A stretch of DNA of 32,000 bases, from NCBI RefSeq assembly GCF_000015225.1, contig NC_008698.1, positions 420,001-452,000 of the forward strand, in the 5' to 3' direction. The notes beneath the pieces are model-generated. The model was given only the letters and a program-made list of their open reading frames with translations, searched no databases and was not told the origin of the DNA. The translations under genes and the position numbers were made by a program. This DNA is from Thermofilum pendens Hrk 5. GTDB lineage: Archaea; Thermoproteota; Thermoprotei; Thermofilales; Thermofilaceae. This document shows positions 1-32,000 of the stretch, piece after piece. The first letter of the stretch is position 1. The number at the start of each line of letters is the position of its first letter.

Positions 1-752
1 TCAACGAGAAGAGGCATGTCAGCATCATGTGGCAAGTGAGAGTTAAGGGTGTCCGCAATGCGCCTAAGGTGTGGGCATTAAAAAAGGAAGAAAAGCGGAA
101 GATAGCGATCGCTGAGATTGAGGAGGCAAATAAGGGTAATATAGATGAGCAAAGGGCGCTGAGAATAGCGCTATACTACGCCGCCGACGGAAAGTATTCG
201 CAGAACTCGACCGCACGCGTGCTACTATTCGCCGTTGGCAAAGAGCAAAACTGGGTTAGAACCGAGGGCTCAGTCAGGATTGCAAGGCTCCTCTACGAGA
301 AAGCGCCACAGCTACTGGAATACATGGCTGCGTCGGGCTGCAAGAAGGCAATGTTCCTAGCACGCCTCGCGCTTATTGGACCGCGAAAGCTGTGCATGTC
401 TTACCAGCGTCTCGGCCTTTATGCACCGGTTGCCGGCGCGTTGCTTAACCTCGTTATGGTTGCCGTCGGCGACGAGTACGCCTACATATACGCCCGCATA
501 CCCGTTAGTAACGCGCCCCCAGGCTGGTACGAGAGGGCTGTCAAAGAGGGTTGGACTGTGAATGTTGTCCGGTCAGGCGAGACGCCTTACTACGAGATCC
601 CCCAGGACTCGCTTTTCGAGCGCGCGGCGGAGGATTCGGAGCTCTGGGAGGCTCTCTATGCGTTCGCTAAGGCTAAGGCGGAGGTTAAGCCAGCCGCGAA
701 GAAGCTAGTCGAAGAACTACTGAAGATACGCCCAGCTGGGGCGAGAAATTAA
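1..752 (+). CDS. Cassette family protein, copy A (5' end cut by window edge; C-terminal ~250 aa present)
   Basis: Frame 3 is open from the window edge (..NEKRHVSIMWQVRVKGVRNAP..) to TAA at 750-752. It aligns throughout with ORFs 17003-18427 and 20538-21638 (VRVKGVRNAP, LYYAADGKY, SGCKKA, YARIPV..P.GWYERAV.EGWTVNVVRSGETPYYEIPQDSLFE). Confidence 0.8.
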   Translation, partial: NEKRHVSIMWQVRVKGVRNAPKVWALKKEEKRKIAIAEIEEANKGNIDEQRALRIALYYAADGKYSQNSTARVLLFAVGKEQNWVRTEGSVRIARLLYEKAPQLLEYMAASGCKKAMFLARLALIGPRKLCMSYQRLGLYAPVAGALLNLVMVAVGDEYAYIYARIPVSNAPPGWYERAVKEGWTVNVVRSGETPYYEIPQDSLFERAAEDSELWEALYAFAKAKAEVKPAAKKLVEELLKIRPAGARN

Positions 753-760
753 GAGAAAAG

Positions 761-793
761 ACCACCAGGAAAGCGGCGTCCGGCCCCCTCCTC
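761..793 (-). repeat. GC-rich cassette boundary motif, copy 1 (ACCACCAGGAAAGCGGCGTCCGGCCCCCTCCTC)
   Basis: Starts 8 nt after the copy A stop. Same motif as at 4536, 6999, 18436, 18787, 20497, 23748 and 24374. Confidence 0.85.
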
Positions 794-869
794 AGTCAGG
801 CGCGGCACGAGCACTAGTAAGCGCGCGCTAACGTAAAGAATAAAAGTGGAGTAGACGTTATCTTTCTAG

Positions 870-1000
870 GCCGGGGTGGCCGAGAGGTCAAGGCGTCGGT
901 TCCACTCGTGAGGTGTGGAGGCGAGGCTGCAGTGGCTAGAGAAATTTACCAGCCCTGGTAACCCGATATTTCCCGGGTTCGAGTCCCGGCCCCGGCTCCA
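870..1000 (+). tRNA. tRNA-Cys(GCA) candidate with two introns (about 900-925 and 933-960), CCA encoded
   Basis: Acceptor GCCGGGG/CCCCGGC, T-arm CCGGG-TTCGAGT-CCCGG, discriminator U73 and CCA are all present. Removing the two inserts gives anticodon arm TCGGG-CTGCAGA-CCCGA. Each insert contains its own hairpin (TCCAC/GTGGA; TACCAG/CTGGTA). Isotype rests on this splice model and on U73. Confidence 0.65.
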
Positions 1001-1035
1001 GCTATATGCTGTTATCACGCGCTACAGGTGTTGCC

Positions 1036-1569
1036 ATGCGGAGAGTATTCAATGTCGTGATACCTCGAAGTAGATTCGTAGACGACGTGCCGCTGGTGTG
1101 CAGGGTTGTTACGTCGGCGATCTTTCTATCGCACGATATCCGGCGCGATGTTACCCTTCGCTTCGTGATGCCGGATGCAGGGCTCTCGGTTTCCTTTCTA
1201 TCCTCCAGGCTGAGGCACGTGCACGTGGATGAGCAGTCGTTCGCCGGGCTACATCGAAGGATAGTTAGGGCAATGTGGGAGGTAGAATCCGAGGGTGGAG
1301 CCAGGCACCCGCACAGCGGTATAAGCGTGGAGAGGATTGCTGGCAACGTAGAGGAGCAATTCGGCGGTTCGTTCCTCGTATCTAGCGACGGCGAGCTCTT
1401 GGCAGATGTTCTGAGGCGCCTAGGGGAGGTAAGGGAAATTTCTCTAGTGTTCAGCGCGGGGTTCCAGGTGAGGGTACCGAGGAGGGTGAGAGTCTCTGTT
1501 GAGAGAAAAAACTTGGACGTCTTGATCGTAATTGCGAACATTGAGATAGACAACTACCTAGGGGCCTGA
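1036..1569 (+). CDS. trmY: tRNA (pseudouridine54-N1)-methyltransferase TrmY-like (SPOUT, COG1901)
   Basis: IFLSHDIRRDV block is near-identical to the FFLSHDIRRDV block I recall from the M. jannaschii TrmY family. Start moved to ATG 1036 because the ORF-track start at 1006 abuts the tRNA end. Confidence 0.6.
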   Translation: MRRVFNVVIPRSRFVDDVPLVCRVVTSAIFLSHDIRRDVTLRFVMPDAGLSVSFLSSRLRHVHVDEQSFAGLHRRIVRAMWEVESEGGARHPHSGISVERIAGNVEEQFGGSFLVSSDGELLADVLRRLGEVREISLVFSAGFQVRVPRRVRVSVERKNLDVLIVIANIEIDNYLGA

Positions 1570-2574
1570 GGCCTCCTTATGGGACTTCCACTTCCTTGGG
1601 TAGGTCCCCGGATCCATGACAACGTGCTCCGTTTTCACGGCAATCCCGCTAGACTCTGTAAGCATCTTCTCCGTGGTCATTTGCGCTTTCCCGATGGCTA
1701 CTAGCTCGCCTTTCAGCGTGAGAATAGCCACTGTGCTGTTCACCTTTATACCTCCCTCTAGCTTTACTATCCCGGGGACAGCCAGAGGGGCTCCATGGCA
1801 TACAGCATCTACCGCGGAGTCTCTAATCCATACTTTTGGAAGATGCTGGATCGCTGCTTCAACAGGCAGAAAGACTTGCCGTAGAAAGTGGTCTATCCCT
1901 CTCTCTTTCCAGATATAGTACGCGTCCACGACGTCGTGCATCGTAGAGCAGTTCCTGTCCTCATAGAGACTCCCAGACCTGATCCTTCTAAGTTCCTGCA
2001 TGTGCGCCCCGACACCGAGTATCTCTCCGATATCGTGGCACAGCTTACGCATGTAGGTTCCAGCTTCGCACCAGACATGGAGGAGGGCAGTCCTCTCGTT
2101 AAACTCTAAAAGCCTAATATCGTAGATCTGCCTTATTCGAACCTCCCTCTTCACAGCAGACCTTAGCGGTGGCCTCTGGTAAATCCTGCCTTTAAACATG
2201 CTGACTACTCTTTCAAGCCTTTCCGGGTCGACGTCGCCGTGCAGCCTCATTACACACACATACTCCTTGTCCTCTTTTAGCAGCACAGGTAGTACGCGTA
2301 CAGCGTTGTTCAACGTTATGGGAAGAACCCCGGAAACCTTTGGATCCAGCGTGCCAGCGTGGGCTATTCTCTCTATCCCTAGGAGCTTCCTAAGCCACGC
2401 TACAACCTCGTGGCTTGAGGGTCCCACGGGTTTGTCTAGGTTTATGACGGAGTACTTGAGGAGTACTTCCGGCGGTCGCTCTTCTGGGAGCCACCCGTAG
2501 GAAAAATCCGTCTCGTCTTCGGACCTCACGTATATCTCGCGGGAAGGGGTCGCTGCAAGGTACTTGGCGGGCAC
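1558..2574 (-). CDS. cbf5: H/ACA RNP pseudouridine synthase Cbf5 (TruB family with C-terminal PUA)
   Basis: 338 aa with the TruB catalytic block HAGTLDPKVSGVLP, a LDKPVGPSSHEVV N-terminal block and a PUA-like C-terminus. Confidence 0.9.
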   Translation of the reverse strand: MPAKYLAATPSREIYVRSEDETDFSYGWLPEERPPEVLLKYSVINLDKPVGPSSHEVVAWLRKLLGIERIAHAGTLDPKVSGVLPITLNNAVRVLPVLLKEDKEYVCVMRLHGDVDPERLERVVSMFKGRIYQRPPLRSAVKREVRIRQIYDIRLLEFNERTALLHVWCEAGTYMRKLCHDIGEILGVGAHMQELRRIRSGSLYEDRNCSTMHDVVDAYYIWKERGIDHFLRQVFLPVEAAIQHLPKVWIRDSAVDAVCHGAPLAVPGIVKLEGGIKVNSTVAILTLKGELVAIGKAQMTTEKMLTESSGIAVKTEHVVMDPGTYPRKWKSHKEASGP

Positions 2575-2600
2575 GAACGCTGCACCACGGTAACCTGCAG

Positions 2601-2897
2601 CTAAACAAACGTGGTTGATACCGTCGGCTTAACCTTTTCCTTCATGAACTCTATAAGCCCAGCTTTTTCGAGAGCCGCTTTTACTTCCTCGTCGCTAGCA
2701 CCTTTACTTATGCTGATCTTGTATTCTAGGGGTTCGAGGTGGCGTATATTCGCTCTCCTCCTCTTAACCCCGCTAACGCTTTTAGGCCCTGTCACGAGAA
2801 CGAAGTTGTCGTCGATTATGTCTACTATTACGCATTTAAGCCCGGCTTCGCGCCCGCTAGTCTTAACGCATATCCTTCCAACGTCGTATACCTTCAT
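2601..2897 (-). CDS. rpl14e: 50S ribosomal protein L14e (KOW)
   Basis: [51 protein letters not shown] is a typical L14e. Internal ATG at 2897 chosen, with GGTGGT 5-10 nt upstream. Confidence 0.85.
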
Positions 2898-3008
2898 AGT
2901 TACCACCCGATCGACGGTAATCCCTGAACTTAAGCTTTTCCTTTTTTCGTGTGCTTGCGCACACAATCTTTATTAGCACTTCTACTGAAGATTCTGGGGC
3001 GATGAGGA

Positions 3009-3272
3009 ATGGCCGACGTTGTACCCCAGATTAAAAACGCTATAGAGCTTTTAAAACAGATAGCCGATGACCGGGGTATTCCTAGGAACATTAGAAGGGT
3101 TGCCACGGAGTCTATAGAGGTGCTAATGGATCCCCAGATGACGCCGGGACTTAAGGCGGCTACGGTGATCTCCAAGCTAGAAGATATATCCTCAGATCCC
3201 AACACACCGCTCTTCGCGCGTACCAAGATCTGGCAGATAATCTCCCTACTCGAGCAGGTTAAAGATGCATGA
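3009..3272 (+). CDS. UPF0147-family small helical protein
   Basis: 87 aa with IPRNIRRVA..., ...DISSDPNTPLFARTKIW, the pattern of the archaeal UPF0147/COG1698 family. Confidence 0.65.
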   Translation: MADVVPQIKNAIELLKQIADDRGIPRNIRRVATESIEVLMDPQMTPGLKAATVISKLEDISSDPNTPLFARTKIWQIISLLEQVKDA

Positions 3273-4330
3273 AGCGTGTCCGCACACTCAAGAGCGGCAG
3301 CGTAGTCTACGGTAAGCTACCCAGGGGCTGCACGCTCTGCCAACAGGGGCTCAAAACTGTGATTTTTCTAACCGGGCTTTGCCCTTACAACTGTTTCTAC
3401 TGTCCGCTGAGCAACTATAGAAAGCAAAGGGACGTCACGTTTGTGAACGAAGTAGAGGTCTACGATCCAGGAGAATACTTCACGCTATTAAAGGCGGAGA
3501 TACTGAGATCGGGCTCCCTGGGAGCAAGCCTCACCGGTGGGGATCCCCTGGTGAAGCAAAGCCTTTCCGTGGAAACGGCAAAGTTCTTGAAAGAAGTATT
3601 CGGTAAAGGCTTCCACATACATGTCTATACTACGGGCTTACTGCTAAGACATGAGACTCTAAACTCCCTCGTAGAAGCTGGGCTAGACGAGCTGAGAATA
3701 CACGCCCCTCTCGACAGGCTGGAAGAAGTACTCAACGTCGCGAGCGAGTGGGGCGATAAGCTATCCATAGGGCTCGAGTACCCTGCCTTGCCGCGCAGCG
3801 AAGATTCGCTGGTAAGACTCCTAGAGGTGGCGGAAAGGTACGAGTTAGACTTCGTGAATTTGAACCAGCTAGAGTTCACAGAGACGAACTCTGTTTCGCT
3901 CGAGCTAAGAGGCTACAGGCTTTCCGAGGACTACAGGTCTGCAGAGGGAAGCGCCGAAGCCGCTTTGAAAGCCGTCAGCTACGCGGAGGAAAAACGGCTC
4001 AACATATCGGTACACTACTGCCCGGTAAAGGTAAAGGATCACTACCAGACGGGGCTAAGACTCTACAGGCTCGCCGTGCTCAGCGCGGCTACGCACCAAT
4101 ACGTCACCGATGACGGAACCCTCGTCGAGGTAAGCTACGACGAACTGGCAAGCGGAAACGAGCATGTAGCCTCGCTTTACGCGGATAAATTCATACATCC
4201 AATGCTAGTCGATAAAGTCAAGAAGGGAAAAGTGCTCGAAAGAAACCCCGCCCTCAGAAAACTGGTCTTAGAAGAGACACCCATCCGAGAAGAGCGCGAA
4301 CACGGAGAAAACGCTTTCAGGAAAAACTAG
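3269..4330 (+). CDS. Radical SAM protein (activating-enzyme-like)
   Basis: Canonical CxxxCxxC cluster (CPYNCFYCP) near the N-terminus. 4-nt ATGA overlap with the upstream gene. Confidence 0.75.
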   Translation: MKRVRTLKSGSVVYGKLPRGCTLCQQGLKTVIFLTGLCPYNCFYCPLSNYRKQRDVTFVNEVEVYDPGEYFTLLKAEILRSGSLGASLTGGDPLVKQSLSVETAKFLKEVFGKGFHIHVYTTGLLLRHETLNSLVEAGLDELRIHAPLDRLEEVLNVASEWGDKLSIGLEYPALPRSEDSLVRLLEVAERYELDFVNLNQLEFTETNSVSLELRGYRLSEDYRSAEGSAEAALKAVSYAEEKRLNISVHYCPVKVKDHYQTGLRLYRLAVLSAATHQYVTDDGTLVEVSYDELASGNEHVASLYADKFIHPMLVDKVKKGKVLERNPALRKLVLEETPIREEREHGENAFRKN

Positions 4331-4530
4331 CGTAAAGCATACCGAAAACAGGTCAGGAATCCACTCAAGCGCTCCCTGCCGACGAAGTAGTACGAGTCCC
4401 ACTTGGTGAAATTTCTGATGAAGTAGCTTTTTCCAACTTTCCTCCTCCCGTAGACGAGAACCCAGGCTCCTGTACTCTTCCACCTAGCCAAATCCGAATA
4501 CCTCACTATACTAACCACTTTAGTGCGCAA
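4327..4530 (-). pseudogene. N-terminal fragment of an archaeal ATPase (Arch_ATPase/AAA-like), truncated after ~67 codons
   Basis: WVLVYGRRKVGKSYFIRNF is the Walker-A region of the 'ATPase predominantly from Archaea' family. Those proteins are several hundred aa, and this ORF stops at 67 aa where the radical SAM gene ends. Confidence 0.45.
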
Positions 4531-4535
4531 CTTAA

Positions 4536-4560
4536 GAGGAGGGGGCCGGGCGCCTTTCCC
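4536..4560 (+). repeat. GC-rich cassette boundary motif, copy 2 (solo, 3' part missing: GAGGAGGGGGCCGGGCGCCTTTCCC)
   Basis: Matches the first 25 nt of the motif and runs into GCGCGCG instead of TGGTGG. No family gene is attached. Confidence 0.7.
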
Positions 4561-4781
4561 GCGCGCGAGAGTCTTGACGCTGGACGACTACGAGCTGGAG
4601 GGCTCGCTGGGAGAGCCCGAGGGCGGCTTCTTCTCCAAGGCTCTCGTAAAGGCGGTCAGGACGGCGAGGGCGGACCCTGACCGCCCGGAGGAGCGCTGTT
4701 ACTGGCGTGTGCCGCGCGCGGCACTTCGCGAAAACTTAATAACCTCCAGCCCAAGAATTCTTTACTGCGCCGAGCGCTATA

Positions 4782-4890
4782 GCCGGGGTAGCTCAGCTGG
4801 GAGAGCGCTCGGCTGAAGACCGAGTCGCGCACCCGGCATAGAGGTGCGCTGCGGGAGAGGTCCCGGGTTCAAATCCCGGCCCCGGCACCA
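4782..4890 (+). tRNA. tRNA-Phe(GAA) with a 33-nt non-canonical intron after the anticodon stem (4825-4857), CCA encoded
   Basis: Clean cloverleaf: GCCGGGG / GCTC-AGCTGGGA-GAGC / CTCGG-CTGAAGA-CCGAG / [insert] / AGGTC / CCGGG-TTCAAAT-CCCGG / CCCCGGC-A-CCA. The insert has a 7-bp hairpin GCGCACC..GGTGCGC. Confidence 0.9.
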
Positions 4891-4995
4891 CTCTTCCCCA
4901 AGGTTTTCGATCGCGTATCATAAACTAGCAGGTTTCGGGTTGTGAAAACACGCGTTACGCCGCGTCCTCCTCGTATGTTTCGCAAATAACGTACC

Positions 4996-5421
4996 CTACA
5001 CGGCTTCTCTTTCACGTACACGAGTGCGGGTCTTCATGTCGACTAGGAAAACACTCCTCCACCCCGCGCCTCTTAAACGTTCATCGATTAGCCTGAGAAG
5101 ACCCGGTTTGAGGGGCGAAATAATGGCCTTCGAAACTCGGTTTCCTCTCTTCAGTAGTATCACTAAGACCGTTACCTCCGGCGACTCAGGGTCTTTAGAG
5201 AACCTTAAAACGTGGTTCTCCCCCTCATCTAGGTCTCTGATTAACCCGTTTTCCACGAGCCACTTCCTCAAGAAGTTAAAATAAGGCAGGAAGCTCTCCA
5301 CCCTCTTGCTTTGCCTAAAGCCCGATACTCGCAAGTCTAACCAGAATACCTCTCTATCCTTCTCCACAACGTAGACGCCAACACTCCTGAGAATCCTCGT
5401 ACGCAACATACCTTCCCACAC
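4996..5421 (-). CDS. Hypothetical protein
   Basis: 141-aa ORF with non-repetitive composition and no recognisable motif. The opposite-strand ORF is Ser/Leu-rich and shorter. Confidence 0.4.
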   Translation of the reverse strand: MWEGMLRTRILRSVGVYVVEKDREVFWLDLRVSGFRQSKRVESFLPYFNFLRKWLVENGLIRDLDEGENHVLRFSKDPESPEVTVLVILLKRGNRVSKAIISPLKPGLLRLIDERLRGAGWRSVFLVDMKTRTRVREREAV

Positions 5422-5656
5422 CCTCGACCCGCAACTATTGATAAATCTTTCGGCGCGCGCGTCGTTTGCACATTAAGCCAGTCCCTGTTTTTTCACATAA
5501 AGCGACTTCGAGAACTCTGAGAGAAAGAGCCCTAGGCTCACGAAAAGTAATGCGGGCAAGAGCGCGCGAAGAAAACCTTCGGCACCCATTACTCATAACG
5601 CAACGATATATCGAAATATTTTAATCTCCCAAAGAACCAGTATCCCTGAGGCGTGT

Positions 5657-5983
5657 ATGTCGAGCGAGGATGCCCAGCTGTTCGAGGCACAAGCCGAGTT
5701 CTGCAAATCGCTGTGTCATCCCCTCAGGCTGAAAATAATCTCGCTACTCTACGCTGGCCCTCGAAACGTCTCTGAAATCGTAAACTCACTGGGAGAGCCC
5801 CAGCCAGTGGTCTCTAGGCACCTGGCGCTTCTAAGAGAGAAGGGGGTCGTTAGAGCAGAGCGGCGCGGGACGAACGTGTACTACTACCTAGCATACCCGG
5901 AGCTTGAAGAGGCTTGCAGAATTGTGAGAAGAGTTATTCGAAAGATGATAGAAGAGAGAGCCCAGGCTCTTCAAAGAAGATAG
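5657..5983 (+). CDS. ArsR/SmtB-family HTH transcriptional regulator
   Basis: CKSLCHPLRLKIISLL...VSEIVNSLGEPQPVVSRHLALLREKGVV..RRGTNVYY is a classic ArsR winged helix. Confidence 0.85.
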   Translation: MSSEDAQLFEAQAEFCKSLCHPLRLKIISLLYAGPRNVSEIVNSLGEPQPVVSRHLALLREKGVVRAERRGTNVYYYLAYPELEEACRIVRRVIRKMIEERAQALQRR

Positions 5984-5997
5984 TTTTCCAGGGAGAG

Positions 5998-6125
5998 TGG
6001 TGCGGGGGCCGGGATTCGAACCCGGGCAGGCCAACGCCAGCGGAGCTCCCATTGAATGTAATCCTGAGTATAGGCCCAGCCTCCAGGCCGGTCCGCCCCC
6101 TTTGACCTAGCTCGGGCACCCCCGC
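5998..6125 (-). tRNA. tRNA-Leu(CAG) candidate with two introns (about 6069-6091 and 6046-6062), CCA encoded
   Basis: The reverse complement reads GCGGGGG-TG-CCC-GAGCTAGGTCAAA-GGG-G-GCGGA ... TCCGC-TGGCGTTGGCCTGC-CCGGG-TTCGAAT-CCCGG-CCCCCGC-A-CCA. This is a type II tRNA with a long variable arm and A73. The only loop-like anticodon context between the stem halves is CTCAGG, flanked by 23-nt and 17-nt inserts. Confidence 0.7.
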
Positions 6126-6194
6126 CCGCGCGTCTCCGCGCGTATATTCACTGCTGAAACCGAGTTAATAAGCTTTTTCCGCTGATGCTTTGCG

Positions 6195-6965
6195 CTACAG
6201 CTTCCTAGCGGTAAGCAGGTACCCCGTATGCAGGACTCCAAGCGTCTCGGGTCTTAGCTCTCCCGGTACCGGCTTATACTTCCTCACGTTTACTTCTACG
6301 GGTTCTATAACCTTAAAGCCGCTTTTCCTCACTGCAACAATAACCCTCTCGAGCTGAGTGACCGTGGGCACGAAGACGGCGAGTATACCCCCGTGCGTCA
6401 ACGCGTTGTAAGCTTCCTCGGCAACATTCCAGGGGTCCGGCATGTCCAGCACGACGGCGTCCACATCACTTTCATCGATGCCTTTCCGAATATCCTTGTT
6501 CTTTGCCTCGACGTAAGGTAGTAGCCCAACTTCTTTGAGGTTCTCCAGAGCAGCCTCGTAGAAATCCTTCCTTATCTCGTACGTATAGACCCTCCCGCTA
6601 GGCCTCACGTACCACGCGAGAATCGCGGTCAGAAAGCCCGTCCCAGTACCTGCCTCTACGACACGCGACCCTGGACCTATATTGGCAGACACGACTATGT
6701 AAGCAGCGTCCTTCGGGTATATCACCTGGGTGAACCTGCGGAGAGAGCCAAGTCTATCGAGCAGGTTAGCCCTAGATACTACGAGATCCTCCCCAATGTT
6801 TGTCCTCACAGTCTCCCCGTAACGCTTACCCACGACTTCCGTGAGATTCACGCTTCCATGCGTCGTGTGGTAAACCCTCCCCTCCTCTACCTTCACCGTG
6901 TACCTATGCTTCTCATCGTGGTACAACAGCACCCAGTCCCCCGTTTTCACGCACTCAGACATCAA
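6195..6965 (-). CDS. trmI: tRNA (adenine-N1)-methyltransferase TrmI (Gcd14 family)
   Basis: N-terminal beta domain followed by the SAM motif VVEAGTGTGFLT. Length and layout fit archaeal TrmI. Confidence 0.8.
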   Translation of the reverse strand: MMSECVKTGDWVLLYHDEKHRYTVKVEEGRVYHTTHGSVNLTEVVGKRYGETVRTNIGEDLVVSRANLLDRLGSLRRFTQVIYPKDAAYIVVSANIGPGSRVVEAGTGTGFLTAILAWYVRPSGRVYTYEIRKDFYEAALENLKEVGLLPYVEAKNKDIRKGIDESDVDAVVLDMPDPWNVAEEAYNALTHGGILAVFVPTVTQLERVIVAVRKSGFKVIEPVEVNVRKYKPVPGELRPETLGVLHTGYLLTARKL

Positions 6966-6998
6966 GGCGACTAAAGTTTCTCAAATTATAAGCGTAGC

Positions 6999-7030
6999 GG
7001 GGAGGGGGCCGGGCGCCGCTTCCCTGGTGG
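6999..7030 (+). repeat. GC-rich cassette boundary motif, copy 3 (GGGGAGGGGGCCGGGCGCCGCTTCCCTGGTGG)
   Basis: Lies 6 nt beyond the TAG (7037-7039) that ends the out-of-frame C-terminal tail of copy B. Confidence 0.85.
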
Positions 7031-7036
7031 TTTACC

Positions 7037-8475
7037 CTATTCCTGCCCTGTCCCCAGCTTTTCGAGGTGATTCACGAGCTCCCAGGCTTTAGGATAGCTT
7101 TCCGCTTTTGTCTTCGTGAAGGCTGTCAGCGTTGCGCGTAGCTCCGCGTCGTAGCGGGCGTGCTCCATTAGCGAGGCGTGTGTAACCTGGTAGTACTCCC
7201 TACCCCACCCATTCGAACCACCCGGACGTCCCAGCCTTGAGCGCGTGCCTCCTCCACCCAGCCCGAAGGCACAGCTTCGACTGCGATCCTCGCGTAAATG
7301 TTGTTGGTGCTGGATACATAGGCTAGGTGTAGCTGTGCCCCTGCTATCTCGGCGTAGAACGGGTTGTTTCTCTGCCCGTTTTTCCTACCCTTCTTCCGAG
7401 GTAATCCGAAGCCGACGAATAGGAAGTGTTTGATCTTAGCGCATTTCGTCACCAATGAGACGAACTTGGTGTACTCGCTAGCCCTCTCCACGGCAAGCCT
7501 AGCGTTGATTATGGCGCTCTCAGCTGGGAGGTAGAAAACCTCGCTGCCTATCCTGAAGTGGAGCATCCGAAGCCTTAGAAAGAATGCGAGGTAGCCGTCT
7601 CCCAGGAAGGTAGTGAAAAGAGACGCTGGGTCGCCGTTGAGCTCCTTGCACTCCTCGACCAACCTGCGGAACTCCACGCGCTTCGTAGCGCCAATGAGCG
7701 TGGAGGCCCAGCCCAGCTCCTCCTCGTAACCGTAGACACGCACCTGCCACTGAAAGCTCAGCCTGGTGCTACCGAGTATGCCCGCCGTAACGCCGAGCCT
7801 GGCATCGTCGCTTGGAAAGGTTGCGAGCGTCGCTGGCAACTGCCACGGTTGAGTGGTACCGAAACGTACGTCGCTGTAGCGCCCGTGAGGGGGTGTCACA
7901 TCCGTAAGGATCCACCCCTTCTGCAGGCTCCTGAGAACATCGCTCGGAGTATTCACTAGAACCTGGGGAAACTCCGATTCGACCCAGAAGCCCTCCAATG
8001 GGATGTGTACGGACCAGCCATGCGTAGGCTTCGAGACCCTCACGTGCCAGTTCTCTCTAGGTATGTATACATGCCAGACTTTACCCTTCTTCTCAGCTCT
8101 AAGACCGTCGGCGCCGGCGTCGACGATTGCTTGCAACCTTCCTTTGAGCTCCATTACCGCGCCTCCTTCGCGTGGCTTCTCGTCGTCGTTCAGCAAGAGA
8201 TACTTCCTCAAGTCATAGTCGATGAACCTGTAAAACCTCGGGTAAACGCTGTCCGGCACGACGCTGTAGCCGTTTACGAGGAACTTGGTGAAGTCCCAGT
8301 TAATCCCAGACACCGTATCGTAGAGGCCGCGGTAGTGTATCTCGCCCCTCTTCTTCTTACCCCTGGACCTCCTCTTATCCTCTGTTCTGGTGGCGTAGAG
8401 GCTTAAAGCCGCCCTCCTCCACGTCTCCTCCCTAACAGTCTTCTCGATTTCCTCATACCCCATCATATCAACCAT
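7037..8475 (-). pseudogene. Cassette family protein, copy B (divergent paralogue; frame disrupted near 7187-7206)
   Basis: ORF 7168-8475 (435 aa) shares blocks with copies C and D (KVWHVYIP, GWILTD, FQWQVRVYG, FLGDGY, YARIAVEAVPSGWVEEARAQGWDVRVVRMGG). The conserved tail (EYYQVTHASLMEHARYDAELRATLTAFTKTKAESYPKAWELVNHLEKLGTGQE*) continues in another frame down to 7037. Confidence 0.75.
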
Positions 8476-8536
8476 ATTTCACCCGTCCTTAAATGGTGGA
8501 GGGGGCGCCCCTGCGAAGGCGTGCTCGAGGGTTATC
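8476..8536. promoter_or_regulatory. Conserved divergent control region of cassette B (TATA-like CCTTAAATGG followed by GGTGGAGGGGGCGCCCC)
   Basis: CACCCGTCCTTAAATGGTGGAGGGGGCGCCC recurs almost unchanged at 16945-16995 (opposite orientation) and 21912-21950. Confidence 0.5.
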
Positions 8537-8746
8537 GTGCGAACCATCGGCGCGCTTTCGCGTCTTCTGGCTAGCACTCTTAGGCGTGACGGGCTCTACG
8601 AGGCGCGCCTAGTAGAGGCTTTGGACGCAATCGAAGAGTTTTTAACCTCCGTGAGAGGCGCGACCCCGCAAGTCGAGGAAGACGAAGAGCTGGAGCGCGA
8701 GCTTAAGGGGTGCGTCGAGGAGCTTAGGGAGCTCGGACTAGCGTAA
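8537..8746 (+). CDS. Small acidic helical cassette partner protein, copy B (GTG start)
   Basis: 69 aa and about 85% identical to the ORF at 16705-16932 (RTIGALSRLLASTLRRD.LYEARLVEALDAIEEFL..V....PQVEEDEEL.RELK..VEELR.LGLA). It lacks the ATG and first 7 codons present in copy C. Confidence 0.55.
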   Translation: MRTIGALSRLLASTLRRDGLYEARLVEALDAIEEFLTSVRGATPQVEEDEELERELKGCVEELRELGLA

Positions 8747-8795
8747 AAAATCTTTTTCCCGTTTTCCCTTTTTCCCTGGTTTGTAAACCAAGGGG
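8747..8795 (+). terminator. T-rich tract plus hairpin CCCTGGTTTGTAAACCAAGGGG downstream of the small ORF
   Basis: AAAAAATCTTTTTCCCGTTTTCCCTTTTTCCC comes immediately after the stop and is followed by an imperfect palindrome at 8774-8795. The homologous arrangement is at 16608-16704. Confidence 0.45.
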
Positions 8796-8918
8796 CTTTC
8801 CCGTGTTTCGCGCGCTAGTTTCCCCTACGTTCGCGCGCGCCGACGCGCCGCGTCCGTATGCGCGCGTTGCCGCCGCAAAGCTTAAAACACATGTATATGT
8901 GGGTCTTGAAGGGTGTAG

Positions 8919-9410
8919 ATGGTCAACGCGAAGTTCGTGCCTCCGAGACTACTGATAGAAGAGCTGGCCGCGTATCTCAAGGAAAACGTGAAAGAGATAC
9001 AGCCACCCGAGTGGGCTCTGTACGCGAAGACAGGTCCTACCAGGGAGCGACCCCCGCAAGACCCAGACTGGTGGTACAAGAGGTGCGCCGCCCTTCTCAG
9101 GAAAATATACCTGGAGGGTCCTGTTGGGCTTGAACGGCTCCGCACGGCGTACGGCGGTAGAACAAAGAACACCGTGAAGCGTAAACACTTCAAGAAAGCC
9201 GGAGGCTCCGCCATAAGGAAAGCTCTCCAACAACTTGAAAGCGCCGGGCTCGTCGCGAAGACCCCGAGAGGGCGCGTAATCACCGAGAAGGGGAGGGCGC
9301 TCGTAGACACTACGGCGTTACGCATATTCAAAAAGCTGGTAGAAGAGAGACCAGAGCTCTCCAAGTACCTCGCGAAGCCTGCAAGTACACCCGTAAGCAC
9401 GGAGTCGTAG
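8919..9410 (+). CDS. rps19e: 30S ribosomal protein S19e
   Basis: Signature blocks VPPRLLIEELAAYLKE, PPEWALYAKTG..RERPPQDPDWWYKRCAALLRKIYLEGPVG and YGG. Confidence 0.9.
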   Translation: MVNAKFVPPRLLIEELAAYLKENVKEIQPPEWALYAKTGPTRERPPQDPDWWYKRCAALLRKIYLEGPVGLERLRTAYGGRTKNTVKRKHFKKAGGSAIRKALQQLESAGLVAKTPRGRVITEKGRALVDTTALRIFKKLVEERPELSKYLAKPASTPVSTES

Positions 9411-9448
9411 AATAGCTTTAAAGCTCTATATCATTTCTTAGAAGTGAG

Positions 9449-9808
9449 GTGACAGCTTTGTCTTATGATGAAGGCGGAGAAGAACTAGAAGAGATTAAAC
9501 GGCGAAAACTGTTAGAGTACCAGCGCGCCCTCGAAGCCGAGAAAGCCAAAGAGGAACAGAAAGCACGAGAGGAGGCTATGCGGCAGGAGATTTTAAGGCG
9601 TATTCTCACACCGGAGGCTCGTGCAAGGCTCTCTAATCTCAAGCTCGTGAAACCGGAGCTTGTAGAGGCGTTGGAGATTCAGCTCATACAGCTCGCTGAG
9701 TCTAGAAGTGTAAGGGTACCTATAGACGACGAAACCCTTAAACAGATACTTGCAAGACTATACGAAGCACAACGCGCGAGAGAGGTAAAGTTCAGGGTGA
9801 GCTTTTAG
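9449..9808 (+). CDS. DNA-binding protein, PDCD5/TFAR19 family
   Basis: RRKLLEYQR...[39 protein letters not shown] matches the archaeal PDCD5 homologue. GTG or TTG start. Confidence 0.8.
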
Positions 9809-9891
9809 GCCTACACCCTAGGACTAGCACACCCTTCGACGCGAAAAATTTAATACCGCTGTGAAGGTGGGGAAGAAGGGGTGTCGGAAAG

Positions 9892-10044
9892 GTGGCCCAC
9901 TTTAAGCCTCTAGGCAAGAAACTAAGACTGGCAGCGGCTGTAAGAAGCAACGAGCAGGTACCGATATGGGTTATCTCGAAGACTTTGGGGAAGGTTAGAA
10001 GGAAGCCTAGGAGGAACTGGAGAAGGAGCAGGATGCAGCTATAA
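9892..10044 (+). CDS. rpl39e: 50S ribosomal protein L39e (below the ORF-track size cut-off)
   Basis: Manual translation from GTG 9892 gives MAHFKPLGKKLRLAAAVRSNEQVPIWVISKTLGKVRRKPRRNWRRSRMQL*. This is the typical L39e sequence and the typical position upstream of L31e. Confidence 0.85.
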   Translation: MAHFKPLGKKLRLAAAVRSNEQVPIWVISKTLGKVRRKPRRNWRRSRMQL

Positions 10045-10062
10045 GCATGGGGGTGATTCGCG

Positions 10063-10374
10063 ATGCCGGGGAAAATGGCTGATGGGGAGTATACGAGGAC
10101 CTACGTGATTAACCTTAGGAGGGTTTACTCTGCCCCGAGAAAGAAGAGGGCTAAGGTCGCCGTGAGGGCTATAAGGGACTTTATAGCTCGGCACCTACGC
10201 TTCCCAGACCGGATAAAGATAAGCCCGGAGCTCAACTTGATAGTATGGTCTAGGAGCATAGAAAAGCCTCCGCGCAAAGTAAAGGTGGACGTAAGCTTCA
10301 AGGTGGAGGATGGTAGGGTCACAGAGGTAGAGGTTCTCCCGCACGGAGCTAAGGAGCAAAAGACGACGGAGTGA
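10063..10374 (+). CDS. rpl31e: 50S ribosomal protein L31e
   Basis: [31 protein letters not shown]...[25 protein letters not shown]. Confidence 0.9.
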
Positions 10375-10381
10375 CGATTCG

Positions 10382-11053
10382 ATGGTTAACGTCGAAGCTA
10401 TCTCTCTTTACGGTACGCCAAACATCGGTGTCTACATATTTGCAAACGACCGGTTCGCGCTAATCCCCTACGATGCTCCCGAGAAACTGGACAGAAAGAT
10501 AGCCGAAAACCTCTCCGTGGACGCTTTTAGGGTCTCAGTCGCAGGCACGAGGCTTGTAGGGATATTCTTGGCTGGTAACAACAACGGGTTGGTTGTCCCT
10601 AGAGTGATCCTGGACTCGGAGCTCGAGCACCTGAAAAGCCTGTTAGACGTGAACATAGTCGTGTTAGAAGATGTTAGAGAGACGGGGATCGGCAACCTTG
10701 TGCTGGCAAACGACAACGGGTGTGTTGCTAGCCAGATATTGCCTAAAAGCGCCGTAGACAGGATAGCAGACGCTCTCGGCGTGGAGTGCATCCAGATGTC
10801 TATAGGCGACGTCCCGTTCGTTGGTAGCCTCTCGGTGGCAACGAACAGGGGGGTCGCGCTTCCACCCTTAGCAACCGAGGAGGAGATTAAAAGCGTGGAG
10901 GAGGCACTCAAAGTCAAGGCTAATGTGCTTACAGTGAACCGCGGAAAAATGTTCCTAAGAACAGGGCTCGTAGCCAACTCTAAAGGAGCATTAGTAGGAG
11001 AGGATACTACAGGCCATGAGATGATGCAGCTACAGAGGATATTCTTCCAGTGA
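10382..11053 (+). CDS. eif6: Translation initiation factor 6 (aIF6)
   Basis: LYGTPNIGVYIFANDRFALIP...LVGIFLAGNNNGLVVP fits the eIF6 pentein repeat pattern. 223 aa. Confidence 0.9.
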   Translation: MVNVEAISLYGTPNIGVYIFANDRFALIPYDAPEKLDRKIAENLSVDAFRVSVAGTRLVGIFLAGNNNGLVVPRVILDSELEHLKSLLDVNIVVLEDVRETGIGNLVLANDNGCVASQILPKSAVDRIADALGVECIQMSIGDVPFVGSLSVATNRGVALPPLATEEEIKSVEEALKVKANVLTVNRGKMFLRTGLVANSKGALVGEDTTGHEMMQLQRIFFQ

Positions 11054-12710
11054 TGTACCTCGCAAGGGGATCCTTGGGTACAAGTCCCCGTTTGACTTCG
11101 AAGGCTCTTTTCCTTCCGAATACTTTCGTTAATGTCTTCAAGGAGTGTTTCTGAGGGTTCACCGGTAGGGGGACTCCGAGCAGTGACCTGGCTTTGTGTC
11201 CGGTGACTATGCAGTCTACCTTCATCATTTTCGCCAAGCCTTCTTTTTCCTCTAGAAAGACGGCTATCGGGTAGCTGCCCGTGGGCCTCGCTATGGTCGT
11301 TGGACCGGCTTGGTACTCTACGTAGCAATTTCTCAATATTGTTCCTTTAGGGTACACCTTTGGAAGCATTTTCTCGTCGAAGTTTCTCCTGACCCACTTC
11401 TTGAACGCTTTCGCGTACTTTCTATGCGCCTCTGCAATGCTCGTGCCAACGCTCCACATGGGTGTTCCGGGTAGCGGGAGGACTTCGCGCACGTTAACCC
11501 TTCTCACGAGCAACCCCTCCTCCAGGATCCTCTCTAGAAACTCCTTGTTGGCTCTGTACGTCTTAGCGGTTTCTCCGGGGAGCCCGAGGACGAAGTTCAC
11601 CCCGGGAAGTAGCTCGGGGGATCCGTTCCACCCTCTCCTGGCTCCTACCTCGTTGACTATTTTAATCGCCTCTAGTACTCCTTCGGCGTCGTTTCCAAGG
11701 TTGTTCTGCTTCACGACTACCGGGTCGGCGCTTTCGAGTCCGAACGCCGCTACGTCGCCCGGCGTGTGGTACTTGACAATGGACTTCAGGGCTTCGCGCG
11801 CCTTCTCCTTGTGGATGTATATCGTGGCGGGGTTTACGTTGTCGATGTGTATGGTCTCTGCACTCGGAGCTGCGAGGCGGACAGTCCGCATGAGCTCCTC
11901 TATGCTTGAGGGGTCGGGCTCTGGAAACTCTACCTCGTTTACCCCCTTGGCCTTGTAGGCTAGGAAGTCTGCTTGGCGTCCAAGCCTAAACGCCCTCACG
12001 CCGAGCTCGTAGAGAGCCCTCACCTCCTCTCCTATGGACTTGGCCTCCCGGAATACTACTCTGCCTAGCCGTGGCTCTATGCAGAAGCTACAGCCCCCGG
12101 TGACCCACCTCGGGCACGACTTGTACGTCTCAATCTCTGCTGTAAGGTTGTAGCCGAGGTTGGGGTGTTGTAGGACGATGCGGGCGCCGCGAACGGCGAA
12201 TCTGTCGACGAGGCTATAGTCTTTCGACACGGCGTAGGGGTTCACTTTTTCCAAGGATTTCTCGAGCATGTACTCGTATACGACTAGCCAGGGGTCTCCG
12301 GGAGCAACTAGGTCGTACGCGTCCTCGAACTCTTCGCGTGGCACAGCTCTTTCCCCGCCACGCACGCCGAGCCCGAAGCGCACGAACGGTCCTGTAAGTA
12401 TCTTTACCGGTCCTTCGACCGATCTGGGAATCCTGACGAGTTCTTCCGCTGTGATCGGTTTGCCGCCCAGGTACTTTCCGGGAACTACTACTCCCCCAAA
12501 AACGACTAAAAGGTCACTCTTGCCAGCAACTCTGAAGAAAGTGTCCGGGTTTTCGCGCACAAAGTCTATCGTAAAGTAATGGACGGTGGCGGAGTGCTCT
12601 ACGGTCCAAACAGCTCCGGCCACGTACCTAGCGTATACGTCGATGTAGGGCGGCACTCCGAGCCCTGCAGGCTCGTCGTTGTAGCCGTCGAGGAGCACCA
12701 CCGTCGTCAT
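11007..12710 (-). CDS. Fe-S / radical-SAM-like oxidoreductase (family uncertain)
   Basis: 567 aa with the Cys cluster CPRWVTGGCSFCIEP and TIM-barrel-like spacing. The N-terminal domain resembles B12-binding-like domains of archaeal radical SAM proteins. Its 3' end overlaps convergent eif6 by 47 nt. Confidence 0.45.
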   Translation of the reverse strand: MTTVVLLDGYNDEPAGLGVPPYIDVYARYVAGAVWTVEHSATVHYFTIDFVRENPDTFFRVAGKSDLLVVFGGVVVPGKYLGGKPITAEELVRIPRSVEGPVKILTGPFVRFGLGVRGGERAVPREEFEDAYDLVAPGDPWLVVYEYMLEKSLEKVNPYAVSKDYSLVDRFAVRGARIVLQHPNLGYNLTAEIETYKSCPRWVTGGCSFCIEPRLGRVVFREAKSIGEEVRALYELGVRAFRLGRQADFLAYKAKGVNEVEFPEPDPSSIEELMRTVRLAAPSAETIHIDNVNPATIYIHKEKAREALKSIVKYHTPGDVAAFGLESADPVVVKQNNLGNDAEGVLEAIKIVNEVGARRGWNGSPELLPGVNFVLGLPGETAKTYRANKEFLERILEEGLLVRRVNVREVLPLPGTPMWSVGTSIAEAHRKYAKAFKKWVRRNFDEKMLPKVYPKGTILRNCYVEYQAGPTTIARPTGSYPIAVFLEEKEGLAKMMKVDCIVTGHKARSLLGVPLPVNPQKHSLKTLTKVFGRKRAFEVKRGLVPKDPLARYITGRISSVAASSHGL

Positions 12711-13690
12711 AGCCTAGGAGAATACCCCGGGCCGCCTATCCAGCCTTTCCTTTCAACTCTCCTGCCGTCAGAGAGGAAGACTCCCTCCCCCTCTGTTACC
12801 CTGCCTATGATCGTCGCGCCCGTTTTCCTGACTTCTTCTTCAGCTTCCTCTGGGAACGTAAAGATGAAGTTGTAGTCTTCGCCGGAGGCGTAGAGTACGG
12901 CGTCGACTAGGCGTTCGCGTGGAAGGCACTCCTTGGCGACGGCGTGTACTGGTAGTTCCTCGACCACTATGCCTACCCCGGAGGATTCCGCGAGGTAGTA
13001 CAGGGATAGCGCTAGTCCATCACTGTTGTCAATAGCAGATGTGAGTAGCTCCTTAATGCCTAGCCACGTAGCCGGTTCCGGTAACTGCCCCCACCCGTAC
13101 TCTTCTACAAGGCTGTTGCCAGGGTTGCAACTCAACGCGCCGCCCGACGATAAGGCGTAGAGCACAGAGGAAATGCCTACTCGCCCGGTAATAGCCACCA
13201 GTTCTCCGGGCTTAGCACCCCACCTGTGTAAAACCTTGCCCCTGGAAACTCCTATCGCCACGACGTCAACCCTCAGGTAACACGTGCTCGATACGTCCGT
13301 GTCTCCACCAAGTATTCTCGCCCCGAACCTCGTACCGGCTTCCAGGAGTCCTCTGTAAAACTCTTCAAGGAAGCCGAGATCCGCGGTGGAGGGCACGCGC
13401 AAAGACACGAGGATACCGAGAGGCTTCGCGCCCTTAACGAGCACATCGCTTATCGAGCCTACCGCTGCGCGCCTACCGGCAATCCTGGGTGGGAGGAAGG
13501 GGTACAGATGGATGCCGCTTTCAAAGGAGTCGACGTTGACAACCAGGCTGGTTTCTTCAAGACTTAGCACTGCGGCGTCGTCCTTTCTAAGGCCTAGTAA
13601 GCTGGTTACCTTGTCTACTACGACGTCCTCCCGAAGTTCAGGCATTTCTTCCACGCGTACTGCTGAACGTCTCGTGAAGTAAGAATACAC
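12707..13690 (-). CDS. thiL: Thiamine-monophosphate kinase-like protein (ThiL, PurM/AIR-synthase superfamily)
   Basis: DDAAVL...VVNVDSF...SDVLVKGAKPLGILVSL..P...FLEEFYRGL....GARILGGDTD. An alternative start at ATG 13645 (MPELRED) would reduce overlap with the upstream gene. Confidence 0.6.
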   Translation of the reverse strand: MYSYFTRRSAVRVEEMPELREDVVVDKVTSLLGLRKDDAAVLSLEETSLVVNVDSFESGIHLYPFLPPRIAGRRAAVGSISDVLVKGAKPLGILVSLRVPSTADLGFLEEFYRGLLEAGTRFGARILGGDTDVSSTCYLRVDVVAIGVSRGKVLHRWGAKPGELVAITGRVGISSVLYALSSGGALSCNPGNSLVEEYGWGQLPEPATWLGIKELLTSAIDNSDGLALSLYYLAESSGVGIVVEELPVHAVAKECLPRERLVDAVLYASGEDYNFIFTFPEEAEEEVRKTGATIIGRVTEGEGVFLSDGRRVERKGWIGGPGYSPRL

Positions 13691-13883
13691 TCGTTAGTAT
13701 GAAGATTGAGTAAATCATTACTTGGACGTAAGTTGTATACGCGGCGAGGGGGTCTCCCGGAGGCTTCTCCCAGTTTAAGATGTACGCTAACGTCTTGTAA
13801 GAGTAGTAAGCGAATACTACCGCGAGAACCACTGTGAGTACTCCCAGGACTGCCCTCGAGGTAAACCGCTTCCTGTCGGACAT
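13638..13883 (-). CDS. Small membrane protein (two predicted TM helices)
   Basis: 81 aa with hydrophobic stretches AVLGVLTVVLAVVFAYY and VQVMIYSIFILTSVFLL. GAGGTGA lies upstream of the ATG. Confidence 0.45.
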   Translation of the reverse strand: MSDRKRFTSRAVLGVLTVVLAVVFAYYSYKTLAYILNWEKPPGDPLAAYTTYVQVMIYSIFILTSVFLLHETFSSTRGRNA

Positions 13884-13922
13884 TTCTTCACCTCTTCAAG
13901 GTGACGTAGTCGTAAATAAAAG

Positions 13923-13944
13923 CTTAGCGCGCTCGCGCGCTAAG
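13923..13944. promoter_or_regulatory. Perfect 10-2-10 palindrome CTTAGCGCGC-TC-GCGCGCTAAG in a divergent promoter region
   Basis: Read directly from the sequence. It lies between TATA-like AAGCTTTTATTTAC (minus gene) and GCTTTAATAGCC (xpd). Confidence 0.4.
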
Positions 13945-14005
13945 TATCCATTTATCGCGAGCTTTAATAGCCGGCAAAGCAAGCATAGCTTGAAGGAGCG
14001 CTGAA

Positions 14006-15772
14006 ATGAGCGAGGAATTGCGCGCACAGGTGGAGGCTCTAATACCCTATAAGACTGTCAGGAAGGGCCAGCTCGAGCTAGCTTTGGAAGTTGCCAAGGC
14101 GTATGCCGAGAAGGCGATCCTGCTTGCACGCTATCCTACTGGTATAGGGAAGACGGCGGCTGTGCTTGCCGGAGCTCTCGCGTCGGGTGCCCCCAAAGTC
14201 GTGTATCTCGCGCGGTCTAAGTCACAGTTCCAGGCTCCTTTAAGGGAGGTTAAAAGGCTCTTGGAGAGGGGTATAAGCGTTCCCACCGTAGTCCTCGTGA
14301 ACAAGAAGAACTACTGCCTACTGAGAGGGGCCCTTCCGCTGGACTACGAGGAATTTCTCCACTTCTGCCGGGTTAAGAGATTCACGGGGGCGTGCCCCTA
14401 CTCTTCGGAGTTTGAAGACGCAGAAATCCCCGTCCTGGTGACCCCTAAGAGTGCCAGGTCTTTAGGTGCGAAGCTAGGGGTATGCCCCTTTGAGCTAGCC
14501 TGGAAGGCCTTAAGGAAAGCTAGGCTCGTCGTCGCATCCTATCCTTACGTCTTCCGCGAAGATCTGCGGAGGCTTCTCGTCGAAAGCCTAGGCACCCCGA
14601 TGGATGTTTTAATGCTCGTAGTCGATGAGGCCCACAACTTGCCGGATCATATAGCCGAGTCTACCGCGATAGCCGTCTCGGACGCAACGCTGAGAAGAGC
14701 TATTTCGGAACTGAGAGCGGCAGGCATAGGGCAGGAGCTTGCCTCCTCGCTTTCCAACCTATTAGGTTACATGAAGAGGATTAAAGGAGCTGAGGAAGGT
14801 GTAAGAATACCTCTGGATGAGCTTACGTACCTAGTTCCTCCAGCGGACGAGGTTAAGAGGGTCGCCCTGGCTCTGGAGAAGCTTACAGGCATGTACTCAA
14901 GTTTGTGGCAACTCTACGCGTTCGCCGAGGCTTTGAGACGCGCGTCACACGAGTATCTAGTAACCGCAGTGTCGAGCGACGGATCGGTATCGTTGAAGCT
15001 TGTACTTATAAATCCTGGGAAGGTGTCTAGGGAAGTTTTCCCCAAAGTTAGAAGTGCCGTGCTGATGTCGTCGACGCTTATGCCGGCAGAATACTACGTG
15101 GCTGTCCTGGGCTTTCCCGGAGAGAGAGTAAGGGAAGTCTCCTACCCCTTTGTGTGGAGCGAAAACGTTGACGTTGTCATAGTTAAGGGTATATCGTCCA
15201 GGTACGTCGAGCGCGGAGAGGAACTCTACAGGCGGTACGCAAGCGCAATAGACTACATTTTCGAGCTTCCCAGTACTAGGAGGGCTCTAGCCATCTTCCC
15301 TTCCTACTCCTTCATGATGGGCGTTTATCCCTACATACGCTCAAAGCCCGTTATCATCGAGAGGCGGGATTCCACTATAGGCTCTATGCTTGGGAAGGTG
15401 CTCGAACTCGAGAAAGCCCTGCTCCTCGTAGTTGCGCGCGGAAAGTTCGCCGAGGGGGTTGAGTTCACGGTGCTTGGAAAGTCTCTCATAGACACGATCG
15501 TGATAGCCGGGCTACCCGTCCCGGAGCCTTCGGTGGAGAACGAAAAGCTCTACGAGCTACTTCAAGAAAGGCTGGGCGACAGGGATCTTGCATGGAAGTA
15601 CGTCTACCTTTATCCCGCCTTTATGCAAGTAGTGCAAGGCATAGGTAGGGGTGTTCGAAGCGAGAAGGATAAAGTGAAGGTGTTCATATTGGATGAGCGC
15701 ATGATAGGAGAGGGTGAAAAGTACCTGTCTATGTACGGGCTCGTCCCCCGCGTAGGGAAGCTCCCCCTGTAG
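14006..15772 (+). CDS. xpd: XPD/Rad3-family 5'-3' DNA helicase (Fe-S cluster domain)
   Basis: Walker A PTGIGKT, DEAH box VVDEAHNL, and four Cys (YCLL, FCRV, GACPY, GVCPFE) in the Fe-S domain position. 588 aa. Confidence 0.85.
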   Translation: MSEELRAQVEALIPYKTVRKGQLELALEVAKAYAEKAILLARYPTGIGKTAAVLAGALASGAPKVVYLARSKSQFQAPLREVKRLLERGISVPTVVLVNKKNYCLLRGALPLDYEEFLHFCRVKRFTGACPYSSEFEDAEIPVLVTPKSARSLGAKLGVCPFELAWKALRKARLVVASYPYVFREDLRRLLVESLGTPMDVLMLVVDEAHNLPDHIAESTAIAVSDATLRRAISELRAAGIGQELASSLSNLLGYMKRIKGAEEGVRIPLDELTYLVPPADEVKRVALALEKLTGMYSSLWQLYAFAEALRRASHEYLVTAVSSDGSVSLKLVLINPGKVSREVFPKVRSAVLMSSTLMPAEYYVAVLGFPGERVREVSYPFVWSENVDVVIVKGISSRYVERGEELYRRYASAIDYIFELPSTRRALAIFPSYSFMMGVYPYIRSKPVIIERRDSTIGSMLGKVLELEKALLLVVARGKFAEGVEFTVLGKSLIDTIVIAGLPVPEPSVENEKLYELLQERLGDRDLAWKYVYLYPAFMQVVQGIGRGVRSEKDKVKVFILDERMIGEGEKYLSMYGLVPRVGKLPL

Positions 15773-15884
15773 ACCTGCCGGAAAGGGTGCTCTAATCCTC
15801 AGCCCGCTTCTCAATGCGCGATGGGTCTAGCTACTCTTTGCTCTACGTTGCGGCGATGCTCGTTTACCGCGTCCTTAGCTATGC

Positions 15885-16553
15885 TCATACGAATTCTACG
15901 TTCGCGTGCCTCTTCTTCATATCCTCTTCGCCTACTCCGAGAATGTTCATCAAGGCGTATATCACGCCGTCAAAGAACACCATGACCGTGTCCTCGAAGA
16001 GCGTGCCCAGAGGCGCTAGAGGCTCGTACATTCCCAGCACTTGTCTCGCGAAGTAGTCGGTCTCCGCGGCTACCTTCGTTCTCCCAGGAACCACCACGAT
16101 GTGATCGCTGATCTTTCCTAGGGGTGACTCTGCAAAAGAAGTTATCGCTACCACGACAGCTTTAGCCCTCTTAGCCGCCGAGGCTACAGAAAGGACCACC
16201 TGGGTGCTTCCCGAGCCGCTTACAGCTATTAGAACGTCACCTTCCGAGATAGACGGCGTTATGGTTTCGCCTACTACGTACACGTTGAAGCCGAGGTGCA
16301 TTAACCTCATGGCGAAAGCTTTCGCCACCAGTCCGCTCCTGCCAGCGCCGACGACAAGGATCTTACTCTTCGTGGCGAGCGCTGAAGTCAGGATCTTCAG
16401 GAACCTGTTAACGCTTTCTTTGTCCAGCTCGCCTGCCACCTTCTCTATATAGGAGGCAATACTAACCATTGCTTTCGATACGTCTTCCGACACAAGCACC
16501 AACCCGTTGCGCGAAAAAGGAAAAGAAAGAAAAATATATTTCTTTTCACTCAC
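15885..16553 (-). CDS. hxlB: 6-phospho-3-hexuloisomerase-like SIS-domain protein
   Basis: VVGAGRSGLVAKAFAMRLMHLGFNVYVVGETITPS...VSGSGST and the C-terminal KKRHANVE match the archaeal PHI family closely. The true start may be the internal ATG at about 16469. Confidence 0.75.
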   Translation of the reverse strand: MSEKKYIFLSFPFSRNGLVLVSEDVSKAMVSIASYIEKVAGELDKESVNRFLKILTSALATKSKILVVGAGRSGLVAKAFAMRLMHLGFNVYVVGETITPSISEGDVLIAVSGSGSTQVVLSVASAAKRAKAVVVAITSFAESPLGKISDHIVVVPGRTKVAAETDYFARQVLGMYEPLAPLGTLFEDTVMVFFDGVIYALMNILGVGEEDMKKRHANVEFV

Positions 16554-16607
16554 GCGAAGCTAGCGCGCGTCATTACCCTGAGCTTAAAACGCGGAAATAG
16601 GGAAAAG

Positions 16608-16631
16608 CTCCCTGGTTTGTAAACCTGGGAG
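16608..16631. repeat. Hairpin CTCCCTGGTTTGTAAACCTGGGAG (extra copy of the GGTTTGTAAACC element)
   Basis: CTCCC/GGGAG and GGTTT/AAACC arms. A second copy of the core sits in the opposite orientation at 16660-16676 (CTACAAACCAGGGGGG). Confidence 0.6.
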
Positions 16632-16659
16632 AAAGCTAAAACCGCGAACCCTCACACGT

Positions 16660-16704
16660 CTACAAACCAGGGGGGAAGGGAAAAACGGGAATAAAAAGAG
16701 TTTT
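16660..16704 (-). terminator. T-rich tract plus CCCTGGTTTGTAG element downstream of small ORF copy C
   Basis: The reverse complement reads TAAAAAACTCTTTTTATTCCCGTTTTTCCCTTCCCCCCTGGTTTGTAG, colinear with 8747-8790. Confidence 0.45.
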
Positions 16705-16932
16705 TTACGCGAGCCCTAGCCCTCTCAGCTCCTCGACGCCCTCCTCAAGCTCTCTCGCTAGCTCTTCGTCCTCCTCGACCTGCGGGGCGCTTCTCACGGA
16801 TGCGAGGAATTCCTCTATCGCGTCCAAAGCCTCTACTAGGCGCGCCTCGTAGAGCTCGTCGCGCCTAAGAGTGCTCGCCAGTAGCCGCGAAAGCGCGCCT
16901 ATCGTTCGCACGGTAACCCTCGGGTCACTCAT
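16705..16932 (-). CDS. Small acidic helical cassette partner protein, copy C (ATG start, 75 aa)
   Basis: MSDPRVTVRTIGALSRLLASTLRRDELYEARLVEALDAIEEFLASVRSAPQVEEDEELARELEEGVEELRGLGLA. Start set at ATG 16932, with GGTGGT upstream. The 140-aa ORF-track version extends antisense into the family gene. Confidence 0.6.
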   Translation of the reverse strand: MSDPRVTVRTIGALSRLLASTLRRDELYEARLVEALDAIEEFLASVRSAPQVEEDEELARELEEGVEELRGLGLA

Positions 16933-17002
16933 CAACCACCACTGACCCCTGATGCCGCGCCCTCGCAGGGCGCCCCCTCCACCATATAAGGACGGGTGAA
17001 AT
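16933..17002. promoter_or_regulatory. Conserved divergent control region of cassette C (TATA-like CCATATAAGG / CCTTATATGG)
   Basis: Colinear with 8476-8536, plus about 34 extra nt that include the small-ORF ATG. The TATA-like box is at 16983-16991. Confidence 0.5.
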
Positions 17003-18427
17003 ATGGTTGAGGAGTACATGAAGGGAGATGGAGCCGTGACGGGGGAGGGCGTCGAAGAGTTCGACGAGGGGTTCATTCGCGAGAAGCTTAAAGAGCTTCT
17101 GAGGAAAGCTATCTTCCACCGATTCAACTACAGTGGTCTCGAGGCTACGTGCACGCGCGTAATGTGGGAGTTGATTAACCTCAAGGCTGAGTACCAGCGC
17201 TACGGCGAGGTCTACGTAGAGCTTACCAACAAAGCGGAGGTAGGCGTCGAGAAGGCTTGCAGAATAGCGAAGAGAGTGTTTAGAGAAGCCTTGGAGCACT
17301 TCGAAGAGCTCAAGGTACGGAGGACTGGGAAGGCAACGTGGAAGGTTAAGATTCCGGGCGAGAAGTGTAGAATCTACGTGTATAGGAAGCCAGCCGGGCA
17401 CTGGGCTGTTGAGATTCGCTTGTATATCAGAGTCACCAAGTTCATTGTTCCCGACACTCTAAGGCTTCCACCGGAGCTACTAGTAGACGCACAGACGGGC
17501 TGGTTGTACGGAGATGCATCGTACATAGCGAGCCGCAAAGATGTCAGAATGGGCACCTCACAAGCATGGCAAGTAACCTCCTTCCCCGGTTTCTGGCCGG
17601 GGAAGGAGGTCGAAGTATACATCAGAAGTGTAGTAATCCACGAGACTCATGTCAGCGTCGTGTGGACTGTTAGAGTTAAGGGTGTCCGCAACGCTCCTAA
17701 GGAATGGAGGCTAAGGAAGGAAGAAAAGCAGAGTGTTATCCTGTCAGAGATTAAGGCAGCGAACGAAGGAGAAATAGACATTTTCAGGGCTGTTCGAATT
17801 GCAACATACTACGCCGCAGACGGAAAGTATCCAGGGCCAAACACGGCTAAACGTTTGCTGGAATTCGGGGTTGGCAACGAGCCGTACTGGATTAGAGTCG
17901 AGGGTGCGGTGAGGATTGCGAAGCTTTTACACGAGGAGGTACCACAGCTATTAGCATTCATGTGCAGTGCTGGTTGCAAGAAGGCACGGTATCTTGCCCG
18001 CCTCGCGCTCGTTGAGCCGAAACGCAACCTCTCGCCGCGCTACTTAGAGGTCGCCGGCGTACGGATGAACCTGCAACTTGTAGGTACTAAGAACTACCGT
18101 ACTCTTATAGCAAGAGTTTTCATCACAAATAATAATGAGGAGTTACTCAGGGGTTTTCCTGAGCGGGCAAGGGAAGAGGGTCTCATAGTTAAAAAGATGA
18201 AGATAGACAAGAAGTACTACGGCTACTACGCTGGCTTGCGCGAGTTGATGAGCTATGCCGATAAACACTTAGAGGCGTATGACATATTGATCGACTTTGT
18301 CAAGGGGGAGCTCGAAGAAATGCCTCTAGACCACCCCGCCCGCCAAAGCGTCGAAAGGCTTCTTGAACGCCTGAAAAAAGCTAGAGAACGCGCACTCAGA
18401 AAGCACGCTGGGGGCGAAAACAACTAA
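17003..18427 (+). CDS. Cassette family protein, copy C (only apparently intact full-length copy; twin LAGLIDADG-like motifs)
   Basis: 474-aa uninterrupted ORF. Motifs QTGWLYGDASY (aa 164-174) and IATYYAADGKY (aa 266-276) are each followed by beta-rich sequence. About 60-65% identical to copy D over the first ~330 aa. An alternative start is ATG 17018. Confidence 0.8.
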   Translation: MVEEYMKGDGAVTGEGVEEFDEGFIREKLKELLRKAIFHRFNYSGLEATCTRVMWELINLKAEYQRYGEVYVELTNKAEVGVEKACRIAKRVFREALEHFEELKVRRTGKATWKVKIPGEKCRIYVYRKPAGHWAVEIRLYIRVTKFIVPDTLRLPPELLVDAQTGWLYGDASYIASRKDVRMGTSQAWQVTSFPGFWPGKEVEVYIRSVVIHETHVSVVWTVRVKGVRNAPKEWRLRKEEKQSVILSEIKAANEGEIDIFRAVRIATYYAADGKYPGPNTAKRLLEFGVGNEPYWIRVEGAVRIAKLLHEEVPQLLAFMCSAGCKKARYLARLALVEPKRNLSPRYLEVAGVRMNLQLVGTKNYRTLIARVFITNNNEELLRGFPERAREEGLIVKKMKIDKKYYGYYAGLRELMSYADKHLEAYDILIDFVKGELEEMPLDHPARQSVERLLERLKKARERALRKHAGGENN

Positions 18428-18435
18428 AGCGTAAG

Positions 18436-18467
18436 ACCACCAGGGAAAGGCGCCCAGCCCCCTCCTC
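18436..18467 (-). repeat. GC-rich cassette boundary motif, copy 4 (ACCACCAGGGAAAGGCGCCCAGCCCCCTCCTC)
   Basis: Starts 8 nt after the copy C stop codon. Confidence 0.85.
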
Positions 18468-18643
18468 TTTACTCTGCGACCACAGTTAAAGTTAACGCAT
18501 TCTTTTCTCTCGAGAAAGAGACTGTTTCCCACGATCTTTCCACTTCCTGGTTCTCGGCACGACTATCCCGAGGTGTTAATTAAGCGCCCATACCTCTCCC
18601 AAGTCTCTTACCTATGCGTCTACGCCGTCAAAAGCTGGACGTA

Positions 18644-18741
18644 TGGCGGGCCGGCCGGGATTCGAACCCGGGACCTACGGGTTAAGAGCCTCGACCCAGA
18701 GTTGCTTAGACCGCCGCTCTACCTAGCTGAGCTACCGGCCC
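18644..18741 (-). tRNA. tRNA-Lys(CUU) with a ~21-nt non-canonical intron inside the 5' anticodon stem (about 18690-18710), CCA encoded
   Basis: The reverse complement reads GGGCCGG-TA-GCTC-AGCTAGGTA-GAGC-G-GCGG[TCTAAGCAACTCTGGGTCGAG]G-CTCTTAA-CCCGT-AGGTC-CCGGG-TTCGAAT-CCCGG-CCGGCCC-G-CCA. Confidence 0.85.
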
Positions 18742-18786
18742 CATGTGTCGCGTTCTGCATAACCCCTCCTTTTTAATAAACTTTGC

Positions 18787-18852
18787 GGAGGAGAGAGCCG
18801 GGCGCCTTTCCCTGGCGGCGCGCACAAGGAGGGGGCGTTCCCTTGAAGCGGG
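18787..18852 (+). repeat. Apparent collapsed cassette: boundary motif copy 5 (GGAGGAGAGAGCCGGGCGCCTTTCCCTGGCGG) followed 10 nt later by a control-region-like GGAGGGGGCGTTCCCTTGAAGCGG
   Basis: 18787-18818 matches the boundary motif. 18829-18852 resembles GGAGGGGGCGCCCCTGCGAAGGCG from the cassette control region. No family ORF lies between them. Confidence 0.5.
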
Positions 18853-18947
18853 TAAAAGCTATCAGCTTGCACGTAGCGACGCGTTGCAAAGATAGTTTAA
18901 AACTGATCTGCGACGGCGTTACTCTCTACCTCCTATACAACGCGTGT

Positions 18948-19634
18948 TCATAGATGCGGTGTCGTGACTGTTATCGACTTTGCTCCCATCTCCTCTAAGA
19001 GCAGAGGGTCTAGGGACTGAAGAATCTCTTTGAACTCCTTCAGGCCTAGTATGAGCACACCTTCCTCCACTAGGGGACCTACGTCGTAGAGGTTGACTAT
19101 CAACGGGTAGAGCTTAGCTTGTTTACCTAGCCGTATTCCTATGTCTGCTCCCGACTTCATTTTGTCAGCCAGCGCTAAGCACCGTTCAAGATGCGCTTTC
19201 GCGGCTTTTTTCAGAGAAGACGGCGGGGCTCTTCGCCACCTCTTACAGTCAACAACTAATACGAGGTTGTCGCTCGCAGCTATAAGGTCTACCTCGAATC
19301 TTCTTCCTAAGTTTTTAAAGCGGAGATTCCGCTTGGTCCTAAGCCCGAAGCTTTCCGCTAGGTAGCAGCAGAGTTCCTCAAAGCTACTCCACCCGGAGCT
19401 TAACGCCAAGGATACAACGTCGTAGCCGTGTAGCCAAGCCTTAACGAGAACCCCCGGTAGAGACTCTTCGATGTAGCCGTTGACTACGGGTATTTCTAGG
19501 CTTTCTAGGACCAGCTGGACGAACTCCTGTGGAAGACCAGTTTCAGACACTATCTCGGTGATGCTGGCTACCTTACCCCGGGAAAGAAGTTCTGCGGCTT
19601 TCTTGAGGACTAACTCTACCTTAAAGCTTATCAA
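18948..19634 (-). CDS. Hypothetical protein with N-terminal wHTH-like region and PD-(D/E)xK nuclease-like core
   Basis: FEVDLIAASDNLVLVVDCKRW fits a D...(D/E)xK restriction-endonuclease-fold motif. The N-terminal ~60 aa is helical (ITEIVSETGLPQEFVQLVLESL). Confidence 0.35.
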   Translation of the reverse strand: MISFKVELVLKKAAELLSRGKVASITEIVSETGLPQEFVQLVLESLEIPVVNGYIEESLPGVLVKAWLHGYDVVSLALSSGWSSFEELCCYLAESFGLRTKRNLRFKNLGRRFEVDLIAASDNLVLVVDCKRWRRAPPSSLKKAAKAHLERCLALADKMKSGADIGIRLGKQAKLYPLIVNLYDVGPLVEEGVLILGLKEFKEILQSLDPLLLEEMGAKSITVTTPHL

Positions 19635-19653
19635 ACTAGACCCTGCTGGAATC

Positions 19654-20079
19654 CTACACTATTATGGAGGCCATCGCGGAGAGCTTTGGCCATCTCTCGG
19701 CGGCTTCCTTGGCTAGAGGCCCTCGAATCTCGGTACCTTTGGGCTCTCCCTCGGGCGTTATTATCACAACGGCGTTATCCTCGAACGCAATCCAGCTCCC
19801 GTCAGGTCTCCGGTAGGGTCTTCTCTGCCTGATCACTATTGCGCGCATAACCTGCTTTCTAAGCTCCGGTTTGCCCGCCCTAATGGAAACTATAACAATA
19901 TCGCCTACCGCCGCCCCAGGTATGCGCCGCCACACGGCTTTGTAGTGCGGGACTCCTATTACTTTTGCCAGCGTAGCACCAGAGTTATCGGCAACCTTTA
20001 CTAGGCTCTCCATGAATACTCCTGGTGTAAGGCCTAGCCTATAGGAAACACCAACTGTTTTCGGACCTCTCTTAGCCAC
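19654..20079 (-). CDS. rpl14: 50S ribosomal protein L14 (uL14)
   Basis: VADNSGA...V.....[42 protein letters not shown]. Confidence 0.92.
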
Positions 20080-20084
20080 TCAGA

Positions 20085-20420
20085 TCACCCGCCAACCTTT
20101 CCTATAACTACGAACGAGACAGACTTTGCCAACGGGCGTGTCTCCGCGACGATGACCTCGTCGCCGGGCTTCACCGGTATGCAGGGCGGCACACGTACAT
20201 GCTTCTTTTTACGCCTTACTTCATACCTTTTATACTTCTCGTTGTAGTAAAGATACTCGTGTACAGCCACCGCCACGTTGTGCATTTTAACCTTCTCTAC
20301 GCGTAGCCTCAGCACTTGTCCTCTCACGGGCAACTCCCCATGCCACGGGCACAGAGGGTCGTTACACTTCATTTGCGGAGGGCTTACTCCGGGAATACCC
20401 ACACCCTTCAACTTTGCCAT
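20085..20420 (-). CDS. rps17: 30S ribosomal protein S17 (uS17)
   Basis: CNDPLCPWHGELPVRGQVL...KMHNVAVAVHEYLYYNEKYKRYEVRRKKKHVRVPPC..VKPGDEVIVAETRPLAKSVSFVV. Confidence 0.92.
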   Translation of the reverse strand: MAKLKGVGIPGVSPPQMKCNDPLCPWHGELPVRGQVLRLRVEKVKMHNVAVAVHEYLYYNEKYKRYEVRRKKKHVRVPPCIPVKPGDEVIVAETRPLAKSVSFVVIGKVGG

Positions 20421-20468
20421 TGCTGTGCACCCTCAACGAGAGACGTGCGAGTGCGAGATACGTAACAG

Positions 20469-20483
20469 GTTATTATAAAGCTT
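20469..20483 (-). promoter_or_regulatory. TATA-like box AAGCTTTATAATAAC upstream of rps17
   Basis: AT-rich box about 55 nt upstream of the rps17 ATG, with GAGGGTG about 9 nt before the ATG. It lies between rps17 and boundary motif copy 6. Confidence 0.35.
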
Positions 20484-20496
20484 ACGGATACTCAAT

Positions 20497-20528
20497 GAGG
20501 AGGGGGCCGGGGCGCCTTTCTCTGGTGG
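20497..20528 (+). repeat. GC-rich cassette boundary motif, copy 6 (GAGGAGGGGGCCGGGGCGCCTTTCTCTGGTGG)
   Basis: Ends 9 nt before the copy D stop codon (20538-20540, minus strand). Confidence 0.85.
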
Positions 20529-20537
20529 TTTTACCCC

Positions 20538-21922
20538 TTATTCTAGTGCCCCAGCTGGGCGTATCTTCAGTAGTTCTTCGACTAGCTTCTTCGCGGCTGG
20601 CTTAACCTCCGCCTTAGCCTTAGCGAACGCATAGAGAGCCTCCCAAAGCTCCGGGTCCTCGCTCGCGTGCTCGAAAAGCGAGTCCTGGGGGATCTCGTAG
20701 TAAGGCGTCTCGCCTGACCGGACAACATTCACAGTCCACCCCTCCTCTACTGCTCTCTCGTACCAGCCTTGAGGCGCGTTATCAACGGGTATGCGAGCGT
20801 AGATGTAGGCGTACTCGTCGCCGACAGTAACCAAGGGGAGGTTCAGCATCGCGCCGGCAACCGGTGCATAAAGGCCGAGACGTTGGTAGGCGCGTGGCGC
20901 GCGAGAAAGGGCTAAGCGCGTCAGGAATTCCGCCTTTTTACACCCTGAGACACGCAGGAAGGCTAGTAGTTGCGGAGTCCTTTCGAGAAGCAACCGCGCT
21001 AACCTGAGGGACTGCTCCGTCCTAACCCGGTACGACTTACTGCCTACTGCGAATTCCAGCACACGTTTAGCCGTGTTTGACCCTGGATACTTACCATCAG
21101 AGGCGTATAGTAGTGCAAGCTTTACCGCCCTGACGATGTCGACTTTTCCTTCGTTCGCCTCCTCGATCTCCGCCAAGATAATACCCTGTTTCTCCTTTTT
21201 GGGGAGACTCCACCATCGAGGCGCGTTGCGGACACCCTTAACTCTGACAGCCCACATTATGCTGACGTGAGTCTCGTGAACCGTTACGCTTTCGATGTAG
21301 ACTGTCACCTCCTTCTCCGGCCAGAAACCGGGGAAGGAGACGGCCTGCCACACCTGCGTAGTAGTCATCTCGACTTCTTTCTTGTCTGCGCGGTATGTTG
21401 CGTCGCCGTATATCCAACCCGTTTGAGCTGCTACCAGCAATTCGGAAAGCTCCAAGACATCGGGAAGTCTCAGCTTAGCGACCTTGAGGTATAAACGGAT
21501 TTCGACGCTCCAGTACCCGCCTGGCTTTAAGTGCATGTATATCCTCCACTTTGTGCCTGGAATCTTAACCTTCCACGCCGTCCTGCCCGTCCTTCGTATC
21601 TTCAGTTCTTCGAAGTGTTCTAAAGCCTCCTTCGCCACCCTCCGCGCGATCCTGAAAGCCTTCTCAACGCGAACCTCTTCTCTGCTGACGAGCTCTACGT
21701 AGACCTCGCCGTATTGCGCATAATTGGCCTTTATGTTGCCAGCTCCCGCGTGACTTCTTCATGCGTAGCCTCGAACCCCCTGTAACCGTCGCGCGGAAAC
21801 AACGCCTTCCTGAGAAGCTCCCTGATCTTCTCGCGAATGAACTCCTCGTCGAACTCGGCCCCTGCCTCTCCCGCCACAGCCCTTTCATTCCCCGTCATTA
21901 CTACTTCATTCATACCTACCAC
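20538..21922 (-). pseudogene. Cassette family protein, copy D (frame disrupted near 21723-21748)
   Basis: ORF 21731-21922 (..EFDEEFIREKIRELLRKALF..FEATHEEVTRELAT*) aligns to the N-terminus of copy C. The continuation NIKANYAQYGEVYVELVSREEVRVEKAFRIARRVAKEALEHFEELK... is open in a different frame and merges with ORF 20538-21638. Confidence 0.8.
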
Positions 21923-22030
21923 CCGTCCTTAAACGGTGGACGGGGCGCCCTACGCGTACGCGCTATCAGGGGTCAGCGTGGCGGGAAGCATGAGTAGTGA
22001 GCGCTTCGCGCGCGATGCGCGCGGCACACG

Positions 22031-22315
22031 CTACCACAGCATGACACGTCTCTTAAGCCTCTCCTCGGGTCTACCAACGAGGAAGGCTCCATCGACGAGT
22101 AGTTCTTTGCCGTCGGGTAGCTTGATCCTGAGCACTACTTGAGCCTTAAAGATTCTCTTCTTGGGCCCTCCGGGTACTCCTATTACTATCGTCTTGTAGG
22201 TCTCATCCAGTATGAGCCCGCAGATCCCTACCTGACTGGGGTTTTTCGACTTAACGACGCAGGCTTCAAGACCTATAAGCTCGTGCCGGAGTATGTTCTT
22301 CGGAGTTATCTTCAT
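22031..22315 (-). CDS. rnp1: RNase P protein component 1 (Rpp29/Pop4)
   Basis: HELIGLEACVVKSKNPSQVGICGLILDETYKTIVI....KKRIFK......I.LPDGKELLVDGAFLVGRPEERLK. Confidence 0.88.
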   Translation of the reverse strand: MKITPKNILRHELIGLEACVVKSKNPSQVGICGLILDETYKTIVIGVPGGPKKRIFKAQVVLRIKLPDGKELLVDGAFLVGRPEERLKRRVMLW

Positions 22316-22362
22316 AATCGGTCAAGAATTCTTTCCAATGCTTAAGCTTTCCCTTAGAACCA

Positions 22363-22617
22363 CTACTGCTGGGATGCGCTGCCCTGAACTGGAGGTTGCT
22401 CTGCCGAAGGGGCTTTTCTTCGGAGCTCGTTCTCAATTGTAAGGATCCTGGCTATCTCGCGTTTAATCTTGCGTATCGATGCCACGTTTTCGAGCGAGCC
22501 TCGATGAGCTTGCGCCTTAAGCCTGGCCAGCTCTCCCCGTAGTTCCTGCAGTCTTTTCTGTCGCTCCTCCCTGCTCATCTTCCTGAGCTCTTCAGCTTGT
22601 TTCGCCATACGCTTCAC
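22363..22617 (-). CDS. rpl29: 50S ribosomal protein L29 (uL29)
   Basis: ELRKMSREERQKRLQELRGELARLKAQAHRGSLENVASIRKIKREIARILT. The start may be ATG 22608. Confidence 0.88.
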   Translation of the reverse strand: MKRMAKQAEELRKMSREERQKRLQELRGELARLKAQAHRGSLENVASIRKIKREIARILTIENELRRKAPSAEQPPVQGSASQQ

Positions 22618-23222
22618 CCTACCTGTGTCACGCCCTTTATGAGTATTGTGTCAGGCATTTTCGCAGGCTTCATTATCCTAACCTTTACGCCGTACATCCC
22701 CAGCTTGAGTAGTACATGCACAATTGCCTCGTCCACTAGTTCTTCCCCGGGTTCTCCGGACTTGGGGACGTAACCTCTAGTGAATTTCTCGGTGCGATGC
22801 CTCTGGCTTGTTAGCTTACCGCTTATCACTATTTCTGCTCCTCGGGCGCCGGCAGCCATTATCCTGTTTAGAGCAACTAGGGCGGCTCTGCGGAACCTTA
22901 CACCTCTCACCAGGGCTCTCGCCACTCTGTAAGCCATTATTTTCGCGTTCAGATCCTGGTTCGGCACCTCGACAACGTCTATCTGAGGGTTCTCGATCCC
23001 GAACTCCCTCTCTAGGACTTCAGCTATAGCCTTTATGTTAGCTCCCTTCCTGCCTATGACGAGGCCCGGTACTCCAGCGTACACTATCACCTTCGTTCCT
23101 ATCGGTGTCTTGAAGAACTGTGCATGCACGTAGTTTGCACGTACAAGTTGTCGTTGCAGGTACTCGTTGAGCATCATGTACTGGAGACCCTGGCTGATTA
23201 CCTTCCTCGCCGTCGTCGACAT
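22614..23222 (-). CDS. rps3: 30S ribosomal protein S3 (uS3, KH domain)
   Basis: VIVYAGVPGLVIGRKGANIKAIAEVLEREFG is the KH motif. 202 aa, in the operon position between L22 and L29. Confidence 0.92.
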   Translation of the reverse strand: MSTTARKVISQGLQYMMLNEYLQRQLVRANYVHAQFFKTPIGTKVIVYAGVPGLVIGRKGANIKAIAEVLEREFGIENPQIDVVEVPNQDLNAKIMAYRVARALVRGVRFRRAALVALNRIMAAGARGAEIVISGKLTSQRHRTEKFTRGYVPKSGEPGEELVDEAIVHVLLKLGMYGVKVRIMKPAKMPDTILIKGVTQVG

Positions 23223-23230
23223 CCTCCCAC

Positions 23231-23686
23231 CTATTCTACCTCCCTAGCTATTATTTCAACGTGAACTAGCTGGTCGTAGTACGGCGTGGCCCTTCCAAAG
23301 GCTCTTGGGAGGTAATTCCTTATCTTCATCCCTTTATGCGCCGCGGCATGCACTATGCGGAGATTCTCCACGTTAAGTCCCTTAAACTCAGCGTTATTTT
23401 CCAGGTTGTCTAGAAGTTTTAACAAGTTCTTTGCAACCTTGACCGGGTACCTGCCTGGTCCCGGAACGTCGCTTCGATGCCCAACCTTTTTATTGTACCT
23501 CTTAAGGGGCACAGACCTTTTCATCTCGGCGATCTCGGTAAGTATTCTCCTAGCCTCCTCGATGCTCTTCCCCTTAATAAGCCTCAATGTTTCTACTGTG
23601 AGCTTATACGACATGCTAACATCCCGTAGAGAGGCTTTGGCTGTCCTCTCGGGCTCTAACTCCACTGAATACCGCCAAGTCGGCAT
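23231..23686 (-). CDS. rpl22: 50S ribosomal protein L22 (uL22)
   Basis: AKASLRDVSMSYKLTVETLRLIKGKSIEEARRIL.......VPLKRYNKKVGHR......GRYPVK.AK..LKLL.N.E.NAE. Confidence 0.9.
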   Translation of the reverse strand: MPTWRYSVELEPERTAKASLRDVSMSYKLTVETLRLIKGKSIEEARRILTEIAEMKRSVPLKRYNKKVGHRSDVPGPGRYPVKVAKNLLKLLDNLENNAEFKGLNVENLRIVHAAAHKGMKIRNYLPRAFGRATPYYDQLVHVEIIAREVE

Positions 23687-23714
23687 ACCCAGCTACCGAC
23701 TTGGCTCTCCAATT

Positions 23715-23728
23715 CCTAAATAAAAACC
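23715..23728 (-). promoter_or_regulatory. TATA-like box GGTTTTTATTTAGG upstream of rpl22
   Basis: About 30-40 nt upstream of the rpl22 ATG (23686), directly abutting the degenerate boundary motif at 23748. Confidence 0.35.
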
Positions 23729-23747
23729 TTTTTGATACTTCGCGCTC

Positions 23748-23785
23748 GAGGAAGAGGTCGGCGCCGCTCCCCTGTTTGCCTTACC
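23748..23785 (+). repeat. GC-rich cassette boundary motif, copy 7 (degenerate: GAGGAAGAGGTCGGCGCCGCTCCCCTGTTTGCCTTACC)
   Basis: Aligns with GAGGAGGGGGCCGGGGCGCCTTTCTCTGGTGGTTTTACC with several substitutions. It is followed by the relic gene tail. Confidence 0.6.
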
Positions 23786-23789
23786 CCTT

Positions 23790-24135
23790 TTATTCTTGCT
23801 TTGTCCCAGCTTGTTTAATTCTTAGCAGTTCTTCAACAAGCCTACGCGCAACGGGCTTAGCCTGCGCCTTTGCGAGGACGAAGCGGTATAGCGCCTCCCA
23901 GAGCGTCGCATCCTCCGCTGTGTGCTCGAAAAGAGAGTCCTGGGAACCTGGTAGTAAAGCGTACTGCCTGACCTGACAACCTTCACAGTCTACCCCTCCT
24001 CGACCGCCTTCTCGTACCAGCCTGAGGGCGCGCTATCAGCTGGTATCCTAGCGTAGATGTAGGCGTGGACTATATCCCATAAGCACGAAGGTTCAACAAC
24101 ACACCAACAACCGACGCATAGAAGCTAAGCCACCG
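23790..24135 (-). pseudogene. Cassette family protein, relic E (C-terminal ~115 codons; nonsense plus frameshift)
   Basis: The reverse complement reads HAYIYARIPADSAPSGWYEKAVEEG*TVKVVRSGSTLYYQVP. After a 1-nt frame slip it reads DSLFEHTAEDATLWEALYRFVLAKAQAKPVARRLVEELLRIKQAGTKQE*. TGG->TAG lies at 23990-23992 and the frame slip near 23939-23944. Confidence 0.75.
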
Positions 24136-24373
24136 GTAGGCCACCTTCTGCCCGGGTTCCTTACCCTCCTTACTCGGCCCGCCGTAGGCAACATATAAGA
24201 TGTAACTGACCTTGTCACACCTAGCGTCACGCGACACGAACCTCACGTATTCCCATGTACGCTCAACCGCGACGCGGGCGTTGAAAGCAGAGCCTTCTGG
24301 TTGAAAGATGCTCCATTACCGCGCTTCCTTCTCTCTCGCGCGAGCTGGGAAACCCAGACAGATAAAGCGGAAA

Positions 24374-24407
24374 ACCGCCAGGAAAAAGGCGCCCCGCCCC
24401 CCTCCTC
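24374..24407 (-). repeat. GC-rich cassette boundary motif, copy 8 (ACCGCCAGGAAAAAGGCGCCCCGCCCCCCTCCTC)
   Basis: Inverted relative to copy 7. The preceding ~45 nt (GAGCTGGGAAACCCAGACAGATAAAGCGGAAA) resembles the 3' end and stop context of a plus-strand family gene. Confidence 0.7.
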
Positions 24408-24460
24408 ATAGTAGCGCTAGGTTTATATTTAACAAGTAGAGGGGATGCTGGGGACGCTTC

Positions 24461-24736
24461 ATGGGGCGCCATACGCGCGTCGTTGGACCTGCAGGAAGGT
24501 TTGGAGCCAGGTATGGGGCTACACTTAGGAAGAAAGTAGCCGCGATTGAGAGGAAGATGAAAGCTCGCCATAAGTGTCCTAGGTGCCAGGCTGTCGGGAC
24601 TGTAAAAAGAGAGAGTATCGGCATATGGGTTTGCAGGAAGTGTGGCTACAAGTTTGCAGGAGGAGCGTGGCTACCGCGGACAGAGGCTGGTAGAACCTTC
24701 TCGCCTGAAGAGCTGAAGAGCATGGGTCTTGCGTAA
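24461..24736 (+). CDS. rpl37ae: 50S ribosomal protein L37Ae (eL43, zinc ribbon)
   Basis: VGPAGRFGARYGATLRKKVAAIE....ARHKCPRCQ...VKRESIGIWVCRKCGYKFAGGAW. Confidence 0.9.
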   Translation: MGRHTRVVGPAGRFGARYGATLRKKVAAIERKMKARHKCPRCQAVGTVKRESIGIWVCRKCGYKFAGGAWLPRTEAGRTFSPEELKSMGLA

Positions 24737-24788
24737 GCTAGTACAAAACTCGCCAAGCTCGTTGTGCGCAAACACGGCAACCATACGT

Positions 24789-25601
24789 TCAGAGGAGACC
24801 CTTCGCACGTGCTTGCCGCGCAAGTGCAAGCACTTCCTCTGGGTTTATTTCTCGTACCCTCCTGGAGCCCAATACGTTCGACTCCCTTACTAGATCCTCG
24901 GCCACTTCACGGTTTACCCCCAGCCCTATGCGCAGAGCAGTGGTAACGACTCTGTTTATGTACGGAAATATTCTCCTGCTAAACTCCTCGACAAGCCGTA
25001 CATCCTCGGCGCCGAGTCTTCGGAGTGGAACTAGTCTTACGAAGGAGGTGAAAACCTTCGGCGGTGGAAGGAACGCGTTGGGGGGAACGTCGAATAAACG
25101 CTCGATGCTGAAGCAAAGCTGGCTTATCACGCTGAGCCTTCCGTACTCTCTCGTGCCGGGCTTTGCGTACAACCTTTCAGCAACCTCTCTCTGTAAGCCA
25201 AGGTATGCTTTAAGGAGCCCCTCGTCGTAGCAAAGCTTCACTACGAGCTGGGAGGAGATATTGAACGGAGTGTTCGAGACTACGAGGTGACTCGAGCGCG
25301 ACAAGTCTATGCGTAGCGCATCGCCAACCATTATGTCTACGTTACCTATACCCCGCCTGTAGAGCTCTCTAGAAAGGAAGAGGGCCAGCGCTTCATCCTT
25401 TTCGCAACAGAAAACATATGCAGACCTTTCCGACAAGGGTAGAGTGAGGCTCCCCAACCCGCATCCAACTTCGTACACATCTTCGCCGTTTACAAAGGAC
25501 GCGATACGCGAAGCAACGGTGTCATCTACCAGGAAGTGTTGCCCCAATCTACGCTTATACCTTATGCTCCTGAGAGCCTCCCTCACGTACGCCGATAACA
25601 C
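24789..25601 (-). CDS. ksgA: 16S rRNA (adenine1518/1519-N6)-dimethyltransferase KsgA/Dim1
   Basis: LGQHFLVDDTVASRI.......DVYEVGCGLGSLTLPL and the downstream VSNTPFNISS motif. Confidence 0.88.
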   Translation of the reverse strand: MLSAYVREALRSIRYKRRLGQHFLVDDTVASRIASFVNGEDVYEVGCGLGSLTLPLSERSAYVFCCEKDEALALFLSRELYRRGIGNVDIMVGDALRIDLSRSSHLVVSNTPFNISSQLVVKLCYDEGLLKAYLGLQREVAERLYAKPGTREYGRLSVISQLCFSIERLFDVPPNAFLPPPKVFTSFVRLVPLRRLGAEDVRLVEEFSRRIFPYINRVVTTALRIGLGVNREVAEDLVRESNVLGSRRVREINPEEVLALARQARAKGLL

Positions 25602-25669
25602 TGGGAGCCTCGGGTATCCTTAGTGAGAAATACAACTATTTAAAGAGCACGCACTTGCAGAGGTTTGCT

Positions 25670-26059
25670 TTAAGATCCCGACTTTATCTTCAGATTGTTT
25701 ACTTCCTTGATTATTTCATCGACGAGGCTAGCCGCCTCTCCTGGTTCAAGTATCGCGGCAGCAGCCGCTGCGACGTTTATACCGGCGGCTTTTCCAAGGC
25801 GCTCTTTGCTCGGAACGTAGACGTACGGAACCTTCTTTTCCTCGCAGAGCAACGGCAAGTGTGCCACCACCTCTGGAGGATCTACATCAGTGGCTATGAG
25901 AACTAGCTTTGCAAGTCCACGCTCGACAGCTTTAGTGGTCTCGTTTGTTCCCTTCTTTATCTTACCGCCTTTCTCCCTTGCCAGGCTGAGAGCTTGGTAG
26001 GCTTTTTCCGCCAGTTCCGGTGGGACATCAAACCTAACGTAAAACGGTTTCTTGGACAT
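25670..26059 (-). CDS. rpl7ae: 50S ribosomal protein L7Ae (K-turn binding; C/D and H/ACA RNP component)
   Basis: [61 protein letters not shown]. Confidence 0.93.
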
Positions 26060-26201
26060 TTTTCGCTCACCTCTCGCTCATCATGCATTCGCACTGCTAC
26101 TGCATATTTAAACTTTTTTGTTTTTCGAGAGCTCGACACGCGTCTCGAAACGGGCAACGCGCGAAGCAAAGCTTCTTAACGGTTTTCGATGAAGTCGGGG
26201 T

Positions 26202-27377
26202 GTGTGGGTGTCTAGCGTTGGTGCAGTAGCGTCTAGGTATGGTTACAGGGTTGACTTCGTGGAGTACCTTGCGCGTTTTTTCAGCCTAGGCTACATCGAG
26301 GATCTCTTTAGGAGCTTGGAGACTCCGGGATCCAGGTATTTCTTCAGAGTTAACACGCTGAAGGTACGTCCGGAGGACCTTCTCGAAGAGCTCCGCGAAG
26401 AGGGGTTGAAGGTATACAGGCATGATCGTTTACCGGAGGCTTTCTACGTGCCAGTAGAGGGGCCTTTCGAGGTCAGACTGCTACCTGGAAAGGTCTATGT
26501 CGATAAAAAGACGGCGGAAAGCGTGTACGTGGGTGCCAACGTATTCGCACCCGGAGTCACGAAAGTAGAGAACGCGAGGGAGGGGGACCTTGTATCCGTG
26601 ATTGCCCCTGGAGGACGTGTAGTTGCAGAGGGAGTTTTGTCTATGGATCCTTCCAGGGTGTTCTCGGAACGCAAAGGGCTCGCCGTAAGGGTTGTGAGGT
26701 CTGTTTATAGGGCTGTATCGCTCCGCGAGACTAGGTACTTTGACGAGGGGCTAATCTACCATCAATCTTTACCCTCTATGGTGGCTGTACGCCTGCTAGA
26801 CCCTCAGCCCGGCTGGACGGTGCTTGATATGTGTGCCGCTCCAGGTGGGAAGACTACGCATGCGGCACAACTGATGGGCGACCACGGGGAGGTTATCGCT
26901 GTTGACAGGACGAAGTCGAAGGTTGATACGATAATGGAGCATGCGAGAAGGCTGGGGCTTAAGTCCGTGAAAGGGCTTGTTTACGATAGCCGTTACATAT
27001 CGGAGTACTTGGACAAGGATAGCGTAGATGCAGTTATAATTGATCCTCCCTGCACGGCGCTCGGAGTTCGCCCGAAGCTGTGGTACGAGAGAGGCTTTGA
27101 CGACGTGTTGAAGCTATCAGATTACCAGAGACAGTTCCTCAGAGAGGCCGCCAAAGTTCTGCGTAGGGGTGGGCGCTTGCTATTCACTACGTGCACTATA
27201 TCGCCTTACGAAAACGAGTTCAACGTCATATTCGCGGCTTCGTATCTAGGACTAAAGCCTTTACCCCTGAGCTTTCCCCCCGTAAAGAGCGGCTTACTGG
27301 GCACGGGTTCCCTACAGTTCGTGCCTCACGAACACGACACCCCGGGGTTCTTCATAGCACTCTTCGAAAAACGTTAG
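26202..27377 (+). CDS. NOL1/NOP2/Sun-family RNA (cytosine-C5)-methyltransferase with PUA-like domain
   Basis: SAM motif [10 protein letters not shown], catalytic IDPPCTALG and TCT(I)SP motifs. GTG start. Confidence 0.8.
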
Positions 27378-27439
27378 CATATAGACACGCGCTCGAAAGA
27401 AAAGTTTTAAAAGAGCGAGAGTTTTATGCCTTGCAGGAG

Positions 27440-27679
27440 ATGTCTATGAGCTCTCAGGCGCCTGCCGATAAATTCAGCGATGCCGTGCCAGCAGAGGTGG
27501 TACAGATAATAGGTAGGACGGGGATTACGGGAGAGGTAACCCAGGTACGTGTACGCGTACTGGAGGGGAGGGATAAGGGGCGGATCCTCACCAGGAACGT
27601 ACGTGGACCCGTCAGAGTAGGAGACATAGTTATGCTTAGGGAGACTGAGCGCGAGGCTAGGAAAATCGCAACTAGGTGA
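27440..27679 (+). CDS. rps28e: 30S ribosomal protein S28e
   Basis: [60 protein letters not shown]. Start set to ATG 27440, with GCAGGAG upstream. The longer ORF-track version overlaps the previous gene. Confidence 0.9.
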
Positions 27680-27785
27680 CGGTTTTCAAGGACCGTATTA
27701 CGTTCTATATACGTTTATAACTCGAGTTTACTTTCGCTGTAAACTTGTAGAAAGCTTTAGAGGTAAAGCTGGCTCTCCAGTTTTG

Positions 27786-28334
27786 ATGATAGAGGTATTG
27801 GCGCGCACACTCTTATATTACGACGTGGAAATTGCGGTGAAAGCACTGAAAGACAAAACCGTAAGGTTACCAGGAGGTCTCGAAGTTAGGCTGAGGCAGG
27901 GCACAAAGGCTAAGCTACCCCTCTTCCTGGCGGAAGAGCTTGTAGAAAGTGAGGTAGCTGAGTACGTAGAGGAAGACCTGGTTAAGAAGGCTGAACTCAA
28001 GAAGCAGCTCTGGGCAGAGGGGAAAAATGAGAAGCTCGAACGTCTCGATGATAGCTTTTACTTGAAGTTTAGGCTTTACGTCCGGGCTCTGGAGAGGCGG
28101 AAGAACGCCGGAGACAGAAATGCCGAGAAGGAACTCGAAGAGTTGAAAACGCTGTTCACAGACCTCGTGAGAAGCAGGATGCGCAAAATCGCTATCCTAG
28201 CTGTTCTTAGCCCGGAGGTGAGCAGGGATCACATAGCAAACATGACTAGAGAAGAGCAGATACTCTACGTCTCACTGTGCAACCTGCTAAACGAGTGGAC
28301 GGCATCAATGAGAAAGTTCGTAATGGGTGAGTAG
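27786..28334 (+). CDS. GINS subunit-like protein (Gins23-like), immediately upstream of mcm
   Basis: KAKLPLFLAEELVESEVAEYVE resembles the LP.W.A..L motif of GINS subunits, followed by a helical C-terminal domain. The position directly 5' of mcm matches the gins23-mcm operon known in Sulfolobus. Confidence 0.55.
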   Translation: MIEVLARTLLYYDVEIAVKALKDKTVRLPGGLEVRLRQGTKAKLPLFLAEELVESEVAEYVEEDLVKKAELKKQLWAEGKNEKLERLDDSFYLKFRLYVRALERRKNAGDRNAEKELEELKTLFTDLVRSRMRKIAILAVLSPEVSRDHIANMTREEQILYVSLCNLLNEWTASMRKFVMGE

Positions 28335-28337
28335 AAA

Positions 28338-30419
28338 ATGGTTGTAACGCAGGCTATACCCCTCACAGAGCGGATAACAGAGTTCCTGAAGAGGTTCACG
28401 GTAGACGGCCGCGAGAAGTACAGGGATGCTATCCGCAGGATGAGCATTGAGAGGAGCATTTCGCTCGTAATAGACTTCGATGATCTTTTGTTATTTGACA
28501 AGGAGCTGGCAGACATACTGCTGGAGCGCCCGCACGATTTCCTGGACGCGGCGTCCAAGGCTATAATGGAGGTTCTCAAGATAGAAAACCCGGACTACGC
28601 CAAGGAAGTTGGCTACGTGCATGCACGTATACGTAGACCACCCGAAATCGTCCACTTGAAGATAAGGAACATAAGGGCTAGGCATCTGGGACGCCTAGTA
28701 GCAGTAGAGGGTATTGTGACCAAAATATCGCCGGTAAAGCAGGAGCTCGTGGAAGGAGTCTTCAAGTGTAAAACCTGCGGCACAGAGCTGACGGTTCCTC
28801 AGGGTCCCGAGGGGTTAACAAAGCCTACCACGTGTCCTGTCTGCTCCGAGAACGGGGTCAAGTCGGCAGGCTTCGTGTTGCTACCCGAGAAGAGCAAGTT
28901 CGTAGACCTACAGAAGTTCGTGCTACAGGAGAAACCCGAAGAGTTGCCTCCGGGACAGCTACCCAGGTCGATAGAGGTTCTCGTGAGAGAGGACTTGGTG
29001 GATGTAGTTAGGCCTGGCGATAGGGCAACAGTGGTCGGGTTCCTCAGGATGGAAGAGGACAAGAAGCTGGTAAAGAATGCTCCACCAATATTTCACGCGT
29101 ACCTCGAAGCGAACTACGTTGAGGTCTCCGCGAAGGAAAACCTGGACGTGGAGATAACTCCGGAGGACGAGAAGAAAATACTGGAGCTAAGTAGGAGGGA
29201 AGATCTAGAGGAGATAATAATAAACTCCATAGCGCCCTCGATATACGGGTACAAAGAGATAAAAACTGCTATAGCGCTACTCCTATTTGGAGGAGTTCCA
29301 AAGATTCACCCTGACGGCATAAGAGTGCGCGGAGATATTCACATACTGTTGATCGGTGATCCCGGAACTGCAAAGAGCCAGCTCCTAAGGTACGTGGCGT
29401 CTATCGCTCCGAGAGGACTCTATACCTCTGGTAAAGGCGCTTCTGCCGCAGGACTCACAGCCGCCGTAGTAAAGGAGAAGAACAGCGGGGAATTCTACTT
29501 GGAGGCGGGAGCCCTTGTTCTAGCGGATGGAGGCGTAGCATGCATAGATGAGTTCGACAAGATGGAGGCGAAGGATAGGGTAAGTATCCACGAAGCCATG
29601 GAGCAACAAACCGTGAGCATAGCTAAAGCTGGGATCGTAGCAACACTCAACGCTAGGGCATCCATCCTGGCAGCAGCCAACCCAGCATTCGGCCGCTATC
29701 TCCCTGGCAGGAATATTTCAGAGAACATAGATCTACCCGTCACGATACTTTCAAGGTTCGACCTAATATTCGTGGTTAGAGATACCCCCAACGCTGAAAG
29801 AGACCGGGAACTCGCACAGTACGTTGTCGACTTTCACGGGGAAACTTACCCCGTATCTTTGGAGAAAGTTCTCGACGCGCAGACGCTCAAAAAGTACATC
29901 GCGTACGCCAGACGCCACGTGCGCCCGAGGCTCTCCCCAGAAGCCAAGAGCAAGATAGTAGAATACTATGTCAACATGCGTAAAAAGAGCGAAGACGCCA
30001 GCTCTCCGATAGCTATAACGCCAAGGCAACTGGAAGCTCTTATCAGGCTCTCGGAGGCTCACGCTCGCATGCATCTCCGCGACGTGGTTACTGCTCGTGA
30101 CGCGGAAGTCGCTATTAGCCTTATGGAATACTTCCTGAGAAACGTCGGCATAGACACGCAAACAATGACCATCGATATCGATACTATAATGACTGGGCAG
30201 CCTAAGTCTCAGCGCGAGAAGCTGATCGCCGTGCTGGACACGGTTAAAAACCTCGTTAGACAAAACAACGGCGAGCCTATAAAGGAGGAGGACCTGTACT
30301 CCGAGTTGGAGAAAAACGGCATTGACAGGAACTTCGCTAGGAAAGCTATAGAGAAGTTGCTTGAACAGGGAGAATTGATGCAGCCGTCACCGGGGCGCAT
30401 TAGCGTTGTTTCTCTCTAG
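28338..30419 (+). CDS. mcm: MCM replicative helicase
   Basis: Zinc motif CKTCG...CPVC, Walker A LLIGDPGTAKS, Walker B CIDEFDKM, arginine finger SRFDLIF and a C-terminal wHTH. 693 aa, with no intein. Confidence 0.95.
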   Translation: MVVTQAIPLTERITEFLKRFTVDGREKYRDAIRRMSIERSISLVIDFDDLLLFDKELADILLERPHDFLDAASKAIMEVLKIENPDYAKEVGYVHARIRRPPEIVHLKIRNIRARHLGRLVAVEGIVTKISPVKQELVEGVFKCKTCGTELTVPQGPEGLTKPTTCPVCSENGVKSAGFVLLPEKSKFVDLQKFVLQEKPEELPPGQLPRSIEVLVREDLVDVVRPGDRATVVGFLRMEEDKKLVKNAPPIFHAYLEANYVEVSAKENLDVEITPEDEKKILELSRREDLEEIIINSIAPSIYGYKEIKTAIALLLFGGVPKIHPDGIRVRGDIHILLIGDPGTAKSQLLRYVASIAPRGLYTSGKGASAAGLTAAVVKEKNSGEFYLEAGALVLADGGVACIDEFDKMEAKDRVSIHEAMEQQTVSIAKAGIVATLNARASILAAANPAFGRYLPGRNISENIDLPVTILSRFDLIFVVRDTPNAERDRELAQYVVDFHGETYPVSLEKVLDAQTLKKYIAYARRHVRPRLSPEAKSKIVEYYVNMRKKSEDASSPIAITPRQLEALIRLSEAHARMHLRDVVTARDAEVAISLMEYFLRNVGIDTQTMTIDIDTIMTGQPKSQREKLIAVLDTVKNLVRQNNGEPIKEEDLYSELEKNGIDRNFARKAIEKLLEQGELMQPSPGRISVVSL

Positions 30420-30482
30420 CGCGTGCGCAGAGAAAAGCAAGGATTTATTGATGCAATCCTTCTCTAACGCGCGGCGCGACGC

Positions 30483-32000
30483 ATGAAGCCAACGAGAGCT
30501 GTGCTGTCAAGGTACTTCCCCGATGAGGTTGTCCGTAAGATAGAGGAGCGCTTCAACATAAAGACACTCTACCCAACACAGGTAGCAGCGGTTGAGAAAG
30601 GTGTCCTAGACGGGAAAAACATCGTTCTAAGCGCTCCCACAGCTTCAGGGAAGACCCTGGTGGCAGAGCTCGCCGCACTTAAACACCTTTTAAACGGAGG
30701 AAAGGTGCTCTACCTTGCACCCTTAAGGGCTCTCGCCTCGGAGAAGTTCAAAGAGTTCAAAGAGTTCTTCGGGGAGTTTGGCTATAGGTCTGTTCTAAGC
30801 ACAGGAGACTACGACACGGCAGACCCCTCGCTGGGTAAATACGACGTGATAGTGACTACGAACGAGAAGGCTGACAGCCTCCTGCGCCATAGCGCGCCCT
30901 GGTTTCCCGACGTAACTTTAGTGATAGCAGACGAGGTTCACCTGCTTGGCTCGGAGAAACGTGGGGCGACGCTCGAAGTCCTGCTTACGCGTATACTTCT
31001 GAGCGAGGATCCTCCGCAGATCCTGGGCCTGAGTGCGACTATAGGGAACCTTGAGGAGGTGGCAAGATGGCTGAACGCTACACCCGTGAGCGTGGAGTGG
31101 CGCCCAGTCCTCCTAAGGGAAGGAGTATACTACGATGGAACAATATTCTACGCTGATGGAGCGTCGAGGAGCGTCGAGGACGTGGGCTCGGCTCTCGCGA
31201 ACCTTGTTCACGACGTGTTAAGAGAGGAAGGGCAAGCCCTAGTATTTTCGCCTACGCGGAGAGCCGCCAGCAGCGACGCCAAAAAGCTGTCCGTATATAC
31301 ACGGAAGTTCCTTCGAGACTCGGAGAGGCGACACTTAAAAGAGGCAGCGCGCAAGGTGCTCTCGTCCCACGCCGACAAATTAACGAACGAGCTGGCAGAG
31401 CTCATGCTTCATGGAGTCGCATTTCACCATGCGGGACTCTCCGGAGATGCCAGGGAGACTGTTGAACAGCTTTTCCGGGAAGGCTTCCTGAAGACTGTTG
31501 TCGCTACACCCACTCTAGCTGCAGGAGTGAATCTACCGGCAAGGCGAGTAATCATAACGGATTACCGCAGGTATAACGTAGAGCTGGGCTACCACGAAAG
31601 CATCCCGGTCATGGAGTACAAACAGATGGCTGGGCGCGCCGGGAGGCCTCAGTACGACAGGGAGGGCGAAGCCATTTTAATAGCGCGTAACATGGAAGAG
31701 GTGGAGTTCCTTTTCAAAAGGTACGTCTACTCTGCACCCGAGACCCTTCAGTCCCAACTAGGCTCCGAGCCTGTCCTCAGAGCGCAGGTTCTAGCTGTAA
31801 TCTCGACTGAAAGCAGGATTAAAACTACGGAGGATCTGGACAGGTTCCTGGAGAGAACGTTCTTCGCTTTAAAGTTCGGTACCTTCAGCCTTAGTACTCT
31901 TTCGAGAAAAGTTTTGCGAAGGCTCGTGGAGGGAGGATTGGTGGAACTTAACGGGGAAGCTTTGAAGCCGACGTTCCTTGGACGCCGTGTGGCTGAACTC
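30483..32000 (+). CDS. hel308: Ski2-like helicase Hel308/Hjm (3' end beyond window)
   Basis: Manual translation from ATG 30483 gives MKPTRAVLSRYFPDEVVRKIEERFNIKTLYPTQVAAVEKGVLDGKNIVLSAPTASGKTLVAEL...VIADEVHLLGS...LSATIGN...HHAGL...TPTLAAGVNLPARRVI...QMAGRAGRP. The frame is open to the window end. Confidence 0.9.
   Translation, partial: MKPTRAVLSRYFPDEVVRKIEERFNIKTLYPTQVAAVEKGVLDGKNIVLSAPTASGKTLVAELAALKHLLNGGKVLYLAPLRALASEKFKEFKEFFGEFGYRSVLSTGDYDTADPSLGKYDVIVTTNEKADSLLRHSAPWFPDVTLVIADEVHLLGSEKRGATLEVLLTRILLSEDPPQILGLSATIGNLEEVARWLNATPVSVEWRPVLLREGVYYDGTIFYADGASRSVEDVGSALANLVHDVLREEGQALVFSPTRRAASSDAKKLSVYTRKFLRDSERRHLKEAARKVLSSHADKLTNELAELMLHGVAFHHAGLSGDARETVEQLFREGFLKTVVATPTLAAGVNLPARRVIITDYRRYNVELGYHESIPVMEYKQMAGRAGRPQYDREGEAILIARNMEEVEFLFKRYVYSAPETLQSQLGSEPVLRAQVLAVISTESRIKTTEDLDRFLERTFFALKFGTFSLSTLSRKVLRRLVEGGLVELNGEALKPTFLGRRVAEL

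Follow-up and report, generated by a model that had tools for sequence, protein, structure and literature searches.

In the 32-kb stretch analyzed here (hereafter the window) of the chromosome of Thermofilum pendens, a hot-spring archaeon, the gene that we call copy C probably encodes a member of a new, highly diverged two-domain LAGLIDADG-fold family carried on a selfish, free-standing cassette, with a nuclease activity and a target site that we infer. The sequence-only reading of this DNA had proposed a homing-endonuclease-like gene. Motif conservation, topology, structural matches and context agree with that proposal, but profile matches do not, and the Foldseek scores are weak. The present analysis establishes motif conservation, the topology given by structure prediction, the rank of LAGLIDADG proteins at the top of the structural matches, and the architecture and decay of the cassette.

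Two motifs and their conservation

Copy C (17003..18427, + strand) is an intact ORF of 474 aa, encoding a LAGLIDADG-like protein with 100% identity to a T. pendens hypothetical protein. Motif 1, QTGWLYGDASY (aa 164-174; 17492..17524, +), lies at the C-terminal end of a predicted helix (157-169) and contains a small-xxx-small-Asp pattern, G166-x3-G170-D171 (D171 codon, 17513-17515). Motif 2, IATYYAADGKY (aa 266-276; 17798..17830, +), lies at the C-terminal end of a second predicted helix (260-273), with D273 (codon 17819-17821) followed by G274. Re-reading the ORF returned both motifs where the sequence-only reading had placed them, and the variants it had quoted from other copies are present as well: TGWIYGDATY and ALLYASDGKY in copy D, KGWILTDVT and TFLGDGYLA in copy B, and ALYYAADGKY in copy A.

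With two motif helices about 100 aa apart and a small-xxx-small-Asp(-Gly) pattern, copy C resembles the monomeric LAGLIDADG enzymes I-DmoI, I-SceI, I-Tsp061I and I-OnuI. From D171 to D273 copy C spans 102 aa, compared with a motif spacing of 96 aa for I-DmoI and 101 aa for I-SceI. GWLYGDASY and YYAADGKY also resemble GLILGDAYI and WFMDDGGK of I-SceI. The motifs had been likened to LAGLIDADG on the basis of a small residue at position 3 and an Asp at position 8. These residues are indeed present, but as a criterion they perform at chance level: 37% of copy C protein shuffles contain such a pair of motifs about 100 aa apart, and the criterion alone is therefore not significant. A stricter LAGLIDADG-like pattern, chosen post hoc, was satisfied by 0/5000 shuffles.

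The meaningful signal is the conservation. Among 10 T. pendens paralogues (25-64% identity), G166, W167, D171, D273 and G274 are all invariant. Across 35 distant relatives with a mean column identity of 22%, only 9 columns reach 90% conservation, and the two 11-aa motifs account for 4 of them (hypergeometric P = 3.8e-4). G166 is kept in 35/35 of these relatives and D171 in 34/35, with S, T or G at position 170 in 35/35; in the second motif, position 272 is G, S, A or C in 35/35, D273 is kept in 33/35 and G274 in 34/34. The small-xxx-small-Asp pattern, written as G166-x3-[STG]170-D171 and [TAS]268-x3-[GSA]272-D273-G274, is nearly invariant in the 35 relatives. In these alignments, no part of the family is more conserved than the two motifs.

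Distant relatives also carry canonical motifs (GLLLTDGSI and FAVLGDGNI), and their complete second domain resembles I-DmoI and I-CreI by sequence pattern. Outside the motifs, T185-x-Q187-x-W189-Q190 is near-invariant at the end of beta2 in domain 1, where T-x-Q187 parallels the invariant Q47 of the I-CreI family. Complete second domains contain an invariant Lys 80 aa past the Asp, comparable to the invariant K98 that lies 78 aa past D20 in the I-CreI family, and K327 is invariant in domain 2.

Judging by the homologues recovered, the family is limited to Thermoproteales: at least 12 T. pendens paralogues, sequences from Vulcanisaeta and Infirmifilum MAGs, and metagenome sequences. A word-indexed homologue search with a distant-member profile returned T. 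pendens proteins and one other only. Locus scans of genome, viral and metagenome collections gave zero relatives (the genome collection apparently does not contain T. pendens), and no homologues were found in the plasmid and phage/virus collections.

Profile searches and predicted structure

The sequence-only reading had proposed a check against LAGLIDADG profiles (PF00961, PF03161 and PF14528, to which we added PF14527). This check came out against it, with zero matches at E ≤ 1 for four window copies, and at that threshold Pfam and NCBIfam as a whole gave nothing for any window copy. PHROGs and PADLOC gave nothing significant for the window copies, and with Pfam/NCBIfam we detected in them no helix-turn-helix (HTH) or other regulator domain and no transposase family. 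Searches of PDB sequences with phmmer and hmmsearch returned noise only, and the family profile recovered no LAGLIDADG chain there. Below threshold, 2/35 relatives gave Pfam matches to LAGLIDADG_WhiA (E 0.0017) and LAGLIDADG_3 (E 0.013 and 0.17), and the E 0.17 match, in a distant member, begins at motif 2. The C-terminal module of distant relatives gives sub-threshold Pfam matches to LAGLIDADG_WhiA, LAGLIDADG_3 and PaRep2b.

For hhalign we used an I-CreI family alignment of 44 sequences, collected with an I-CreI query sequence that was validated by 97% and PF00961-annotated matches. Comparisons with this alignment were not significant (P = 0.05 to 0.6), and neither was an internal repeat between domain 1 and domain 2 (P = 0.29). 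In every best hhalign alignment, D171 or D273 is paired either with the catalytic Asp of I-CreI, I-DmoI or I-SceI or with its counterpart in the other domain, and one subfamily aligned to I-CreI over 92 columns with P = 0.002.

AlphaFold models of the full-length protein and of the core reached pLDDT 84.4 and 87.6, from shallow alignments of 10-12 sequences. The predicted N-terminal extension (aa 1-156; 17003..17470, +) combines three long helices within 22-98 with a sheet of four strands at 104-148. Domain 1 (aa 157-254; 17471..17764, +) is predicted to form a full alpha-beta-beta-alpha-beta-beta-alpha unit: alpha(157-169), beta(172-175), beta(180-185), alpha(188-197), beta(202-212), beta(217-226) and alpha(239-254). 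Domain 2 (aa 260-336; 17780..18010, +) is predicted as a shortened alpha-beta-beta-alpha unit, with alpha(260-273), beta(286-290), beta(293-297) and alpha(299-312), and with further helices carrying K327 at its end. Distant relatives have some 30 aa more in this domain (alpha2'-beta3'), which are missing from the T. pendens copies. A predicted C-terminal module (aa 345-474; 18035..18424, +) consists of a beta-beta-beta-alpha-beta-beta-alpha unit and long helices. In the model, the first helix of each domain leads C-terminally to its Asp, with D171 following helix 157-169 and D273 closing helix 260-273, and the predicted secondary structure matches the order of motif, beta-rich sequence and helix that had been described from the sequence.

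When the core model was searched against the PDB with Foldseek, the top 4 matches were all LAGLIDADG-fold proteins and the next ones had E > 0.2. Two bI3 maturase chains lead (E 3.2e-3, prob 1.00; E 1.1e-2), joined by I-Tsp061I and the WhiA N-domain, each with prob 0.97. The full-length model gives a similar picture, LAGLIDADG-fold proteins, mostly enzymes, making up about 40 of its top 50 matches. Across the Foldseek searches the best matches are almost all LAGLIDADG proteins (bI3 maturase, I-Tsp061I, WhiA, I-OnuI and I-DmoI), and a BFVD structure search likewise gives LAGLIDADG and intein proteins. For these predicted models, LAGLIDADG proteins are essentially the sole coherent class among the matches in three structure searches. 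In the suggested comparison with known LAGLIDADG folds, predicted topology and top matches point to LAGLIDADG proteins, but the scores are weak: E is about 3e-3 at best and never below 1e-3, TM is 0.26-0.39 and rmsd is 8-17 A. The low TM and high rmsd indicate that the predicted domain packing superposes poorly on real enzymes.

Copy C shares predicted alpha-beta-beta-alpha-beta-beta-alpha units with the monomeric LAGLIDADG enzymes, which are among its top structural matches. It differs from them in the missing significant profile match, the low TM-scores and the shortened T. pendens second domain, and in its N-terminal extension of about 156 aa and C-terminal module of about 130 aa.

The weak scores are what one might expect of a protein unrelated to LAGLIDADG, in which the motifs are convergent or chance features of a 'PaREP2b-like' repeat protein, maybe a transposase or structural protein, and AlphaFold and Foldseek reflect a generic alpha/beta repeat topology. 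We regard this explanation as rather improbable. It is consistent with sequence-profile tests that are all non-significant, with Foldseek E never below 1e-3 and TM at most 0.39, and with the shallowness of the model alignments. Against it stand the near-exclusive recovery of LAGLIDADG proteins by the structure searches, the position of the conserved residues at canonical places in both units (the C-terminal end of a helix, then a beta hairpin), the textbook motifs and full domain pattern of distant members, and the lack of a transposase family match in the window copies.

The connection to PaREP2b itself comes from two sources: UniRef names one paralogue PaREP2b, and a distant member has a sub-threshold PaRep2b match (E 0.0035). 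Like the Pyrobaculum PaREP2b family (PF07775), the T. pendens family is multi-copy and often degenerate within Thermoproteales, and PaREP2b elements have been described as putative transposons (PMC3558965). Unlike PaREP2b, the window copies have no PF07775 match. We rejected assignment to PaREP2b: the sole matching relative (1/35) scores 16.4 bits, below the gathering score of 20.4 bits, and its match is confined to 62 aa within the C-terminal module, aligned to positions 109-170 of the 512-position profile. In the literature, we found no paper linking paREP2 with LAGLIDADG.

The identity of the closest structural matches raises a different possibility. These include non-nuclease LAGLIDADG proteins (maturase, WhiA), which counts against our preferred reading and would fit a LAGLIDADG-derived protein that has become a domesticated or regulatory DNA- or RNA-binding factor, like WhiA or the intron maturases. 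Such a protein would bind the GGCGCC...CCCCCTCC motif upstream of TATA boxes, its own promoter included, and modulate neighbouring translation-related genes. We think this unlikely, although bI3 maturase and WhiA rank best or near-best for the core model, WhiA is also free-standing with extra domains, the sub-threshold Pfam match to LAGLIDADG_WhiA points the same way, and the second domain of the T. pendens proteins is shortened. WhiA and maturases have typically lost the acidic, flanking small and Gln/Lys residues that this family keeps, and WhiA also has a C-terminal HTH domain. Here, D171 (34/35) and D273 (33/35) are retained, and the acidic residues, flanking small residues and I-CreI-like Gln/Lys positions are nearly invariant family-wide; no HTH or other regulator domain was found.

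Cassette architecture and proposed movement

The copy C gene is carried as cargo by a free-standing cassette, roughly 1.8 kb long, whose elements run in the order left-end palindromes, a divergent 75-aa partner ORF, a conserved promoter, the main ORF and a 33-bp boundary motif. The same cassette occurs at two further T. pendens loci. Its left-end element (16610..16675), past the partner's stop, contains inverted CCCTGGTTTGTAAAC / GTCTACAAACCAGGG repeats, and ACCAGGG(A/G)A is common to this element and the 3' motif in the same orientation. The partner ORF (16705..16932, -), divergent from copy C, encodes 75 aa that are helical with an acidic C-terminus, and no family match was found for it. The conserved main-gene promoter (16967..16991, +) consists of a motif-like AGGGCGCCCCCTCCACC followed by a TATA-like ATATAAGG, about 12 nt 5' of the ATG. 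The 3' boundary motif GACCACCAGGGAAAGGCGCCCAGCCCCCTCCTC (18435..18467, +), of about 33 bp, lies 8 nt past the copy C stop codon.

Conservation is far higher in the boundary motif and partner ORF than in the main ORF: the partner ORF is 84-90% identical next to copies B, L001 and L002, whereas the main proteins of B and C are only ~25% identical. Near the end of the ORF, AGCTGGGG is kept in two different reading frames, indicating a DNA-level element. Elsewhere, searches for the boundary motif gave 5 chance matches in unrelated bacteria and zero in metagenomes. RNA folding at the 3' boundary was considered and rejected (4 weak pairs, -2.9 kcal/mol).

A free-standing, multi-copy gene with an N-terminal extension and its own partner ORF had been described from the sequence alone, and we saw all of these features at the copies and loci examined. 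All copies are intergenic: none lies within a tRNA (870-997, 4782-4887 and 18644-18741), and none is fused to a host protein. A location outside introns and inteins, multiple copies in one chromosome, and a conserved partner ORF and end motifs distinguish the cassette from the monomeric LAGLIDADG enzymes.

LAGLIDADG homing endonucleases perform divalent-metal-dependent cleavage of a 14-40 bp site, leaving 4-nt 3' overhangs, and in them the two motif helices pack against each other so that the acidic residues lie adjacent in a common active site. In the mechanism we propose, the copy C protein would be a single chain with two domains of LAGLIDADG fold, both canonical metal-binding Asp residues (D171 and D273) being retained, and this core would be flanked by the N-terminal helical/beta extension and the C-terminal alpha/beta module. 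The protein would bind and cleave a long asymmetric DNA site, for which the conserved motif, also seen solo a few bp upstream of promoters, is a plausible candidate. Recombinational repair would then copy the cassette into the break, and the partner ORF may also have a role. Because the target would be a dispersed repeat, the cassette would become multi-copy and then decay. Two features of the motif count against this reading: it is intact beside the gene, unlike a classical split homing site, and it is the same in B and C despite the divergence of their proteins.

Like free-standing homing endonuclease genes (T4 seg/mob, yeast HO), the cassette is intergenic, lies beside conserved sequence and has degenerate copies. 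The phage seg/mob and yeast HO elements are single-site. Here, by contrast, the chromosome of a cellular archaeon carries several diverged copies that have a partner ORF and a single dispersed 33-bp motif in common. If the preferred reading is correct, a family now labelled 'hypothetical' or 'PaREP2b' would join the LAGLIDADG superfamily as a new and deeply diverged branch, and would exemplify an archaeal LAGLIDADG gene that lives in a multi-copy chromosomal cassette, away from introns and inteins. This reading would supply a biochemical hypothesis for one unexplained multi-copy T. pendens repeat family, whose link to Pyrobaculum paREP elements is sub-threshold only. The proteins could offer hyperthermostable scaffolds for long-site DNA recognition, and the spread of the cassette beside essential-gene promoters would become directly testable.

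Copies and solo motifs in the window

Five cassette copies lie in the window, three of them decayed (B, D and E), consistent with multi-copy spread followed by decay. Copy A (1..752, +), clipped by the window start, is identical over its portion inside the window to aa 210-458 of an intact 458-aa paralogue (P0006), with its boundary motif at ~760-793. Copy B (7037..8475, -), ~25% identical to C, is frameshifted near its C-terminus (ORFs 8475..7168 and 7168..7037) and has a boundary motif at 7030-6999 and a partner ORF at 8537-8746 (+). Copy D (20538..21922, -), 54% identical to C, has a frameshift near codon 58, no partner ORF and a boundary motif at ~20530-20494; it sits inside a ribosomal-protein operon, between an Rpp29-like gene and the S17 gene. 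Copy E (23796..24312, -) is a remnant with 5' truncation and multiple frameshifts that retains the C-terminal third only, followed by a degenerate boundary motif (23787-23750). Abutting it in the opposite orientation is a lone cassette 3' end (24343..24407, +), made up of the last codons and the boundary motif.

Solo boundary motifs occur at 4534..4560 (-), where only the core is present and no cassette adjoins, and at 18788..18818 (-), just upstream of the TATA-like box of tRNA-Leu (18741..18644). The motif always falls between a stop codon and the next promoter. It precedes the TATA-like box of the following gene by 8-25 bp, and the cassette's own promoter includes a motif-like element.

This placement would suit the regulatory, non-nuclease protein considered above. 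However, with 3/5 window copies decayed and one within a conserved operon, a selfish element fits better than a regulator, and a decaying multi-copy element is unlike WhiA or the maturases in not being a single conserved host gene.

The regular position of the motif after the stop codon is also compatible with an ordinary, non-mobile family of host paralogues, in which the apparent cassettes are old duplications and the post-stop sequence is a shared 3' signal (terminator or processing) or a promoter insulator. The age of the paralogues, at 25-64% identity, would agree with this, as would the lack of copies on plasmids, in viruses and in other genomes in the collections searched. We consider such a family very improbable, given the copy inserted within the conserved Rpp29-like/S17 ribosomal-protein operon, the frameshifted and truncated copies with a tail fragment abutting a remnant, and the solo motifs without genes. 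The conservation of AGCTGGGG at the DNA level and the failure to find a conserved RNA structure also argue against it.

More specifically, and only tentatively, the element may be an archaeal selfish cassette of a kind not recognised before, in which a LAGLIDADG endonuclease and its partner home into a dispersed motif of about 30 bp and not into one unique site. Its sites would then sit just upstream of housekeeping promoters (tRNA, ribosomal-protein and RNA-modification genes), and the cassette would spread to multiple copies within one chromosome, the paralogues diverging while motif and partner stay fixed.

A candidate target duplication at the insertion point is ACCAGGGAAA.

Two conserved motifs in the copy C protein

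Copy C, an intact gene (17003..18427, + strand), encodes a 474-aa protein with 100% identity to a Thermofilum pendens hypothetical protein. It contains QTGWLYGDASY (aa 164-174, motif 1) and IATYYAADGKY (aa 266-276, motif 2), which place D171 and D273 102 aa apart; the sequence-only reading had reported these peptides and their variants in copies A, B, and D, all of which we found as quoted. Its rule for the motifs, which asks for a small residue at the third position and Asp at the eighth, is not strict enough to serve as evidence, as 37% of shuffled copy C proteins hold a pair meeting it at similar spacing. A stricter LAGLIDADG-like pattern, chosen post hoc, was present in 0/5000 shuffles. 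We judge the motifs to be real because they are conserved across paralogues and relatives, and not because of that rule.

Eight more T. pendens paralogues of copy C were detected at E <= 1e-3; searched exhaustively with HMMER, a set of 1.84 billion cluster representatives yielded just 45 relatives, the distant ones from Vulcanisaeta MAGs, Infirmifilum MAGs, and metagenome contigs. Ten T. pendens paralogues (25-64% identity) share G166, W167, D171, D273, and G274 without exception. Across 35 of the 45 relatives, aligned with a mean column identity of 22%, conservation reaches 90% or more in nine columns, four of them inside the two motifs (P = 3.8e-4). In motif 1 these relatives retain G166 (35/35), Ser, Thr, or Gly at position 170 (35/35), and D171 (34/35); in motif 2 they retain Gly, Ser, Ala, or Cys at position 272 (35/35), D273 (33/35), and G274 (34/34). 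In both motifs the columns follow the small-xxx-small-Asp(-Gly) pattern that marks a LAGLIDADG helix. Among distant members the motifs take textbook forms (GLLLTDGSI, GWEMTDGSI; FAVLGDGNI, LTWWLGDGSV), and the second domain of these members runs from the motif helix through a beta hairpin, a 'KYELW..I..L..LGF' helix, and a second hairpin to an 'SSKA..LA' helix, an order that resembles a canonical LAGLIDADG domain at every element.

Profile searches and predicted fold

None of the window copies matched a Pfam or NCBIfam model at E <= 1, and family profiles retrieved none of the LAGLIDADG chains in the PDB. With an I-CreI family alignment built as the hhalign target, domain 2 (P = 0.05), domain 1 (P = 0.58), and the whole family (P = 0.28) were not significant, nor was the internal repeat of domain 1 against domain 2 (P = 0.29); the two domains are the predicted units opened by the motif 1 and motif 2 helices. 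The profile match proposed as a check was thus not obtained at significance in any of these searches. All best alignments put D171 or D273 on D20 of I-CreI, D21 of I-DmoI, D145 of I-SceI, or each other, and a subfamily with a complete domain 2 aligned with I-CreI over 92 columns (P = 0.002). Sub-threshold Pfam matches among the 35 relatives include LAGLIDADG_WhiA (E 0.0017) and LAGLIDADG_3 (E 0.013 and 0.17). The match of E 0.17 starts at motif 2; both stronger ones are in the C-terminal module, which may thus represent a third LAGLIDADG-like unit that has no motif. Beta2 ends in T185-x-Q187, at the place of the invariant Q47 in I-CreI, and complete second domains have an invariant Lys 80 aa past the Asp, compared to the invariant K98 of I-CreI 78 aa past D20. 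Q187 and this Lys may parallel Q47 and K98, which we take to act in the I-CreI active site. These weak sequence signals all agree in direction.

We modeled copy C with AlphaFold2 at full length (pLDDT 84.4, pTM 0.64) and as a core of residues 150-395 (pLDDT 87.6, pTM 0.74). Domain 1 is predicted as alpha 157-169, beta 172-175, beta 180-185, alpha 188-197, beta 202-212, beta 217-226, and alpha 239-254, and domain 2 as alpha 260-273, beta 286-290, beta 293-297, and alpha 299-312 followed by more helices; compared to distant relatives, domain 2 of the T. pendens proteins is missing ~30 aa (alpha2'-beta3'). In each domain the first helix has the Asp (D171 or D273) at its C-terminal end, the position of the catalytic acidic residue in LAGLIDADG enzymes. 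The four leading Foldseek matches of the core model in the PDB are all LAGLIDADG folds: bI3 maturase chain A (E 3.2e-3, prob 1.00, TM 0.36) and chain B (E 1.1e-2, prob 1.00), I-Tsp061I (prob 0.97), and the WhiA N-terminal domain (prob 0.97).

The proposal of a LAGLIDADG protein holds in part: the fold is probable, with motif conservation, the predicted topology, and weak Foldseek leads in its favor and the non-significant profile tests against it. Those tests count for one main rival, an unrelated repeat protein for which motif and model are misleading. Read most economically, the data point to a new, highly diverged family of the LAGLIDADG fold with catalytic-type residues under selection. 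We put an active endonuclease at slightly below even chances.

The model flanks this core with an N-terminal extension (aa 22-148; three long helices and a four-stranded sheet) and the C-terminal module (aa 345-471; beta-beta-beta-alpha-beta-beta-alpha and long helices). The N-terminal sheet carries RKPAGHWAVEIRLY (17375-17416, aa 125-138), which in our view resembles, as a lead only, the WVAEIR strand of AP2/integrase-type DNA-binding domains; Pfam finds no AP2 match in copy C. Such domains sometimes accompany homing endonucleases.

One T. pendens paralogue bears the UniRef name 'PaREP2b', an assignment left unsupported by the absence of Pfam matches at E <= 1 for the window copies. The sole literature statement found describes PaREP2b elements as putative transposons (PMC3558965); none of the literature searched connects paREP2 to LAGLIDADG.

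Cassette layout and boundary motif

The copy C gene lies outside tRNA and rRNA introns and shows no host-protein fusion, and with five window copies and a partner ORF at C, B, and two further T. pendens loci (L001, L002), its description as free-standing, multi-copy, and partnered is borne out. The partner (16705..16932, - strand, at C) is divergent, helical, and 68-75 aa long in these four cassettes, matches no family, and is 84-90% identical between cassettes, versus only ~25% for the main proteins of B and C. The main ORF promoter region is conserved as AGGGCGCCCCCTCCACC then ATTTAAGG.

Directly after each main ORF stop codon lies a ~33-bp boundary motif, (G)ACCACCAGGGAAAGGCGCCCGGCCCCCTCCTC, degenerate behind remnant E and absent elsewhere in the sequence collections searched. 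Solo motifs occur at 4534-4560 and 18788-18818 (both - strand), and the core GGCGCC..CCCCCTCC at 775-791, 4538-4554, 6999-7017, 18449-18465, 18790-18806, 20499-20516, and 24388-24405. Where a gene follows (a tRNA, S17, or a TrmI-like gene), the core is 8-25 bp upstream of a TATA-like box, and the related AGGGCGCCCCCTCCACC directly precedes the cassette's own TATA box. The core could be a promoter-upstream operator, beside or in place of a homing target. A second main rival, a non-catalytic DNA-binding derivative acting at the boundary motif, would sit well with such an operator; the conserved catalytic-type residues speak against it. Homing into this dispersed promoter-proximal motif we regard as less likely than not.

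AGCTGGGG (18407-18414 in C) recurs ~20 nt before the stop in other copies and shows nucleotide conservation across two reading frames, one giving Ala-Gly and the other Leu-Gly, so the conserved 3' element reaches into the coding region as a constraint on the DNA itself. RNA structure in this conserved end was unsupported. Past the partner stop, the left cassette end (16610-16675 and its L001/L002 equivalents) has inverted CCCTGGTTTGTAAAC / GTTTACAAACCAGGG palindromic repeats. ACCAGGG(A/G)A, found at both cassette ends in one shared orientation, may be a duplicated target or recombination site.

Decayed copies and neighboring genes

Copies A, B, and D were located by tblastn of C against the window, and copy E by a search with all paralogues. 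Copy A (1-752, +) is cut by the window start; its part inside the window matches P0006, an intact paralogue of 458 aa. Copy B (8475-7037, -; ~25% identity to C) runs on in another frame past its annotated stop (region 7037-7249, -) as a 43-aa ORF (7168..7037) that tblastn aligns at 67% identity with the C-terminus of P0010, a full-length paralogue. This places a frameshift near the C-terminal end of B, whose boundary motif follows the true gene end. Copy D (21922-20538, -; 54% identity to C) is frameshifted near codon 58, is without a partner ORF, and lies (region 20494-21990) inside the ribosomal-protein operon, flanked by an Rpp29-like gene (22315..22031) and by S17 (20420..20085), which is now preceded by D's boundary motif and a TATA-like box (GCTTTATAATAA). 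Copy E (24312-23796, -) is decayed down to its C-terminal third, which has several frameshifts; its boundary motif (23787-23750) is degenerate. An isolated cassette tail in the opposite orientation (last codons and boundary motif, 24343-24407, +) lies right against this remnant, an arrangement that suggests recombination or nested insertion between cassettes.

A LAGLIDADG-like gene carried on a selfish, decaying, multi-copy cassette is the most economical account of these copies. Plasmids, phages, IMG/VR, and the contig collections yielded no homologues, a result compatible with the third main rival, a non-mobile paralogous family; the abutting cassettes and the copy inside an operon point to the selfish cassette. 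The one distant relative whose context was examined (P0053) is free-standing among cellular genes.

The short T. pendens paralogue P0012 (244 aa), with Ser for D171 and Ala for D273, is the sole family member to have lost both acidic residues, a loss that fits a decayed copy. Genes neighboring the cassettes are housekeeping genes. Two tRNA matches near boundary motifs (870-997, +, 128 nt; 4782-4887, +, 106 nt), found by Rfam and missed by ARAGORN, far exceed standard tRNA length, suggesting that they contain introns. A long-arm tRNA-Leu (18644-18741, -, 98 nt) is bracketed by two inverted motifs, and a long-arm tRNA-like match at 6004-6100 (-) is sub-threshold (24 bits). A 228-aa ORF adjoining cassette C (18948-19634, -) gives weak matches to the nuclease domains Mrr_cat (E 7.5e-4) and NERD and is not repeated with the cassette.

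What the first reader, a model, noticed from the sequence alone, without database searches (positions are those of the whole stretch)
20421..22030. Cassette D sits inside the conserved rnp1-rps17 junction of the ribosomal protein operon
The gene order rpl22-rps3-rpl29-rnp1-rps17-rpl14 is present here on the minus strand. In archaea these genes are normally tightly packed. Here 1.6 kb separates the rnp1 stop (22031) from the rps17 start (20420). That gap is filled by boundary motif copy 6, frame-disrupted family gene D, its control region, and the first few codons of the small ORF, which butt directly against the rnp1 stop. A TATA-like box (20469-20483) lies between the motif and rps17, so rps17-rpl14 may now be expressed from their own promoter. 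Insertion into the core r-protein operon is strong evidence that the cassette is, or was, mobile.
Basis: partly seen in the sequence, partly recalled or inferred. Interest (0 to 1): 0.75.

Follow-up and report, generated by a model that had tools for sequence, protein, structure and literature searches.

The report
Selfish gene cassette splitting ribosomal operon
In Thermofilum pendens, a 1.5-kb damaged copy of a multi-copy gene cassette sits exactly between the RNase P subunit gene rnp1 and the ribosomal protein gene rps17. All 27 related archaeal loci examined lack it there, and its protein looks like a homing endonuclease, so it is a real lineage-specific insertion, but at a gap that already had its own promoter.

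Summary
The window is Thermofilum pendens. rpl22-rps3-rpl29-rnp1 and rps17-rpl14 lie on the minus strand, separated by 1610 bp (20421-22030).

In 27 related loci (family Thermofilaceae and more distant lineages) the same junction is 0-204 nt. One sister lineage has 594 nt of unrelated DNA. None carries the cassette.

An Infirmifilum empty site aligns with T. pendens 20496 downward. This defines the insert as 20497-22030 (1534 bp): from the rnp1 stop codon to the last base of the 28-nt boundary motif. There are no terminal inverted repeats and no target duplication.

The TATA box ahead of rps17 is not new. Each of the seven Thermofilaceae empty-site spacers read has one, so the insert landed at an existing transcription-unit boundary.

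Gene D has one frameshift. Its family has at least 13 T. pendens paralogs, one labelled PaREP2b, and evolves under purifying selection (dN/dS about 0.2). Its core is predicted to be a double LAGLIDADG fold with invariant Asp residues 102 residues apart.

Best reading: a decaying copy of a free-standing, homing-endonuclease-like selfish cassette. The insertion is shown. The mobility mechanism is inferred.

Interest is moderate.

The parts
22031..22315 (-). rnp1 (RNase P subunit Rpp29). It is intact and its C-terminus has the same length as in relatives. The stop codon TAG is at 22031-22033.
   Evidence: Pfam PF01868, E = 1.4e-22. C-terminal comparison with six relatives.
20497..22030 (-). The inserted DNA (1534 bp). 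It runs from the base after the rnp1 stop codon to the last base of the boundary motif.
   Evidence: The Infirmifilum (L001) empty-site spacer aligns with T. pendens starting at 20496, immediately after ...CCTCCTC. In L001 the alignment starts 1 nt after the rnp1 stop. None of 200 shuffles reached the score.
21990..22030 (+). Stub of the divergent small ORF (ATG plus about 13 codons). The remaining 60 or so codons and the terminator hairpin seen in cassettes B and C are missing.
   Evidence: Alignment with the left ends of cassettes B and C. Sequence read.
21914..21989 (.). Bidirectional control region. On the minus strand it holds the motif-like GGGCGCCCCGTCC (21950-21938) followed by a weakened TATA, TTTAAGG (21933-21927). 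Copies B and C have CATATAAGG here.
   Evidence: 57-nt inverted repeat with copy C at 84% and 31-nt direct repeat with copy B at 94%. Alignment.
21731..21913 (-). Family gene D, N-terminal frame (about 58 codons). It ends at a premature TAA caused by a 1-nt frameshift at about 21734-21740.
   Evidence: tblastn of paralogs: residues 1-57 match in one frame and residues 55-458 in another.
20538..21737 (-). Family gene D, main frame (about 400 codons, open; stop TAA at 20538-20540). It includes both LAGLIDADG-like motifs (GWIYGDATY and LLYASDGKY).
   Evidence: 70% amino-acid identity to P0006 and P0007. dN/dS of 0.18-0.24 against copies A and C. Alignments A1 and A5.
20497..20525 (-). Boundary motif CCAGAGAAAGGCGCCCCGGCCCCCTCCTC. 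This is the 3' terminus of the cassette; homology among all copies ends at its last base.
   Evidence: No significant RNA structure.
20421..20496 (-). Ancestral rnp1-rps17 spacer, retained whole. It holds the TATA box TTTATAATAA at 20470-20479 and a GAGGGTG Shine-Dalgarno-like element ahead of the ATG.
   Evidence: A TATA-like box is conserved in the seven Thermofilaceae empty-site spacers read. Significant alignment with L001.
20085..20420 (-). rps17
   Evidence: Pfam PF00366.
19654..20079 (-). rpl14
   Evidence: Pfam PF00238.
16650..18467 (+). Cassette C, the intact reference copy. It comprises the terminator hairpin region, the small ORF 16705-16932 (minus strand), the control region, family gene 17003-18427 (P0001) and the motif 18440-18467.
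6999..8800 (-). Cassette B. It comprises the motif 6999-7033, a family gene 7049-8475 with a frameshift near 7207-7249, the control region and the small ORF 8537-8746 (plus strand).
3..791 (+). Cassette A, cut by the window start. It holds the C-terminal 249 codons of P0006 and the motif 761-791. Its 3' 398 nt are 88% identical to copy D.
23757..24345 (-). Cassette remnant E1, directly upstream of the rpl22 promoter. It is a truncated, internally deleted and frame-shifted family gene with a degenerate motif at 23757-23795, about 21 nt before the ancestral rpl22 TATA.

Best explanation
On the branch leading to Thermofilum pendens, one copy of a multi-copy gene cassette was inserted between the rnp1 stop codon and the pre-existing rps17 promoter.

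The cassette layout is: small acidic ORF transcribed divergently, then a shared promoter region, then a gene of about 470 codons, then a conserved 28-nt terminal motif.

The large gene encodes a protein whose core is a pseudo-dimeric (double-motif) LAGLIDADG fold with both metal-binding aspartates conserved. That makes it a free-standing homing-endonuclease-like gene. The family is distantly related to the 'PaREP2b' repeat family of the Thermoproteales.

Most likely mechanism (inferred, not shown): an intact paralog makes a double-strand break in an intergenic site, and repair copies a cassette into it. One end is defined by the 28-nt motif. The other end is joined irregularly, which would explain the truncated small ORF.

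The insert lies in the same direction as the operon. It is upstream of an intact promoter and downstream of an intact stop codon, so it is nearly neutral for the host. It then began to decay: one frameshift, a weakened TATA box and loss of the small ORF.

Ectopic gene conversion among copies continues to homogenise the cassette ends.
For: SHOWN:
- Empty sites in 27 related loci, including the sister clade.
- Insert boundaries mapped to the nucleotide against the Infirmifilum spacer.
- rnp1 C-terminus and rps17 promoter intact and ancestral.
- At least 13 paralogs in T. pendens, and only 44 cluster representatives at E <= 1e-3 among 1.8 billion proteins.
- Of the four complete copies in the window plus remnant E1, B and D have a frameshift and E1 is a truncated remnant; further 3'-end-only relics also remain. 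This is the decay pattern expected of selfish genes.
- Purifying selection on intact stretches: dN/dS of 0.18-0.25 for the large gene and 0.12 for the small ORF.
- Mosaic structure. The last 114 codons of A versus D have dS of 0.22, while the preceding 125 codons are saturated. Proteins B and C are 25% identical, yet their small ORF and promoter are 82-98% identical at the nucleotide level.
- The motif is far better conserved than the adjacent coding sequence, and homology between copies stops at its last base.

FOLD:
- AlphaFold models have pLDDT of 84 (full length) and 90 (core).
- Foldseek with the core model against PDB: the top seven hits are all double-LAGLIDADG proteins (bI3 maturase at E = 5.9e-4, I-WcaI, WhiA N-terminal domain, I-SceI, I-Tsp061I), with probability 0.89-1.0.
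- Against the BFVD viral structure library, the named top hits are mostly LAGLIDADG endonucleases or large enzymes of the kind that often carry inteins; several hits are unnamed. The best TM-scores are 0.47/0.53.
- D171 and D273-G274 are 102 residues apart and invariant in the 10-sequence alignment A1 and the 19-sequence core alignment A5, and at least 90% conserved in the 36-sequence alignment A4. Q190 is invariant in all three. K327 is invariant in A1 and A5 and at least 90% conserved in A4.
Against: - Classical LAGLIDADG genes home to one allelic site. Many divergent copies at unrelated intergenic sites in one chromosome look more like transposition or old duplication.
- Copies are old. The closest paralog of D is 70% identical at the amino-acid level, with synonymous sites saturated over most of the gene. 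There is no sign of a recent burst.
- The closest empty site belongs to an organism whose r-protein genes are also saturated at synonymous sites, so the insertion date is poorly bounded.
- Structural matches have low TM-scores (0.3-0.5). Pfam LAGLIDADG models score below threshold (best E = 0.0017), and a PDB sequence profile search found nothing.
- No relatives were found on plasmids, phages or IMG/VR contigs.
- Nuclease activity, the target site and the role of the motif are all untested.
- The rest of the T. pendens genome could not be retrieved, so only five copies were examined at the DNA level.
Confidence: 0.6

Rival explanations
1. The family is a domesticated DNA-binding regulator rather than a mobile element. 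The LAGLIDADG-like proteins would have lost nuclease function, like WhiA or intron maturases. They would bind the GGCGCC...CCCCTCC motif, which lies just upstream of TATA boxes, regulating their own promoter and neighbouring translation-related genes. Copies would have arisen by ordinary duplication.
For: - A motif-like GGGCGCCCCCTCC sits 2-3 nt upstream of the cassette's own TATA box, in the same orientation as the 3' motif. The 3' motif lies 7-21 nt upstream of the TATA boxes of rps17, rpl22, tRNA-Leu, the L37Ae gene and a trmI-like gene.
- Purifying selection acts on the genes.
- WhiA and a maturase are among the best structural matches.
- Two distant homologs hit LAGLIDADG_WhiA weakly.
Against: - Both catalytic-position aspartates are invariant across 19 diverse core sequences and at least 90% conserved across 36. 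From general knowledge, LAGLIDADG proteins that have lost cleavage activity usually lose these residues.
- Two of the four complete copies in 32 kb are frame-shifted, and truncated remnants of further copies remain.
- The motif and the genes are absent from the same promoters in every relative. They are therefore not part of a conserved regulon.
- Short intergenic spacers alone would place any tolerated insert close to a TATA box.
Confidence: 0.2
2. The cassette is a passenger mobilised in trans by a recombinase encoded elsewhere, i.e. a non-autonomous transposon or integron-like cassette. The 28-nt motif would be the recombination site. The LAGLIDADG-like protein would be cargo, for example a nuclease/inhibitor addiction or defence pair together with the small acidic ORF.
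For: - The terminal motif is precisely conserved and homology ends at its last base.
- Solo motif-bearing 3' ends occur at 4536-4563, 18788-18815 and 24378-24407.
- A second motif-like copy lies in direct orientation inside the cassette.
- PaREP2b elements have been called putative transposons in Pyrobaculum (PMC3558965).
- The two-gene layout has a 75-residue, very acidic partner under strong constraint (dN/dS 0.12).
Against: - There are no terminal inverted repeats or target-site duplications.
- No transposase or integrase domain is present in or next to any copy in the window.
- The solo motifs keep the last codons of a family gene. They therefore look like deletion relics, not recombination scars.
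- The hypothesis that tRNA-Leu was inverted between two inverted motif copies was tested and failed: the T. pendens orientation is the ancestral one.
Confidence: 0.15
3. The long spacer is ancestral. The cassette was present at this junction in the common ancestor of the Thermofilaceae and was lost from the other lineages.
For: One sister lineage (L085/L086) also has an enlarged spacer of 594 nt at this junction.
Against: - The 594-nt spacer shows no similarity to the cassette at the DNA, protein or motif level.
- The other member of the sister clade (L084) and all outgroups have 41-204 nt spacers. In L001 the spacer is colinear with the T. pendens residual spacer right up to the stop codon.
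- This reading would require many independent precise deletions.
Confidence: 0.03

Closest known systems
Free-standing homing endonuclease genes, such as phage T4 seg/mob genes and free-standing LAGLIDADG genes of organelles and phages
   Same: - An endonuclease-type gene with no intron or intein.
- It is lodged in an intergenic spacer between highly conserved essential genes and is co-oriented with them.
- Empty sites exist in relatives.
- Copies decay by frameshift and deletion, and gene-conversion tracts are seen.
- The core has a predicted double-LAGLIDADG fold with conserved acidic residues.
   Different: - There are many (at least 13) divergent copies at unrelated sites of one cellular chromosome, rather than one allelic site.
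- The protein has extra N-terminal (about 150 aa) and C-terminal (about 100 aa) domains.
- The gene has a constant partner ORF and a conserved 28-nt terminal motif.
- Cleavage activity and target are unknown.
- Sequence models of LAGLIDADG families do not reach threshold.
paREP2 / PaREP2b repeated elements of Pyrobaculum (Pfam PF07775)
   Same: - A repeated, often frame-shifted gene family of Thermoproteales chromosomes.
- It is associated with strain-specific regions and has been called a putative transposon (PMC3558965).
- One T. pendens paralog (P0004) carries the name PaREP2b in UniProt.
- Distant homologs occur in Pyrobaculum and Vulcanisaeta MAGs.
   Different: - No T. pendens protein matches PF07775. 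Only 1 of 36 family representatives does, at E = 0.0035 and below threshold.
- A Pyrobaculum homolog examined has different neighbours and neither the small ORF nor the motif.
Insertion sequences / MITE-type transposons of archaea
   Same: Multi-copy. Found in intergenic positions. Leaves relics. Sits at positions where gene order differs between relatives.
   Different: No transposase fold, no terminal inverted repeats, no target-site duplication. One end of copy D is truncated.
WhiA and LAGLIDADG maturases (domesticated LAGLIDADG proteins)
   Same: They are among the top structural matches. They share the two-domain LAGLIDADG scaffold with added domains. A role in binding a promoter-proximal motif is possible.
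   Different: Catalytic-position Asp residues are invariant here. The genes are lineage-specific, multi-copy and decaying, rather than single-copy and conserved.

Membership tests
LAGLIDADG homing endonucleases (double-motif, monomeric type) | Two LAGLIDADG-type motifs about 100 residues apart, each ending in a conserved acidic residue | tested here: met
   The motifs are GW(I/L)xGD at D171 and (Y/L)xxxDG at D273-G274, 102 residues apart. They are invariant in alignments A1 and A5 and at least 90% conserved in A4. Distant members show canonical forms such as GLLLTDGSI and FAVLGDGNI.
LAGLIDADG homing endonucleases (double-motif, monomeric type) | Alpha-beta-beta-alpha-beta-beta-alpha fold, present twice, resembling solved enzymes | tested here: met
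LAGLIDADG homing endonucleases (double-motif, monomeric type) | Significant match to curated LAGLIDADG sequence models (PF00961, PF03161, PF14528, PF14527) | tested here: not met
   The T. pendens proteins give no hit. Two distant homologs reach only E = 0.0017-0.013, below the gathering score. A PDB profile search found no LAGLIDADG protein.
LAGLIDADG homing endonucleases (double-motif, monomeric type) | Site-specific cleavage of a long (about 20 bp) target, followed by copying of the gene into the cut site | not testable with these tools
   Only indirect evidence is available: the empty site, gene-conversion mosaics and a conserved 28-nt motif.
PaREP2b (Pfam PF07775) | Match to the PF07775 model at or above its threshold | tested here: not met
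   No T. pendens protein matches. One of 36 representatives matches at E = 0.0035. The name comes from a UniProt label on P0004 only.
PaREP2b (Pfam PF07775) | Repeated within one Thermoproteales genome, with frequent frameshifts and stop codons | tested here: met
   At least 13 paralogs exist. Of the four complete copies in the window, B and D are frame-shifted; E1 and other relics are truncated remnants.
DNA transposon / insertion sequence | Terminal inverted repeats and target-site duplication | tested here: not met
   No inverted repeats link the cassette ends in B, C or D. The junctions read TAG|CGTG... and ...CCTC|ATTG, with no duplication relative to the L001 empty site.
DNA transposon / insertion sequence | Encoded transposase or integrase domain | tested here: not met
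   No Pfam or NCBIfam hit for either ORF of the cassette.
Archaeal S10/spc-type ribosomal protein operon, rnp1-rps17 junction | rnp1 and rps17 adjacent and co-transcribed with little or no spacer | tested here: not met
   T. pendens has 1610 bp here. Other Thermofilaceae have 41-204 nt with an internal TATA box. Only more distant lineages have 0-23 nt.

The most novel reading that the evidence does not exclude
The PaREP2b-like cassettes could be a previously unrecognised kind of chromosomal mobile element in the Thermoproteota. They would be free-standing LAGLIDADG endonuclease genes that spread to many unrelated promoter-proximal intergenic sites of a cellular chromosome ('intergenic homing'). 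Each would carry a conserved 28-nt terminal site that serves as the enzyme's recognition or repair-priming sequence, plus a small acidic partner protein that controls the nuclease. Such elements would also seed chromosomal rearrangements around the ribosomal protein genes.
Probability: 0.2. Interest if true: 0.7.

Novelty: new variant of a known kind. Interest (0 to 1): 0.5.

Why it matters
This is a clean, nucleotide-resolved example of a selfish gene cassette lodged inside one of the most conserved gene clusters of archaea, with many empty sites for comparison.

It explains why this was tolerated. The cassette landed exactly between a stop codon and an existing internal promoter, in the operon's own direction.

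It also gives a structural identity (LAGLIDADG-like nuclease fold with conserved catalytic aspartates) to a family that has no Pfam or NCBIfam match here and is named only by a 'PaREP2b' label. The one relevant paper found calls PaREP2b a putative transposon, without a stated mechanism.

If intact paralogs cleave DNA, they would be thermostable, long-target endonucleases with a testable candidate site. The paREP2-type repeats that mark genome differences in Pyrobaculum and Thermofilum would then gain a mechanism.

For annotation, the finding warns that the rps17 promoter is ancestral and not a product of the insertion.

Tried and rejected
1. Fetching the other T. pendens copies. The look-up of encoding contigs has no record for P0001 or P0002, so only the five copies in the window could be studied at the DNA level.
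2. Sequence-level family assignment. Pfam, NCBIfam, and PDB phmmer and profile searches gave nothing significant for the large or the small protein. A second word-indexed homolog search with an alignment returned only T. pendens proteins and one metagenome protein.
3. The motif as a structured RNA or hairpin terminator. Rejected: z-scores range from -0.7 to +1.8, there is no Rfam hit and there is no T-tract.
4. The motif as coding sequence. Rejected: the frames differ between copies.
5. The motif as a tRNA 3'-end (att-like) fragment. It shares only a 10-mer, GGGGGCCGGG, with GC-rich acceptor stems, which is not convincing.
6. Direct repeats of the motif at the far (small-ORF) end of the cassette. 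The only resemblance is a weak AAACCAGGG...AAGG, so no claim is made.
7. Inversion of tRNA-Leu by recombination between the two inverted motif copies at 18440-18467 and 18788-18815. Rejected: seven relatives have the T. pendens orientation, and only the L084/L085 clade differs.
8. The L085/L086 594-nt spacer as a cassette relic. No similarity by blastn, tblastx, tblastn at E <= 10, or fuzzy motif search, and no Rfam hit.
9. Plasmid, phage and IMG/VR searches for the family gave no match.
11. The Pyrobaculum homolog context (L081-L083) has no shared accessory ORF or motif.
Full report
**What is there**

The window comes from Thermofilum pendens. Family protein C (17003-18427) is 100% identical to a T. 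pendens protein, and all nine close homologs are from that species.

On the minus strand, Pfam identifies rpl22 (23231-23686), rps3 (22614-23222), rpl29 (22363-22617), rnp1/Rpp29 (22031-22315), rps17 (20085-20420) and rpl14 (19654-20079). Between the rnp1 stop codon (TAG, 22031-22033) and the rps17 ATG (20420) lie 1610 bp.

Reading along the minus strand, the interval holds:
- The first 13 or so codons of a divergent small ORF (ATG at 21990 on the plus strand).
- A control region shared with cassettes B and C.
- A family gene in two frames, joined by a single frameshift near 21737.
- The boundary motif at 20497-20525.
- 76 nt containing a TATA box at 20470-20479.

The motif is not a chance match. 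None of 100 shuffles gave any match.

**Empty sites**

A scan of one genome per species with Rps3 returned six members of the Thermofilaceae (L001-L006). A metagenome scan with Rps17 returned 28 loci.

In all six genome loci and in the six metagenome loci tabulated, the block rpl22-rps3-rpl29-rnp1-rps17-rpl14 is contiguous and is followed by a conserved 228-aa nuclease-like gene. A tRNA-Leu-like gene follows it in ten relatives.

The rnp1-rps17 spacer lengths are:
- 41-204 nt in 18 Thermofilaceae-like loci.
- 594 nt in two nearly identical contigs (L085/L086).
- 0-23 nt in six more distant lineages.

No family gene was found in any of the 108 related loci scanned with the window's family proteins, and no boundary motif in the six genome loci or the L085 spacer scanned for it. 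A neighbour-joining tree of six concatenated proteins places L084+L085 as the sister clade of T. pendens. L084 has a 69-nt spacer. Gain on the T. pendens branch is therefore by far the most parsimonious reading.

The 594-nt spacer of L085/L086 shows no relation to the cassette. It does show that this junction tolerates extra DNA.

**Boundaries**

The Infirmifilum (L001) spacer aligns with the T. pendens sequence 20496 downward: ATTG-GGATCATCGCAAAGTTT-TAA-AAAC... against ATTGAGTATC--CGTAAGCTTTATAATAAC.... The score is 14, against a maximum of 12 in 200 shuffles.

- In L001 this stretch begins 1 nt after the rnp1 stop.
- In T. pendens it begins immediately after the last base of the motif (...CCTCCTC|ATTGAG).

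The insert is therefore 20497-22030 (1534 bp). The ancestral spacer is retained whole on the rps17 side, and the rnp1 C-terminus is unchanged. There is no target duplication, and no terminal inverted repeats occur in copies B, C or D.

The motif is the true 3' terminus of the element. In eight copies, similarity ends at its last base and the sequence beyond it is unrelated. The other end of copy D is truncated: about 60 codons of the small ORF and its terminator hairpin are missing.

**The promoter is ancestral**

All seven Thermofilaceae empty-site spacers read contain a TATA-like box 35-50 nt upstream of rps17. Examples are AAAGTTTTAAAAA, GGTTAAAAAG, AGTTTATGTAA, AGTTTATAAGA, GGTTTATTTAC, and CGTTTTTATATAG in L084. 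Most also have a GGTG-type ribosome-binding element.

So in this family rnp1|rps17 is already a boundary between transcription units. The cassette did not force rps17-rpl14 onto a new promoter. It landed upstream of an old one.

The same geometry recurs upstream of rpl22. A truncated, internally deleted and frame-shifted family gene (E1, about 23796-24345) ends with a degenerate motif (23757-23795), about 21 nt before the rpl22 TATA. That flank again aligns with Infirmifilum.

Because D is co-oriented with the operon, read-through from rnp1 could still reach rps17. This is an inference.

**What the cassette encodes**

The large protein has no Pfam, NCBIfam or PDB sequence match.

An exhaustive profile search of 1.8 billion representatives found only 44 relatives at E <= 1e-3.

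Alignments show two motifs, GW(I/L)xGD and (L/Y)xxxDG, 102 residues apart. The aspartates are invariant in alignments A1 and A5 and at least 90% conserved in A4. Q190 is invariant in all three; K327 is invariant in A1 and A5 and at least 90% conserved in A4. Distant members have textbook forms such as GLLLTDGSI and FAVLGDGNI.

AlphaFold models are confident: pLDDT 84 for the full length and 90 for the core. They show the alpha-beta-beta-alpha-beta-beta-alpha unit twice.

Foldseek results with the core model:
- Against PDB, the top seven hits are exclusively double-LAGLIDADG proteins: bI3 maturase (E = 5.9e-4), I-WcaI, the WhiA N-terminal domain, I-SceI and I-Tsp061I, with probability 0.89-1.0.
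- Against viral models, the named top hits are mostly LAGLIDADG endonucleases or large enzymes of the kind that often carry inteins, and several hits are unnamed. The best TM-scores are 0.47/0.53.

TM-scores are modest and Pfam LAGLIDADG models stay below threshold. I therefore treat the fold assignment as well supported (about 0.8) and nuclease activity as inferred.

The name 'PaREP2b' attached to one paralog is not backed by the Pfam model. Literature on PaREP2b calls it a putative transposon linked to strain-specific regions in Pyrobaculum (PMC3558965). I found no paper linking it to LAGLIDADG, though the library is incomplete.

**Evolutionary behaviour**

- Family genes and the small ORF are under purifying selection, with dN/dS of 0.18-0.25 and 0.12 respectively.
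- Of the four complete copies in the window, B and D are frame-shifted. E1 is a truncated remnant, and three more places keep only the 3' end.
- Copies are mosaics. The last 114 codons of A and D differ at dS of 0.22, while the preceding 125 codons are saturated.
- Proteins B and C are 25% identical, yet their small ORF and promoter are 82-98% identical in DNA. This indicates ectopic gene conversion, concentrated at the cassette ends.

Synonymous sites of the host r-protein genes are saturated between T. pendens and its nearest available relative. The insertion can therefore only be dated to 'after that split'.

No relatives were found on plasmids, phages or viral contigs.

**Mechanism and alternatives**

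I favour a homing-endonuclease-like selfish cassette copied into a break by repair, with the motif-defined end precise and the other end irregular. The main difficulty is that known LAGLIDADG genes occupy one allelic site, rather than many unrelated sites in one chromosome.

A domesticated regulator is the main rival. A motif-like GGGCGCCCCCTCC lies 2-3 nt upstream of the cassette's own TATA box. The terminal motif lies 7-21 nt upstream of the TATA boxes of rps17, rpl22, tRNA-Leu, the L37Ae gene and a trmI-like gene. Against this rival stand the invariant aspartates, the decay of copies and their absence from relatives. In addition, short spacers alone would place any tolerated insert near a TATA box.

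Mobilisation in trans by an unseen recombinase cannot be excluded without the rest of the genome. A specific prediction of motif-mediated inversion around tRNA-Leu failed.

**Verdict**

The 'new promoter' idea is wrong, and the mobility mechanism is plausible but unproven. Interest is moderate.

Noticed in passing
window 23757-24407: Between the divergent rpl22 and L37Ae promoters lies a 'graveyard' of cassette pieces. E1 is a minus-strand family gene lacking its first 100 or so codons, with an internal deletion of about 200 codons and frameshifts. Butting against its 5' end is the last 50 or so nt of a plus-strand family gene with its motif (24335-24407), 14 nt upstream of the L37Ae TATA.
   Followed up: partly
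window 18788-18815 and 4536-4563: Solo copies of the terminal motif. The one at 4536-4563 and the one at 24378-24407 retain a few bases resembling the stop-codon region of a family gene; the copy at 18788-18815 does not clearly do so. The copy at 18788 lies 7 nt upstream of the tRNA-Leu TATA and enlarges the nucl228-tRNA-Leu spacer to 206 nt, against 67-76 nt in five of the seven relatives with the same tRNA orientation. A second motif-like GAACGCCCCCTCC lies 17 nt further upstream.
   Followed up: partly
window 14006-23686 versus L084 1-5600 and L086: In the sister clade (L084, L086) the SIS-domain gene (with the helicase gene in L084) lies upstream of rpl22. In T. pendens they lie at the opposite (tRNA-Leu) end of the r-protein block. 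The whole block is therefore inverted relative to them. In T. pendens both junctions are occupied by cassette material (intact cassette C; remnants E1/E2, in inverted orientation). Which lineage rearranged could not be decided, because the outgroups lack these neighbours.
   Followed up: partly
window 6999-8800 versus 16650-18467: Cassettes B and C encode large proteins only 25% identical. Yet their small ORF (87% amino-acid identity) and promoter (43 nt at 98%) are nearly the same. This modular shuffling or gene conversion is confined to the 5' module. Copy B also has a frameshift near 7207-7249 that cuts off its C-terminus.
   Followed up: partly
L085 3405-4000 (and L086): A Thermofilum-like metagenome lineage has 594 nt of unrelated, unannotated DNA at the same rnp1-rps17 junction. 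There is no Rfam hit and only a 70-aa ORF overlapping the rnp1 stop. The junction seems to be a recurrent landing place.
   Followed up: partly
window 18948-19634: A 228-aa protein with a weak Mrr/NERD-type nuclease signature (Pfam E = 7.6e-4, below cut-off) directly follows rpl14 in T. pendens and in all twelve Thermofilaceae loci tabulated, in place of the usual rpl24-rps4e continuation of the operon. Its function is unknown.
   Followed up: no
window 870-997, 4782-4887, 5991-6026: Two intron-containing tRNA genes are found by Rfam but missed by ARAGORN. A third tRNA-like 3' end on the minus strand at 5991-6026 is called by neither tool. Motif copies lie 80-220 nt upstream of the first two.
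   Followed up: no
window 16610-16672 and 8770-8800: Beyond the stop of the small ORF, both intact cassettes carry a palindrome CCYTGGTTTGTAAACCAGGG next to T-runs. In C it is duplicated as a 22-nt inverted repeat. It is probably the small ORF's terminator and marks the far end of cassette homology.
   Followed up: no
L084 5480-5595, L085 5519-5631: In the sister clade the tRNA-Leu-like gene after the nuclease-like gene is in the opposite orientation to that in T. pendens and seven other relatives. It also carries a longer insert (probably an intron). This is a local inversion or replacement specific to that clade.
   Followed up: no

What the first reader, a model, noticed from the sequence alone, without database searches (positions are those of the whole stretch)
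20497..20528. A ~30-nt GC-rich boundary motif occurs eight times, always at a fixed distance from the family gene stop
The consensus, read antisense to the adjacent gene, is GAGGAGGGGGCCGGGCGCCTTTCCCTGGTGG. Copies lie at 761-793, 4536-4560, 6999-7030, 18436-18467, 18787-18818, 20497-20528, 23748-23785 (degenerate) and 24374-24407. All are intergenic, irregularly spaced and in both orientations. In the gene-sense strand it can fold as AGGG-AAA-GGC-GCCCG-GCC-CCCU, a bulged hairpin followed by CCCCCUCCUC. The core GGAGGGGGCG(N)CC also recurs in the control region at the 5' side of the family gene (8499-8515, 16958-16975). It could be a 3' processing or terminator structure, a protein recognition site (target or half-site of the cassette nuclease), or a recombination site. 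Solo copies show that it persists after the gene is lost.
Basis: seen in the sequence. Interest (0 to 1): 0.72.

Follow-up and report, generated by a model that had tools for sequence, protein, structure and literature searches.

The report
End motif of an archaeal selfish-gene cassette
A roughly 31-base GC-rich sequence marks the exact 3' end of a many-copy gene cassette in the archaeon Thermofilum pendens whose large gene looks like a LAGLIDADG homing endonuclease, and it survives as a footprint where the gene has decayed, so it is probably the DNA site through which these cassettes are copied or recognised rather than an RNA hairpin.

Summary
All eight copies are at the stated coordinates, and a profile search finds no others in the window. 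None is expected by chance.

The window is Thermofilum pendens chromosome. The motif is the last conserved block of a repeated cassette. The cassette has a divergent 69-aa gene, a shared TATA box, a roughly 470-aa family gene, a stop codon, an 8-nt spacer and then the motif. Homology between copies ends within 3-6 nt of CCTCCTC.

The motif stays 87-94% identical between cassettes whose proteins share only 25% identity. A shortened version (GGGCGCCCCCTCC) lies directly upstream of the family gene's own TATA box. Six of the eight copies lie 6-40 nt upstream of a host promoter (tRNA or ribosomal-protein gene).

Two close relatives have neither cassette nor motif at the orthologous sites, so the cassettes are insertions.

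The family protein matches no Pfam, PHROG or NCBIfam model. Its predicted fold and two invariant helix-end Asp motifs indicate a double LAGLIDADG endonuclease.

The proposed RNA hairpin or terminator is not supported.

Best reading (about 0.45): it is a terminal DNA recognition or recombination site of a homing-endonuclease-like cassette.

The T. pendens genome could not be reached, so the genome-wide association is untested.

The parts
761..793 (+). 3' motif of cassette D (gene 3-752 is cut by the window edge). It starts 8 nt after the stop. A tRNA promoter lies 40 nt downstream and the tRNA gene is at 870-997.
4536..4560 (-). Solo motif H. It is truncated (lacks ACCACCAG) and has no family-gene remnant next to it.
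6999..7030 (-). 3' motif of cassette A. The TATA box of the trmI gene (6195-6965) lies 7 nt downstream.
7043..8475 (-). Family gene A. It is frameshifted near its 3' end, is 73% identical to paralog P0010, and is only 25% identical to gene B.
8495..8511 (-). 5' core of cassette A (sense GGGGCGCCCCCTCCACC), directly upstream of the shared TATA box at 8487-8496.
   Evidence: (I10)
8537..8746 (+). Divergent 69-aa companion gene of cassette A. It is followed by a T-rich tract and the palindrome CCCTGGTTTGTAAACCAAGGG. Cassette homology ends at about 8815.
16705..16911 (-). 69-aa companion gene of cassette B (87% identical to that of A). Cassette homology starts at about 16590.
16968..16983 (+). 5' core of cassette B (GGGCGCCCCCTCCACC), directly upstream of the TATA box ATATAAGG.
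17003..18427 (+). Family gene B, intact at 474 aa. It is a predicted double LAGLIDADG fold with D171 and D273.
18436..18467 (+). 3' motif of cassette B, 8 nt after the stop. The 3' end of tRNA-Leu lies 176 nt downstream, convergent.
18787..18818 (-). Solo motif G. It abuts the BRE/TATA of tRNA-Leu (18644-18741). It forms the 3' end of a ~165-nt stretch that relative L183 lacks.
18825..18845 (-). Shortened motif-like unit resembling the 5' core (CAAGGGAACGCCCCCTCCTTG), a few nt upstream of solo G.
20497..20528 (-). 3' motif of cassette C (the finding's own coordinates). The TATA box of the S17 gene (20085-20420) lies 17 nt downstream.
20538..21922 (-). Family gene C, frameshifted (ORFs 20538-21638 and 21731-21922). 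It is inserted between Rpp29 and S17.
21935..21950 (-). 5' core of cassette C (sense GGGCGCCCCGTCCACC). Cassette homology ends at 21976 and there is no companion gene.
   Evidence: (D9, I8)
23748..23785 (-). Degenerate motif E. The L22 promoter lies 21 nt downstream.
23796..24312 (-). Decayed C-terminal remnant of a family gene (E).
24374..24407 (+). Motif F. Only the stop codon and 8-nt spacer of a former gene remain upstream. The L37ae promoter lies 14 nt downstream.

Best explanation
The motif is the conserved 3'-terminal DNA element of a multi-copy selfish gene cassette specific to Thermofilum pendens. The large cassette gene encodes a LAGLIDADG-type, homing-endonuclease-like protein.

Shown:
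- The motif, with the stop codon and an 8-nt spacer, is the last ~45 nt shared by all cassette copies.
- It is kept far better than the coding sequence next to it.
- A compact version of it sits at the other side of the gene, just upstream of the gene's TATA box and in the same orientation.
- It remains where the gene has decayed or been deleted.
- The cassettes are insertions relative to close relatives.

Inferred:
- The motif and the 5' core are the DNA sites bound, and possibly cut, by the cassette protein.
- They would also provide the short homology by which cassettes are copied or converted between loci by break repair.
- Solo copies would be footprints or landing sites.
- Surviving insertions lie just upstream of host promoters, where they do no harm.
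For: The eight copies are real and far beyond chance, and the list is complete for the window.

Homology between cassettes ends 3-6 nt past the motif (I1).

Cassettes A and B have unalignable coding DNA and 25% protein identity. Their motifs are nevertheless 87-94% identical to other copies, and their promoter cores are 98% identical over 43 nt (I10 and I14, 15, 45). The motif follows both kinds of C-terminal module.

The GGCGCC...CCCCCTCC core flanks the gene on both sides in direct orientation. Nine of ten CCCCCTCC octamers in the window are cassette-linked. The same promoter core is found in another T. pendens cassette and in an environmental contig.

Evidence on the protein:
- The AlphaFold model has pLDDT 84 and shows two alpha-beta-beta-alpha-beta-beta-alpha domains.
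- Foldseek top hits are almost all LAGLIDADG enzymes. The trimmed domain hits the bI3 maturase at probability 0.99.
- G166/D171 and D273/G274 are invariant in 24 members down to 17% identity. In distant members the motifs read GWRASDE and LLTWWLGDG.

Relatives L182 and L183 have Rpp29 and S17 adjacent, with a 56-68 nt spacer and no cassette or motif. Solo G lies in a ~165-nt T. pendens-specific stretch.

The copies are at different stages of decay: intact B; D, whose stretch inside the window is an open frame 100% identical to the 458-aa paralog P0006; frameshifted A and C; remnant E; and footprints F, G and H. This fits the life cycle of a selfish endonuclease gene.

A second clade of the family in metagenomes carries its own conserved 3' flank, followed by unrelated DNA.
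Against: No binding or cleavage data exist.

The motif is not split by the cassette, as a classical homing site would be. The cassette-bearing loci keep the full motif.

The orthologous empty sites in two relatives contain no motif, so there is no evidence that it pre-exists as a target.

The motif is the same next to proteins only 25% identical, which is odd if each protein recognises its own flank.

The structural match to LAGLIDADG enzymes has low TM-scores (0.13-0.35) and E-values of about 0.003-0.01. No sequence method confirms it.

Only eight copies from one 32-kb window were available. The rest of the genome could not be examined.
Confidence: 0.45

Rival explanations
1. The motif is a promoter-upstream operator or insulator. 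It would be bound by a cassette-encoded regulator (the 69-aa protein, or a WhiA-like, non-cutting LAGLIDADG protein) or by a host factor. It would control the family gene's own promoter through the 5' core. At the 3' end it would shield or drive the host promoter that follows.
For: The 5' core sits immediately upstream of the family gene's TATA box, and between the TATA box and the expected start of the divergent small gene. Six of eight 3' copies are followed within 6-40 nt by the TATA box of a co-oriented host gene: tRNA, trmI, tRNA-Leu, S17, L22 and L37ae. The palindromic GGCGCC core (GGGGCGCCCC in cassette A) suits a dimeric binder. The motif is retained in four gene-less sites next to essential promoters. 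WhiA, a LAGLIDADG-derived transcription factor, is among the fold hits. The small protein is far better conserved (77-100% identity, 15 paralogs) than the large one.
Against: The distance to the host TATA box varies from 6 to 40 nt. Copies B and H have no co-oriented promoter downstream. The host promoters exist without any motif in relatives. Both catalytic Asp residues are invariant across the family, which argues for a working nuclease rather than a mere binder.
Confidence: 0.22
2. The motif acts at the RNA level or as a transcription stop. It would be a 3' UTR hairpin or processing site of the family mRNA, or, read on the other strand, a hairpin plus T-run that stops transcription entering the cassette.
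For: The position is fixed at 8 nt after the stop codon. The antisense strand can form an 8-12 bp G:U-containing hairpin followed by GGTGGTTTT. One-sided changes in copies C and G keep antisense pairing (G:C to G:U, G:U to A:U).
Against: Folding energies match shuffled controls on both strands, and some copies are worse than shuffles. Only copy F reaches z -1.9. No compensatory changes are seen. The sense strand has no U-tract, which archaeal intrinsic termination needs (general knowledge). Of the consensus terminator scan's seven sites, only one touches a motif: a 5-bp stem on the minus strand at 24379-24366 that overlaps the first 6 nt of copy F and lies mostly in the spacer before it. No Rfam match. 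The motif is conserved in solo copies that follow no gene.
Confidence: 0.13
3. The motif has no function of its own. It is simply the end of a duplicated segment, kept uniform by gene conversion between cassettes. It survives in remnants only because deletions that also removed the adjacent essential promoter would be lethal.
For: Paralogs are mosaic: the two C-terminal module types are shuffled among N-terminal types. This shows recombination between copies. Only four gene-less copies exist, too few to show selection for retention.
Against: Conversion would have to keep a 31-nt tract near-identical while leaving the adjacent coding DNA unalignable (A versus B). The related core at the promoter and the shortened unit beside G are hard to explain by hitch-hiking. 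A different clade also keeps a conserved 3' flank.
Confidence: 0.15

Closest known systems
Free-standing LAGLIDADG homing endonuclease genes and their homing sites (e.g. archaeal I-DmoI and I-Tsp061I; yeast HO as a domesticated example)
   Same: The predicted protein has two LAGLIDADG-type domains with both helix-end Asp residues kept. The gene behaves as an insertion absent from relatives. Copies range from intact to decayed. A ~30-bp specific DNA sequence sits at the gene's boundary, a length typical of LAGLIDADG targets.
   Different: There are many dispersed copies in one genome instead of one allelic site. They are not in an intron or intein. The motif is intact beside the gene rather than split by it. 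There is a companion 69-aa gene. No sequence model of LAGLIDADG families matches. Cleavage is untested.
paREP2 / PaREP2b repeated genes of Pyrobaculum (called putative transposons in PMC3558965)
   Same: A multi-copy, lineage-specific gene family of Thermoproteota associated with genome rearrangement regions. One T. pendens paralog is labelled PaREP2b in UniRef.
   Different: Pfam PaRep2b does not match the T. pendens proteins. Only one distant homolog gives a sub-threshold hit. No terminal motif has been described for paREP2 in the papers I could search.
Integron attC sites, and solo footprints of mobile elements such as solo LTRs
   Same: A short conserved element lies at the 3' end of each gene cassette, and solo copies are left when the gene is gone.
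   Different: There is no integrase, no array and no attI. The cassettes carry their own promoter. The imperfect dyad is short and shows no structural conservation.
IS200/IS605 right ends / TnpB omega-RNA (my first guess)
   Same: A conserved element immediately follows the stop codon of a repeated large gene.
   Different: The protein has no OrfB/RuvC or zinc-ribbon match and folds as LAGLIDADG. There is no TnpA and no RNA structure signal.

Membership tests
LAGLIDADG homing endonuclease (the cassette protein) | Two alpha-beta-beta-alpha-beta-beta-alpha domains packed through the LAGLIDADG helices | tested here: met
   The AF2 model (pLDDT 84) shows this topology twice: H157-168/E173-226/H239-254 and H260-273/E286-373/H385-391. 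Foldseek top hits are almost all LAGLIDADG enzymes. The trimmed model hits the bI3 maturase at probability 0.99 and TM 0.35. TM-scores are low.
LAGLIDADG homing endonuclease (the cassette protein) | A conserved acidic residue at the end of each LAGLIDADG helix | tested here: met
   G166/D171 and D273/G274 are invariant in 24 members down to 17% identity. Distant members read GWRASDE and LLTWWLGDG.
LAGLIDADG homing endonuclease (the cassette protein) | Match to curated sequence models or to solved LAGLIDADG sequences | tested here: not met
   No Pfam, NCBIfam or PHROG hit. No PDB sequence hit. hhalign against I-DmoI aligns motif 2 only, without significance.
Homing site of a homing endonuclease (the motif) | The site is present uninterrupted in alleles lacking the gene, and is cut by the enzyme | tested here: inconclusive
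   The empty Rpp29|S17 and Mrr-like|tRNA-Leu sites in relatives L182 and L183 contain no motif, but these are other species. Solo G carries a 5'-core-like unit plus the full motif side by side. Cleavage is not testable here.
Pfam PaRep2b (PF07775) | Score above the Pfam gathering threshold | tested here: not met
   None of the T. pendens paralogs hits it. One distant homolog scores 16.4 bits against a cut-off of 20.4.
Intrinsic terminator / structured 3' RNA element | A stable conserved hairpin with covariation, plus a U-tract | tested here: not met
   z-scores run from -0.3 to +2.4 for 10 of 12 folds. Only copy F reaches -1.9. No compensatory changes are seen in eight copies. The sense strand has no U-tract. 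Of the terminator scan's seven sites, only a 5-bp minus-strand stem at 24379-24366 overlaps a motif, by 6 nt at the start of copy F. No Rfam hit.
REP / MITE-like autonomous short repeat | Many copies spread through the genome independent of any gene, often with terminal inverted repeats or target duplications | not testable with these tools
In the window, 6 of 8 copies adjoin a family gene or its remnant, and no inverted repeats or duplications were seen.
IS200/IS605 right end / TnpB guide-RNA scaffold | An adjacent TnpB (RuvC-like plus zinc ribbon) gene and a structured RNA overlapping its 3' end | tested here: not met
   There are no OrfB_IS605 or zinc-ribbon hits, the fold is LAGLIDADG, and there is no structure signal.

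The most novel reading that the evidence does not exclude
The 31-nt motif and its compact 5' version would be the two arms of a landing site for an uncharacterised, very abundant clade of free-standing LAGLIDADG endonuclease genes in Thermoproteota. The enzyme would cut motif-bearing sites. Break repair from another cassette would then copy the gene (with its companion 69-aa gene) into a new promoter-upstream position. In this way a homing endonuclease would spread within one genome like a transposon, splitting even the ribosomal-protein gene cluster. Each lineage would have its own terminal element.
Probability: 0.25. Interest if true: 0.8.

Novelty: new variant of a known kind. Interest (0 to 1): 0.6.

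Why it matters
Homing endonuclease genes are normally single-site parasites of introns, inteins or one allelic locus. Here the family behaves differently. It has at least 13 large-gene and at least 15 small-gene copies in one archaeal genome, and more than 500 relatives in hot-spring metagenomes. It has a conserved terminal DNA element and a conserved promoter core. Its insertions sit right in front of tRNA and ribosomal-protein promoters. This would be an unusual way for such genes to multiply.

It would also give function to a large set of 'hypothetical' and paREP-like proteins.

The motif is a concrete, testable candidate for the enzyme's DNA site. A thermostable nuclease with a ~30-bp specificity would also be of practical interest.

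Tried and rejected
1. IS200/IS605-TnpB right end or omega-RNA was my first idea. I rejected it because there are no Pfam hits and the fold is LAGLIDADG.

2. I tried to reach the rest of the T. pendens genome and failed:
- The look-up of encoding contigs failed for P0001-P0004.
- The search for related loci on genome contigs confirmed nothing.
The one Thermoproteota hit lies inside an aminotransferase gene.
- A strict motif scan of metagenomes gave 0 hits.
- The viral scan gave 55 single hits, about what my own rough estimate of chance gives (no control was computed).
- The plasmid search gave nothing.

3. I first thought the tRNA-Leu segment between the inverted motif copies B and G had been inverted in T. 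pendens, because it is opposite in relative L182. A second relative, L183, has the T. pendens orientation, so I dropped the idea.

4. Solo H is not a remnant of the small gene (tblastn).

5. Distant homologs in Pyrobaculum and Vulcanisaeta MAGs have no such motif after the stop.

6. Similarity between the small-gene end (TTTCCCTGGTTTG...GGGGCTTTCCC) and the antisense motif is only weakly above chance, so I left it as a note.

7. ARAGORN misses most intron-bearing archaeal tRNAs in the metagenomic loci.

Full report
**Source and observation**

The family protein encoded at 17003-18427 is 100% identical to a hypothetical protein of Thermofilum pendens. All close paralogs are from that species. 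The window is therefore T. pendens chromosome.

In the sense of the adjacent gene the motif reads ACCACCAGGGAAAGGCGCCCGGCCCCCTCCTC.
- A degenerate pattern hits six copies, with none in 100 shuffles.
- An nhmmer profile of the eight copies scores them at 24-37 bits and finds no further copy in the window.
- No Rfam family matches.

**Anatomy of the repeated unit**

BLAST of the cassettes against the window, ORF lists and tblastn with twelve paralogs give this map:
- D, 3-794 (+), cut by the window edge.
- A, about 8815-6999 (-).
- B, about 16590-18470 (+).
- C, 21976-20494 (-).
- Remnant E, 24312-23748 (-).
- F, 24362-24409 (+). Only the stop codon, the spacer and the motif remain.
- Solo G, 18787-18818 (-).
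- Solo H, 4536-4560 (-), truncated.

A full unit has these parts in order:
- a T-rich tract and palindrome;
- a 69-aa gene;
- a shared TATA box, from which the family gene is transcribed divergently;
- the ~470-aa family gene and its stop codon;
- an 8-nt semi-conserved spacer (RGNGTAAR);
- the motif.

The stop-to-motif spacer is 8 nt in D, B, C and F. It is about 5 nt in A and 10 nt in E. Similarity between copies stops 3-6 nt beyond CCTCCTC (I1). The motif is therefore the true 3' terminus of the repeated unit.

**Conservation pattern**

Genes A and B share 25% protein identity and their coding DNA does not align. Their motifs are still 87-94% identical to other copies. Their promoter cores are 98% identical over 43 nt (I10 and I14). 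The family has two different C-terminal modules, and the motif follows both.

A compact relative of the motif, CAGGGCGCCCCCTCC, lies immediately upstream of the family gene's TATA box in A, B and C. It has the same orientation as the 3' motif. The same core is present in another T. pendens cassette (Logan contig L184) and in an environmental contig (L185). CCCCCTCC occurs ten times in the window, and nine of those are in these positions. One of them belongs to a shortened unit (18825-18845) a few nt upstream of solo G.

**Surroundings**

Six of the eight copies are followed, 6-40 nt beyond CCTCCTC, by the TATA box of a co-oriented host gene:
- D: a tRNA gene.
- A: trmI.
- G: tRNA-Leu.
- C: ribosomal protein S17.
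- E: ribosomal protein L22.
- F: ribosomal protein L37ae.

These assignments rest. The sequence beyond the motif is unrelated between copies.

**Cassettes are insertions**

I recovered two relatives through the S3 protein. L182 has 87% S3 identity and L183 has 81%. Both carry L22-S3-L29-Rpp29-S17-L14-Mrr-like as one uninterrupted block. Their Rpp29|S17 spacer is 56-68 nt, with a promoter but no motif. In T. pendens, cassette C sits in exactly that spacer.

In L183 the Mrr-like gene is followed after ~38 nt by tRNA-Leu. In T. pendens about 165 extra nt lie there, ending in solo G directly against the tRNA-Leu BRE/TATA. The motif profile finds nothing in either relative. The motif therefore came with the cassettes and is not an ancestral host sequence at these sites.

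I first read the opposite tRNA-Leu orientation in L182 as an inversion between motif copies B and G. L183 shows that the T. pendens orientation is the shared one, so I withdraw that idea.

**The cassette proteins**

The family gene has no Pfam, NCBIfam or PHROG match and no sequence match to the PDB. One paralog carries the UniRef label PaREP2b, but the Pfam PaRep2b model is not matched.

A profile search of 1.84 billion representative proteins finds 44 relatives. They come from T. pendens, from Pyrobaculum, Vulcanisaeta and Infirmifilum MAGs, and from metagenomes.

The AlphaFold model (pLDDT 84) contains two alpha-beta-beta-alpha-beta-beta-alpha domains. In Foldseek against the PDB, nearly all top hits are LAGLIDADG enzymes: I-OnuI, I-DmoI, I-Tsp061I, the bI3 maturase and WhiA. 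E-values are about 0.003 and TM-scores are low. The trimmed two-domain model hits the bI3 maturase first, at probability 0.99 and TM 0.35.

In an alignment of 24 members down to 17% identity, the invariant residues include G166/D171 and D273/G274 at the ends of the two interface helices. Distant members read GWRASDE and LLTWWLGDG, which are recognisable LAGLIDADG motifs. I put about 0.8 on a LAGLIDADG fold with both catalytic Asp residues retained. I found no paper linking paREP proteins and LAGLIDADG.

The 69-aa companion protein has 15 T. pendens paralogs at 77-100% identity. It is far better conserved than the large gene.

Inside the window only B is intact over its whole length. D is cut by the window edge, but its part inside the window is an open frame 100% identical to P0006. 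A and C are frameshifted, E is a stump, and F, G and H are footprints. This range of decay is what is expected of a selfish endonuclease gene (general knowledge of the homing cycle).

**RNA-structure reading**

I folded six copies on each strand. For 10 of the 12 sequences, minimum free energies do not differ from dinucleotide shuffles (z from -0.3 to +2.4). Copy F folds somewhat better, at z -1.9 on both strands.

The substitutions in copies C, G and E are one-sided. The antisense strand forms a longer G:U-containing stem followed by GGTGGTTTT, but it too is no better than chance.

The sense strand has no U-tract. The consensus terminator scan reports seven sites in 16000-25000, against 8.6 expected from shuffles. 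Only one touches a motif: a 5-bp minus-strand stem at 24379-24366, which overlaps the first 6 nt of copy F. I therefore rank the RNA or terminator reading low.

**Wider family**

A metagenome search with a profile of the distant clade gave more than 600 pattern matches, of which 540 were confirmed. The family is therefore large.

Distant homologs do not carry the T. pendens motif. However, one clade of 17 loci (proteins 57-93% identical) has its own conserved ~60-nt 3' flank. It starts 9-96 nt after the stop and is followed by unrelated sequence. A lineage-specific conserved 3' element may thus be a trait of the family.

In 7 of 40 loci scanned with Rfam, a tRNA gene lies just downstream on the opposite strand.

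**Interpretation**

Shown: the motif is the conserved 3' terminus of an inserted, multi-copy cassette. It has a related core at the promoter side and persists after gene decay.

Inferred: because the cassette protein looks like a site-specific DNA endonuclease with a ~20-30 bp footprint, the motif and the 5' core are most likely its DNA site and the short homology used when cassettes are copied or converted between loci. Solo copies would then be footprints or landing sites. The side-by-side 5'-core-like unit and full motif at G would fit an empty landing site.

Points against:
- The motif is not split by the gene.
- No motif exists at the empty sites of relatives.
- The same motif flanks very different proteins.

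Rival readings, with my confidence in each, are an operator or insulator for the flanking promoters (0.22), an RNA or terminator element (0.13), and a functionless hitch-hiker kept by conversion (0.15).

**Limits**

The key test, genome-wide association of motif and family genes, is still open. Everything about the 3' motif rests on eight copies in one window.

Noticed in passing
window 20494-21976, between 20085-20420 (S17) and 22031-22315 (Rpp29): A cassette has been inserted inside the conserved archaeal ribosomal-protein cluster. The cluster is also broken upstream of L22 by remnants E and F lying head to head. Two relatives have the cluster intact.
   Followed up: yes
window 17003-18427 and paralogs; alignment A4: The 'hypothetical / PaREP2b-like' family appears to be an undescribed clade of double-motif LAGLIDADG proteins (GWRASDE ... 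LLTWWLGDG). It has no Pfam, NCBIfam or PHROG model. A search of metagenomes confirmed more than 500 relatives.
   Followed up: partly
window 8537-8746 (+) and 16705-16911 (-); L184 149-355; L185 188-421: The 69-aa acidic helical companion gene is transcribed divergently from a shared, nearly palindromic TATA box. It has 15 paralogs at 77-100% identity, so it is much more conserved than the large gene. Its function is unknown.
   Followed up: partly
window 8771-8792 and 16610-16680: The small-gene end carries a T-rich tract and the palindrome CCCTGGTTTGTAAACCAAGGG, followed by GGGGCTTTCCC. This weakly resembles the antisense motif. Enrichment is only modest.
   Followed up: partly
L189, L198, L201, L204, L214, L223, L239-L241, L244, L246, L248, L249, L254, L257, L258, L265 (downstream of the family gene): A different clade of the family shares a conserved ~60-nt 3' flank (GCCGATATGTGGAACYGCAGAACCRACGACAACCAAYATGCGGAATCA) at a variable distance from the stop.
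   Followed up: partly
L222, L225, L245, L250, L259, L263, L264 (and L187): Distant family genes often lie with their 3' end facing the 3' end of a tRNA gene on the opposite strand. In the window, cassette B faces tRNA-Leu in the same way.
   Followed up: partly
window 7043-8475 and 20538-21922: Family genes A and C are interrupted by frameshifts. Logan contigs from independent sequencing runs (SRR9438659 and SRR9438660) are 100% identical over 21130-26130, which covers the N-terminal part of gene C, and they carry the same split gene calls. At least in C, the frameshift is therefore unlikely to be a sequencing error.
   Followed up: partly
L182 6671-6789 versus window 18644-18741 and L183 8679-8813: tRNA-Leu is inverted relative to the Mrr-like gene in relative L182, but not in T. 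pendens or L183.
   Followed up: yes
window 870-997, 4782-4887, 6004-6100, 18644-18741: There are four tRNA genes, most with introns. ARAGORN finds only one and Rfam finds three. The one at 6004-6100 is only a weak tRNA-like hit. Three motif copies lie next to tRNA genes.
   Followed up: no
window 4561-4570, 18819-18826, 22005-22025, 8820-8850: Short alternating GC runs (GCGCGCG) are frequent in intergenic DNA here, including directly beside solo copies G and H.
   Followed up: no
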